Part shown: piece by piece, positions 1 through 64,000 of the stretch
Numbering within the stretch: position 1 is the stretch's first letter
How the letters are laid out: every line of letters starts with the position of its first letter
DNA from: Lingula anatina
Lineage: Eukaryota > Animalia > Brachiopoda
Reading direction: 5' to 3'
DNA: 64,000 bases
NCBI GenBank assembly: GCA_051362555.1
Contig: CM120647.1
Location: 372,001-436,000 of the forward strand
Position numbers and translations under genes: made by a program
Notes under the pieces: model-generated
Databases searched by the model: none
The model's input: the letters and a program-made list of their open reading frames with translations, nothing else
What the model was told of the DNA's origin: nothing

Positions 1-84
1 GTTGACCTATTTTCCGGGTATTTTAGAGCTGTATATAATCAAGAAAACTCCCTAGTTTCAGTCAGTCTATTTCGTTAATATGCG

Positions 85-145
85 ATGGAGAGGATCGGGA
101 TGATCACCGTGTACATATCTGTACTATTATTTCATGTAAACTGTG
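85..145 (+). CDS. ADAM17: ADAM17 exon 1, signal peptide ([20 protein letters not shown])
   Basis: ATG at 85, hydrophobic stretch, G|GTAAGT donor, phase 1 matching exon 652-781. Confidence 0.75.
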
Positions 146-429
146 GTAAGTAGGGTAAGGTCTTTCCGTTTACACCAACTTGAGATGGTTTACAATTTTC
201 ATCAAGTTCTTGCAGTCATGTTTAAACTTGACTCAGCACAAAGTGAAAGTTTTATTCTAACACTTGCTATCTGCTGTTTCACTTAGTTTTGAAGTCTATT
301 TTGAAAAACAGTGATCGTATATTGTCATATCAATATAATTTTTATCCTGAAAACAACATTATCATATTTTTATTATTTCAATGTAAATTCCGTCTCTTCT
401 GCTTTGACTTACATGCCATGTTTTCCAGC

Positions 430-471
<42 letters not shown>

Positions 472-2602
472 CACACACGCACACACACACACACATACAC
501 ACACACACAGCAGTAACACGAAGATTCCTTCTTTAGCACTCCTATTGACAATTCTGATAAGTACTGGCTATGTTGAATTTTCGTGCTAACACGGCAGTTG
601 CTTCTCTCAACCCCAAACACTCTATCTAACAGACACCTTATTTCTTTCCAGCCACATTAACTGGGCGCCTGTCCTACTTTGAGACATTACATCACCGTGA
701 CTTCTCACATGTGATACATAGACGTAGTCTCCATACACAGACACCAAGCCATAGAGAAGTGGCTTTTAGTGCACTGGGCAGGTAGGTGAAATTCATTATT
801 GTAGTCTCCACACACAGACACCAAGCCATAGACCCCATTCCCAGAGATTAGATCGATCCAACTAGATTGAAATAACTCCCTGGGGGTTCATGCTAAATAG
901 CTGTCAGCCGAGTGGGTACGAAAGTTAATTATACCCCCCTTACAGCTTGTAGTAGGCGGGACGGACATTTAAGCCGGATTATCTGACTGTAATCTAGTGA
1001 GACTTCCCACGGGGATATATCAATCTAAAATCTATGGGAAGGCGCCCATAGAGAAGTGGCTTTTAGTGCACTGGGCAGGTAGGTGAATTTGTTATTGTGT
1101 TGATTTTATAACTTCCATGAAATGACACATGATTCCCATCAGTCCATTACTGCAATTTTCAGGCATCCTAAAAGCAGTTCAGTAGATATCAAGGTACCTC
1201 GACTCCCAAGACAGAAGTATACTGAGTATATTGATAAATTTGGCATTTCATCTCCTTTACACACAGTACAATTCAATTAAACATGAACCAAGTAACTACA
1301 TATCTTGGCTTTTTTTTTGTCCCAAATGTGCCCATGAAATATAACCAAGGTGCTGAGTTTAAGTATGCCCTGATTTTTACAGGCAGCTCCATCTGTTCTT
1401 CCTGTTGAGTTTTCTCTCATTGTTGTGTTACAGGCAGTTCCATCTGTTCTTCCTGTTGAGTTATTCTCATTGTTGTGTTACAGGCAGTTCCATCTGTTCT
1501 TCCTGCTGAGTTTTCTCTCTTTGTTGTGTTACAGGCGGTTCCATCTGTTCTTCCTGTTGAGTTATTCTCATTGTTGTGTTACAGGCGGTTCCATCTGTTC
1601 TTCCTGTTGAGTTTTCTCTCATTGTTGTGTTACAGGCGGTTCCATCTGTTCTTTCAGTTGAGTTTTCTCTCATTGTTGTGTTACAGGCGGTTCCATCTGT
1701 TCTTCCTGTTGAGTTTTCTCTTATTGTTGTGTTACAGGCGGTTCCATCTGTTCTTCCTGTTGAGTTTTCTCTCATTGTTGTGTTACAGGCGGTTCCATCT
1801 GTTCTTTCAGTTGAGTTTTCTCTCATTGTTGTGTTACAGGCGGTTCCATCTGTTCTTCCTGTTGAGTTTTCTCTCATTGTTGTGTTACAGGCGGTTCCAT
1901 CTGTTCTTCCTGTTGAGTTTTCTCTCATTGTTGTGTTACAGGCGGTTCCATCTGTTCAACCAGTTGAGTTTTCTCTCATTGTTGTGTTACAGGCGGTTCC
2001 ATCTGTTCTTCCTGTTGAGTTTTCTCTCATTGTTGTGTTACAGGCGGTTCCATCTGTTCTTCCTGTTGAGTTTTCTCTCATTGTTGTGTTACAGGCAGTT
2101 CCATCTGTTCTTCCTGTTGAGTTTTCTCTCATTGTTGTGTTACAGGCGGTTCCATCTGTTCTTCCTCTTGAGTTTTCTCTCATTGTTGTGTTACAGGCGG
2201 TTCCATCTGTTCTTCCTCTTGAGTTTTCTCTCATTGTTGTGTTACAGGCGGTTCCATCTGTTCTTCCTGTTGAGTTTTCTCTCATTGTTGTGTTACAGGC
2301 GGTTCCATCTGTTCTTCCTGTTGAGTTTTCTCTCATTGTTGTGTTACAGGCGGTTCCATCTGTTCTTCCTGCTGAGTTTTCTCTCATTGTTGTGTTACAG
2401 GCGGTTCCATCTGTTCTTCCTGTTGAGTTTTCTCTCATTGTTGTGTTACAGGCGGTTCCATCTGTTCCTCCAAAGCCAGCGTGGCCTGCTGTCGCCAGGG
2501 TTCCAAGCGTATGCTGTGGACGGTGCGGGGAAGAAGAAGACTATCAGTGTAGACCCTGATAAGGTGTATAGTGGATATGTAGAGGGTGAGTGAGAGTGTG
2601 TG

Positions 2603-2634
<32 letters not shown>

Positions 2635-5600
2635 CTGAGAGAGAGAGAGACAGAAAAAAAGAGAGAGGAAATATGAGAGAAAGAGGGAGAGGTAGCAATG
2701 GTGATGAACTCTCATGCCAGAGGTTCCTTGAGAAGGTAATTGAGTTCTGCAATTTTGTGTCATATTCATATGTAAAGGCAAGAAGTACACTTATAATATT
2801 ATGTTGTATGAAAAACTTTATATCTTGGTTTTCTTGTGCCAAATGTGCCCACAAAATGTGGTGTAGTTATAGTGCTATTGGATGCCCTGTGACGAGGTGA
2901 TGATCATTTAAGATTGAAGAGAGCAGTTAAGAAAAGAGCTGTTATTGCAGGGTGTAATATTATTCTCTGAACATATCAGGATATAAACCTATACCATATC
3001 ACTTAACATTTTACTACCCAGTCACTGTGACCCAGTATTTCAACTTCCAGGGGAGCCAGACTCTAGTGTCCTGGCGTATTTTGAAGATAAAGACCTGTCA
3101 GCTACCATCAAAACACCAGAAGACACCTATGTTATTGAGGTAAATAGGGGAGAGTCAAACTGCTTGAATACTAGATACTATTGAAAGAGAATAAGGGTAT
3201 GATGGCTTTAACAGTATCTTTTACTGTGTAACCATTAGAATGAATGTCAGTCTTACTGAATAGAGATTAACTTTGGTTTTGTATTGTCTTGCAGCCCTCA
3301 TGGCGCCACCTATCCAAGTCAGAAAACTACAGCATGATAGCGTACCGAGGGTCAGACATGGAGAAGGAGTTCAACAGAGAACATCCTAACCACATTGGGT
3401 ATTACTAACTACAGTCATATTTAGTTCCTGCTGTAACAGTGCAGTAGCTGGGAAAAAGTTTATTTTGTCATATCCTTACAATCACAATTAAAACTGGAAT
3501 TTTCATAGAAACATTTGCTTTTGTTCTTTTTTCACATTGCTGTTTTTTGATCTGTTGTCCCTTTAAAATTGTCATATGCCTTTTAATGTGCAGTGTTCAG
3601 TGACGGCCTAATGATAAAGTTTGAAATATGTTATCTAAAATAGTCCAGTGTATCAGAGAAGTGTTCTGAGTAATTATTTGTATTATTTCTATAATAACCA
3701 CCTGTCAAGAACTCAGTCTATGACATAAACACTAACCAGTATTCCTGTTTCTCCTCCAGCTCCCAGTTTTGTGGTGCTATTAAAGAGGGCTGGAATGACA
3801 CAGACACCTATGAGGAGGACGCAGATAAAGATGATGACACGGCATCTCGTGCCAAACGTCAGACAACCTTCACACGGCGCAGGTGTCCGCTGCTGCTGGT
3901 GGCAGACTATAAGTTCTATGAGGAGATGGGGCGCGGTGCGGAGGAAGAGATGGGTGGTCTAAAGAGGACCACCACTTACTTGGTGAGTTAGAAAAGATAC
4001 AGTTATTTGTTATTTGTAGAAAGTGGCAAGGAGAAAGGAAGTAGTAAATATTTCCTGTAGGAATTTAGTTCAGGTAGTTGGAGGAAGAGGAGGGCAGAAG
4101 AGGACAAATTCTCAGGTGATGTGCTGTCCTCATGGAGGGTGCAGTGTAGGTTTTATATATCTCAGCAAAGAAGGTGAACTATTCAACACATACATATTTA
4201 ATTCATTTGCAAGTATGCATGCATGCAAACATACACTTGCAGACAAACACGTGATAATAAGGGTTTTTAAAAATTAATTAAGAATTAAGGTTTATTTTTT
4301 ATTATTTTTTTTTTATTGCAAATCTCAAATAAGTACAGATTTCAGCAAAAAATATAAAATTTATAAATAACTAAATAAAAATCACACTCACTCTCTCACT
4401 CACTCACTCACAAAGAGACACTCAGTCATTTGCAATATATATATATATATAGTTACTGTGTCATTTAATATATATGTCAACAACGATATATTGATAACCT
4501 AATAGTAAAATACTTAATAATACTTAGTAAATAATATGATCTAATACAGATAAAAACAAATATGTGTTTTACTATCAAATATCGGCAGGGGAACATACGC
4601 AGATAGAAGATATCATTCCAGGAAGAGAGGCTGCAGCTTTTTCCATTTTTCATTAAATTTATCTATTGTCATGTTTCTCAGACTTATATTTCTCTCTGCG
4701 ATGTAGGCCTGTCTCCATTCTATTTTAATATTTTCTATGTTCGGGGTAATGTTTTTCATTTTAAATTTATATATAATAAATTTTGTTATGATCAGCAAAC
4801 TGTTGAGCGCATTGCATTTCAAATTTGGAATTCCTAGAATTATATCAGATGCTGTTAATTGTAATACAAGTCCAGTCTTTAAATGGATCCAGTCTTGTAT
4901 TTTTGCCCAAAGGGGAGCAATTACTTTGCACTCAATAAATAAGTGTTGAAGAGTTTCAGGGTGTTCGTTACAGAAGGAGCAGGTCTCTGTGTCTTTTATC
5001 CCAATTTTTCGTAAAAAATTATTTGTAGCTAAAATTCTTTTTGATACTCTAAATTTAAACCAGCGCAGTTTAGTATCTAAAGTACATTGGAAAGGAATGT
5101 TATTCAAGATTTTCCACTCTTCAGCTGTGAGAGGTTCTTTAGAAAGGAGTTCCCATTTTGACATTGCATTAGTCTTTTTCATTTCGTTTGAGTTCAAAAT
5201 ATTGTAAAAAGGTTTCCCCCCTTTTGTAAATTTTAATAGCCATTTAAGTTGGGTTGAAATTATAGGGAGCTCAATTTTTTCATGTAAATTGTCTATATTC
5301 ATTTGTTTTTGAAATTTTTTTACTGCGCATAGTATACTTGTGAACGTAACATAATTTATTATATTCCCGTGCCTTTCCTTGAACTGTTGGTATGTGAGGT
5401 AATTTCCCTCTGTATCGATCAAGTCATTTATGTTTCTTATACCTATTTTATTACAGGTTCTTATAAGAATAGGATTGTTTTTTATCCGTATTTTATCATT
5501 TAGCCATAAACATTCTTTTAAAAAATTTTCTTTTGTATCAATCTTTTTATTCTTTAACAGTCTGCACCATGCATCAATGACTTGATTCCAAAAAGCATTT

Positions 5601-8600
5601 TTTGATCCGTTCTTAATTTTTTGCATTTCAGACATTCCCATTTCAGACCAGTGTACACCCTTACTTTCAGGGATCAGACTAAGGAAAAAGAAAGACCATT
5701 TTGAATTTTTGTGCATGATTCTCCTGAGCCATGAAATTTTTAGGGAATCAATATAGTTTCTAATATCGGGGACTTTTATACCTCCATTTGAGTACGACTG
5801 TGTCATTATATCTCGTTTTACTCTTTCAATATTTCCATTCCATATGAAATTAAAGCACGTTTTTTGTATTTTGTCTACATATTTGTTTGGTATTGGCAAT
5901 GTGGAAAATAAATGAGTCATTTTTGGAAGGATCAGTGATTTAAAAATTACATTTCTCCCCAAAACTGTTAGCGATCGGTGAGTCCATTGTTTCATAGTTC
6001 TTTCCATATCTCTATAATTTTTCTCAATCATTTCATGTAAATTTACTGAGAAATCTATTCCAAGGATTCTGAAAAAACGTTCATTCCAATCGAGATTCAA
6101 CTCTTTACACATGCTCTCTTGTGAGTCTTTCTTGCTTCCGAACCAGTTTAATTTAGTTTTTTGATTGTTCATTTGTAGTCCAGAAAATTGGGAGAATTCA
6201 TTTAGAACCTTTAGGGTATTTCTTAAACTTTTTTCAGTCCCATCCAACACAATAGTTGTGTCATCAGCATACTGGGAGATGAGAAAAGTTTGATTATGTA
6301 TTGTAATGCCTTTTATGTCTATTTCATTTTTTAACATGATACTTAGTATCTCAGCACAAAGAATGAAAAGGTAAGGGGAGATGGGATCCCCCTGACGGCA
6401 ACCCCGAGAAAGATTGAAGAAAGAAGAGGCAAAACCATTAACCAAGACACACGAAGAGGAGTCTTTAAGGAAGAGTTTTATCCATTTTATGATAGATTCT
6501 CCAAAGCCAAAGAATTCAAAGGTTTTTTCGATAAAAACCCAGTCGATTGAATCGAAAGCCTTAGCAAAATCGATTTGCATCAACAGACCTGGTATTTCAT
6601 GTGCGTCACAGTATTCAATTAAGTCGAAAATGGTCCGTGTATTCTCACCTATGTATCTGCCCGCCATAAACCCATTTTGGTCTTCATTTATTAATATTGG
6701 TAATACTTTCTTTATTCGATTCGTTATACATGCCGAGGCGAGTTTATACACAACATTAAGTAGTGATATCGGTCTTAGGTTTTTTAACGAGTTGGTAGGC
6801 TTATTATGTTTAGGTAGAAGGACGATTATACCCCGGGTAAGAGTTATAGGTAGTTTGTCTTTTTCGTATGCCTCGTTTATACATCTTATTAAAAAACTAT
6901 TCAGTTCTTTCCAAAAGAATTTGAAAAATTCGTAAGTAAACCCGTCGGTACCTGGGCTCTTTTCATTTTTCGTTTGTCTTAATACTGTATAGAGTTCAGC
7001 GTAGTTTATCTTTCCTTCGAGCGAGGATGCTTCGGCTTCGGTCAATTTTGGAGTTTCAATATTTTCCAATCGAGTTTTTATGTCTACTGATTTGTGATTT
7101 TGTTTCTTAAATAAATTTTCGTAAAAGCGTGCGGTTTCTTTGAGAATCTCATTTTGTTCAGTAAGAATATTTCCGTTATCTGTTACCAGTTTAGTTATTG
7201 ACTTATTTGTAAAATTGCGATTTTCCAGTGCTAAAAAGTATTTTGATGGTTTTTCTCCGTATTCTATCCATCTTTCTCTTGATCTTATCATTATGCCTTT
7301 TACTTTTATTTTTCTTATATTTTCCAGTTTCATCTTTTCCTTATTTATCATTTCAAGAATTTCTTCTTTTTTGTCTAATTCGGCCTCATTTTAAAGATCA
7401 TTCTCTAGGTCGTTTATAGTATTTTCCACTTGTTTTTCCTCTGACTCTCTTTTCTTTTTTATCCTAGCACCAAAAGCAATCGTTTTCCCCCTAATTTTCA
7501 TTAAGAGAGTTTCAAGAAATAGCCCATCGCTTATAGTTAACTGTAAAGAATGTCTGTCAATATTCAGTATGTTATCTCTATTATAGGGCGCTGCTGCATA
7601 CTCTAAGATAGTTTCATTGATTATCTGCTTTACCATATCGGCATACTCACTTTCATATAAGTGGGAGTTATTGAATTTCCAAAAACCTTTTCCGTGTTTA
7701 ATTTTCCTTTTTAACTGTAAGTCCAGAGTTATAATGGAGTGGTCGCTCTTATAACCTGGAATAATCTGACTATCTTCGATATAATTTGTAATGGTTGTGG
7801 AAACAATAAAATAATCTAATCTTGCCTGTTTAAAAGGCGTAGGCTGCCGCCATGTATACCTCATGCATTTCCCTCCATATGTCGTGCCAGTTATGTAATT
7901 CCATCAAGGTATAAAGTTGATTAGAGGCCTTGGGGTTATTTTTATGTTTATAGTTATATGTGTCCTTCTCTTGGTTTAATACTAAGTTAAAGTCCCCACA
8001 GATAATATGATCCTGATTTCCAAAATTCATTATTGTCTCGTGTATTTTTAAGAAAAATTCAGGTGAATCATTATTGGGACCATACAGATTTATGAGTGAA
8101 ATGTCTTTTTCATCTACTATCATACTAAGAGCAATTAAGTTTCCGTTAGTGTCTTTCTCAACCTCCTTAATTTTATATTCAAAATTATTGTTAACCAATA
8201 TTGCAACTCCTCTTGAATTAGAGGTTCCATGACTGAAAAAGCATTTAAAGCCCCATTCAGCTGCTATATATTTTTCCATAGATAATGTACTATGAGTATC
8301 TTGTAAACAGTAGATGGAAAAGGATTTCTTCCGCAAGAAATTGAACACATCTAACCGCTTATTTCGGTCCCCAAGACCCCTACAATTTACTGAGCATATT
8401 TTAATATTTGATTTGATCTGTGTATATCTACCAGGTTTCTGCCGCATATGTATATACGACAGAAAATAAATTTACATCGCACAGTCATATTCTAAGTGTA
8501 GGTAAAGCAATCGTACTGAGGTATCAAATCTAAGTGTTTCATTGTTGCAAACTAATAGGGATAACTTAACTACATATATATCGGTTATACTATATAATGC

Positions 8601-11600
8601 GTTATCAAATTCACTTCCATCCACCCACGCATACAATAGACCACTTGTACCCATTCTACCAGAATTGACATACACACCAAGACAAACTATCGAAAACACA
8701 CACATACACAGGATAGTACTAATAACTAGTAATTAAAAAAAATAATGATAATAATAATGATAATAATAATTTGATGCTAGAGCGGCTAGCTAACAGTTAC
8801 CGCTCTGCTGTTTATAACTACTTTCAGTTTTACATTGATTTTTATTGTCCAAAATTTCAGTGTCCGTATAAAGTTCATTTTCAGGCTTATTGTTTTAATT
8901 TGGTGTCGATATCGTCGAATATGTCGAATGTATATCGGTTTATGAAAATTAAGGTTTATGAAAATTAGAAAATTCAGGAAATTCAACTTCAGTTATTCCC
9001 TATCTGATGTTGCTTTGCTGTTTTATTTTCCAGATAGCGCTGATCGCCAGGGTGAACCACATTTACAGAAACACCTCCTTTGATGGTCTGGACGACTTCG
9101 GCTTTGAAATCAAAGAAGTAAGAATTTTTTGGCAACTTAAAGCAGCTGAGGTTCATCATATGTAAATATCCTTGAGTAAAGAAACAAAAAACATGGAGAT
9201 CATTTCTCTCAAAATGATGCATATATATTATCTTATGTTTGCATTTATACATAGTATTGTTTTAACAGGGAGTCTGATATCATCTTACCAAGTCAATGGT
9301 ACTATAAGACCTTTAAGTTAGAGTTTGGACACTGCCTGGTGCTGCCCTCTACAGTACAGTTTGTGTACAACCTCAGACATGCTCTTTGTAGACAAAAAAC
9401 TTTGCATTCCTAATGAATTGGTTTCAAACCTTCCTGTTCTTGGTATATTTGTTATATAATTAAAATATGCACTGTTTTTGACAAACTCTTATAATATCTG
9501 CTTCAAATGAACCTTGGGCTATCCTGTGTGGACATATTGTAGGATAACCCTGTGGTTTGTTTATTTCTACAGGTCCGTGTCCACGAAACAGCAACAGTGC
9601 CTTCTGACCCAAAACGTCTCCACTACAACATGGATATCCAGAAGGTGCTTAACAGGCAGTGGGATACCAGAGAGTTACTAGAGGTATATGATGATGAGGG
9701 GGTGGAGGGGGAGGGCAGGTTGGGGGGCATATCTTTTAGGGATAGCAGTCTTCAAGTTGAAGGAGAAGGGAAGTTGTGCATTAAAGATATTCTGGAATGA
9801 TAGATGTTATTTTTAAGTACTCTTTTATTTTCATTGCATATGTTTACATATTATTAATTTATTATCTCATGTTAGTGCCATTTTTGATTTTGTACTTTTA
9901 TACATAATACACATACATGAAGTTACTAGAGAATGGTTTTATCTCAGAGTATTTAGTGTTATGATGCACATCAAATTATTAACATTAGTACATGGTTTTA
10001 CTTCCAGTTTAACACTATATAATAAAATCATCAATGTTTATATTGTGCACATCATCTACAGCATGTCTCAGCAGAGAGAAGCATGGGCTGTGACTACCAC
10101 ACTCATTAGCTGATTCTCTGGACTGTCTTGGGCTTGAAAGACATACTACTGCCCTCTATCTTCTGTTATAACTGTACACACAACTCATTACTAATCAAGT
10201 CATTCTTATGATACATACTTTTTATGTACAGACACAGATGTGTCTGTACATATAGCCATCATCTGCGTCTGTCGTCGCCGTCGCCGTCGTCGCCGTGCAC
10301 TTTTACCGATAACACGATAAGTGGAAAACTGTTTTTTATTTCAGCTTGAAACTTACAGAATTGATGAATATTTATAATATGCAGGTCAAGTTCGAAAATC
10401 AGCATGATCGGGTCACTTGTAGGGAAGTTATGCTGTTTTTTCACTTTTTTCAGCATATATGCAGCACCGATAACACGATAAGTGGAAAACCATTTTACCT
10501 TTTGGTTTGAAACTTACAATACTGATGAATATTCATAATACGCAGGTCAAGTTCGAAAATCAGCATGATCGGGCCATTTTTTGGGAAGTTATGCTGTTTT
10601 TTCACTTTTTTCATCATATATGCAGCACCGATAACACGATAAGTGGAAAACCATTTCACCTTTTGGCTTGAAACTTACAGAACTGATGAATATTCATAAT
10701 ACGCAGGTCAAGTTCGAAAATCAGCATGATCGGGTCACTTGTAGGGAAGTTATGCTGTTTTTTTCACTTTTTTCAGCATATATGCAGCACCGATAACACG
10801 ATAAGTGGAAAACCCTTTTACCTTTTGGCTTGAAACTTACAGAACTGATGAATATTCATAATACGCAGGTCAAGTTCGAAAATCAGCATGATTGGGCCAT
10901 TTTTAGGGAATTTATGCTGTTTTTTTCACTTTTTTCAATATAAATGCAACACTGATAACACAATATAAGAAAAACGGATTGGCCAATTGTCATTATACTC
11001 ACAGAAGTTGTCAATCTTACTAAAACGCAGGTTGAGTTCAAAAATCAGCATAAGCGGGCCATTATTGTACCACCAGCGTTAGCGCTGGCGGTACACATGG
11101 TTTCGGTCTCGTCCGGATCGTTCCGCCGGCTCCGCCGGCTCCGCCGGCTCCGCCGGACGGCTACCGTTACCGCTTCTCCTCCTAGACGGTAAGGCCCCCC
11201 ATACCCATCTCATGGATTTAGGTCACCTATAATCTCAACTCGTTCCACGTAAAATTTGGGCTTTGTCGGTATTGGGGTCTGGGTGTGGCACTCATTGCAA
11301 TGCACCCTTGTCCAAAAATGGCAAAATTAAATGCTAATTATCTACCCTACGGAAGGAGTTACGGGAAAAATTTCTACAGACGGCTTTCCAAAAGTCATAT
11401 GTGTAGATTTCAAATATACCCTCGGATTTGACCTTTGACCTTTACTTCAAGGTCAAATGGGCCAAAATTTTCAAAAAAATGAAATTTTTTACGAAAAAAA
11501 AATTTTTTGCCCTGTTATTCAGACACCACTCAGACTTAACCAATAATATTATTGGAAAGTGTTACCCTTCAGGTCATCTTTCATCTCCGTGAATTTGGGG

Positions 11601-14600
11601 TCAATCGGTGCATTTTCACAGGAGTAGCGGCCATAAGATACCGAAACTGAAAACTGTCTCTAATTCGGGAACCGTTAATGCTAGAGACCCATTCTTTTTT
11701 GCATTTTGTAGAGCATGTAAAGCCCAACACTGGAGGTGGTCTCGGTTTTTTTGTATTCCATACGGTTTTCGAGTTACGCTGTATCAAAAAGTACATATTG
11801 GTGGTAAAAGGAAAATGTACGGAAGCCCACTGGTGCCATATGTAGAAAAAAAAATTATCTCGAAATTTCGAGATACTATTTTGAAATTTGAACAAAAAAA
11901 TTTACCACCAGCGTTAGCGCTGGCGGTACACATGATTTCGGTCCCGTCCGGTCCGTTCCGCCGGCTCCGCCGCCATGTTACCGTTACCGCTTCTCCTCCT
12001 AGACGGTAAGGGCCCCCGTACCCATCTCATGGATTTAGGTCACCTATAATCTCAACTCGTTCCACGTAAAATTTGGGCTTTGTCGGTATTGGGGTCTGGG
12101 TGTGGCACTCATTGCAATGCACCCTTGTCTAAAAATGGCAAAATTAAATGCTAATTATCTACCCTACAGAAGGAGTTACGGGAAAAATTTCTATAGACGG
12201 CTTTCCAAAAGTCATATGTGTAGATTTCAAATATACCCTCGGATTTGACCTTTGACCTTTACTTCAAGGTCAAATGGGTCAAAATTTTCAAAAAAATGAA
12301 ATTTTTTACGAAAAAAATTTTTTTGCCCTGTTATTCAGACGCCACACAGACTTAACCAATAATATTATTGGAAAGTGTTACCCTTCAGGTCATCTTTCAT
12401 CTCCGTGAATTTGGGGTCAATCGGTGCATTTTCACAGGAGTAGCGGCCATAAGATACCGAAACTGAAAACTGTCTCTAATTCGGGAACCGTTAATGCTAG
12501 AGACCCATTCTTTTTTGCATTTTGTAGAGCATGTAAAGCCCAACACTGGAGGTGGTCTCGGTTTTTTTGTATTCCATACGGTTTTCGAGTTACGCTGTAT
12601 CAGAAAGTACATATTGGTGGTGAAAGGAAAATGTACGGAAGCCGACTGGTGCCATATGTAGAAAAAAAAATTATCTCGAAATTTCGAGATACTATTTTGA
12701 AATTTGAACAAAAAAAATTTTTATCTCGAAATTTCGAGATAGCATTTTGATATTTGAGCAAAAAAATTTATCTCGAAATTTCGAGATAGTATTTTGAAAT
12801 TTGAACAAAAAAAATGCTATCTCGAAATTTCGAGATAATTTTTTTTTTCAACATATGGCACCAGTCGGCTTCCGTAAAAATGTGCAGTACGGTAATGGAT
12901 AATAAATTTTGAACTCCGGAAAAATAAAACATAATGCTTGGCAAAGCAGACAACTTGTGGTCAAAAATGACATTATTTTATCAAATTTAAACTTCTGCAA
13001 CTTCAGAGAACCTCCCATTTCAAGAACTTTGACCAAAATGACCTTTTCTTTATTTTAAAGTCATAATAACTCTTCATTTTGGCCAAAAATTGGATTTTCC
13101 TGGAGTAAACGGCAATTTTCCCGTACTTACCAATGGTCAGCGACCCCATTCCTGCATTCAAAGTTAATCCAGGGTTTTTTTCCTAAACGTACGGTTTTTT
13201 GTTAAAATCTCTTAAGAGATTTTAACTGACGGAGCTCTCTCTGACATCGCATAGTCACTGTTGACCTACTTAAAACCGCGGGAAAAGCAGACAACAACAA
13301 CACTATATAAGATTCATGAGATATATTCGTCTTTTTGTTAAAAATGCATTAATATCCACAATGTGTGCCGTTCTGGGCTTTTTGTTATCCGACGCACTGT
13401 ACAAAAACTCGCAACTTACGTCTGCGTCCGCATTAATGCGTTTGGCGCCATATGTTATTTTGGTCTCGAATGAACGCGAGAATCCGCGTGACACCATTAC
13501 GTCATTAGCAACGAATGCCTTGATGAAAGCTTCGAAAGCCCTATTGACAAGCACAGATTTTAGTTTTACTACAATAACGGCCGTTTTAGTGGTAAAATAC
13601 AATAGAATATATTTCCATGCGTTGTTTACAATGTATTTCATGCGGAATTTTGAATCTCAAAGGAAGAGTTATTATTGCTTTAATTAATTTTTTCTGTAGG
13701 AAATTTATGGCACATTATGGTAACTCCAAAATTATAACATTTAGTCCCTTATATCTCCAAAACTGGCAGAGATAAGTCCATAGTTACTATTGAAGTTGAA
13801 TAGGAAGTCATGTACTGGCAATCTTACTGTGACCTTGAAATTGACCTTTGACCTACTTTTCACCATGAACTGAACTTTGCAAATTTTGCTTCCCTTTTAT
13901 CTCCAAAACTGGCAGAGATAGGTCCATAGTTACTATTGAAGTTGAATAGGAAGTCATATACTGGCAATCTTACTGTGACCTTGAAATTGACCTTTGACCT
14001 ACTTTTCGTCATGAACTGAACTTTGCAAATTTTGCTTCCCTTTTATCTCCAAAACTGGCAGAGATAAGTCCATAGTTACTATTGAAGTTGAATAGGAAGT
14101 CATATACTGGCAATCTTACTGTGACCTTGACATTGACCTTTGACCTACTTTTCACCATGAACTGAACTTTGCAAATTTTGCTTCCCTTTTATCTCCAAAA
14201 CTGGCAGAGATAGGTCCATAGTTACTATTGAAGTTGAATAGGAAGTCATATACTGGCAATCTTACTGTGACCTTGAAATTGACCTTTGACCTACTTATCA
14301 CCATGAACTGAACTTTGCAAATTTTGCTTCCCTTTTATCTCCAAAACTGGCAGAGATAGGTCCATAGTTACTATTGAACTTGAATAGGAAGTCATATACT
14401 GGCAATTTTACTGTGACCTTGAAATTGACCTTTGACCTACTTTTCACCTTGAACTGAACTTTGCAAAATTTGCTTCCCTTTTATCTCCAAAACTGGCAGA
14501 GATAGGTCCATAGTTACTATTGAACTTGCATAGGAAGTCATATACTGGCAATTTTACTGTGACCTTGAAATTGACCTTTGACCTTCTTTTCACCATGAAC

Positions 14601-17600
14601 TGAACTTTGCAAATTTTGCTTCCCTTTTATCTCCAAAACTGGCAGAGATAGGTCCATAGTTACTATTGAAGTTGAATAGGAAGTCATATACTGGCAATCT
14701 AAATGTGACCTTGAAATTGACCTTTGACCTACTTTTCACCATGAACTGAACTTTGCAAATTTTGCTTCCCTTTTATCTCCAAAACTGGCAGAGATAGGTC
14801 CATAGTTACTATTGAAGTTGAATAGGAAGTCATATACTGGCAATCTTACTGTGACCTTGAAATTGACCTTTGACCTACTTATCACCATGAACTGAACTTT
14901 GCAAATTTTGCTTCCCTTTTATCTCCAAAACTGGCAGAGATAGGTCCATAGTTACTATTGAAGTTGAATAGGAAGTCATATACTGGCAATCTAAATGTGA
15001 CCTTGAAATTGACCTTTGACCTACTTTTCACCATGAACTGAACTTTGCAAATTTTGCTTCCCTTTTATCTCCAAAACTGGCAGAGATAGGTCCATAGTTA
15101 CTATTGAAGTTGAATAGGAAGTCATATACTGGCAATCTTACTGTGACCTTGAAATTGACCTTTGACCTACTTTTCACCATGAACTGAACTTTGCAAATTT
15201 TGCTTCCCTTTTATCTCCAAAACTGGCAGAGATAGGTCCATAGTTACTATTGAAGTTGGATAGGAAGTCATATACTGGCAATTTACTGTGACCTTGAAAT
15301 TGACCTTTGACCTACCTTACAATGAACTTAACTTTGATTGCACCATTTTTAGTTATATATATTTTTTGCATATTTTGAAAATTCTTGTTGATTGCATTTT
15401 TACAGCTTGTCAAGCACAAGACTGGTGGCTGCACCCCTTATTTTGTGTATGTGGGGGTCTATACAAATGCGCTTGCTCCAGCTGGTGGTACAATATTCGG
15501 AGGCGGTATCGCCTCTCTGATCCTCTAGTTTTAGAAGTTATACTGTTTTTTCACATTTCCTCAGATTCAATTATTAGGCATGTTAACAGTCTCATTATTG
15601 AACTAATAAGATGCGTAAAAGTGTTTGTTTGATATTTCCTGCATCTTTACAACATTGTTAGTTGATTATGTAAAAAACATGGTAAACTTGTTATCATGTA
15701 ATGTGTAATAAAGTGTCAAAAATGGAAATAAACTCATATCATTGCAGTTTGTCAGATTCAATCATCCACTATGTTCAGAATCTCAGAATGGAGGAAATTG
15801 GACATTTAACACTGTTCTATTGATACTTTTCCCATCTCATCAATTTTCTTAGTTGGCCATATAAAAATGGCAGTAAAATGTTTATTTTGTTTTATGTTAA
15901 AAAAGTGTTAAAAATGGAACTAAACCCATATCAGAACAGTGCTGTCTTGTTTACATTTTGGCATTTTCAAGATGTGACTTTGAAGTTCCATGGGCCTGAA
16001 GACCTTTGCTAGTCACATTTTCTGAATATCCGTGATACTAATATCTTATAATTAAAAATTGATGGTCATTATGCTGTTAAACATTATGTAATATTGCATC
16101 AAAATTTGAAGAAACCCCTATTTTGGGCACTGCTCCCATGATGACCATTTAAGGAAAATCATGTCACTTACTGTTCTCAAACTTACAGGAAAGAAACATG
16201 GGACTAAAATATAGCTTCAGTAGGCAATGCAGTCTGTTTGGTAATTTTTTCTGGCAATTAAACAGTTTTTTGTGAAAATTTAATTTTTCACATGTTGGCA
16301 TTTTCAAGGTGTGACTTTGAAGTTCCATGATCCTGAAGGCCTTTGCTTGTCACGTTTTCTGAATGTCCATGTTACTAATATTTTATCAATAACATTTGAT
16401 GGTTATTATGCTGTTAAACATTATGTAAGGTTGCATCAAAATTTGAAGAAACCCCTATTTAGGGCACTGCTCCTATGATGACCATTTAAGGGAAATCATG
16501 TCACTTGCTGTTCTCAAACTTACAGGAAAGAAACATGGGTCTAACATACAGCTTCAGTAGGCAATGCAGTCTGTTTGGTAAAATTTTCTGGCAATTTAAC
16601 AGTTTTTTTGTGAAAATTTAATTTTTCACTTATTGGCAATTTCAAGGTGCAACTTAGAACCTCCACGGGCTTGAAGACCCATACTAGTCACATTTTCTGA
16701 AAATCCATGATGTATATTTTATTATTAAAAATTGATGGTCATTATGCTGTTAAGCATTATGTAATGTTGCATCAAAATAGAAGAAAACACAATTTTTGGT
16801 GCTGCTGCCATGATGACCATTATGGGAAAACCATGTTACTTATGATTGTCAAACTTTCAAAAAAGAAACACATGGCTAAAATGCAGCCCAAGTTGGAAAA
16901 GCAGTCTAATTGGCTTCTTTTTCTGGAAGTTATACATTTTAGTGAAATATTCATTATCTTTTTGGCATATTCATTGTGGGACTCAGAGCTCCCATGGGCA
17001 TGAAGCCGTATGGTAATCAAATTTTCTACATGTCCATGCTATTTATAGTCAATAATCAAAAATTGGTGATAATTATTCTATAATTTATTATGTAATGTTA
17101 CATCAAAATTGACAATAATCTTTTTGCACTGCTACTGCAAACATTATGAAAAGAAAACTGTGTTTATCATTATATTTAACTTATAAGTATGATTTTTAGG
17201 ATTGGCATGTAGTTCAAATTAGAAAGCCAGGTCAATTGGGTTATCATTTATTATTGAATTTTATGCAATTTTGTGTGAAATTTTCATTTTTCTCATTCTG
17301 GCACTTTCTAAGCATAAACTTGAACTCTGATGGGCCTGAAGCCTTATGCTTTTATTTTCGTCGGTGTTACCTGTTGTGCAAAATTAAAATTTAATGTTGA
17401 CTGTGCAGTTAAACATAATGTATTATTACATCAGAATTGGTAGTCTCCTATTTTGTGCATTATTGTTTTGTGCTTTTCTTAAGTTGTGACTTATGGGCCG
17501 GAAAGACCTTTGAGAGGGTTAGTCTGTCAATTTCCCTTGGGTATCACTTAGCTAATTTCAGTGTTTTAATTTGCCTAATTGATAGGCCATTAAATGAGAT

Positions 17601-17726
17601 TACATAAAGCACACTTGTTGATATTTCCCTGTAAACTCCCAAAGGTAAAGCTCTCTGCTAGATTAATAATAAGGAAGCAATGATAATTATGCAGGTAAAT
17701 TTTGTTTAATATTGCAAATAAGTTTT

Positions 17727-17802
<76 letters not shown>

Positions 17803-20800
17803 AAGATTAAAAGTTTGAATAGCAGCTTCATTGGAATTATATTTACCTATGCCAAGGAGGTTATATTTTCACCCCTGTTTGTCTGTCATCAACATAACTC
17901 AAAAAGTTATGGACCAATTTTGCTGAAAATTTCAGGAACTGTCAGAAGTGGGCCAAAGAGGACAATAATCAATTATAATCAACAATTGCTGCCTTGTTAA
18001 TTTTTTTCTCATACACTGGCATTTGTGACTTATAACTTCCATCCACCTGAGGCTCTGCTCATTTTCTGTATTTCCACATAAGCAGTTGTATTGTTTTTTA
18101 TGTCTTTAAACATTATGTTATATTATTTTATGCACTGTCATCATTTTTCAAATATTGAGACTTTCATCATTGGTCTCTAATGGTCCTGAAACTGTAATCT
18201 TATTGAAGGGGTGGATTGAGACCATCTTCTGGGTCTTCCGGAAGACAGTCAGGTTATTAAGTTTATATTGACTGGTATCTGTTTTTTTTCTGTTGGAAGA
18301 CCTTCAAAATGGAGGATGGATCAAAATAGATACTTTGGATTACTGTCAGAAAATATCTCTGGATCTGCTCCTGTTATGGATCTGCTCCTGCCTGGGCAGA
18401 GGTCTGCACTCTCAGAGTGCTTTTCTAGTTTTGTTTATTTTCCTTAATAACTTTTTTCTCAAACGCTTGCATTTGTGATATTTAACCGCCTGAAGCTCTG
18501 CACATTTTCTGTATTTCCACATAAGCAGTTGTATGTTATTTATGTTTTCAAACATTATGTAATATTATTTTATGCACTGTCATCATTTTTCAAATATTGA
18601 GACTTTCATCATGTGACTTTGGTCTCTCATGGTCCTGATACTGTAATCTTATTGAAGGGATGGATTGAGACCATCTTCTGGGTCAGCTTCCGGAAGACGT
18701 TCGGATTTTTAAGTTTATATTGACTGATATTTATTTTTTTTCTGTTGGAAGATCATCAAAATAGAGGATGGATCAACAAAGATACTTTGGAATACTGTCA
18801 GAAAATATCTCTGGGTCAGCTCCTGTTATTGACCATGTTACCTGTTGTGCATGATTAAAATTCAGTGTTGACTAACAGTGCTATTATAAGCATTATTTAT
18901 TATTGCATCAAAATTGGCAAAATGACCTATTTTGCATCATTATTTTCTGTTTTTTGTCTGTACATTTGACAGCTTTGCTGCCTTGTTTATCTTACCATAA
19001 CCATATAGTAGGTAGTGGAGGACTTGTTTATTTATTTTGCACTGATACTTGTTTACCATAGTAGTTTAAAGTGCTATTAGGATCAATAGTATGTGATCTT
19101 TGCACTATATTGTAAGCACATTTGAGATTTGTATCCAGGCACATTTGAATACAACATGGGTATGCATCTATCACCCCTGTGTTATGGTAATATTCTATCA
19201 TGATCTGGTTTACTTCTATATTATATATAATGTAGAGCCAATAGACCATATAAGGCATTTATTATTCCTTAATGTATTGGCATATATTAGGGAGGTTTTG
19301 CAAACAACACAGTATGAGTACACAAAGCCTAGTTGTACTTGGTACTTCATAGAACAGTTTCACATATATGTAATGAAATGGGAACATGAAAACACTGGAG
19401 GTCGCTAGTGTATTATTTGGCAGCAGTGAAAAAGATGCTCAGTTGAAAACATAATTTCTTTTTTTTTCACATGAAATAAGCCATCATGAAGGGATTCAAA
19501 TGGAAAAAAATTCATTTGCCAAAAAAAAAAAAAAAAAAATGAAATAAATTTTTAATGTGTTTGTATTGAATATGAACTCAATTTTTTACAAAGATTTCTT
19601 GAAATCTTTATGAGTTGCTATGGCAAACTACAAAAATGTCATAGTGACTTAAAAGTGGTGGCTTAGTTCTCAATATTCATACTTGGTAGTGTGTTGTTTG
19701 CAAAGTCTCCCTATTCCCTCCATTATGTGTGGTCTGTTGCTGTTTACTGAGCTGATCACAGCACATCTGTTATGTCTTATGTCTTGTTATTTTGTATTTC
19801 ACTTTGTAGAAATGTGTACCAAGCTTGGTTTAACTTGTGTGTGGTACTTTCAGCAGTATTTTTTAAACCTCCACAGCATGTTTTACAACTGAAAAGTTAC
19901 TTAATTTTAGTAGCACTAGATACAGTTGCTTATATTCACTCTCTCTTTATAAATTAAATTAAAGCACTCAGAAAATATTATGGAGGAGAAAAGGAAAGGG
20001 AAAATACTGTAGAATGTTTTTAATTTTACTGTATCCAAGAGACACAGAGGTTGTCATGGCAACCTAATCAATATGCTGTTAAACATATTAACTTGGTATC
20101 TTTTCCCGATTTCCGCTCCATTCCAGGCATTTGCTGCAGGAGGCGATTACTCTGGTGTCTGCCTTGCTCACCTGTTTACATTTCAAATCATAGGGCGTGT
20201 CTCCACTAAGACCCTGGGGACCCTGGGGCTGTCCTATGTGGCCTCTGCCAACCCTGGGGACAGGGGAGGGGTCTGCTCCAAAGGTACTTAATGGGTGCTG
20301 CCCCCTATTGTCTAGGCATGGTATATAGTGCTGCCCCCTATAATCTGGGCATGATATATAATATTGTGTGATACAGGGCTGTATCTAGACACTGCCTGTA
20401 CAGGAAAGTCTTGGCATGTAGCTTTGGTTTATTATTAGTGCTTGTAGTTGAGAATTCATAGGAAGTTTCCTAGCTTTGGTAACCAAGTATAAGCAAAAAC
20501 CACTCTGCTGTAGCGTGATTATTGCAAATGTCTTCCTCATTATAGTCAGGAAAAAATGGGTAAATAAAAATCAGCACATGCTACAGTTGTAGACAGAGTT
20601 TTGAAAACTGTGTTGATTAGTTACAAATATCAAATGGTACTTATTTTGGTAGTATATTTTCAAAAGTTTGTACTCAAAGTCAGACACAGTGTTACAGTTG
20701 ACTTACTGACTTACTGAATTTTAAATAATTTCTTTCAGATTTTACTAATGAAGCATTGTTTTGAAAGCTCATAGTTCAGTTTTGTTCAGTTGTAGTGAGT

Positions 20801-23800
20801 GTATATCATGATACTGTATGTTGTGTAGGATGCAGACATGATGCCCCTTATCAATACAGTAGATATATGTATTGGCTGGTAAAGAAATAACATTTCAGGC
20901 CTTCACTAATCCATTGTTATGCAAACCATGTATCAACAAATAACATCAAATTAACAGAGACACCTTGAAATGGTCTACTTGTATCATAATTTTATTACAT
21001 CTTACCCGAAGTTACCTATGTCAGCTGCATGCAGTGTACTTATTACACTCCTGCCCCTTACTAACAGTGTTTGTCACACCCTTGCCAAAGACTTGTCATC
21101 CTCTGTTACCCACATGTCCCCCAGTCACCCACATGTCACCTTCCTGCCACCCACATGTCATCTACATGTCACCTTCCTGCCACCCATATCACCTACATGT
21201 CACCTTCCTGTCACCCACATGTCATCTACATGTCACCTTCCTGCCACCCATATCACCTACATGTCACCTTCCTGTCACCCACATGTCACCTTCCTGTCAG
21301 CCACATGTCACCTTCCTGCCACCCACATGTCACCTTCCTGCCACCCACATGTCACCCACATGTCACCTTCCTGACACCCACATGTCACCCTCCTGTCACC
21401 CACATGTCACCTTCCTGCCACCCACATGTCACCCACATGCCACCTTCCTGACACCCACATGTCACCTTCCTGTCACCCACATGTCACCTTCCTGTTAGCC
21501 ACATGCCACCTTCCTGTCAGCCACATGTCACCTTCCTGTCACCCACATGTCACCTTCCTGACACCCACATGTCACCTTCCTGTCACCCACATGCCACCTT
21601 CCTGACACCCACATGTCATCTTCCTGTCACCCACCCTTATCTTCCTGTCACCCACATGCCACCTTCCTGTCACCCACATGTCATCTTCCTGACACCCACA
21701 TGCCACCTTCCTGTCACCCACATGTCACCTTCCTGTCACCCACATGTCACCTTCCTGTCACCCACGTCACCTTCCTGTCACCCACATGTCATCTTCCTGA
21801 CACCCACATACCACCTTCCTGTCACCCACATGTCATCTTCCTGTCACCCACATGCCACCTTCCTGTCACCCACATGTCATCTTCCTGTCACCCACGTCAT
21901 TTTCCTGCCACCTAAGTGTTAAACCCCTGTCACTTACTACATCGTCATCTGAATACAAAGTTGAAAGCATGTGTATGCTGCATGCCGAGTGCCAAGTGAA
22001 TAGCACAGTATAACCTTCATTACTACCAAACATTTATTATAATTTAATTAATTCATGATATATAAATGGCTATTTATATAATGTAATAATAAGGATATGC
22101 TTACTCATTCATATAGGGAAATGCCTATTTATTGAGCTTCAAACATAAAGGCTACTAGTAAAAGATGTGTAAGCATAATAAGTAAATTTCATTTAGTGTT
22201 TTAATTAATAGCTTTTTGTTACCAAGTTTTCATCAATGTCTGTTTTGTTTAATGTTGTTATTAATTTCATCAGTTAACTTCAAATTGGAAATAAAAAAAA
22301 ACTAAAACCACCTATTAATCCATGATTAGGTAAAACCATTAATATAATGCGTAATATTTGACAACTTTCAACTGAAAATTGACCTACTTTTACAGCACTT
22401 TACAGATCTCCCAAATTTGGAAATGGTAAAGACTACAAGCTATTCCCAGTGTTTAGCGTTGATATATTGGCATTGTAGTTATATATAATATAATATATAC
22501 ATATAGTCAGGAATAGTGTACATTGATATCTTGGACATTGTTTGAGCTAGGAGTGAGTAGAGATGTGTTATAACATAACTAGGATTCTGTGACATCTGCT
22601 GCTATAGTACTCTGTTATTATCAATTCTATGTTCTCCTTTCTTGTTCCTTTGATATTATTATATCATAACCATTTTGAGGCCCTCTAGTTTGGGTTTAAT
22701 TATTTCAGTCATGTAGGAGTTATTTCAGAATCTTTTATTATTCACTAACATGGTAGTCTGCTTTAGCTTTCAATTATTATATTGATTTCTATTGACATAT
22801 TTTGCAGTAAATATTAAGATACTAAATGGCTCTGCATAACAGCTTTAGTCTCACTTTTGTATGTTTGTATGTTTTCTTTTTATTTCTATTCAATTATTTA
22901 TGAAAACTTCAAACTATGAAGACTTACTAAAGCTGCATCTATTATATTTTTAGACATTTAGGCACACTCTCCTTGCAGAGGAGAACTGGCCAGAGCTTGC
23001 GTCTCTTTGCCTGCTGCACCTCTTCACATCCATAGCATTTCCGTCAGGAATTCGAGGCCTTGCTGTAGTTGGGGGTCTCTGCTCAGCAGCGGCAAGGGGT
23101 CCCGGTTTGTTATCTGTATAAATGTCGTCTGCTGCTTTTTTCTGTAATTATTTGCCAAATTAGTTCCATTCTCACATCTGTCATCTTTTATACCTTCAAT
23201 GATGATCCTTTCAATTGTAACAGATTTTCACGGGTGCATGGACCCCCTGCTTTCAGTGTGGAACTCCCACTGTACATTGTTGTCTGATTTGTGCTGGAAA
23301 TGTCTCTGACGGTGATGAGGGAGTGTGTCTGTCTCCTTTCTTTTATCAACTTGCTGAAATCAGAATGAAAACAGGAAACAGATTACTGCAGCTAGTCATT
23401 TGAACATTGATTCTCTGCAATTTTTTTTGAATACAATTTTCTATGCACCCTTTATTTCTTTGATCTTAGCACAAATAGTCCATAACAGAGATTGTAAGTG
23501 GAAGTGCTAACACATGAAACTAGGTGCTATCAGATGCAGAAGTTGTCAAAGAGGAGCACCAAGCACTTGTTAGTTAACAGTTTCTGTTATATATGTTTCA
23601 AATACAGGTACATTGAAATGCACCTTCAATTAGTGAATAACTTCAAGACAGCAGCAGGCTCTAGGTCTCAGTGGCTTGGTATCACCTGACCAAAGATGTC
23701 CAGGGATATGTGTGCACACCTGTAGAATTCTACACCTGACACTACACCTGACACTACACCTGACACTACAGCCTGTGCCTCTGTTATTGTATTTATAGGT

Positions 23801-26800
23801 ATTTGGTCGAGACGCTACATTCCGTGATTTCTGTCTGGCGCACCTGTTCACCTTCCAGTCCTTCTCAGGTGGCGTCCTCGGCCTGGCGTATATTGGATCG
23901 CGGCGCAGGGGCACGCTGGGAGGCGTCTGCTCCAAAGGTGAGGCTACAACCAATCAGATTTGTTCATTGTCGTGCTCCCCGCATGAAACTAGAGGTGGCA
24001 TGTTTTCTCGTGTTCCTGTTGTAATAATGAGATGCTGAAAGCCGCCATGTTTATGTTTGCTCTTAGCTGTGCTCGTGTGCATGTAGACATATGTGAACTT
24101 TTACTCAGAAAGCATGAACTGCCAGTGATAATATGTATATATATATATATGGGGCCATTCCCAGACCCTATCGTACTAACTGTGGATCGATCGATCTCTG
24201 AGGGGATTCTCTCTGAATTGCCATCAACTTAAGAGGTTTACTTGTCTTTCATGCCTTCCAAAGCTGCTATTGGGGTAATTAATTATGGTTAAGCAGCTTA
24301 AGTAGACGCACCAGACATGTAAGCCACTTAAGCTGAAAGCAATTTATCAAGAAAACCCTTGGAGATGGATCGATCCTGTTAGATTGATCTAGGTATGGGA
24401 ACCCAGTCTACGTGTGTGTCCTCATGGCTCTCTTGTACAGATGGTACTTTATACCCCTATGTTCAGGTAATGATTTCTAGCAGACCCCAGCTTAAGATAA
24501 AGTAAGGGAAAGGTTGGTCTCTGGAAAAGCTGACTGTAAATCTAATTTGCATGTAAGCAATTAAAATCTGCAATTATATTTAGCACTTTTTGGGGATTTA
24601 AAAACAAGCAAAACAACACAGTGTAACTTAAGAGATAGAAAAGTACTAATTGAACTGTAACTATGAACTTATTCTATTATACTTCCTTCTTTTACTGCTT
24701 TTCAAAAATCTTATATTTTCATCATCTTGGTGTTGGGATATGACTTGTTAAAGAAAAAACGTATTATGAAATGAAACAAGGATAATACCACAAATATCAT
24801 TTTTATTTTTATTTTATATATTTATTACATTAATACACCTATAACATATATATAATATAAATTGTCATAATATTAGGTGAGCCAATCACAAATTTGACAG
24901 GTAATTAAGACCAGCTTATTTCAAGGCCACTGATTGACAATAATACGCAATACTCAGTTATAAATTGCTTCTGACAGGTAGATAAAATCCAACGTGACCA
25001 GTTTCTCAAGGCTATTGATTGACAGCTTGAGGCAATTGACAGCCAGTCTCCTTTGCTTGTGATTTTTAGCTCAGATAAGAGGCTGTCAGACTGTTATTTT
25101 TGTCATGGCATTTTTCACTGATTAGTGCCTACCCCGGTGTTATAGGTGTATAAGTGTGATAATATATATATGATATTTCACGTCACCTGGACACATAACC
25201 ATCTAAAAGCTTGTCACAATATAAAAGAGATAAATCATTGCACAGCTATCGTGGTTCGGTACAATTTATTTGTTAGTTGCAAACTACTTCCTGGTTTCCA
25301 CGAGGTCCTTTAAGGATTCTAAAACATTGATATAATCGCAGAACATACCGTAAAACGCACAAAATTAATAAGATATGGGCATATCAGTTTACAAACATGC
25401 AAAAACTGCACATGACAACAATTTACAGCCTTGTAGGAATTCTTTTCCTTTGATGCTTTTTGTCGCGCTGTCGGTTGATGCAGCATATATTTCAAAACAA
25501 ATTGACTGCAAATTAAGCACAATTTTGCACTTTCAGGTTTTGTAACACGTTTTCATATCACGTACCAATTATTTCTACAAGTATTCTCTGCCCAAAATGC
25601 CAAAAAAATGTTATCTCACCGTGTTGTTGGAAAAAACGCTTTTTTCTCTGAACCCACGTCTGCACTCTGTTCACCTCCAGCTAAAATGACCACTCAGCTT
25701 CTTGTTTACACCACTACACGTCAGTTCCGGCACAATTCTGTCTCCTCCGGTTTCCTCCATTAGAGGTTACAACCATGATTTTGAGACACTGTACCAGATT
25801 TCTTTAATAATATATTCATTTTTTTGTTCAGCACTTTGCTTGCTGCTAGCTTACATATATTAACATGGTTGCACTGTATATATATTAACACTGAATGTTG
25901 TGCTGCATGAACTTTCTGTATGCTGTTTTTCAGGCTCATACTAGCATATGAAAGTTTTGCTGAAATACTTTATATTGGCTCTAGAAAGCTTAGAAGTAGA
26001 AGTTTTTTGGCAAATAATCCTTTAACTTAAAAAAAATCATATATAGAGTTATTTGACATAATAAAAAAGCCAATATGCTAGCATCTATCTACATTATAAT
26101 AGCATTATGTTGCCAGTAGAAAACTTGCTCAGTTATCACTCACAGACTGCCTGTAAAGTACTAATACAACATCAGTGAATGGTAGACATAACTGCACCCA
26201 TAAACCAGCTGTTACATACTTATCCAGTAATACTAAATATAGATATTAACCCACCTGTCTTCTATTATTTAATTTTCTTGGTATATGATCTAACATATAG
26301 CTTGTCTTGAGACCTCAAACTTGTTTTGAGGACTTGGGATTGTCTTGTAGTTGACCTCCACCTGGTGGGCTTGTCTTGTAGTTGACCTCCACCTGGTGGT
26401 ATTCTTGTGTGTCTCAGTTTTATTGCCTTTTGGCCTTGCTGACAAACCCAAGGTTTGAAAGTTTTCTAACCAACATATTAACAAATAAAGGGTACAGAAA
26501 AAAATACCAAAAAAAAAAAAAAAGGTTACTGTAAAATTGAATGAAGTTCGAAAAACTTTAGAATTGGTCTCAATATTAATAGAAATACATAAATATTTTA
26601 GTATAATTTGGAAAAATTGAAGGAATATGAGAAGTTTAACTGAGACACGCTCCCTCCAATGATGTCTGTCTGTAGTTATTTGTATCTCTGTGGTTCTCTG
26701 TAAAAGCTAGTATTATGTGGGTGCAGACAGTGAACAGATTTAGTTGTAGCCTTACCTTTTCTGCTCCTTGGGGACCTTTGTATGCTTTTATCTTACAGTT

Positions 26801-29800
26801 TGACAAGATACAATATTTCATGTCTATTTATTATACCTTTGTGGAATGTGTTGTTCCTCTGGAACACTGTCGTTATTTTGCAGGTCGAAAATGTAGTAAA
26901 AATCATTTAAGTATGAAAAGATTTAAAAAACAAATACCAGATGGTACTGTGTACCCAAGACACCCCTACATGTTCAAGGGCAAGCTGCTGCAGAAGAAAT
27001 ACCCTAATAACTTTTTACTGTAACTTTCACTGTTGTAACTAAAAATACTATCCCCTTGTTTTATTCCCGTTTTCACTGATAGAACATTATTGTATTTTTC
27101 ACATAAATTGTTTCTTCCAAGTTAACCCCAGTTTTGAAGGGAGATTATTTGGAGCTTCCAGTTTCAAATTCTTTCTCGGAAGAAGTTCCGAATCTCCATA
27201 AGCCAAATTGCATGTACCCGAAGTTTGTGAAAAATTTTACTGATACCTGAAAGTAACAAAAATTCAGCCTAGTTGGCCAGAACAGAAACTAAGCATATTG
27301 GCAACATATTGAGTTGGTTTTTTTAAGGATAGACAAGTGCACTTTGGTAAGAAATTTCTGTCCTTTTTCTTATGACAATCATACATGTTGTCATGGTAAC
27401 CAGAGTCATCCTCGTAGTAGCCATTTTATATTTCTGCAGCTATTCTTTGATGTACAGTGCCTCCTTTAGCATTTTTTAGTACTAAGGCTTTTGTTTGTCT
27501 TTTTTTTATGTCATATAATTCATTTTTAATTTCTCCTCTGTTTTTATTATTTGTTTACATACTTGGTATTTCTTGCTCTTTATTACCACCATATTTTGAT
27601 AAAAGTGAGAAGGGATGATTTGAGCTTATTTCTTTGTAATGGTCTCTTGTTTGATATATCTGTATTATTATTTGACTTGATGTTGTAGATGTTGGTATTA
27701 CATGTGTTCATTCTGCAGTTAATCAGGACAATTTCTGCAATGAGACATTGCTTTACTGGCAACAAATAATGTTTATAAAATGTCTTCATCCATGTCAGTT
27801 ATTAAAACTGATTTGCTGCAGCGTAGAATTTATTGATTATATTCATTATTATTGTGTGGCAAAGTGAGTGTTGGTTTCATTGTATCCCCTCCATATTAAC
27901 TCTCCCCCTCAGTGTTGCCCCTCCTCAATGTTGCCCCCCCCCATTCCTCTTGTTCACAACCTCTTAACCTCTGATAGGATTTAGTGTTCTATCTATTTTT
28001 ATGACGGCTAATTGTAGTCAGTGTTTTTATGAGTCCGTGAGAAAATTATTCTGGTTATATGATAAAGCACAGCCTGCTTGGTGTCAGAAATGAATATTTC
28101 AAAACTGCTGACTCATGATGGCTCCTGACCATTAACAGCAGTTCAAGAGATGATCGTTATGAGTTCTGGCTTTGGGTGTGGGTCCATATCTCCCAAAACT
28201 TACGCTGTCAAGAAAACAATCAGCACAGATATCCTTGATACTCATCCCCCCCCCCCCCCAAATAACCTTGTTTCATAGTAATGAAAATTTCCAAATTTTC
28301 ACCATTGATACTAGTAAATATGGCCTCCATCTCTTGAACTGTCCTAGCTTACTGTTATATATCCTTAATGTAATACCTTTACTTATGATAGATGTTAATT
28401 CCTTATTTTTGGTAACATTGTGCATATGTCTGCATTTTACACAGCCTCATGTCTCTAATTTTTGCCATGATGATCATTTTTTATCCTGGCATTATAAATC
28501 TTGAGAATTGCAAAATTCAAGTTGCTACTACCATTGATTGATTGTGATTTTAATTTAAGCAGATCTCATTTTGAATTGAAAAACTTATTAAAACTTTGCC
28601 ACCTTTCCTGTATCAATAATTTTTATCATTCAGTGAACAAAAATCTTATTATATGTTTGGTTGAAAATACACACATACATTCCCACATTGTCTTTCTTTT
28701 TGGAGTATCAGTTGAAAAATGTGAACCATTATCATATGATTGCCTTGTTTATGTACCAACTTAATGATTTAATTTTTGTTTATTGTATACCAAAGTGAGG
28801 CTTCTGTCTGGACAGGAGCCTCATTTCAGCACCAACCAAAACATCCTTTCTGTCATCTGCTTCAGGCATCAATCATGAAATGATAATACATGAACAGACA
28901 AAAATCAAAATTTCAGTAAGATTTTGTTCATTGAATGATAAATCTGTGACCCATATCCCTGTGGCCTACATTTCCAAGGGATGTGGGTCACTGCTGGCCA
29001 GTGTAGTCCCATATCCCTGTGGCCTTCATTTCCAAGGGATGTGGGTCACTGCTGGCCAGTGTAGTCCCATATCCCTGTGGCCTTCAGTACCAAGGGATGT
29101 GGGTCACTGCTGGCCAGTGTAGTCCCATATCCCTGTGGCCTTCATTTCCAAGGGATGTGGGTCACTGCTGGCCAGTGTAGTCCCATATCCCTGTGGCCTT
29201 CAGTACCAAGGGATGTGGGTCGCTGCTGGTCAGTGTAGTCCTGTATCACAAAGAAATTTCATAACTTGTAATGTTGCCAGAACAACATATTTGGTATAAA
29301 ACAAGTATGTAAAAAATCCGATATATTATGTTAGTATTTTGAGAAAAATAATAAGTCAGATGCTTTCATTCTGTAAAGTATTTTGAAAAAGAAGGTAATG
29401 AATGTCTTGAATTCTGAATTTTCTGTAATATTTAACTATATCAACTCTTTGACCTTCACTATGATACACATGGTGTTGAAAAGATTAACGGAGTGTATTC
29501 TCTGTCCTGCAGCATATTACAAGGGAGGTGCTGACATGTTCCTGAACACAGGGTGGTCCTCAGCAAAGAACAGGAATAATGAGAGAATTCTTACACAGGA
29601 AGCTGACCTGGTGACTGCCCATGGTGGGTGTGAATGTGTTAGATGTGACAGTGAGATGTGAATGTGTTAGATGTGACAGTGAGGTGTAAATGTGTTAGAT
29701 GTGACAGTGAGATGTGAATGTGTTAGATGTGACAGTGAGGTGTGAATGTGTTAGATGTGACAGTGAGGTGTGAATGTGTTAGATATGATAGTGAGGTGTG

Positions 29801-32800
29801 AATGTGTTAGATGTGATAGTGAGGTGTAAATGTGTTAGATATGATAGTGAGGTGTGAATGTGTTTGATGTGATAGTGAGGTGTGAATGTGTTAGATGTGA
29901 TAGTGAGGTGTGAATGTGTTAGATGTGACAGTGAGGTGTGAATGTGTTAGATATGACAGTGAGATGTGTTAGGTGTGACAATGAGATGTTATGCGTGACT
30001 GAGGGATGAATGTGAATTGGAAAAAATTTGATGGCAGATTTAAATAGAACTTCAGGGGTCAATTTATTTATTTTATAACATGAAAGTTCACTTTTTGTTG
30101 ATGATTTTATTTATCTTTATTGTTAAATGTTTTGACATTGGTTTTACTAACTTACTAATACTGATACATTTTTTGTTTTTCTTTCTTACATGATTGCAAT
30201 GGCAGAATTTGGTAAGTCTGTTTAAAGGTAGTTTACTTTAAACTGATTTAGATTCGTTGTTTTGCTAATGTCCACTGTTCCTAAACTGAAGTTTTTGTTA
30301 CTTTCTCAGTTAGTAAAGTTAGTATTTTTGAAATAAAGCATACATACTTTGTTGTTGATAATTAGATGAAAATTTGATGGATTTTTGATTTGAAAAATGG
30401 TTTTGAATCAATGGATATGCCATCATTTATTTCAAGCAGTAAGCTTTCATGGAACTTGTTTAGTATTTACATTGCTTATACTAACTTGCTTATTCTGACT
30501 CTTTGGATCTTAACCATGACCTTGTTTTTTTGTGTCAAGGTCATAATTGGGGCAGTGAACACGACCCAGACTCTGAGGAATGTTCTCCCAACGCCTTTAA
30601 TGGCGGCAAGCACATCATGTACACGTACTCTGTGTCAGGATATGAGAAAAACAACAAGGTAATATAACACTTAATACATATCATGTACACATACTATTGA
30701 ACACTATTATTGAACTTGATCCATGTACACAAAAATGTGTTATTTTTTGTTAAGTACTGGAGTAAATTTTGGCAAGGCATAAGTTTCTTATTGATAATTG
30801 ATATTTCCTTTTTGAGAAGTCTTGATATATGTGTATTCCCCTTATTGCAGATCTTCTCCCCTTGCAGTAAGAGAGCTATGGGGGAGGTGCTGAGAGCCAA
30901 GTCTGCTTCTTGTTTTGTAGGTAGGTATATGCAGTAAGAGAACTATTGGGGAGGTGTTGAGAGGCAAGTCTTCCTCCTGTTTTGTAGGTAAGTATATGTA
31001 GTAAGACAGCTATGGGGGAGGTGTTAAGAGCCAAGTCTGTCTCTTGTTTTGTAGGTAAGTATATGTAGTAAGAGAGCTATGGGGGAAGTACTGAGGGCCA
31101 AGTCTGTCTATTGTTTTGTAGGTAAGTATATGTAGTAAGACAGCTATGGGGGAGGTGCTGAGAGCCAAGTCTGTCTGTTGTTTTGTAGGTAAGTATATGT
31201 AGTAAGACAGCTATTGGGGAGGTGCTGAGAGCCAAGTCTGTCTGTTGTTTTGTAGGTAAGTATATGTAGTAAGAGAGCTATGGGGGAGGTGTTAAGAGCC
31301 AAGTCTGTCTCTTGTTTTGTAGGTAAGTATATGTAGTAAGAGAGCTATGGGGGAAGTACTGAGGGCCAAGTCTGTCTATTGTTTTGTAGGTAAGTATATG
31401 TAGTAAGAGAGCTATGGGGGAGGTACTGAGAGCTAAGTCTGTCTCTTGTTTTGTAGGTAAGTATATGTAGTAAGAGAGCTATGGGGTAGGTACTGAGAGC
31501 CAAGTCTGTCTCTTGTTTTGTAGGTAAGTATATGTAGTAAGAGAGCTATGGGGGAGGTGTTGAGAGCTAAGTTTGCCTCTTGTTTTGTAGGTGAGTTTCT
31601 GGATGATTGGGTTTTAAATGTTGGAAGTAGCTAAAAAGTACACCCATGAAAGAAATAGATCTTGTTTACCTTATTAACAAAAATTTTTGTCCTGAAAGCT
31701 TGGTAGGAGCGTGCAGACATACAACATTAAATACCATTTTTCAATGTTTAAGACCATTTTTAAATGAAGGAAACCATTTAGAACGATTTTATAACAAAAG
31801 CATATATAGATTAATATACCATGTTTCACCTGAATTTCTTACTTTTTCCATGTCTGTTTCAGAGCCGTCCCAAAGTTACTGCGGCAACTACATCCGTGAG
31901 GAGAATGAAGAGTGTGATGCAGGGTTGGAGGGAAAATCAGGCACGGATCACTGCTGTACGGAATCATGCACTTTGAGACAAGGGGCACAGTGCAGGTACA
32001 GGAGGCAAAGTTGACCAGTTGAGATGTACAACATGAACAGTCTAAAAAAGTTTTCTTTTACAAATATATATTTGAAAAACTATAAATTCATTTTTTTTTT
32101 GATAAATTTTTTTCACAGGAAAATTAGTGCTTAAGCTATGTTATGTGTAATCCGTGCTTTGTTTTCCAGTCACATCAACCACGCATGCTGTACACATCAG
32201 TGTGTGATTGCAGGACCAACGCAGTTGTGTGAGGCTCGCCCAGACGTCAACCTCGCCTGCGAGAAAAATGCCTACTGCAAATATCCTTGTAATACCCATT
32301 AATCTTGTCCTTATGTTTCAAACATGTTGATTATGTGGTGAAAGTCTACACATGCCTAGCTGGGGTAGCGCTAGCAATTTGTTTGCTTAGCCAAATCACC
32401 ATTTTTTGGTCAATTTGTTATCAGAATGGTTATAATTTGACTAAAACAAGTCAAATCAAGCCCGTTTTGTATAACCAATTAAGGCCAGTTTTAGCATTTG
32501 GCTTAATTGGCGAGTGTTAGCGCTACCCCAGCCTAGCTATACATGTAGTTAGAAATGAACATTTCTGCAGATAATGCAAATCTCACCTTTCTGAAATTTT
32601 ATTTCTCTGTTATACTCTACAACATAATACCAGTAAAATATGTGATGAACTGTTCAGGATGAGTTAAATGATTAGTATAGATTTTTTCTAAGATCATAGT
32701 TGTTTGCCTACCTTAAAACTGATAGCCAGTTTTCTCAGTGCTGACCGTCCACCACCTCCAACATTATTATTGAAGTAATTATATTATAGTAAGAACAATG

Positions 32801-35800
32801 AGGTTGTTTGTCTTAACTGCTTTCACTGGTCTAGATAAGGACTGCCCACCACCTCCTAAGAAAGACAATGGGGATCCTTGCTTTGACAGGTACTTGTTCT
32901 GTACACTTACTAAATATATATATATACACACATGCACTGAGTATACACATGCATGTGCTCATACACGATACACATACATTGACATGCATGAATGAAAGGG
33001 ATATGGAGCGATGTTTGAATCAACAACTATCAATATGCCATTGGTTAACTAGTCACCTGATAGTGAGGAAGATTTGAAGAAATTGTACTTGCTAGATTTT
33101 GTCTGATGAAATCCTGTAGTGATTTACACAAGAAGAGAACTCCAGATAACATTGAACCTATTTGTGGATGCTTATTTAAATGTACATATAATTAATTCCT
33201 ATAATTTATGTAAAATTTAAGTGTTGTACTCCTTATTCTAGAGGAAAGTGCAAAAATGGAAGATGTCAGCCATTTTGTGAGACACTTACTCCTTCTCAGA
33301 TACCCTGTGTTTGTGATAAAGGTAAGCTGATATATGTTGTTATAACATGAATGTGATAAAGGTAAGCCAATATATGTTGTTATAAATATCTAGGTCACTG
33401 ACCTACATGTTTCTTTTTATAAAATATCCAGGTCACTGTGACCTATATGTTTCTATTTATAAAATATTCAGGTCACTGTGACCTACATATGTTTCTATTT
33501 ATAGTGGAGGATTCCTGCCTGTGGTGCTGCCAGGCCAACTCCAGTGCAGAGTGTGTGCCATTTGTAAACCAAACCACCAAACTGATGCTGGATCTTCCTG
33601 ACGGAAAACCCTGTTTGCAGGGATATTGTGTTGGGGTAAGGGTGCATGTAAAGTGAGATTTACTCTTCCCCTGTAGCCCTTTTACTACAGATATTTTCCT
33701 ACAATTGCATATATATTATCAGCATAAAATGGTAGATTTGACCTCTGACTTCTTACCTGTGGGCAAGCAATTTGGCCTCAGGGCCAGTCATGTGACCCCT
33801 GACCTCTAGGTCAGCAATTTGACCTCTGGGCCAGCCATTTGACCCCCTGACCTCTAGGTCAGCAATTTGTTCCTTTGACCTCTGGGCCAGCAATTTGACC
33901 TATGACCTCTATGCCAGCAATTTGACCTATGACCTCTGGGCCAGCCATTTGACTCCTGACCTCTAGGTCAGCAATTTGATCTCTGTGCCAGCAATTTGAC
34001 CTATGACCTCTGTGCCAGCAATTTGACCTATGACCTCTGGGTCAGCAATTTGACCTCTGACCCAGTTCTAGAGTTGGCAAATGAACCAAGGAATATCCAT
34101 AAAGCTCTGAAATATGTATCTTTTCCTGGACTTCATAAAAATGTTTTTTTAACCTGGAGTCTCATTTCTACTCTCAGCTGACGACTTAAGAAACAAGAAT
34201 ATTTCTGTTTGTAGGGAAGCTGTAAGCTGCAGAGAGAGTCCCTGACACAGAGATTCTGGAGGATCATTGAAGAGTTCTCTGCTGATGCCTTTGGTGAGTT
34301 TTTTATATTTACATTATTGTACCACCAGCGTTAGCGCTGGCGGTACACATGGTTTCGGTCCCGTCCGGATCGTTCCGCCGGCTCCGCCGGCTCCGCCAGC
34401 TCCGCCGGCTCCGCCGGCTCCGCCGGACGGCTACCGTTACCGCTTCTCCTCCTAGACGGTAAGGGCCCCCGTACCCATCTCATGGATTTAGGTCACCTAT
34501 AATCTCAACTCGTTCCACGTAAAATTTGGGCTTTGTCGGTATTGGGGTCTGGGTGTGGCACTCATTACAATGCACCCTTGTCTAAAAATGGCAAAATTAA
34601 ATGCTAATTATCTACCCTACGGAAGGAGTTATGGGAAAAATTTCTATAGACGGCCTTCCAAAAGTCATATGTGTAGATTTCAAATATACCCTTGGATTTG
34701 ACCTTTGACCTTTACTTCAAGGTCAAATGGGTCAAAATTTTCAAAAAAATGAAATTTTTTACGAAAAAAATTTTTTTTGCCCTGTTATTCAGACACTACA
34801 CAGACTTAACCAATAATATTATTGGAAAGTGTTACCCTTCAGGTCATCTTTCATCTCCATGAATTTGGGGTCAATCGGTGCATTTTCACGGGAGTAGCGG
34901 CCATAAGATACCGAAACTGAAAACTGTCTCTAATTCGGGAACCGTTAATGCTAGAGACCCATTCTTTTTTGCATTTTGTAGAGCATGTAAAGCCCAACAC
35001 TGGAGGTGGTCTCGGTTTTTTTGTATTCCATACGGTTTTCGAGTTACGCTGTATCAAAAAGTACATATTGGTGGTAAAAGCAAAATGTGCAGTACGGTAA
35101 TGGATAATAAATTTTGAACTCTGGAAAAATAAAACATAAGGCTTGGCAAAGCAGACAACTTGTGTTCAAAAATGACATTATTTCATCAAATTTGAACTTC
35201 TGAAACTTCAGGGCACCTCCTATTTCAAGAATTTTGACCAAAATGACATTTTCTTTATTTTAATTAATTTTTTCTGTACGAAATTTAAGGCACATTATGG
35301 TAACTCCAAAATTATAACATTTAGTCCCTTATATCTCCAAAACTGGCAGAGATAGGTCCATAGTTACTATTGAAGTTGAATAGGAAGTCATATACTGGCA
35401 ATCTTACTGTGATCTTAAAATTGACCTTTGACCTACTTTTCACCATGAAATGAACTTTGCAAATTTTGCTTCCCTTTTATCTCCAAAACTGGCTGAGATA
35501 GGTCCATAGTTAGTATTGAACTTGAATAGAAAGTCATATACTGGCAATCTAAATGTGACCTTGAAATTGACCTTTGACCTACTTTTCACCATGAATTGAA
35601 CTTTGCAAATTTTGCTTCCCTTTTATCTCCAAAACTGGCAGAGATAGGTCCATAGTTACTATTGAACTTGAATAGGAAGTCATATACTGGCAATCTATAT
35701 GTGACCTTAAAATTGACCTTTGACCTACTTTTCACCATGAACTGAACTTTGCAAATTTTGCCTTCTTTTATCTCCAAAACTGGCTGAGATAGGTCCCTAG

Positions 35801-38800
35801 TTACTATTGAACTTGAATAGGAAGTCATATACTGGCAATCTATATGTGACCTTAAAATTGACCTTTGACCTACTTTTCACCATGAACTGAACTTTGCAAA
35901 TTTTGCCTTCTTTTATCTCCAAAACTGGCTGAGATAGGTCCCTAGTTACTATTGAACTTGAATAGGAAGTCATATACTGGCAATCTATATGTGACCTTAA
36001 AATTGACCTTTGACCTACTTTTCACCATGAACTGAACTTTGCAAATTTTTCTTCCCTTTTATCTCCAAAACTGGCAGAGGTAGGTCCATAGTTACTAGCG
36101 AACTTGAATAGGAAGTCATATACTGGCAATCTAAACGTGACCTTAAAATTGACCTTTGACCTACTTTACACCATGAACTGAATTTTGCAAATTTTGCTTT
36201 CCTTTTATCTCCAAAACTGGCTGAGATAGGTCCGTAATTACTATTGAACTTGAATAGGAAGTCATATACTGGCAATCTATATGTGATCTTAAAATTGACC
36301 TTTGACCTACTTTTCACCATGAACTGAACTTTGCAAATTTTGCTTCCCTTTTATCTCCAAAACTGGCTGAGATAGGTCCATAGTTAGTATTGAACTTGAA
36401 TAGAAAGTCATATACTGGCAATCTAAATGTGACCTTAAAATTGACCTTTGACCTACTTTTCACCATGAACTGAACTTTGCAAATTTTGCTTTCCTTTTAT
36501 CTCCAAAACTGGCTGAGATAGGTCCGTAGTTACTATTGAAATTGAATAGAAAGTCATATACTGGCAATCTAAATGTGACCTTGAAATTGACCTTTGACCT
36601 ACTTTTCACCATGAATTGAACTTTGCAAATTTTGCTTTCCTTTTACCTCCAAAACTGGCAGAGATAGGTCCATAGTTACTATTGAACTTGAATAGGAAGT
36701 CATATACTGGCAATCTAAATGTGACCTTAAAATTGACCTTTGACCTACTTTTCACCATGAACTGAACTTTGCAAATTTTGCTTCCCTTTTATCTCCAAAA
36801 CTGGCTGAGATAGGTCCATAGTTAGTATTGAACTTGAATAGAAAGTCATATACTGGCAATCTAAATGTGAACTTGAAATTGACCTTTGACCTACTTTTCA
36901 CCATGAATTGAACTTTGCAAATTTTGCTTTCCTTTTATCTCCAAAACTGGCAGAGATAGGTCCATAGTTACTATTGAACTTGAATAGGAAGTCATATACT
37001 GGCAATCTAAATGTGATCTTAAAATTGACCTTTGACCTACTTTTCACCATGAACTGAACTTTGCAAATTTTGCTTCCCTTTTATCTCCAAAACTGGCAGA
37101 GATAGGTCCATAGTTAGTATTGAACTTGAATAGGAAGTCATGTACTGGCAATCTTACTGTGACCTTGAAATTGACCTTTGACCTACTTTTCACCATGAAC
37201 TGAACTTTGCAAATTTTGCCTTCTTTTATCTCCAAAACTGGCTGAGATAGGTCCCTAGTTACTATTGAACTTGAATAGGAAGTCATATACTGGCAATCTA
37301 TATGTGACCTTAAAATTGACCTTTGACCTTCTTTTCACCATGAACTGAACTTTGCAAATTTTTCTTCCCTTTTATCTCCAAAACTGGCAGTGATAGGTCC
37401 ATAGTTACTATTGAACTTGAATAGGAAGTCATATACTGGCAATCTAAATGTGACCTTAAAATTGACTTTTGACCTACTTTTCACCATGAACTGAATTTTG
37501 CAAATTTTGCTTCCCTTTTATCTCCAAAACTGGCAGAGATAGGTCCATAGTTACTATTGAACTTGAATAGGAAGTCATATACTGGCAATATAAATGTGAC
37601 ATTAAAATTGACCTTTGACCTACTTTTCACCATAAACTGAACTTTGCAAATTTTGGTTCCCTTTTATCTCCAAAACTGGCAAAGATAGGTCCATAGTTAC
37701 TATTGAACTTGAATAGGAAGTCATATACTGGCAATCTAAATGTGACCTTAAAATTGACCTTTGACCTACTTTTCACCATAAATTGAACTTTGCAAATTTT
37801 GCTTCCCTTTTATCTCCAAAACTGGCAGAGATAGGTCCATAGTTACTATTGAACTTGAATAGGAAGTCATATACTGGCAATCTAAACGTGACCTTAAAAT
37901 TGACCTTTGACCTACTTTTCACCATGAACTGAACTTTGCAAATTTTGCTTCCCTTTTATCTCCAAAACTGGCAGAGATAGGTCCGTAGTTACTATTGAAC
38001 TTGAATAGGAAGTCATATACTGGCAATCTAAATGTGACCTTAAAATTGACCTTTGACCTACTTTTCACCATAAACTGAACTTTGCAAATTTTGCTTCCCT
38101 TTTATCTCCAAAACTGGCAGAGATAGGTCCATAGTTACTATTGAACTTGAATAGGAAGTCATATACTGGCAATCTAAATGTGACCTTAAAATTGACCTTT
38201 GACCTACTTTTCACCATGAACTGAACTTTGCAACTTTTGCTTCCCTTTTATCTCCAAAACTGGCAGAGATAGGTCCATAGTTACTATTGAACTTGAATAG
38301 GAAGTCATATACTGGCAATCTAAATGTGACCTTAAAATTGACTTTTGACCTACTTTTCACCATGAACTGAATTTTGCAAATTTTGCTTCCCTTTTATCTC
38401 CAAAACTGGCAGAGATAGGTCCATAGTTACTATTGAACTTGAATAGGAAGTCCTATACTGGCAATCTAAGTGTGACCTTGAAATTGACCTTTGACCTACT
38501 TTTTATCATGAAGTGAACTCTGCTAATTTCTTTCTCTTTTAACTTCAAACTTGACAGAGATAGGTCCATAGTTACTCTTGAACTTGAATAGGAAGTCATA
38601 TACTGGCAATTTTCTGTGACCTTGAAATTGACCCTTGACCTATCTTACAAAGAACTTAAATTTGATTGTACCATATATATTTTTTGCAATAGTTTAAAAA
38701 TTCTTGTTGATTGCATTTTTACAGCTTGTCAAGCACAAAACTGGTGGCTGTGTCCCTTATTTTGTGTATGTGGGGGTCTATACGAATGCGCTTGCTCCAG

Positions 38801-40957
38801 CTGGTGGTACAATATTCGGAGGCGGTATCGCCTCTCTGATCCTCTAGTGTTATTAAGTCTCTTACACAAAGTTGGGTAGTTAAAGCATTAAAGGACTCAA
38901 ATTAGTTGAAAGTCATAATAACTCTTCGTTTTGGCCAAAAATACGATTTTTTCTGGAAAAAACGGGAATTTTCCCGTACTTACCAATGGTCAACGACCCC
39001 ATTCCTGCATTCAAAGTTAATCCAGGGTTTTTTCCTAAACGTACAGTTTTTTTGTTAAAATCTCTTAAGGGATTTTAACTGACGGAGCCCTCTCGTATCG
39101 AGCGATAGTTTCTGGTGATCTGCTTAAAACCGCGGGAAAAGCAGACAACAACAACACTATATAACAATATTATAAGATTCATAAGATATGTTTGTCTTTT
39201 TGCTCAAAATACATTTATATCTACAATGTGTGCAATTCTGGGCTTTTCGTTATCCGACGCACTGTACAAAAACTCCCAACTTACGTCTGAGGGTTTCCCG
39301 CCATGATATTTTGGTCTCGAATGGACGCGAGAATCCGCGTGACACCTAAACGTCCTTGGCAACGGATGCACTTATCGACCGCGAAGAAAGGCATGGAAAG
39401 CCCAAGTGACAAGCACAGATTTTAGTTTTACTACAATAACAGTCGTTTTAGTGGGAAAATGCAATAGAATATATTTCCAGGCGTTGTTTACAATGTATTT
39501 CTTGCGGAATTTTGAATCTCAAAGGAAGAGTTATTATTGCTTTAAAATCAATAAAATAGTGTTTATTTTTTTGGCCGATTTGACACCAGTAATTAGTAAA
39601 TGTAAAGCTAACTTCTTGCTCCTTAATCTGTTGATTGTCCCCTAAGTTCTTTAGTTATAGTTATAATGTGAAGGTTTCTTGACAATAATTGGTAAATGTA
39701 AAGCTTTCTTACTGTTTCATAGTTTGTTTACTGTTTCATCATTTGTTTACTGTTTCACAATTTCTTTACTTTTTATGTACAGACACAGATGTGTCTGTAC
39801 ATATAGCCATCATCTGCGTCTGTCGTCGCCGTCGCCGTCGCCGTCGTCGCCGTGCACTTTTACCGATAACACGATAAGTGGAAAACTGTTTTTTCTTTTG
39901 GCTTGAAACTTACAGAACTGATTAATATTCGTAATACGCAGGTCAAGTTCGAAAATCAGCATGATCGGGTCACTTATAGGGAATTTATGCTGTTTTTTCA
40001 CTTTTTTCAGCATATATGCAGCACCGATAACACGATAAGTGGAAAACCATGTTACCTTTTGGCTTGAAACTTACAGAACTGATTAATATTCGTAATACGC
40101 AGGTTAAGTTCGAAAATCAGCATGATCGGGTCACTTATAAGGAATTTATGCTGTTTTTTCACTTTTTTCAGCATATATGCAGCACCGATAACACGATAAG
40201 TGGAAAACCATGTTACCTTTTCCCTTGAAACTTACAGAACTGATAAATATTCATAATACGCAGGTCAAGTTCGAAAATCAGCATGATCGGGTCACTTATA
40301 GGGAATTTATGCTGTTTTTTTACTTTTTTCAGCATATATGCACCACCGATAACACGATAAGTGGAAAACCATTTTACCTTTTCCCTTGAAACTTACAAAA
40401 CTGATAAATATTCATAATACGCAGGTCAAGTTCGAAAATCAGCATGATCGGGTCATTTTTAGGGAATTTATGCTGTTTTTTCACTTTTTTCAGCATATAT
40501 GCAACCCCGATAACACCATAAGTGGAAAACCATTCTACCTTTTGGCTTGAAACTTACAAAACTGATGAATATTCATAATACACAGGTCAAGTTCAAAAAT
40601 CAGCATGATTGGGTCATTTTTAGGGAATTTATGCGTTTTTTTCACTTTTTTCAGCATATATGCAGCACCGATAACACCATAAGTGGAAAACCAATTTACC
40701 TTTTGGCTTGAAACTTGCAGAACTGATAAATATTCATAATACGCAAGTCAAGTTCAAAAATCAGCATGATTCGATTATTGTTAGGGAATTTATGCTGTTT
40801 TTTCACTTCTTTCAGCATATATGCAGCACTGATAACACAATAAGTGGAAAACTGTTTTTTCATTTGGCTTGAAACCTACAGAACTAATGAATATTCATAA
40901 TACGCAGGTCAAGTTTGAAAATCAGCAAGATCGGGCAATTTTTATGGAAGTTATCCT

Positions 40958-41009
<52 letters not shown>

Positions 41010-44000
41010 AGCACTTTTATAACACCAATAACATGATAAGTATAAAAATGTTTTTCCTTTTGGAGTGAAATTTACAGAACTGGTGAATATTTATAATACG
41101 CAGGTCAAGTTTGAAAATTGGCATGATTGAACTAATTTTACAAAAGTAATGCTGTTTTTTTCCCTTTATTCAGCATACATGCAACACTGATAATGCATTT
41201 TAAGGAAAACCAATCAGCCTTTCGTCTTGCAACTCACAGGAGTGATCAATCTGACCAGTATACAGATCAAGTTTGAAAATAAGCTTGATCAGTTAAGTTT
41301 TGATGAAGTTATTAGCCTTTTTGTATATAAGTGGTTTTTCTTCAGATTTAATTCTTAAGCATGTTAACAGTCTCATTACGGAACTAATTGGATATGTAAA
41401 AGTGTTGTTTTAACATTTTCTGCTTCTTAACAATATTGTTAGTTGATTATATAAAAATGACGGTAAACCTATTATCGTGCATTGTGTAATAAAGTATCAA
41501 AAATGGAAAGGAACTCATCATTGCAGTTCGTCAGATTCAATCATTCACTATGTTCAGAATCTCCAAATGGAGCTAATTGGACATTATAAATTGTTCTATT
41601 GCTATTTTTCCTATGTCAACAATTTTCCTAGTTGATCATTTAAAAATGACAGTTAATTGATTATGGTTTTATGTAAAAAAGGTGTTGAAAATGGAAAGAA
41701 AATCATTTCAGTACAGTTATCTCTTGTTAACATTTTGGCATTTTGAAAGTGTGACCCTAACTTCCATGTCCTTGGAGACCTTTCCATATCACATTTTCTG
41801 AATATCCATGATACTTATTTTTTTATAAAAAAATTGATGGTCATTATGTTGTTAAGTATTATGTTATATTGCATGAAAGTTAAAGAAAACCCTATTTTGG
41901 ACACTGCTGCCAGGATAGCCATTAAGGGAAAACCATGTTACTTATGATAATCAACCTTACTGAAAAGACTGAAGTGCAGCTTGTGTTGGAAAACCATCGT
42001 AATTGTTTTCTGTTTTGAAAGCAATGCAGTACAGTGCTATTTGGTGCAATAAATGTATATGGATAGTAGGCAGTTAATTCAGGGTTATAAAATAATTTGC
42101 TTAATTGATTTTCAAGTTATTTCAGGGTTATAAAATAATTTGCTTAATTAATTTTCAAGTGGGCATTAAATGAGATTACATAAACACACATTGAGATTTC
42201 ATTGTAAAGTCCCATCGGTTTAGCTTTCTTAACTGTGTCACATAATTAGGAATCGATGATTATTATGCAGGTAAATGTTATTTAATATGGAAAATAAGTT
42301 TACAAAAAAAATTTTGTGTAAGGCTTACATTAATGCTAAAGATGAATAACAGTGCCTTATTATTCTCAAACTCAATAGGGTTATTCATATCATTTTAGTA
42401 ATTGTACAGCTAGATTAAAAGTTTGAAAAGCAGCTTTATTGGTATTTTTTGTTATGTTTTATTTTACATTTTCTTTTAATTTTTTATGCTGTTTTTTCAC
42501 TTTTTTCAACATATATGCAACATTAATAACACAATATAAGAAAAATAGCTTAGCCAATTGTCATTATATTCACAGGAGTGGTCAATCTTACAAAAATGCA
42601 GGTTGAGTTCGAAAATCAGCGTTATCGGGCCATTATTTTAGAAGTTGTACTGTTTTTTCAAATTTCCTCAGATTCAATTCTTAGGCATGTTAACAGTCTC
42701 ATTATTGAACTAATAAGATACGTGAAAGTGTTTGTTTGATATTTCCTGCATCTTTACAACATTGTTAGTTGATTATGTAAAATTGATGGTAAACTTGTTA
42801 TCATGTATTGTAATCAAGTGTCCAAAACGGAAATAAACTCATATCTTTGCAGTTTGTCAGATTCAATCATCCACATCTGCCATGATGACCATGATGGGAA
42901 AACCGTGTTACTTAAGATTGTCAAACTTTCAAAAAAGAAACATAGGACTAAAATGCAGCCCGAGTTGGAAAAGCAGTCTGATGGGCTTCTTTTTCTGGAA
43001 GTTATACATTTTAGTGAAATATTCATTATCTTTTTGGCATATTCATTGTGGGACTCGGAGCTCCCATGGACATGAAGCCGGATGGTAATCAAATTTTCTA
43101 CATGTTCATGCTATTTATAGTCAATAATCAAAAATTTTATTCTATAATTTATTATGTAATGTTACATCAAAATTGACAATAATCTTTTTGCACTGCTACT
43201 GCAAACATTATGAAAAGAAAACTGTGTTATTTATTATTATATTTAACTTAAGAGTGTGATTTTTAGGATTGGCATGCAGTTCAAATTAGAAAGCCAGGTC
43301 AATTGGGTTATCATTTATTATTGAATTTAATGCAATTTTGTGTGAAATTTCATTTTGCTCATTCTGGCACTTTCTAAGTATAAACTTGAACTCTGATGGG
43401 CCTGAAGCCTTATGCTTTTACTTTCGTCGGTGTTACCTGTTGTGCAAAATTAAAATTTGATGTTGACTGTGCAGTTAAACATAATGTATTATTGCATCAG
43501 AAGTGGTGGTCTCCTATTTTGTGCATATTGTTTTGTGCTCTTCTTAAGTTGTGACTTATGGGCCTGAAAGACCTTTGAGAGGGTCAGTCTATAAATTTCC
43601 CTTGGGTATCACTTCGCTAATTTCAGTTATAAAGTAATTTGCCTAATTGATAGGCTACATAAAGCACACTAGTGATTTGAGATTACATAAAGCACACTTG
43701 TTGATATTTCCCTGTAAACTCCCATAGGTTAAGCTCTCTGCTAGATTAATAATAAGGAAGCAGTGATAATTATGCAGGTAAATTTTGTTTAATATTGCAA
43801 ATAAGTTTTTAATATATATATATATATACATCAAACTGAAAGATTAAAAGTTTGAATAGCAGCTTCATTGGAATTATATTTACCTCTGCCAAGGAGGTTA
43901 TATTTTCACCCCTGTTTGTCATCAACATAACTCAAAAAGTTATGGACCGATTTTGCTGAAATTTTTTTTCACTTTTCAGCATATATGCAACACTGTAAAC

Positions 44001-46913
44001 ACAATTCAAGGAAAACCGATAGGCCTGTTGTCATGAAACTCACAGGAGTAATCTATCTTACTAAAACGCAGGTCAAGTTCGAAAATCGGCATGATGGGGC
44101 CACTATTTTAGTAGTTATGCTGTTTTTTCATTTTTCAGCATATATGCAACACTGTAAACACAATATAAGAAAAACAGATAGGCCAATTGTCATTAAACTC
44201 ACAGGAGTGGTCAATCTTACTAAATCGCAGGTTGAGTTCAAAAATCAGCATAATCGGGGCATTATTTTAGAAGTTATGCTGTTTTTTCACATTTCCTCAG
44301 ATTAAATTCTTAGGCATGTTAACAGTCTTATTGTTTTACTAATAAGATACATAAAAGTGTTTGTTTGACATTTCCTGCATCTTTACAACATTGTAAGTTG
44401 ATTATGTAAAAATGATGGTAAACTTGTTATCGTGTATTGTGTAATAAAGTGTCAAAAATGGAAATAAACTCATATCATTGCAGTTTGTGAGATTCAATCA
44501 TTCACTATGTTCAGAATCTCAGAATGGAGGAAATTGGACATTTAACACTATTCTATTGATATTTTTCCCATCTCATCAATTTTCTTAGTTGATCATATAA
44601 AAATTGCAGTAAACTGTTTATTTTGTTTTATGTTAAAAAATTGTTAAAAATGAAAAAAAAAAAAAAAACATTTCAGAACAGTGCTGTCTTTGTTTACATT
44701 TTGGCATTTTCAAGTTGTGACTTTGAAGTTCCATGGGCCTGAAGACCTTTGCTAGTCACATTTTCTGAATATCCATGATACTAATATTTTATTATTAAAA
44801 TTGATGGTCATTATGCTGTTAAACATTATGTAATATTGCATCAAAATTAAAAAAAAATTTTTTTGGGCACTGCTCCCATGATGACCATTTAAGAAAAACC
44901 ATGTCACTTACTGTTCTCAAACTTACAGGAAAGAAACATGGGACTAAAATACAGCTTCAGTAGGCAATGCAGTCTGTTTGGTAATTCTTACTGCCAGTTA
45001 AACGGTTTCACATATTGGCATTTTCAAAGTGTGACTTTGAAGTTCCACGGGCTTGTTTATTATTGCATCAAAATTGGCAAAATGACCTCTTTTGCATCCT
45101 TTTTTCTGTTATTTTGTCTGTACATTTGACAGCTTTGCTGCCTTGTTCACAATTTGTTTACTGTTTTATCATTTGTTTACTGTTATTATTCAGTGGAGTT
45201 CATGAGAGCCAACATAGTGGGCACAATTCTCTTCCTGTCCCTGTTCATCTGGATCCCTGCCAGCTGTGTGGTCTGGAGGATTGTGAGTACAACCAAACCT
45301 CTCTCTGTCTCTCTCTCTCACACACACACACACGCGCACTTTCACATAAACTCTCTTTCACACATGCACATGCTCACAGTCTCTCTCTTACACACACAGG
45401 CACATGCACAAATGCACTAAGAGACTAAGAAAGCAACTTCTTCATCACGTCATGAATATGCTACAGTCAGTTGTCAGTGGCTCTGTTGATAACTTGGTTT
45501 ACTGTATGTATATACTATGCACATTTATAGCAATGGAGAGTTTTAGAGCCATGTGATCTCCATTTTCCAGGACAAGAAGCGTGAGGTGGAGGCTGCGGCA
45601 GAGGCAGAGTGGTTCAGACCTGAGGTAAGGTTTAACTCTCCTCCCCCTACACACCACAGCTGTGGACAGCAGGCTAACTGGATAAGACAGTATGCACTGG
45701 AAGAGGGTTAAAATATAACAGACTCCACTTTTAATCTAGTGTCTAAAAATGTGTTTATAATCTTTCTTTTCTCACTATTTTATGCTATCTACGTTTTAAT
45801 AGTTTTTAGTTTTTTTTGGTGCACATTTTCTAGTGTTCAGTTTTTGAATTATTTTCTCTGACTTTGACCTTTGTTCAGTTAAACTATTGTTTATCTTCAG
45901 GCTGTTGAAGGAGAGAAAACGGTTAGAAAATAGTTTGCATGTGCATGATATTGTTAAAATGAACTATGATTTAATTTTTCTCTAAGAAGTAAAAGTGAAA
46001 AAAAACATAGCCACAGAATGATATAATAATGTTTGGAATGCAACATTATGAATTGAATATTTTTTTAGCTGCTTCGAGATTAAAAGAAAATCAGTTTGCT
46101 TAAACACCTTGTTATCAAAGCTGGCCTTTAGAATCTTTCCTGAGGTTTATAAAGCTTATGTGAACCTATTTGCCATGTCATGGAATCAGATGAAGATATA
46201 ATTGCATGTCAAATTTCACCAAACATAGACGACATCTTCAGCTGTCATTTTCAATCCATAGTTTACTTCACTCCCACACCAATTTATTTTTACTCTTCTT
46301 CACAGACTTCATTTTTTCCTGCTTTTCTGGCTGTACAATATACTGAAAAGTGTACTGAGACTGATAATGTTCCCTGAATTAGGTTGAAAGTGGCAGCTTT
46401 GTGGCAGTTTGCAATGATATTGTATGCTACGCATAGCTTGGAGCAAATGTTAATTATAGCATGAGGATCAATTTTCATTTATCACAAAATTTCGAGTGGC
46501 TTAATTACTGTCAATAAAACATTAGAGTCTTGTAAGAGTAAAATACTTCTATGAATGCTGTAAATGATCTTTGTATATAGTACACACTGTGAAATTGAGG
46601 AATAACCTATTTTAAGCCTTTGAACTTTGACAGCTTCAGACATCAGATTCTATTCAGACTAATTGTTATTTGTTTTAGTCAAGTATACTTGTTCTGTTTA
46701 TTTGAGCCAAAAGATAACAGTGATATCATCAACAGTTTCTAATACAAAAGAGAGCATGTTTTCATTGCTGTCAGATAACCTTGGTAACTGTTACTATTCC
46801 AGAGTGTGCGATTTGTCCCCGAGTCTCAGGCCAAGAAGATCCGCCCCACACGGCGACCACCAGGGGGCAGTGTGGTGCTTAGTTACCCAGAGATAAAAGA
46901 CACTGCGGTATAG
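85..46913 (+). CDS. ADAM17: ADAM17 (TACE)-like disintegrin and metalloprotease, spliced gene, about 743 aa with exon variant C
   Basis: Phase-consistent exon chain: 85-145, 652-781, 2452-2585, 3051-3139, 3295-3398, 3760-3982, 9034-9117, 9573-9683, [20127-20283 | 22954-23104 | 23799-23937], 29513-29623, 30206-30211, 30540-30658, 30851-30920, 31863-31995, 32170-32280, 32827-32889, 33242-33321, 33505-33635, 34215-34293, 45194-45282, 45571-45624, (45901-45921 optional), 46803-46913. Sum is 2232 nt, open. Signal peptide, FCG cysteine switch, RAKR furin site, [12 protein letters not shown] zinc motif, IMY Met-turn, disintegrin, CLWCC membrane-proximal domain, and a CANDIS-like [25 protein letters not shown] before the TM helix, which favours ADAM17 over ADAM10. 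Confidence 0.93.
433..509. repeat. (CA)n microsatellite
   Basis: Direct reading. Others: (TG)n at about 2596, (TA)n at 17729-17800, (AG)n at about 51950 and 54675, (ATT)n at about 57380. Confidence 0.95.
652..781 (+). CDS. ADAM17: ADAM17 prodomain exon ([13 protein letters not shown]...EVAFSALGR)
   Basis: TTCCAG acceptor, AG|GTAGGT donor, ADAM10/17-type prodomain sequence. Confidence 0.85.
831..1046. mobile_element. ~215-bp MITE (family with GACCCC/GGGGCC-ATTCCCA termini) inserted into a duplicated ADAM17 exon end
   Basis: Interrupts CCAAGC-CATA|GAGAAGT with duplicated (C)ATA; reverse-complement copy at 56040-56247; related element at about 24151-24409. Confidence 0.7.
1377..2467 (+). repeat. 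51-bp tandem array (about 22 units), each holding a polypyrimidine tract, TTACAG acceptor and the first 16 nt of exon 2452-2585
   Basis: Unit GCGGTTCCATCTGTTCTTCCTGTTGAGTTTTCTCTCATTGTTGTGTTACAG; explains the repetitive ORFs at 1425-2593. Confidence 0.95.
2452..2585 (+). CDS. ADAM17: ADAM17 prodomain exon ([24 protein letters not shown]...YSGYVEG)
   Basis: Last TTACAG of the 51-bp array, G|GTGAGT donor, phases 2-1. Confidence 0.85.
3051..3982 (+). CDS. ADAM17: ADAM17 exons 3051-3139, 3295-3398, 3760-3982 (prodomain end, Cys switch, furin site, start of catalytic domain)
   Basis: TYVIE|PSWRHL...YRGSD; SQFCG; RAKR; [12 protein letters not shown]. Phases are consistent although the donor at 3399 (GTATTA) is weak. 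Confidence 0.88.
4296..8946 (-). mobile_element. Tx1/L1-clade non-LTR retrotransposon (LINE), 5'-truncated, intronic and antisense to ADAM17
   Basis: APE endonuclease (SVNCRGL, CLQDTH, NLYGPN, GDFN, RLDY, SDHS) in 8447-7391, then RT ([29 protein letters not shown]) and C-terminal CSFC...HLFIEC zinc finger in 7351-4613. A-rich tail at about 4296-4318. Candidate 13-bp TSD AATTAAGGTTTAT at 4283-4295 and 8947-8959. Confidence 0.9.
4613..8447 (-). pseudogene. Disrupted LINE ORF2 (EN-RT-zf)
   Basis: One frameshift at about 7860 and one in-frame TAA at 7391-7393; remaining 912 aa open. Confidence 0.85.
9034..9683 (+). CDS. ADAM17: ADAM17 catalytic-domain exons 9034-9117 and 9573-9683
   Basis: [16 protein letters not shown]...FGFEIKE and VRVHE...HYNM...WDTRELLE, canonical AG/GT, phase 0. 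Confidence 0.88.
12634..12876. mobile_element. IS3EU-like palindromic MITE (243 bp)
   Basis: TIR TACGGAAGCCGACTGGTGCCATATGT, 6-bp TSD AAAATG, internal TATCTCGAAATTTCGAGATA palindromes; empty site at 35082-35087; truncated copy at 11818-11902. Superfamily is inferred from TAY termini plus 6-bp TSD. Confidence 0.75.
13059..13679. mobile_element. Kolobok-like non-autonomous DNA transposon (621 bp)
   Basis: TTAA TSD, AG...CT termini (AGTCATAATAACTCTT / AAGAGTTATTATTGCT); absent at the equivalent site of Y copy 2 (about 35260). Confidence 0.72.
17841..18430 (+). mobile_element. Small HINE-like element nested in X copy 1
   Basis: TTACCTATGCCAAGGAGG 5' end, GGCAGAGGT subTIR, hairpin GCACTCTCAGAGTGC, CTAGT end; 5' fragment also at about 43879-43960. 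Confidence 0.6.
20127..20283 (+). CDS. ADAM17: ADAM17 alternative exon A ([52 protein letters not shown])
   Basis: TTCCAG acceptor, G|GTACTT donor, 157 nt, phase 0-1, open. Confidence 0.85.
21105..21915. repeat. ~22-bp minisatellite (CACCCACATGTCACCTTCCTGT) between alternative exons A and B
   Basis: Direct reading; source of the Pro/His/Thr-rich spurious ORFs. Confidence 0.9.
22954..23104 (+). CDS. ADAM17: ADAM17 alternative exon B ([50 protein letters not shown])
   Basis: TACTAA branch-like site at about 22925, TTTTTAG acceptor, G|GTTTGT donor, 151 nt, phase 0-1, open. Retains CLxHLFT and GGxCS. Not in the ORF track. Confidence 0.72.
23799..23937 (+). CDS. ADAM17: ADAM17 alternative exon C ([46 protein letters not shown]), closest to canonical ADAM17
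   Basis: TTTATAG acceptor, G|GTGAGG donor, 139 nt, phase 0-1. Confidence 0.9.
28945..29245. repeat. 58-bp tandem repeat, about 5 copies
   Basis: CCCATATCCCTGTGGCCTTCA...AAGGGATGTGGGTCACTGCTGGCCAGTGTAGT; each unit has an internal inverted repeat. Confidence 0.9.
29513..29623 (+). CDS. ADAM17: ADAM17 exon ending at the first zinc-binding His (…LNTGWSS…EADLVTAH)
   Basis: CTGCAG acceptor, CAT G|GTGGGT donor, phase 1-1. Confidence 0.92.
29626..29990. repeat. 29-bp tandem repeat starting immediately after the donor of exon 29513-29623
   Basis: GGTGTGAATGTGTTAGATGTGACAGTGA units. Confidence 0.9.
30206..30211 (+). CDS. ADAM17: 6-nt microexon AATTTG supplying E-F of the HEFGH zinc motif
   Basis: GGCAG|AATTTG|GTAAGT; upstream TACTAAC and long polypyrimidine tract; restores HExxHxxGxxH exactly. 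Confidence 0.88.
30540..30920 (+). CDS. ADAM17: ADAM17 exons 30540-30658 (GHNWGSEHD...IMYTYSVSG) and 30851-30920 ([14 protein letters not shown]...CFV)
   Basis: Second and third zinc His, Met-turn, FSPCS motif. Confidence 0.92.
30864..31596 (+). repeat. 67-bp tandem array (11 copies) of the 3' part of exon 30851-30920 plus donor
   Basis: TGTTTTGTAG|GTAAGTATAT recurs every 67 bp from 30920 to 31590. Confidence 0.95.
31863..34293 (+). CDS. ADAM17: ADAM17 disintegrin and membrane-proximal/CANDIS exons (31863-31995, 32170-32280, 32827-32889, 33242-33321, 33505-33635, 34215-34293)
   Basis: CGN...EECD, CCT, YCNG...[32 protein letters not shown]; frame is continuous across the AT-AC intron. Confidence 0.9.
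32281..32826 (+). other. U12-type (minor spliceosome) AT-AC intron
   Basis: 5' ATATCCTT, branch GTCTTAAC at 32810-32817, 3' TTTCAC; joins AA|T to give YCNGLD in frame. Confidence 0.92.
32359..32532. mobile_element. MITE with GCTGGGGTAGCGCTA TIR and 3-bp TSD (CTA), inside the U12 intron
   Basis: Perfect terminal inverted repeat. A second copy at about 55925-56300 carries the 831-type MITE nested inside it. Confidence 0.78.
33735..34065. repeat. Degenerate TGACCT-rich minisatellite
   Basis: TGACCTCTGGGCCAGCAATTTGACCTA units. Confidence 0.8.
34318..38850 (+). mobile_element. HINE-like family Y copy 2 with about 27 x 120-bp tandem units
   Basis: Same termini as 11066-15530; array at about 35325-38640. 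Confidence 0.78.
38911..39541. mobile_element. Second copy of the Kolobok-like element
   Basis: Homologous to 13059-13679, 3' TTAA flank. Confidence 0.7.
39770..45147 (+). mobile_element. HINE-like family X copy 2
   Basis: Same 5' subTIR/IR/microsatellite, ~161-bp units and 3' subTIR plus hairpin as 10219-18987. Confidence 0.75.
45194..46913 (+). CDS. ADAM17: ADAM17 TM and cytoplasmic exons (45194-45282, 45571-45624, 46803-46913)
   Basis: [26 protein letters not shown] helix; DKKRE; terminal exon ends EIKDTAV-stop, a class I PDZ-binding-like C-terminus. Confidence 0.82.
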
Positions 46914-47009
46914 CGGGGAATGTTTTGTCATATATCACATAGACCATAGAGGATGCTGTAGAAATGAGAATCTTAAGAGGAGACGCTTACACATTCGTTA
47001 TCTGCAATA

Positions 47010-47600
47010 CAGTCAGGTATAGACAGTCATGTACAGACAGTCATGTACAGATAGTCATATATAGACAGTCATGTATAGACAGTCATGTACAGATAGTCAG
47101 GTATAGACAGTCATCTACAGACAGTCATGTACAGACAGTCATGTACAGATAGTCATATATAGACAGTCATGTACAGACAGTCATGTACAGACAGTCATGT
47201 ATAGACAGTCATATATAGACAGTCAGGTACAGACAGTCAGACCCAAGGAGTTAATTTGGCTTGCCACTATTTCACAACCGACACAATGCTGACATAGTAA
47301 CAATAGACTTTAGATGAAGTGTTTTATGAAATGGTGTGCAAATGTTCTATAAGAAGCTTCACCCAACCCAGCAGCTCCACCCCACCCACCCCACCCCACC
47401 CCACCCCACCCCACAGTTAGCCCCACCCAGCCACCCCACCCCCCTTATCCTACAGCCAGCTCCACCCACCCCCCACAGCCAGCTCCACCCACCCCCTACA
47501 GCCAGCTTCAACCACCCCCTACAGCCAGCTCCACCCACCCCCCACAGCCAGCTCCACCCACCCCCTACAGCCAGCTTCAACCACCCCCCACAGCCAGCTG
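47010..47600. repeat. 15-bp (ACAGTCATGTACAG) and C-rich minisatellites in the probable ADAM17 3' UTR
   Basis: Direct reading: 47010-47240 and 47360-47600. Confidence 0.8.
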
Positions 47601-47735
47601 CACCCATCACCTCTTCCTTGGGGCCACCTGCTGAACTCTGGCCCCATGTGTCTCCAGTGCTTTGTTATTGCTGTGATGTATATAAACCACCTGGTTGATA
47701 ATATAAACCACCTGGTTGATAATATAAACCACCTG

Positions 47736-47996
47736 GGCCCAGTTTTATAAAGGACGTTTAGCACTAAACAGTGGATAAGCCTAACCAGTGGATAAATTCT
47801 CCTAACACCTATTAACTAAAAGATGGTTAAATTGTGTTTCACATACAGTCTTCTGAAGGAAAACAGCCAATTAATTAACTGGCCAGTGTTTAACTGGATT
47901 AAATAATTATTTAAAGGTCAGTTAACTAACAGACTGTTTAGGTCTGGTTGGAGTTAAACACTGGTTAGTGCTAAACGTCCTTTATAAAACTGGGCC
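47736..47996. mobile_element. PIF/Harbinger-like MITE
   Basis: ~32-bp TIR GGCCCAGTTTTATAAAGGACGTTTAGCACTAA, 3-bp CTG TSD, inserted into a 21-bp tandem repeat that shows the empty site. Confidence 0.82.
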
Positions 47997-49334
47997 CTGG
48001 TTGATAATTTCTCAGAGGTGACACAGGGAAAACTTCGAACTGAATTGTGCTGGAGTCTTTGACTCATTGTCAAACTTGGAGACTTGAATTTTTTGAAAAA
48101 CTGATCATGTTTAATGAACCAGCTTTTTGTGAATAGAATCATTATTTGTATTGGCATTATTGTCATATGAAGTAATTGTAATATATGTATTATATGGAGT
48201 ATTATAAGGTTAAAACTACGCCAACTGACATAAACTAACCGGTGCAGTATCTCCACATATACTATCAGTACTCTATATAGTGAACATATATCATCTTTTG
48301 ATAGACCGTGTTATTTTGTAGCTTTAGTAGTAAAGATTTTTGTATGTGTTTAATATGGTCCTTGTCATGCACGACAGTTGATATTAACATTATTCTCATG
48401 CTTGCTTACAATTATATTTTACACTGAGCCAAGTTTATACCTAAGATGTACTGTAGATAACTTTTAAAATTTTTGATACAAGTCATAAATATCTTATGTG
48501 TTCTTTGTTTCAAGCAGTTATTCACTGGAAGAACTTAAGAGAAAATTTCAATGTTGCAGAAATAGTAGCTTGTGGTATATATTTGATTTATATATATATA
48601 TGGATTAAATTATGTTAATTAAATATGTATGAATTAAATGTTTTAAAGTGAATGAAATAAAATTTACCAATTGTTAAGTTTTTTATACACATTTCTGATT
48701 ATATATTGATTTATATAGTTTAATAATTATAACTGCATATTATTTATGATTTTCAATTATATTGTTGACAAGTGTGTCCAGAGGTAGAGTTGTAGGTGGA
48801 ACTCCTAAGAAAAGTCAGTTATTTAGCCATTAGTTATTTAGTTATTTAGTCCTCTCCATTAGTAACTGTTCATTAGCTGCATTTGATAAAAAAATGAGTC
48901 ATTGTTTTCTTTAATATCTAAAGTGATTGTTGGATCCAATTTTTGTTTCTATATGGAATATGTATGTGATACATACTAATTATTACATATTGGTAATAAT
49001 AAAGTCCTCCATTTCTCCGTGATGTTTCTGGTGATTGATTTAACCCCCAAGAATATTCTGTTCATCAAAATATAATTAAAAAACCCTGAAGTGCAACCCT
49101 TTGGTCTTAAAAGATTTAGTCAGACAAGCTCAAGCTGGCATTGTGTTAGGGACTAATCAGAACGTTATGTTAACCTAGCTGTGCCAAACTAACTCCACGG
49201 GGTCCCCCACTTAATGCAACCAGATTAATACTTACACACCTCCTCAAATCCAACAGACTCGTACAATCGGCAGCTTCTCTGTATTCTACTCAATGCAAGG
49301 AAAAGAAACGCACCAGCATCTTGAATTTTGAAGA

Positions 49335-49340
49335 TTTATT
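49335..49340 (-). promoter_or_regulatory. Candidate polyadenylation signal (AATAAA) of PTDSS1
   Basis: TTTATT on +, about 2.2 kb past the stop; position only, unverified. Confidence 0.35.
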
Positions 49341-49769
49341 TCTTAAAAAATCACATCTCACACAACAAGTATGATAAACTGTCAAAGAAAAAGAATAATA
49401 CTGGCAAACCTCTCTTACTTCGAGTAAGATAACAAATTAAAGCAGACAGTTGTCAACAATAACTAAATACAGACATTACTTCTAGTTCTAATAACACTGG
49501 GATGTCATGGCAAGCCAATGTTATCTTACGCAGGTGCGTGCGTGCATGTGTGTGTAGACGAAAACATATATCTGCTGCTGGACTATACCAGTATGTCTAT
49601 CTCGTGAGCCTTCCCAAATGTCAGTATATTCGATATAAACTTTAGAAAATGGAGCATGCCTTGTGTTCTGAGCGTCATGGTGTTAAACATGCCTTACTGT
49701 AATACAATGAGATTTTAAATAAATGAACCTGAATAAAAGCTGGTTAGAATTCTCACAATCCGTGCAGGA

Positions 49770-50050
49770 CACCTAACACAATGTGTTCACACCCAACACA
49801 ATGTGGTCACAGTTAACACAATGTATTCACACCCAACACAATGTGGTCACACCCAACACAATGGGGGCACATCCAACACAATGTGGTAACACCCAACACA
49901 ATGTGGTCACATCCAACACAATGTGGTAACACCCAACACAATGTGGTCGCATCCAACACAATGTGGTCACACCAAACACAATGTGGTCACAGTTAACACA
50001 GTGTGTTCACACCTAACACAATGTGGTCATATCTAACACAATGTGGTCAT
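49770..50050. repeat. 20-bp minisatellite (ACCCAACACAATGTGGTCAC)
   Basis: Direct reading. Confidence 0.9.
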
Positions 50051-50410
50051 CTTAGATGCAAGAGATGAAAATAAAGCTAGAATGTGAATGCTACGTCCAA
50101 AATTAATACAATGCCCCACACTTACACAGCTGTAACTATGCATATTATTGGCAATATAAACTGAGATTTACAAAGTTTACAAATGTCTTGATTAATACCT
50201 AACTTTGCTATTGATTTTAAAGGTTATACTTTGATATAATTGTGATCGTCCATTGTTGCAATTTTACAAACGTGCTTCCTCCATTCAGAAAAAAAAGACA
50301 CAAAAAGGACCAACTGTGGCCCCTATACAACAAGTTATGTACAAGTTTGACTAACAAATTGGCCACATGTCAGTGCATGGACATGTAACTGTTACAGCAA
50401 GTTAATTCTA

Positions 50411-50576
50411 GGCTGTATTTAGAACATTGAGCTAACTAGTACAGGGACCAAATATGGTCGACACACTTGAATACTTCCCCACGGGATATCTATTTAGTGT
50501 CTGTTAGAAGACAAGACGGTAAGCTTTGCCATATTTGACCCTCAGACTAGTTAGTCCCCTATTCTGAATGGAGCCT
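50411..50576. mobile_element. Degenerate Harbinger-like MITE
   Basis: Imperfect long TIR GGCTGTATTTAGAA...TTCTGAATGGAGCC, flanked by CTA/TTA. Confidence 0.5.
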
Positions 50577-51587
50577 TAGAGTAGCAACTGTCTTTGTGAT
50601 GACCATTACCTGGTGACTGCCTGTGTCACCTTCCACTAGGACAGGCAGTGAGACATTTCTGAGATCAGATTGTCACATCAGTATCACACTGAAGACCAAG
50701 TAATTCTCATTCTTTAATATCATGGTCACGCCCCTCATTGGGGAGTTAAATAGAACGCTCGTTGTTCAGGGTATAATTGATGAACAGGACAGTTATATGA
50801 ATCAAGTCACAGACTACACTACACTGACTTGACAGATATGATATGGAACACTACGGAAACTTTGACAAAAAAAGTCAATTTAGATGTGGTCAAGTGAAAG
50901 ATGTCAAAGTTCAGCACTAAGCACAATCAACAACACAGGATTGAGCTGTCTTCTAACTACACTGGTTACAATGAAATTATGTTGGTGTGTACACAGTTAA
51001 ATTTATTTCTTACCATAGAAGTTCCCTGCCTTTAAATTAATGAGCAAAATCAACAAATAAGTAAAATGAAAAACTTCACATTCATCTCCTCAGCTGTATA
51101 GTAACTGTTTGAAATCAACAACTAACTGTAACAAAGTTATTCAGTACAGATATACTGAAGTATGATCATAATAAAGGCCTTCCCACTACCTCATATCTTA
51201 ACACTTGTACCTAGTTCTTAATTGTTCATGTAGAAAACGAAACACGTATATATCAACATGTGACCTCTTCATTCAGAACCTATCTGTCACATGACCTTTC
51301 TTAACTATCTGGAGGCCTAATGGGGTTTTCATAATACATTTAATTAAAACATGCAGCTTAAAAATGAGCTGGTCTGACTGTGTTATCAACATGTCACATG
51401 ACTTAGTCACATGTTCAGATCACATGACTTAAACCTAAGTCTAAAGCTAAAAAATTCAATGTAAACTAATACTGCACATCACTGTCCCATTTTGGCATGT
51501 AGATCAGCGCTGGTTCTGGCAAGATCTGAAGAAGACTGTTCAGTTTTAGATCCCTTAATGTAACACACCATCTAAGCTGCCATTATG

Positions 51588-54500
51588 TTATGTCCCTTGC
51601 ACATTCTTCTTGCCCTGTCTCTTTCTCGCCTTCTGCTGCTTTTGTTTGCCTCCATCTTGAGCAGATACTGGGCTCCCATTGGCTATCTTCACCTTGTGCT
51701 GCCCTCTGGTAATGATGCCATTCTGCTGATAGAGGTCATCCATGTCTGTGCTACATTCGCTGACTGACCTCTCACGGCTGTTGTCGTCTACCGCTGGATG
51801 TGTCTGAAGATAGACGGACTTACTGCAGCAAATGCAACCACATCACCAACGGTAGCAGGTATAACACTGTTGTAACACTGTCACAGCATTTAGCTTCTTA
51901 TGTTGGACTTTACAGAGAGCTACATTAATGTTTGTTCACTTCTTTGTTTAAGAGAGAGAGAGAGAGAGGGGGGGAGAGAGAGAGAGAGAGATAAATACTT
52001 ACCGGAGTTCTTTTAGAAATGACCGCACAAATGTAGACACAAATCACACTGGAAACCATCTGAAACATAAAGCAACTCGCTGTTATAACTTTACATCATC
52101 TTCAGTTTAAACTGTGCCTGTCACAAAACCCATTGTTATAACTTCACATCATCTTCAGTTTAAACTTTGCCTGTCACAGAACTCATTGTTATAACTTCAC
52201 ATCATCTTCAGTTTAAACTTTGCCTGTCACAAAACCCATTGTTATAACTTCACATCATCTTCAGTTCAGTGTATTTCACATGATAGCCCTCTCATTCCAT
52301 TCAATTTGTGCTCATATACAGGCAGTTCCAATACTGTTTTCCAAAATGACAAGTCAATGTACCACAGATATATTAATACAGATTTTTCCAAAGCATTACT
52401 TACCAAAATGACCAGCCAATAGAAGACATACATGAGTTCAGTTTGCTTAAATAAGTCCTTCCCCCACTTCAAACATATGATGGCCTCAGTGAGAGTTATA
52501 GCACTGCAATTAAACAGACAACAATTACAATTATGAAGGACCCTTGTTCCCAATCATAACACCATTTTATTCAATTCTGGAACAGCAAAAAGAGCTATTT
52601 CAAATATCCTCATCAAACTAAGAAAAACGTTTTTTTTTTTTCAAAATAAAAGTTCATTCAACCTGTCAATTATTATAACTGTTAAATCATGAAAGCTTCA
52701 ATAGCAGGCATTTAGCTTTCTGTCAGCATAAGTTCCTGGCATTACTGTATCTTACCAGTACAACCAACACTGTGTTCCTACACGTCTACATTGAGTGTCT
52801 GTGATATAGGAATAATATCTTACCAGTACAACCAACACTGTGTTCCTACACGTCTACATTGAGTGTCTGTGATATAGGAATAATATCTTACCAGTACAAC
52901 CAACACTGTGTTCCTACACGTCTACATTGAGTGTCTGTGATATAAGAATAATATCTTACCAGTACAACCAACACTGTGTTCCTACACGTCTACATTGAGT
53001 GTCTGTGATATAGGAATAATATCTTACCAGTACAACCAACACTGTGTTCCTACACGTCTACATTGAGTGTCAGTGATATAGGAATAATATCTTACCAGTA
53101 CAACCAACACTGTGTTCCTACACGTCTACATTAAGTGTCAGTGATATAGGAATAATATCTTACCAGTACAACCAACACTGTGTTCCTACACGTCTACATT
53201 GAGTGTCAGTGATATAGGAATAATATCTTACCAGTACAACCAACACTGTGTTCCTACACGTCTACATTGAGTGTCAGTGATATAGAAATAATATCTTACC
53301 AGTACAACCAACACTGTGTTCCTACACGTCTACATTGAGTGTCAGTGATATAGAAATAATATCTTACCAGTACAACCAACACTGTGTTCCTACACGTCTA
53401 CATTGAGTGTCAGTGATATAGAAATAATATCTTACCAGTACAACCAACACTGTGTTCCTACACGTCTACATTCATTGAGTGTCTGTGATATAGGAATAAT
53501 ATCTTACCAGTACAACCAACACTGTGTTCCTACACGTCTACATTGAGTGTCAGTGATATAGTAATAATATCTTACCAGTACAACCAACACTGTGTTCCTA
53601 CACGTCTACATTGAGTGTCTGTGATATAGTAATAATATCTTACCAGTACAACCAACACTGTGTTCCTACACGTCTACATTCATTGAGTGTCAGTGATATA
53701 GGAATAATATCTTACCAGTATAACCAACACTGTGTTCCTACACGTCTACATTCATTGAGTGTCAGTGATATAGGAATAATATCTTACCAGTACAACCAAC
53801 ACTGTGTTCCTACACGTCTACATTGAGTGTCAGTGATATAGGAATAATACTGCCTGTAAGAGAAAAAGATATACTGTTACACACGGTATTATAGTCATCC
53901 GTAAATTATAAGCTAGCTACTTATATCTTAACAGCAACAATAAGAAACTCATTTACAAGAAATTGTCTTAATCACTGTATGCATGTGTGTATTGTTTTGA
54001 GTAGTTACCCAATAGTTGGGGCTGATATAACGTCGTGCATGCGTACGTGTGCATTGTTTCAAGCAGTTACCTAATGGTCGGGGCTGATATAACATGTGCA
54101 TGCATGCTTGCGTGCGTCGTTTTGAGTAGTTACCTAATGGTTGGGGCTGATATAACAGCTATGAAGATGAGGCGGCCGATGCAGAGAGGATGTCCTGTCG
54201 CCATGTGAAGGATGTGCTTTAGGAAAAATGTGTTCAGCTCTGAAAGCTGGAAAAATACAAAGTAACAATATTATATCAATATGAAATTTAAAACAAAGCA
54301 AGACGACAGATGAAATTACCAAGTTAATGAAGCTAAAAATCAGTGATGTACAGAGAAAGCAATCTGTGAGAAGACAGCTGCCTGACTCGACAGCTCTACT
54401 AGTGATGCTAAACTATTCAGAAGTTCTGGGTACATAATGCAGCTTAATTCCAGAGATCCAGAAGACAGTGTGACATCTACTGGCGGCTGAGTCACTTGGC

Positions 54501-54673
54501 CTCAGCCAAATATCTACATTATTTTATATAATTACTCATATTATATCATTGCTTAATAGAATACTTATATGTACTTATATATCTTTTGTACATTTTCATC
54601 TACTCATATAGTTGTATGCATTACAATGAATAAAGCATATTTCTAGTGGTATCCAATATGTACTGACCTGCAA

Positions 54674-54709
<36 letters not shown>

Positions 54710-57377
54710 GAGGGCACTGACCTGCCAGAAGATGACCAGTATGCTGACCCCAATGACCCTCATGTAGGAGGAGTTGGGGTCAAGCCATCGGACATGTGTC
54801 CAGCTGGCTGGGGTGAACTGGAGAGCTGCTCTTCTTAGCTTTCCTGTGGTGGAGTGGATGTCCCTGGAGGGAACGAAGAAAAACTCTATAGCTATAACAT
54901 GTATTTATGATCAATGTTAAAGCTGTTGTCTCTAATGAACAATCAAATATTCAGCAAACAACCAAAATGCTTAAAATAGCAATGGCAAAATATTTTTCCA
55001 TAGGTAACTTCTTTATCTGACAAAAGACCTGACCCTCTGGGGTCTGAAATTCTCCAAGTTCAAACAAATAAACTTTACACTTACTTAATACTCTCCCATC
55101 TGAACTCTCTCATCTCCAGCACCTTACAGAACTGCATGCCGACCCAGATGCCGAGGCCGTTACACAGCAGGACATCCAGGACCCAGGCGTCCCACCAACA
55201 CTCCTCAAAGTTAGGCAACAAGTGCATGAAGGCCATCTGGAGGGGAGTTAGGCAACAACATATTAGGCAACTGAGAATAATTTCAAATGTTCTCCACAAA
55301 AATTGAATATCTTTGTTATTTTATGTTTTTCACTCCACAAAATAGTTTACAAACTCTTTTATGAATGATAACAAAGACACGATATTAATAAATATGCAAA
55401 TGCTCTCTAAAAATTCCCAGAAAATTTGATGATTGGTAATCATAAGCCATTATATTCCACCAACAATGCCACCCACCCAACCCGTCCCCTCCCCGTCAAG
55501 TACAGCCTACCTCTGTGGCTTCCCACGTCACACTGATCGTCCAACAGATGCCATAATGGCGGATGAGCAGCGCCTTCAGACACCAGCCCCAGAAATGACC
55601 GAAGGCAAAAATATCCATGTGCCCCCAGAGACGCTCAAAGGAGACTTGTGAACAGTTGACAGCGTATTCCTGGAATAGAGAATAGTGATGTAGATGATAA
55701 CTATGTACATATAGGAGACCTGTGAACAGTTGACAGCGTATTCCTGGAATAAAGAACAGTGATGGTGAATGGATATGGGATTATCACTGTAATATAAGAA
55801 GACTGCACTTATATCTTACAATATTTTAATACATATAATACATATGCGCTTAATAAATATTTCTTTCAAAGTATTGCATTTTCAAAAGAAGCAATGTAAT
55901 AGTTACTGAGGGAGTATGACAGATGCTGAGGTAGCAATAGCAATTTTTTGGGGCTTAGCCAAATCACCACTTTTTTGTCAATTTGTTATCCAAATGGTTA
56001 TAATTTAACTAAAACAAGTCAAATCAAGCCATTTTTGTATTCCCAGAGCTTTTAGGTCGATATATCCCCATGGGGAGTCTCACTAGATTACTGTCAGATA
56101 ATCCAGCTTAAATGTCCGTCCTGCCTACTACAAGCTGTAAGGTGGTAATTAACTTTTGTGTCCGCCTGGCTGACAGCTATTTAGCGTGAACCCCCAGGGG
56201 GTTAGGTCGATCTAAAGTAGATCGATCTAATCTCTGGAAATGGGGTCTAAGTCAGTTTTAGCATTTGCCTCAACTGGCCATTGTTAGCGCTACCCCAGCA
56301 CTACCCCAGATATGTACCACAGAACAGCATCTTTCCTACCTGCTCCTCCATACGAAATCCTCGCAGTTTTGGGTAGAGAAAGAACAGCATTTCTTTGGCA
56401 TCACTGAGACTTTGAAACACCAAAAACACTAGCAGCATGAAGTAGAGGACACTTAACCCTTGAAATGAGATAACAACATGTCATTTAGGAGAGGCGATTC
56501 GGTTCGCCAGAATAAGTGTTGAAAGGACAAAAACACTTCATCTAAAATATTAAAAGTTATCTGTCATATGTTGTTAATCCAACTCTTTATCTAATAAAAG
56601 TACACATATTTTTTAAGTTCTTTAAAAAGAAAATCACAAGTTTATAAAATTAATACATATTTAACTAGGACTATGCATCATTTCGTGATGGTTCAACTCA
56701 CCAAAGACCATCCTCCATATTGCAGGATGTGGCCTAGTAAAGGGACCTGGAAGGTGATAGCACAGACATGAAAATATCTCAACTGACATCACGACTACAC
56801 CACCTGACATCACAACTACACCACCTGACATCACAACTACACCACCTGACACACTCCTGACACTGATCACAATCTGGTGTCTCAGCTAACACAATCAGCC
56901 ACGGTCTCAGCTAACACAATCAGCCAAGACCTCAGTTAACACAATCAGCCAAGGTCTCAGCTAACACAATCAGCCAAGACCTCAGTTAACACAATCAGCC
57001 AAGGTCTCAGCTAACACAATCAGCCAAGACCTCAGTTAACACAATCAGCCAAGACCTCAGTTAACACAATCAGCCAAGACCTCAGTTAACACAATCAGCC
57101 AAGGTCTCAGCTAACACAATCAGCCAAGACCTCAGTTAACACAATCAGCCAAGACCTCAGTTAACACAATCAGCCAAGACCTCAGTTAACACAATCAGCC
57201 AAGGTCTCAGCTAACACAATCAGCCAAGACCTCAGTTGACACAATCAGCCAAGACCTCAGTTAACACAATCAGTAAAGGTCTCAGCTAACACAATCAGCC
57301 ACAGTTCACATCAATCTCAGTTGTAAATGTTCACAATCAGAGGTCACAAGCTAAATGACAAATGTATTATTAACATG

Positions 57378-57410
<33 letters not shown>

Positions 57411-60400
57411 ATGAGAGACTCAAACCAGGATTGCATCCTGCTGACATCAAGCACAATCAGATAACAACCCAAACACAATTATGTTTTTTCAACAAACACA
57501 ATTACAAAGGCTTTATCAATTAACACAATCAGTAAGTTTTCTCACCTATGGCAATCACATTGTTTTCTCCTCTACCACAATTACTCACCATTTGGGAACA
57601 CTAGAGAGCTGACAATGTTTTCTCCTCTACCACAATAACTCACCATTTGGGAACACTAGAGAGCTGACAGTTTTCTCCTCTACCACAATTACTCACCATT
57701 TGGGAACACTAGAGAGCTGACAATGAGGAAGAAGAACACTACAGCTAACAGTCCATTCCATAGATTGTCTTCCCATGTACTGCTGCTGTCACTGGAAATA
57801 CAGGATGTGACCTACTATAAATACACAAGGTTTAACTTCCCTCTACCAGGGTGGCTGATTATATAGGGAAAAACTGACCAAAATGACCGTCTATTCATCT
57901 AGAGACATATTTGTGAATATCTGTGAAAAATCAATCTGTCGCTGGTAGAGAGTAAGGTTTAACAATGTACCACGATCTGCATTATAAAAATAACCAGGTT
58001 TAACAGGGTACTACAGGTTGAAGTGCAATATTGTTTCTTCCCATAAGATAAAAGAGTGTGAATACATTCAGTAGTTATAAGTGACAGGCTATTTGTAGCT
58101 TCCCAACAGCCTTTAAAATGTGTTCTTACAGCCCAGACTCTTTTCTCTCCTGGACAAAAGTCCAAACACTCTCAGCACTTTCATCACACTGAATTATAGA
58201 AGATGATGTATAATTCCATATATTCCAGACTAGTTTCTTCCACCATATATATTGTCAAACATATCTTGCATGCCTTCACCCAATTTACAGCTGTCTGTTC
58301 TAAGGGCATATGATACTGTTTCTGATTATTTTAAAATTTATCTTATAAGATATCTCCTTCTCTGCACTAATCCTGGATAATCTGCTCTACCACAGTTTAA
58401 GAAGAATCCCCTGGGAGATCAATGATTTTATGTTCATAATGCAGAGATGAAATATTAAGCCTTTTTTATCTCAGCACCAACATGGTAAGCCATAAGATTA
58501 CCAGCTTCTATCAAGTCAACACTGTCTAGAAACCCTTTGCTGAGCCGAACTCCTTTTTTTTTCAAAATAATTTTTAAAAAAATAATGAAATGAAAATAAT
58601 AAACTGTGACCTTCTTTTACCAAATTCTATTTCACTAAAAACATGAAATTCATTTAATAAACAAAAGAATAAATGAGTAAATAAAACAACTCATATCAAA
58701 ATAATAAAGAATAAAACTTATTATCAGAGCAATGCTGCTGAATCCCAATCACCTAAAAAGTCATATATTTTTACATATTTTGTTTTTATTTATCATACTT
58801 ACTAGTATTATAGACTTATCATTTTGTATTTATAAAATCTAGCATTTACTTATGTTGTCATTTACTTACATTTATATTTATTAACACTGTTATTTCTACC
58901 ATTATTGCTTAGCCTATTAAAATATTTTTATTCTTCTCACCATATGTCCTTGTGATGTGAGAATAACCATACAAAAATAGACAGAGTCCCAAGTTTGCAA
59001 CAGTTTTAAATCGTTGATTTGATTAAATGCAGTAAATTTTCTGACATCTATAATATGGGGTCAAAACACGGTATTTGAAATGTCTCTGACGGGACATTTT
59101 AGAGACAATTTTAAAAATTACAGTTGGTAAATGATCCACATGGTTACTTTTAAATACATTTTTATTTAGCTGGACCATAAAGGATTATGTGAAACAAGCA
59201 GCTAATTTGTATTGAAATAAATGTGGGAATGACAATCATTTAAAGGTCTGTCTCTGACGGGACATTTTTGACCCCTGTATTTTTTTACTAGAACTCCAAT
59301 GCAAAATTCTCTTTGAAATTTCATTTAATCAAGACTTTTGTAATTCATATTGCAAGGTACAAGTCTTGGGAAGCAATTAATGCACAAACAGGCCAGTTTT
59401 GTTTACTTTCCTTGGCAGCATGGGCTGTTAAGTGTAAAAAGTCACTGTCTCTGACGGGACGTCTCTGACGGGACACTTTTGGGCACTGTTGAAAAATCTT
59501 AGAAAAGAGGTTTAAAAAGCCACATTTTTGTATCTAATGAATCTTACTTGATGGTTATTGCAAAATAGCATTTCTGTACATTAGAAAAATCACCAGATGC
59601 AATATGTTTATATGTTAATTAATTATCATGACACAGTGATAAATCACAGCATAATTTTCACGTACAAGTAATCCACTGTCCATTACTGCTATTTCTCAAT
59701 ATCAATCAACACTGTCCATGATAGTTCACATAATAATTCCTGTTTTTCAGTTAGTCTTAGAACACATCTTTTCTGCACTTTAGAGATTTTTTTTCAACCA
59801 GTCACATTAACAGGTGATGGAAACAAGTAAAGTCCACGAGTGTCTATGCTAGGCATTGGAAGGACTTCCTTGGCATCTTTTATGGGAATCCATGCTTTGT
59901 CTTCTATGGCAGGGTACACAAAGATTATTTAGCCAGAACCTTCAGTACGTAAGAAACTGACTTCCACTTTGCCGTCTTCCGTGTCATGGGTGACCTGACA
60001 TAAGAACGGTTTTACTCCTTTCCTGGCAGCAAACTCCGCAATGACATAATCTCCCTGGTGAGACTGAGCTGTGCCTTGACCGACATTGTCATAGCGTGGA
60101 TGTGCAGGCAAATCAAAGTCCACAGTCATATGAATAAGTTTACCATATTAAGAGGGTTGCTGGTACTGAGAATTGGTTGACACAAGAACATGTCCACGGG
60201 GCTGGGGCTGAAGCCACTGGAAGTGTTGAATTCCTGGAACAGATGGACAGTTTTCCCAGCGACTGCTGATGGGTGCGGTAGCTGCTACAATATCTGCTGC
60301 AGACAGGTACATTACATTGACATTGGGGCATAATTCTTTGCCAGCCAAATAGAATTGATAAGGTGTATCTACAACCATTTTTCTCTGGAGCACTGCTCTC

Positions 60401-62607
60401 CAAACCTGATGTTTCATTTCTCCTACGATCCCATCAACTGGTCCTTGCCAAGGGCAGTGGTATAAAAAACACCACTGCGCTGCCATACCAAAATCTCTTT
60501 CATGATAGTACCATGTTTAGACAGTAAAAACCAACTTTTGAATTGACTGGGGGTTCCGGCTCCATCTGACCAGTAATGGACTTTGCTGAATGATTGCTGG
60601 TGTTGAAGGTCTTCGAGAATGGCCTTATTACAAGTGAAGACGGACTGTTTGTTATGGTGCAGATCATCAGATACCACAACATATGGTTGGAGCTGCAGAT
60701 CTCCTTCAGACTCTGTTCTAAATCATGCACATGCAGTGAACAGAATGACCTGCTCACAGTTCTAGTGCTCTGACATGATCTCTGATAGCACGACATGTCA
60801 ACACCTAATCACTGACAGTCAACCTAGCTAATAATCAGTAATGATTAATGAATTACCCAGTAATGATCAGTTGCAAAAGAAAAACAAGAAATGTAACACA
60901 CCAGAACACTTGAAAATGATTCAATTGAAGATGTAAAACCTTGTGTTTCACATCTGTCAGAAAATGTCCCGTCAGAGACAGGAAATGTCCCGTCAGAGAC
61001 AATGATAAAATGTGGCAATAAATTCACTGTTAATTGTTTTAATTTTGTAATTTTTAGCTATAATCATTACTTATCATTATTTAAAAGAGGATTTTAAGTT
61101 TCATTTATACAACTTACCAGATGTGGAAAATATGAAAACTTTTCGAAGTCAAATGTCTCTGACGGGACACACCACACCTAGTGCTAAATAATTTTTTACT
61201 CAAAATAAGTGATAGGTGGCAGTTTTCTATGTTAAACTATTACTTCTGATTAGTTTAACATATTTGGGTGATAAAAACTTGAAAAAACAACCTAATATCT
61301 GACTCAGGCCAATATGACCATGTGTCCCGTCAGAGACAATTTCTTTTTTTCCTTTATGTTTCCCAGTGGCTCACAGAAAAAGTACTGGGAGTATATCAAT
61401 GAAACTTATATTGTCTGAAAATTTGATTTGTTTTCTACAAAAATGTAAAAATTTTAAATTTCAATGAAACAAAAAAAAAAATTGATACCCATGGCACCGT
61501 TACCGTGTTTTGACCCTATGACAAGTAATGTAATATCTACAAAAAGGCTCACTGCATCCAGACCAAAAACGTGTGACATAAAAAACATGTGTTGATGCTA
61601 CTTTCACTTTATTTCCAACTCCTCAAGAATGCACAGTACAGCAATTAGGCAGTTTGCAACATTACATGAATACAAAGAGTATCATCATTGAATATGTAAC
61701 GGTCACTTCCCAAACACAATATATGACTAGATAACAACCTCCACACTCTCAGTCCTAGGTCATGTGTAAAGTTGCTTAATTGATGGTAAAATTAGAAATA
61801 ACTGGCATTTATCTGTTAGGCACAAATCTATGTTAGGAATTTAATATCAAAATCCCAGTCATTACCTGTCCTGTTCTCAGCAGTGGGCAGTGTCAACGCG
61901 GCTATAATTAACTCTATTGTCACATATTGATTGTCTGCATGAGGCATCATGTTATTAATAAATAATACAAATCAACTGTCTAGGGCTTTATGTGGCCCTG
62001 GCCTCTGTTATAATATAACGCAGAGACATCAAGGTATTCCAATGTCTTCAGATTAATATAATATGTCAAGATATGAGACGTAATGTGATCTGGCATTACC
62101 TCACAGCATCAAGGCCACAACTATATACGTCTACTATAATTATATTACAACACACTGACAAAGCAATGTAAAATAACTCCGCCCCTTTATATGCAAATTT
62201 CACAGATCACAGGCCTGTCGGACACAACCCAGGGCGGTTTAGTGGACGTTTTGTTTATAAAGGAGTCGTCAAATAATTAAAAGAATGTTACTCCCATATA
62301 AGCGATATTTCATGCTATAAGAAATTAATTTATCGTGATATCTGAGTTATGGACATAAAAGGTAGTCACGTTCTGGCAAAGAGCCGGGCAAAGAGCTGAC
62401 ATTAATTAAACCACGTGAAACACATGCCGCTTCATACCTTACAAACGCTGAGTACAACAACCACAGGATTGAAATTGTTAATAATGTGATCGTGTGTGGC
62501 TTGTAGAAAAACTCCAGTGATATATCGTCCACAGGGTGCTCGTTGATTGTGTAGAAATGATCGCTCGAATCCGAACAAGTCGACAATGTTCTTCGGCGGC
62601 TGGCCAT
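51588..62607 (-). CDS. PTDSS1: Phosphatidylserine synthase 1-like (base-exchange PSS family), 12 coding exons, about 477 aa
   Basis: Exons (minus strand): 62438-62607, 57697-57791, 56702-56746, 56340-56458, 55511-55669, 55085-55236, 54722-54863, 54134-54246, 53788-53853, 52404-52503, 52003-52059, 51588-51803. Sum is 1434 nt, open. Motifs [79 protein letters not shown]. Confidence 0.95.
52749..53849 (-). repeat. 68-bp tandem array (16 copies) of nearly the whole PTDSS1 exon 53788-53853 plus its GTAAGA donor
   Basis: ATCTTACCAG recurs every 68 bp (three units carry +4 nt) from 52749 to 53781. Confidence 0.95.
56880..57300. repeat. 25-bp minisatellite (CTCAGTTAACACAATCAGCCAAGAC)
   Basis: Direct reading. 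Confidence 0.9.
59058..61516 (-). mobile_element. Decayed DNA transposon, probably Sola2-like, with transposase remnant, in PTDSS1 intron 1
   Basis: TIR GGGTCAAAACACGGTA, 4-bp TSD TATG, at least 8 subterminal TGTCTCTGACGGGAC repeats in both orientations; frameshifted DDE-like fragments (SDDLHHNK...[13 protein letters not shown]; W.F....GKG/QGPVDGI.G.MK) at 60148-60677. Superfamily is inferred from GRG termini plus 4-bp TSD. Confidence 0.75.
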
Positions 62608-63550
62608 CTTCGATCTTCTATTAAGGCGAGGTCAAGGTCGATTAAGAGGCTGGAAAGGAGAATGCTTATGCAATAAGTGGCACGTTTGCATTCTCTCCCT
62701 TCCAAATGAAAAATTATCATGACAAACTATTTAAGTTAAATTCTGTGTGTTTTTATGTTATTTAAGATCAGAAAACTGCAATTAGAATGTTATTTCACGT
62801 AAAAATATATTCATTTTCTAATTCACTTTGCATCCCCTATTTTATCGATTATTCGGAATAGAGGGCTTTGTGTACAGCTGCAGAGTTTTTATGAGTGTCT
62901 TCAGCGCCATCTATCGTCATCGTGCATCAAATTTCCAGCACGCACATGGGCTGATGCATGGTGTGATCAGACATTTCTATGGAAAATTTATTACTCACCA
63001 GCAAAGAGGTAATGTTTGGATACTTTGAGTGCAAAATTTTACACTATTGAGGTTCGTGTCCTGAAAAAGGACACACATATAAATGATTGGGATGACGACT
63101 TTGCCACTTGCAGTACACGATTATTTATTCATCTAAGGAGTTGTATACAATTTTGTACAAATTTATCCAAGCTAAAACTTTAGTAAAAATTTACCACCAA
63201 ATTAATTTGCTTACTGGCCGTAAGATAACTAAAATAAAGGATTAGCACTAGCAGTAGTCCAGTTATCATAGCAACACAAATAAATCTTTATTTAAAGACG
63301 AGTTTTTTACAAATGTACTTCAGGTTTTTTTCCCTTAAACTATAGCTCCTATGTTAAAGTCTTTTTTTCCCACAAAACCCAACTAAACTACAACATATAG
63401 TTTCAGGAAGTGTATTTAAGAGATTAACCGTAGGACATCATTTCATATTTTCAAAAAAAATTGTATTTCAACGGACATTTTTGTTTCCTTTGAAAGCATA
63501 ACTGTAAATACTCGGCACATAATTCATACAATACATTCATGTATAGTCTG

Positions 63551-63891
63551 TGGAAGCAGAACCAGGTCTACCCAGCTACCAGACTCAGCACCCAATGATC
63601 CCGAATTCAACAGTATATTGGACCACACTATCCGTTTTTAAGGTGTGTGTCAGCGCATTTCACAGTATCATACCCTGGAACAAATTTTGAGATGAGATGC
63701 AATACTTTCTAACCCTGCTGAGAATCATCGCTGTCACATTGCGTACTAGGCAAGAGCTGTGTCGCGTCTGATACTTCAAAGCGCATACTGACACACACCT
63801 TGAAGACGGGTAGTGTGGTCTGATTTACTGGTGAGTTCAGGATCATTTGGTGCCGAGTCTGATAGCTGGGTAGGTCTGATATCTACTCTAT
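63551..63891. mobile_element. Foldback/MITE-like long imperfect palindrome
   Basis: CTACCCAGCTACCAGACTC...GAGTCTGATAGCTGGGTAG arms, more than 100 bp of complementarity. Confidence 0.65.
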
Positions 63892-64000
63892 ACTGTCACA
63901 TGGAAATGAAGGTTTAAAAGGTTAGCACTTAGGCTGCTGTGAAAAGACGTCCTCGCAGTACTACAGTAACAGTACTACAGTAGGTCATTTAGAAGACATT

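What the first reader, a model, noticed from the sequence alone, without database searches (positions are those of the whole stretch)
20127..23937. Three mutually exclusive paralogous exons swap the substrate-binding edge strand of the ADAM17 catalytic domain
Seen in sequence: three homologous exons (157, 151 and 139 nt), all phase 0 to 1, open, with AG/GT ends, lying between WDTRELLE and AYYKGG. Each keeps CLxHLFT and GGxCS, including both Cys. They differ in the segment between: A is [22 protein letters not shown] is [16 protein letters not shown] and C is [15 protein letters not shown]. Including any two shifts the frame. Established: in human ADAM17 the GTLGLA bulge-edge strand lines the active-site cleft and binds the substrate backbone. 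Inference: one gene encodes three proteases with different specificity or TIMP/prodomain sensitivity. Protein-level conservation despite strong nucleotide divergence suggests purifying selection. I know of no description of this for ADAM17, but could not search the literature.
Basis: partly seen in the sequence, partly recalled or inferred. Interest (0 to 1): 0.9.

Follow-up and report, generated by a model that had tools for sequence, protein, structure and literature searches.

The report
Swappable active-site exons in brachiopod ADAM17
The lamp-shell gene for the cell-surface cutting enzyme ADAM17 carries three tandem copies of the exon that builds one rim of the active site; RNA reads show two of them used one at a time, which likely gives two enzymes with somewhat different target or inhibitor preferences, while the third copy was not seen in RNA.

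Summary
The three exons are real, homologous, open and phase 0 to 1, and there is no fourth. The gene is Lingula anatina ADAM17. RNA reads splice A and C separately between the same flanking exons: U-A 8 reads, A-D 7, U-C 14. A is the minor form (16-43%) and is under purifying selection (7 synonymous to 1 non-synonymous). RefSeq already lists A (X1, X3) and C (X2). B had no reads in three informative runs, is in no database protein, has a weak donor, Arg at invariant Leu348 and lacks an 8-residue loop, though its codons show past selection. So two isoforms are shown and the third is open. The edge strand barely changes between A and C; the adjoining bulge loop does (+6 residues). A second copy also occurs in the annelid Paralvinella (sharing GTLGLSYVA with A) and in insects, as this scan noted earlier for arthropods; many relatives have one copy. 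One origin versus several is unresolved. No paper found describes it. Functional difference is inferred, not tested.

The parts
9573..9683 (+). Constitutive upstream exon U (ends ...WDTRELLE, phase 0 donor)
   Evidence: its end is the loose-end sequence before A and before C in RNA reads
20127..20283 (+). Exon A, alternative copy with a 6-residue insertion in the bulge loop; expressed; RefSeq X1/X3
   Evidence: Depth about 3-7 in 3 of 4 runs; U-A 5+3 reads, A-D 4+3 reads; 7 synonymous to 1 non-synonymous variant; P0029, P0031
22954..23104 (+). Exon B, third copy: intact frame, weak donor (CCG/gtttgt), Arg at position 348, Val at 352, loop 355-361 deleted; expression not seen
   Evidence: Homology E 3.2e-08 and codon pattern of past selection; zero depth in 4 of 4 runs; absent from 76 fetched proteins; residue table
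23799..23937 (+). Exon C, canonical copy; major form; RefSeq X2
   Evidence: Depth about 9-17 in 3 of 4 runs, U-C 14 reads; 100% in XP_013383117.1; PDB ADAM17 E 7.8e-10
29513..29623 (+). Constitutive downstream exon D (AYYKGG...TAH, phase 1 at both ends)
   Evidence: its start is the loose-end sequence after A in RNA reads
30206..30211 (+). 6-nt microexon completing the catalytic Glu of HEFGH (needed for an active enzyme from any isoform)
   Evidence: AG/GTAAGT ends; RefSeq proteins read HEFGH; not tested with reads

Best explanation
Lingula ADAM17 splices either exon A or exon C, one at a time, between the same two flanking exons, which likely gives two active sheddases that differ at the bulge loop and edge strand lining the active-site cleft and would therefore differ modestly in substrate or inhibitor (TIMP, prodomain) fit. 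Shown: both junction sets, C major and A minor, selection on A, the position of the exon in the fold. Inferred: both proteins are active (all zinc ligands and the catalytic Glu lie in shared exons); the 6-residue basic insertion in A and the T347/S351/V353/A354 changes retune the subsites; exclusivity is kept by splice-site competition plus nonsense-mediated decay, since each copy is 3n+1 long and one to three copies is the range in which every wrong combination shifts the frame. Exon B is an old copy that was once under selection and is now either rare and tissue-restricted or lately silenced (about even odds).
For: Junction loose ends U-A (X7 5 reads, X5 3), A-D (X4 4, X7 3; agreement 0.98-1.0) and U-C (X5 14; agreement 0.97). 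A share of A+C depth 0.26, 0.16, 0.43. Variants in run X7 on exon A: 7 synonymous, 1 non-synonymous, p 7e-4. RefSeq X1/X3 carry A, X2 carries C. A-C core: 17 of 20 residues same, third positions differ at 11 of 20 against 4 of 40 at positions 1-2, p 3e-4. The exon maps to human ADAM17 332-367; Gly346, Thr347, Leu348, Gly349, Leu350, Ala351 and Val353 contact active-site inhibitors (PMC12491190) and TIMP-3 contacts the sIV bulge-edge strand (PMC5098442). Bulge loop is 6 residues in 36 of 37 canonical or single exons but longer in 6 of 8 alternative copies. All wrong combinations hit a stop early; NMD works for clusters of up to three such exons (PMC6071210).
Against: No activity data. The strand backbone (LGL, Y) is the same in A and C, and a review says cleavage-site sequence is a weak determinant of ADAM10/17 specificity (PMC7218085), so the effect may be small. 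AlphaFold models do not resolve the difference: pLDDT under 50 at 337-344 and 350-364 in A and at 345-367 in C. Read counts are small, only 6-25% of each run was read, and the two lay calls used different identity cut-offs (92 and 88), so the A share is rough. The C-D junction was not among the displayed rows (86 rows hidden); it rests on RefSeq X2. Run X1 covered neither A nor C and is no test. 17 of 18 fetched genomic loci with both flanks in view have one copy, so the second copy is dispensable in many lineages. NMD was not tested.
Confidence: 0.68

Rival explanations
1. All three exons are used, B in a tissue, stage or cell type not sampled, giving a third, strongly altered enzyme (Arg348, Val352, no 355-361 loop).
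For: B keeps the invariant Phe2 at the homologous acceptor, both Cys and the frame. B-C core 14 of 20 residues same with third positions differing at 12 of 20 against 8 of 40, p 0.003; neutral decay on B's half of the path gives p 0.004. The N-terminal insertion site is also lengthened in three other loci (L061, L072, L074). B's short loop matches ADAM22 spacing in a weak 24-to-24 residue hit, E 1.5. Its F-P-S-G resembles F-P-T-G of the Paralvinella alternative copy.
Against: Zero depth in 4 of 4 runs; upper bound roughly 6-17% of transcripts in those samples. Not in RefSeq's three isoforms or any of 76 fetched proteins; no short homologue. Weak donor, no branch-like motif, AG-free zone only 19 nt. 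Leu348 is kept in 44 of 45 exons and the loop in 44 of 45; B alone departs. The selection test cannot see recent silencing.
Confidence: 0.35
2. The A form is a dampened or regulatory isoform: the basic insertion partly closes the cleft or alters prodomain release, so splicing tunes how much shedding occurs rather than what is cut.
For: The insertion sits directly before G346-T347-L348 at the cleft rim; A is the minor form; insect alternative copies also lengthen this loop.
Against: A keeps GTLGL, identical to human, and all catalytic residues are shared; no structural or kinetic evidence (uninformative).
Confidence: 0.2
3. A and C are functionally equivalent spare copies; selection only keeps each compatible with the fold.
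For: Core strand conserved; one copy suffices in 17 of 18 informative loci, several of them near-duplicates.
Against: Alternative copies in three phyla change the same loop (6 of 8 longer, against 0 of 37 others) and Lingula A and the Paralvinella copy share Ser351, seen in only these 2 of 45 exons; saturated third positions show long co-retention.
Confidence: 0.15
4. A and B are decayed duplicates or assembly artefacts and only C is used.
For: B not seen in RNA.
Against: A is spliced on both sides in independent runs, is under purifying selection and is in RefSeq.
Confidence: 0.02

Closest known systems
RefSeq Lingula anatina ADAM 17-like protease isoforms X1 (XP_013383110.1), X2 (XP_013383117.1), X3 (XP_013383126.1)
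   Same: X1 and X3 carry exon A, X2 carries exon C, letter for letter.
   Different: Automatic models only; exon B is not annotated; no description of function found.
Insect ADAM17 (Tace) two-exon pair: Diorhabda X1/X2, Callosobruchus and Phaedon models, loci L026 and L032; also earlier scan finding e1-9849094
   Same: Same exon boundaries and phase; alternative copy upstream of the canonical copy, with a longer bulge loop.
   Different: Insertion of 1-3 residues, not 6, and of unlike sequence; two copies, not three; common origin with Lingula neither shown nor rejected.
Paralvinella palmiformis ADAM17 model KAK2166047.1
   Same: Holds two copies fused in one model; the second shares GTLGLSYVA and G-D-x-GG with Lingula A.
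   Different: Canonical copy comes first; no insertion; splicing not shown.
Homologous (tandem-duplicated) mutually exclusive exons, as catalogued in PMC7954323, PMC8373072, PMC9741552
   Same: Tandem homologous exons of equal phase, swapped singly, varying residues near a functional site; often old, often convergent.
   Different: ADAM does not occur in the main text of these three papers, nor ADAM17/Tace in the supplements held for two of them; Lam et al. list only 9 events at catalytic sites.
Human ADAM17/TACE (PDB 1bkc, 3cki, 8snl)
   Same: Best sequence and fold match; exon equals about residues 321-367 with the bulge-edge strand.
   Different: No duplicated exon reported in the searches run.

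Membership tests
ADAM17/TACE | Closer to ADAM17 than to ADAM10 | tested here: met
   Exon C: ADAM17 E 7.8e-10, ADAM10 8.3e-07; model: 8snl E 2.2e-55, ADAM10 2.9e-25
ADAM17/TACE | HExGHxxGxxHD zinc motif and Met-turn intact | tested here: met
   [12 protein letters not shown] at 395 and HIMY at 422 of P0004, using the 6-nt microexon
ADAM17/TACE | Prodomain, furin site, disintegrin, membrane-proximal domain (PF16698), transmembrane helix | tested here: met
   Pfam list of P0004; RAKR at 203 and all exons mapped to the window; C-terminal helix in models
ADAM17/TACE | Sheddase activity of each isoform | not testable with these tools
   Needs enzyme assays
Homologous mutually exclusive exons | Tandem homologous copies in one intron with equal phase and splice sites | tested here: met
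   (A, B and C)
Homologous mutually exclusive exons | Each copy spliced between the same flanking exons: A and C | tested here: met
   U-A, A-D, U-C reads; C-D from RefSeq X2
Homologous mutually exclusive exons | Each copy spliced between the same flanking exons: B | tested here: inconclusive
   No reads in 3 informative runs; bound about 6-17%
Homologous mutually exclusive exons | Copies are not included together | tested here: met
   All listed loose ends after A read D (7 reads) and before C read U (14 reads); small numbers
Homologous mutually exclusive exons | Conservation of the pair in other species | tested here: inconclusive
   Pairs in Paralvinella and insects; single copy in 17 of 18 informative loci; AU tests reject neither one origin (p 0.38) nor Lingula-only (p 0.19) nor arthropod-only origins (p 0.28)
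Steric-type MXE (too-short intervening intron) | Intron between copies too short to splice | tested here: not met
   A-B 2670 nt, B-C 694 nt; distant branch points not examined
Docking-site/selector MXE (Dscam type) | One intronic site complementary to a selector at each copy | tested here: inconclusive
   Best candidate (9691-9750) no better than random intron windows (0.38, 0.80, 0.13) or shuffles; only four 1.5-kb intron stretches tiled and no sister genome for covariation
NMD-enforced MXE | Double or triple inclusion and skipping all give early stops; such transcripts are degraded | tested here: inconclusive
   Stops shown for all five wrong combinations; degradation not testable here

The most novel reading that the evidence does not exclude
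ADAM17 in protostomes carries an unrecognised, very old splice switch at the active-site rim, kept or re-evolved in brachiopods, annelids and insects, that gives one gene two sheddases with different substrate or TIMP selectivity; Lingula adds a rare third form with Arg348 and no ADAM10/17-type loop.
Probability: 0.25. Interest if true: 0.72.

Novelty: new member of a known kind. Interest (0 to 1): 0.47.

Why it matters
ADAM17 substrate choice is usually ascribed to exosites, iRhoms and trafficking, and its active site is thought fairly permissive. A natural pair of isoforms that differ only in the bulge-edge exon, recurring in three phyla, offers a clean test of how much this rim contributes to substrate and TIMP selectivity. 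It also adds a protease to the short list of enzymes whose active-site lining is switched by splicing. The value is moderate because the A/C pair already sits in RefSeq and no functional difference is shown.

Tried and rejected
No whole genome is held. No RNA holder was listed by index; runs came by species label. Exon A against longer proteins found nothing although RefSeq X1 exists, because it sits inside the X2 cluster; this shows how weak such blanks are, also for exon B. The representative search with A gave 3 hits: one repeat-protein false hit and two unnamed exon fragments; P0002 resembles A's start but its context could not be fetched. A fourth copy was sought and not found. A docking site at 9691-9750 looked good at first and failed its controls; inverted repeats showed no common arm for the three exons among the 25 longest of 280. 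AlphaFold models of both isoforms were low-confidence at the variable loops; B could not be modelled in context. The exon tree (45 rows, 46 columns) left 23 of 42 inner branches open. ESM Atlas added only the family. No complex prediction was run. Caescu 2009 and Maskos 1998 were not held, so which residues set the S1' pocket was not checked. Paper searches for a description; none showed one in listings; subscription papers and large supplementary tables (for example fly MXE catalogues) could not be seen and may list Tace.
Full report
Observation. The three exons are at the stated places with the stated lengths (157, 151, 139 nt), AG/GT ends and open frames; each starts in phase 0 and ends in phase 1, between exon U (9573-9683) and exon D (29513-29623). 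tblastn gives A-C 45% identity, E 8e-10, and C-B E 5e-05. A profile built from 42 exons of other species, with no Lingula row, scores C 1e-24, A 9.9e-14 and B 3.2e-08 among 2067 stop-free segments; the next is 0.62. Each single exon reads through to the zinc motif; all five other combinations stop in B, C or D.

Identity. Exon C is 100% identical to RefSeq ADAM 17-like protease X2 of the brachiopod Lingula anatina, and that protein maps exon by exon along window 85-46910. Its 90% cluster has 5 members: X1 and X3 carry A, X2 carries C, none carries B. PDB sequence and fold searches put it nearer ADAM17 than ADAM10.

RNA. Four runs with the same species label were laid on two repeat-free stretches; 4 of 9 listed runs were used and 6-25% of each was read. 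Exon C has depth about 9-17 in X4, X5 and X7, with a U-C loose end in 14 reads of X5; the C-D end was not among the displayed rows (86 hidden). Exon A has depth about 3-7 in the same three runs, with U-A ends (X7 5 reads, X5 3) and A-D ends (X4 4, X7 3), so A transcripts skip B and C. A makes up 0.26, 0.16 and 0.43 of A+C depth; the cut-offs differed (88 and 92), which may inflate the X7 value. Exon B has zero depth in all four runs; X1 covers neither A nor C and is no test. The bound on B is roughly 6-17% of transcripts in these samples. Run X7 is a diverged population: on A it shows 7 synonymous and 1 non-synonymous change (p 7e-4), on C 4 and 3 (p 0.10).

What the exon encodes. It aligns to human ADAM17 up to residue 367, with Cys333, Gly346-Gly354 and Cys365 (chain 8snl_A numbering). 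Passages of PMC12491190 name Gly346, Thr347, Leu348, Gly349, Leu350, Ala351 and Val353 as inhibitor contacts in the cleft; passages of PMC5098442 say TIMP-3 contacts the sIV bulge-edge strand. That both Cys form disulfides is recalled, from no call. The zinc ligands, catalytic Glu and Met-turn lie in shared exons. Over 346-354, A reads [19 protein letters not shown] and [10 protein letters not shown]. The bulge loop 340-345 is 6 residues in 36 of 37 canonical or single exons, but 12 in A, 9 in four insect alternative copies and 7 in a fifth. So the swap keeps the strand and remodels its flanks. AlphaFold models (24 sequences; mean pLDDT 66.8 and 66.1) keep a strand there in both but are under 50 in the variable loops, so they do not settle the effect.

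Exon B. For: invariant Phe2 at the acceptor, both Cys, 14 of 20 core residues shared with C while third positions differ at 12 of 20 (p 0.003; half-branch neutral test p 0.004; the core blocks were chosen as the family's conserved motifs). Against: no reads, no database protein, weak donor and no branch-like motif, and it alone among 45 exons has Arg348, Val352 and no 355-361 loop. It was selected in the past; present use is open.

Other species. The Paralvinella model fuses a canonical and an alternative copy, the second sharing GTLGLSYVA with A; Ser351 occurs in only these 2 of 45 exons. Beetle isoforms (Diorhabda X1/X2, Callosobruchus) and two metagenome loci (L026, L032) show an upstream alternative copy; the 3' end of the L032 copy was not fixed. 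Of 80 loci kept (best 80 of 89, ranked by likeness to C), 18 show both flanking exons across introns: 1 has two copies, 17 have one, many being near-duplicates. The order differs: alternative first in Lingula and insects, canonical first in Paralvinella. The exon tree is poorly resolved; AU tests reject neither a single clade of alternative copies (p 0.38), nor a Lingula-only (0.19) or arthropod-only origin (0.28); joining Lingula A with the Paralvinella copy gave a slightly better tree than the free search (p 0.55). I put a shared brachiopod-annelid origin at about 50% and a shared origin with insects at about 35%. Convergent duplication of the same exon is well known (PMC9741552, passages).

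How exclusivity is likely kept. The introns between copies are 2670 and 694 nt, too long for steric exclusion. A candidate docking site failed its controls. All copies are 3n+1 long, so two, three or none shift the frame; PMC6071210 (passages) notes that NMD can enforce exclusivity for such clusters of up to three. Splice-site competition plus NMD is the simplest account; it is inferred.

Known or new. Homologous mutually exclusive exons near functional sites are a known kind (PMC7954323 passages and 6 supplement files, PMC8373072 passages and 1 supplement file, PMC9741552 passages, PMC3228551 abstract); ADAM17 or Tace was not found in them. Seven searches (listings only) showed no paper on this event; subscription papers and unseen tables may hold it. 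PMC7218085 (passages) cautions that ADAM10/17 have loose cleavage-site specificity. Verdict: a real, expressed, selected two-way switch at the ADAM17 active-site rim, already in automatic annotation, recurring across protostomes, apparently undescribed in print, with an unproven third copy. Interest 0.47.

Noticed in passing
window 30206-30211: A 6-nt microexon supplies the catalytic Glu (HEFGH); skipping it would stay in frame and remove it. 7 of 57 fetched protein models with this motif region lack the two residues. Earlier scan notes e1-8671683 and e1-8672189 report the same in octopus and annelids.
   Followed up: partly
window about 30863-31600: A 67-bp minisatellite copies the 3' end of the exon after the Met-turn exon together with its splice donor; 10 donor motifs at 67-nt spacing, 30987 to 31590. 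Which donor is used was not tested.
   Followed up: partly
window 4613-8471, minus strand: A non-LTR retrotransposon-like element (endonuclease- and reverse-transcriptase-like frames, recognised by eye; longest ORF 925 aa) lies in an ADAM17 intron.
   Followed up: no
window 45571-46910 and beyond: RefSeq X3 differs from X1 only in the cytoplasmic tail, so the gene also has alternative C-termini.
   Followed up: no
window about 54000-62700, minus strand: Exon-like frames resembling a phosphatidylserine synthase gene (label recalled, no call) run towards ADAM17 on the other strand; transposase-like frames at about 59900-60800.
   Followed up: no
L001-L003, L007, L010, L013, L017-L020, L022: In these arthropod-like genomic loci the intron before and/or after this exon is absent or shifted, so the swap cannot occur there in this form.
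   Followed up: partly
P0002 / P0075 (unnamed ENA contigs): An exon fragment whose start closely resembles Lingula exon A and which groups with it in the tree (93/76, not starred); context not available.
   Followed up: partly
window 24184-24376: An 85-nt inverted repeat 250 nt after exon C overlaps a dispersed repeat that draws many unrelated RNA reads.
   Followed up: no

What the first reader, a model, noticed from the sequence alone, without database searches (positions are those of the whole stretch)
29513..30658. Catalytic glutamate of ADAM17 sits on a frame-neutral 6-nt microexon: a possible splicing on/off switch for the sheddase
Seen in sequence: the flanking exons join as [12 protein letters not shown], with no catalytic Glu. 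Between them lies GGCAG|AATTTG|GTAAGT (30206-30211), which restores [12 protein letters not shown] exactly. It has a perfect donor, TACTAAC about 60 nt upstream, a long pyrimidine tract and a TGC about 9 nt before the AG. Established: Glu in HExxH is the general base of metzincins, and UGC near the 3' splice site typifies microexons promoted by SRRM4/Srrm234 eMIC proteins in neurons. Inference: skipping is in frame, so no NMD is expected, and it yields a full-length, membrane-anchored but proteolytically dead ADAM17. That could allow tissue-specific switching between an active sheddase and a pseudoprotease. Automated annotation would likely miss the exon and call the protein inactive.
Basis: partly seen in the sequence, partly recalled or inferred. 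Interest (0 to 1): 0.9.

Follow-up and report, generated by a model that had tools for sequence, protein, structure and literature searches.

The report
Six-base exon carries ADAM17's catalytic glutamate
In a brachiopod, the key catalytic residue of the protein-cutting enzyme ADAM17 sits on a real exon only six bases long that was present in every informative RNA read, so it is likely an always-included, ancient gene quirk that trips up gene prediction in other animals rather than an on/off switch.

Summary
The exon is real; the switch is not supported. The 6-nt exon (30206-30211) restores HEFGH, matching human E406/L407. In six informative RNA-seq runs from two studies, 52 of 52 listed junction reads include it; none skips it (95% upper bound on skipping 6-11%; tissues not given). 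All three full-length RefSeq models of this gene (Lingula anatina) already contain it. It is conserved: 21 of 21 metagenome host loci with both flanking exons hold exactly one such exon (0.83 expected by chance). Other relatives keep only one of the two introns or neither, so the glutamate is often hard-wired. Five genome-based models (two annelids, two bivalves, a sea spider) lack exactly these two residues, most likely by mis-annotation. A fold prediction suggests skipping would unwind the zinc-binding region, not give a clean pseudoprotease. The eMIC-like splice signals are real, but near-complete inclusion argues against neuron-only regulation. Closest precedent: the 9-nt active-site mini-exon of plant invertases. 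The annotated alternative splicing of this catalytic domain is a mutually exclusive exon pair upstream.

The parts
85..46913 (+). ADAM17 gene, start codon to last stop codon (prodomain, reprolysin-type catalytic domain, disintegrin, ADAM17 membrane-proximal domain, transmembrane helix)
   Evidence: RefSeq isoforms mapped exon by exon; Pfam; PDB ADAM17 E=2.5e-146 versus ADAM10 2e-40
29513..29623 (+). Upstream exon; ends with His1 of HExxH plus the first base of the Glu codon; non-consensus donor GTGGGT
29627..29968 (+). 28-nt tandem array (12.2 copies) directly after the upstream donor
30145..30165 (+). Cluster of three branch-point-like motifs (TACTAAC, TACTAAT, TACTGAT), 56, 48 and 42 nt before the microexon
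   Evidence: use as branch point inferred
30169..30188 (+). Pyrimidine tract inside a long AG-free zone (30087-30203, 117 nt)
30195..30197 (+). TGC motif near the acceptor
   Evidence: function untested
30206..30211 (+). 6-nt microexon (phase 1-1): completes the catalytic Glu, encodes Phe and the first base of Gly
   Evidence: 52 of 52 listed junction reads; RefSeq models; conserved in 21 of 21 loci
30212..30217 (+). Consensus donor GTAAGT of the microexon
30479..30485 (+). Second perfect TACTAAC, 56 nt before the downstream exon
30540..30658 (+). Downstream exon with His2, His3 and the Met-turn
20127..20283 (+). Mutually exclusive exon A (157 nt, variant type; RefSeq X1, X3)
23799..23937 (+). 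Mutually exclusive exon B (139 nt, canonical type; RefSeq X2; majority form in reads)

Best explanation
The 6-nt segment is a spliced microexon that supplies the catalytic glutamate of a brachiopod ADAM17; it is likely constitutive, and likely exists because two old introns sit six bases apart in the HExxH motif. Shown: it is included in all listed junction reads, and relatives carry both introns, only the first, only the second or neither. Inferred: both introns were present in the protostome ancestor and were lost separately in several lines. Where both remain, selection keeps strong intronic signals (consensus donor, distal branch points, long AG-free zone, UGC) so that the exon is not skipped, probably by removing the two introns one after the other. 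Skipping would be a splicing error giving a locally unfolded, inactive protein.
For: Inclusion in 52 of 52 listed junction reads: X4 9, X7 4; X5 12, X6 12, X8 10, X9 5; consensus agreement 0.98-1.0. Runs X8 and X9, mostly 90-95% alike to the window, carry the same 6 nt. 3 of 3 full-length RefSeq models include it. 21 of 21 loci with both flanking exons hold exactly one candidate; 0 of 22 intervals (window included) on the reverse strand; 0.83 expected. 4 loci have only the first intron, 3 only the second, 21 neither. Long intronless ORFs P0127 and P0157, which group with the microexon loci (support 99 and 100), carry HEF/HEL. The microexon acceptor has the longest AG-free zone of 23 acceptors tabulated, and 2 of the 5 plus-strand TACTAAC in the gene flank it. 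PMC7821500 (passages) reports that constitutive microexons have the strongest splice signals. Predicted active-site helix is 386-400 with block pLDDT 82-92 when included; the skip-type model ends the helix at the first His and falls to 43-58.
Against: Tissues and conditions of the runs are not given; 4-12 reads per run allow 22-53% skipping in any single run; only 6-30% of each run was read; groups under 3 reads at another position are not listed. Five genome-based models lack exactly these residues, one of them an oyster model named like RefSeq entries; real skipping there is not excluded. TGC near the acceptor is kept in 20 of 27 microexon acceptors versus 6 of 27 downstream acceptors, which fits a regulated exon as well. 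The sea-spider evidence is from protein models only. The tree is weak for divergent loci and has no ADAM10 outgroup.
Confidence: 0.82

Rival explanations
1. Conditional rheostat: the exon is included by default but partly skipped in some cell type or stress, lowering active sheddase, as reported for the potato invertase mini-exon in the cold.
For: Frame-neutral. eMIC-like architecture is conserved: TGC 20 of 27 versus 6 of 27; AG-free zone 52-134 nt versus 10-86 nt. Cold-induced skipping of the invertase mini-exon is cited in PMC8483784 and PMC3340406 (passages). Human E406A is described as inactive and dominant-negative (PMC7042727 passages). Skip-type models exist in five species.
Against: 0 of 52 reads skip. 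Many relatives have fused the exon to a neighbour. The 27 acceptors are related sequences, so the TGC excess is not 27 independent events. The skip form is predicted to be locally unfolded.
Confidence: 0.12
2. One reading: a neuron-specific, eMIC-dependent microexon; ADAM17 is active in neurons and a pseudoprotease elsewhere.
For: UGC near the acceptor, long AG exclusion zone, strong branch points including the downstream one match the features listed for fly eMIC targets (PMC8797185 passage).
Against: eMIC is restricted to neurons in non-vertebrate bilaterians (PMC8797185 abstract), so bulk RNA should show mostly skipping; six runs from two studies show none. Fly eMIC exons have weak donors; this donor is consensus. 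UGC is neither necessary for nor predictive of sensitivity (bioRxiv 10.1101/2024.09.17.613571 passages). TGC also lies in this position in 4 of 23 acceptor rows of the gene (one row misplaced).
Confidence: 0.04
3. No exon: the gene is a natural pseudoprotease, or the motif is split by an assembly error.
For: Skip-type protein models in databases.
Against: Reads carry the 6 nt; the same two-intron layout recurs in 21 other loci.
Confidence: 0.01

Closest known systems
9-nt mini-exon of plant invertases and fructosyltransferases (DPN of the WMNDPNG motif). Seen: PMC8831610 section 8 and passages; PMC3340406, PMC8483784, PMC4674806 passages. The primary papers PMC145944 and PMC1369924 were not held.
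   Same: Tiny, phase 1, frame-neutral exon inside an enzyme's active-site motif; conserved; called constitutive; often missed by annotation.
   Different: Plant glycosidase, 9 nt. Cold-induced skipping is reported there; none was seen here. That its Asp is the nucleophile is recalled, not from a call.
6-nt constitutive micro-exon of chicken cTNT and 1-nt exon of Arabidopsis APC11 (PMC4674806, abstract and passages)
   Same: Same size class, constitutive.
   Different: Not reported in those passages to carry a catalytic residue of a protease.
SRRM3/4 and Srrm234 eMIC neural microexons (PMC8797185 abstract and passages; bioRxiv 10.1101/2024.09.17.613571 passages; PMC12871342 abstract)
   Same: Long AG exclusion zone, distal branch point, UGC near the acceptor, multiple of 3.
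   Different: Those are off outside neurons; this exon was on in every informative run and is needed for catalysis.
Human ADAM17/TACE (PDB 8snl, 1bkc)
   Same: Same domains; HEFGH aligns to H405-E406-L407-G408-H409.
   Different: Human exon structure was not tested here; from recall the motif lies inside one ordinary exon.

Membership tests
ADAM17 (reprolysin M12B) | HExxHxxGxxH zinc motif and Met-turn | tested here: met
   Complete only with the microexon; aligns to human 405-415
ADAM17 (reprolysin M12B) | Prodomain, disintegrin, ADAM17 membrane-proximal domain, transmembrane helix | tested here: met
   PF01562, PF00200, PF16698 above cut-off; predicted helix 667-703
ADAM17 (reprolysin M12B) | Closer to ADAM17 than to ADAM10 | tested here: met
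   492 bits versus 142 bits
ADAM17 (reprolysin M12B) | Sheddase activity | not testable with these tools
   Inferred from the intact motif
Constitutive coding microexon | Exon of 27 nt or less between GT-AG introns, used in mRNA | tested here: met
Constitutive coding microexon | Near-complete inclusion in the samples examined | tested here: met
   52 of 52 listed reads in 6 runs
Constitutive coding microexon | Near-complete inclusion in all tissues and stages | tested here: inconclusive
   Tissues not given; 4-12 reads per run; 8 of 9 listed runs laid, 2 of the 8 uninformative
Constitutive coding microexon | Strong splice signals | tested here: met
   GTAAGT donor, TACTAAC cluster, longest AG-free zone in the gene; no species-trained splice score was computed
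eMIC/SRRM4-dependent neural microexon | UGC near acceptor, long AG exclusion zone, distal branch point | tested here: met
eMIC/SRRM4-dependent neural microexon | Skipped outside neurons | tested here: not met
   No skipping read in six RNA-seq runs; caveat: tissue labels not given
eMIC/SRRM4-dependent neural microexon | Inclusion depends on the eMIC domain | not testable with these tools
   Needs knock-down or a minigene

The most novel reading that the evidence does not exclude
A microexon kept since the protostome ancestor holds ADAM17's catalytic glutamate under eMIC-like splice signals and is skipped in a specific cell type or stress, giving invertebrates a splicing brake on EGFR/TNF shedding, while a second, mutually exclusive exon pair swaps the substrate-binding edge of the same active site.
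Probability: 0.1. Interest if true: 0.75.

Novelty: new member of a known kind. Interest (0 to 1): 0.33.

Why it matters
Practical: ADAM17 models of annelids, bivalves and a sea spider that lack the catalytic Glu are probably false pseudoproteases, so surveys of dead ADAMs in invertebrates should check for this exon. Evolutionary: a pair of introns six bases apart in a catalytic motif, apparently kept across brachiopods, annelids, molluscs and an arthropod, is a clean case for asking how a tiny essential exon stays included while carrying eMIC-like signals. It does not show new regulation. The mutually exclusive exon pair may be the better lead.

Tried and rejected
No whole genome is held for this window, so Srrm234 and genome-wide microexon statistics could not be checked. 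No RNA holder was listed by word index; runs came by species label. Runs X1 and X2 gave 2 and 1 reads and no listed loose end; the X2 read ends at 29623 by depth, which fits inclusion, and was not counted. Each lay covered one flank, so no read was scored across both flanks. Other short AG..GT segments in the interval: none gives Glu. Of 54 loci with an intron before the Gly, 17 showed neither the upstream exon nor a microexon within the contig and 13 showed a microexon without the upstream exon; these 30 and the 3 second-intron-only loci were left out of the 21 of 21 count. Best-hit placement of loci was noisy; the tree left L064, L072, L073, L074, L079 on long or weak branches, so no pre-bilaterian origin is claimed. 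Literature: 'microexon'+'ADAM17' gave 3 papers, none on this exon by title or abstract start; searches listed nothing on it or on the exon pair; only listings were seen, the library lacks most subscription papers, and no supplements were read, where microexon tables could list it. Earlier scan findings: none by place, sequence or ADAM words. No complex prediction or fold search was run.

Full report
Observation. The sequence is as described. The exon at 29513-29623 ends with the first His of HExxH and one base of the next codon. The exon at 30540-30658 starts inside the Gly codon. Joined directly they stay in frame but lack Glu and Phe. The 6 nt at 30206-30211, between CAG and GTAAGT, restore HEFGH. 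No other in-frame AG..GT segment of 3-33 nt in the 916-nt interval gives a Glu there; the chance of such a segment is 0.035. The introns are 582 and 328 nt.

The gene. The downstream exon is 100% identical to a RefSeq ADAM17-like protein of Lingula anatina. The RefSeq isoforms map across window 85-46913 with a few substitutions. Pfam finds prodomain, reprolysin, disintegrin and ADAM17 membrane-proximal domains. Against the PDB it scores 492 bits to ADAM17 and 142 to ADAM10, and the two microexon residues align to human E406 and L407. E406A is described as inactive and dominant-negative (PMC7042727, passages). 3 of 3 full-length RefSeq models contain the exon, so annotation did not miss it in this species.

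RNA test. Eight of nine listed runs were laid, each on one flank. Behind the upstream exon, loose ends of 9 reads (X4) and 4 reads (X7) begin with the 6 nt. Before the downstream exon, loose ends of 12, 12, 10 and 5 reads (X5, X6, X8, X9) end with them. Agreement was 0.98-1.0. That is 52 of 52 listed junction reads with inclusion and none with skipping; X1 and X2 were uninformative. The pooled 95% upper bound on skipping is 5.6% for independent reads and 10.9% if all are mates; per run it is 22-53%. Limits: tissues are not given, 6-30% of each run was read, and groups under three reads at another position are not listed.

Conservation. 54 have an intron just before the Gly, 4 only before the Glu, 21 are contiguous and 1 is otherwise split. 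Of the 54, 21 also contain the upstream exon ending at His, and all 21 hold exactly one matching 6-nt exon; counting the window too, 0 of 22 reverse strands match and 0.83 are expected by resampling. These loci are related and partly redundant; nine placed on a tree fall with annelid-type proteins. Three loci (L034, L063, L064) keep only the second intron; L034 groups with crustaceans and insects. Among 312 stored proteins, five genome-based models lack exactly the two residues (Paralvinella, Capitella, Ostrea, Tegillarca, Nymphon) and two read through the donor (Nymphon, Solemya). Long intronless ORFs that group with the microexon loci carry the Glu. I infer that both introns were present in the protostome ancestor and were lost separately; for the sea spider and bivalves this rests on protein models, not DNA.

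Splice signals. The microexon has a consensus donor, three branch-point-like motifs 42-56 nt upstream, and the longest AG-free zone of 23 acceptors tabulated (one row misplaced). Two of five plus-strand TACTAAC in the gene serve its two introns. Across 27 non-redundant acceptors, TGC lies within 20 nt in 20, against 6 of 27 downstream acceptors; AG-free zones are 52-134 nt against 10-86 nt (related sequences, so the nominal p of 0.0003 overstates it). These features match fly eMIC targets (PMC8797185, passage). But eMIC is neuron-restricted in non-vertebrate bilaterians (same paper, abstract), and UGC is neither required for nor predictive of sensitivity (bioRxiv 10.1101/2024.09.17.613571, passages). 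A class of constitutive microexons with the strongest signals is known (PMC7821500, passages). Full inclusion in six runs puts this exon there.

What skipping would do. AlphaFold2 gives the included form a helix over residues 386-400 with block pLDDT 82-92 around the motif. The skip-type Nymphon model ends the helix at the first His, with block pLDDT 43-58 over residues 391-440. The two proteins are from different species and the method is not validated for deletions, so this is a hint: the skip product is more likely locally unfolded than a clean pseudoprotease.

Mechanism. Shown: existence, inclusion, conservation, four intron layouts. Inferred: constitutive use in all tissues, ancestral two-intron state, compensation by strong intronic signals, and stepwise intron removal by analogy with potato invertase (PMC4674806, passage). 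Confidence 0.82. Conditional skipping 0.12; neuron-only eMIC switch 0.04; no exon 0.01.

Comparison and novelty. The closest precedent is the 9-nt invertase mini-exon in an active-site motif, often unannotated (PMC8831610, section 8) and skipped in the cold in potato. A 6-nt constitutive exon is known from chicken cTNT. Searches listed no report of this exon (listings only; supplements unread). Earlier scan notes describe several active-site microexons in other genomes (unchecked, not used as support). This is a new member of a known kind.

Side finding. A mutually exclusive exon pair at 20127-20283 and 23799-23937 changes the catalytic domain upstream of the motif and recurs in annelid-type loci and models. 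It is the annotated alternative splicing of this active site and deserves its own look.

Verdict. Observation confirmed, interpretation partly supported, interest 0.33.

Noticed in passing
window 20127-20283 and 23799-23937: Mutually exclusive exon pair in the catalytic domain, covering the stretch that aligns to human residues up to K367 including G346-V353 (the substrate-binding edge strand, recalled). Both or neither would shift the frame. RefSeq X1/X3 use A, X2 uses B. Read consensus is B; agreement 0.89 (13 reads) and 0.91 (8 reads) would fit about 4 and 2 A reads (inferred). Tandem copies also occur in L018, L020 and the Paralvinella and Owenia models; order is variant-first here and in Owenia, canonical-first in L018, L020 and Paralvinella.
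   Followed up: partly
P0004, P0011, P0042, P0262, P0312; P0125, P0245: Five database models lack exactly the two microexon residues; two more read through the upstream donor into intron. Likely annotation errors at this exon.
   Followed up: partly
window 30866-31596: A 67-nt tandem array (10.9 copies) repeats the 3' end of exon 30851-30920 with its donor, creating about ten decoy donors.
   Followed up: no
window 45901-45933 and 46803-46913: Alternative last coding exons give two cytoplasmic tails (RefSeq X3 versus X1/X2).
   Followed up: no
L012, L018, L020, L051 versus L049, L054, L056, L062: Two clades of annelid-type ADAM17 loci both keep the microexon, each with its own conserved upstream intron sequence, often with a GCATG-like motif.
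   Followed up: partly
runs X7-X9 on window 29513-30658: Reads of study P3 differ from the window at many exon positions (X8, X9 mostly 90-95% alike), and the window differs from the RefSeq protein at several residues: high polymorphism or cryptic species under one label.
   Followed up: no
window 13745-15336, 35325-38642, 10305-10965, 39862-40964: Large intronic satellites of 146-nt and 161-nt units recur in two places each.
   Followed up: no
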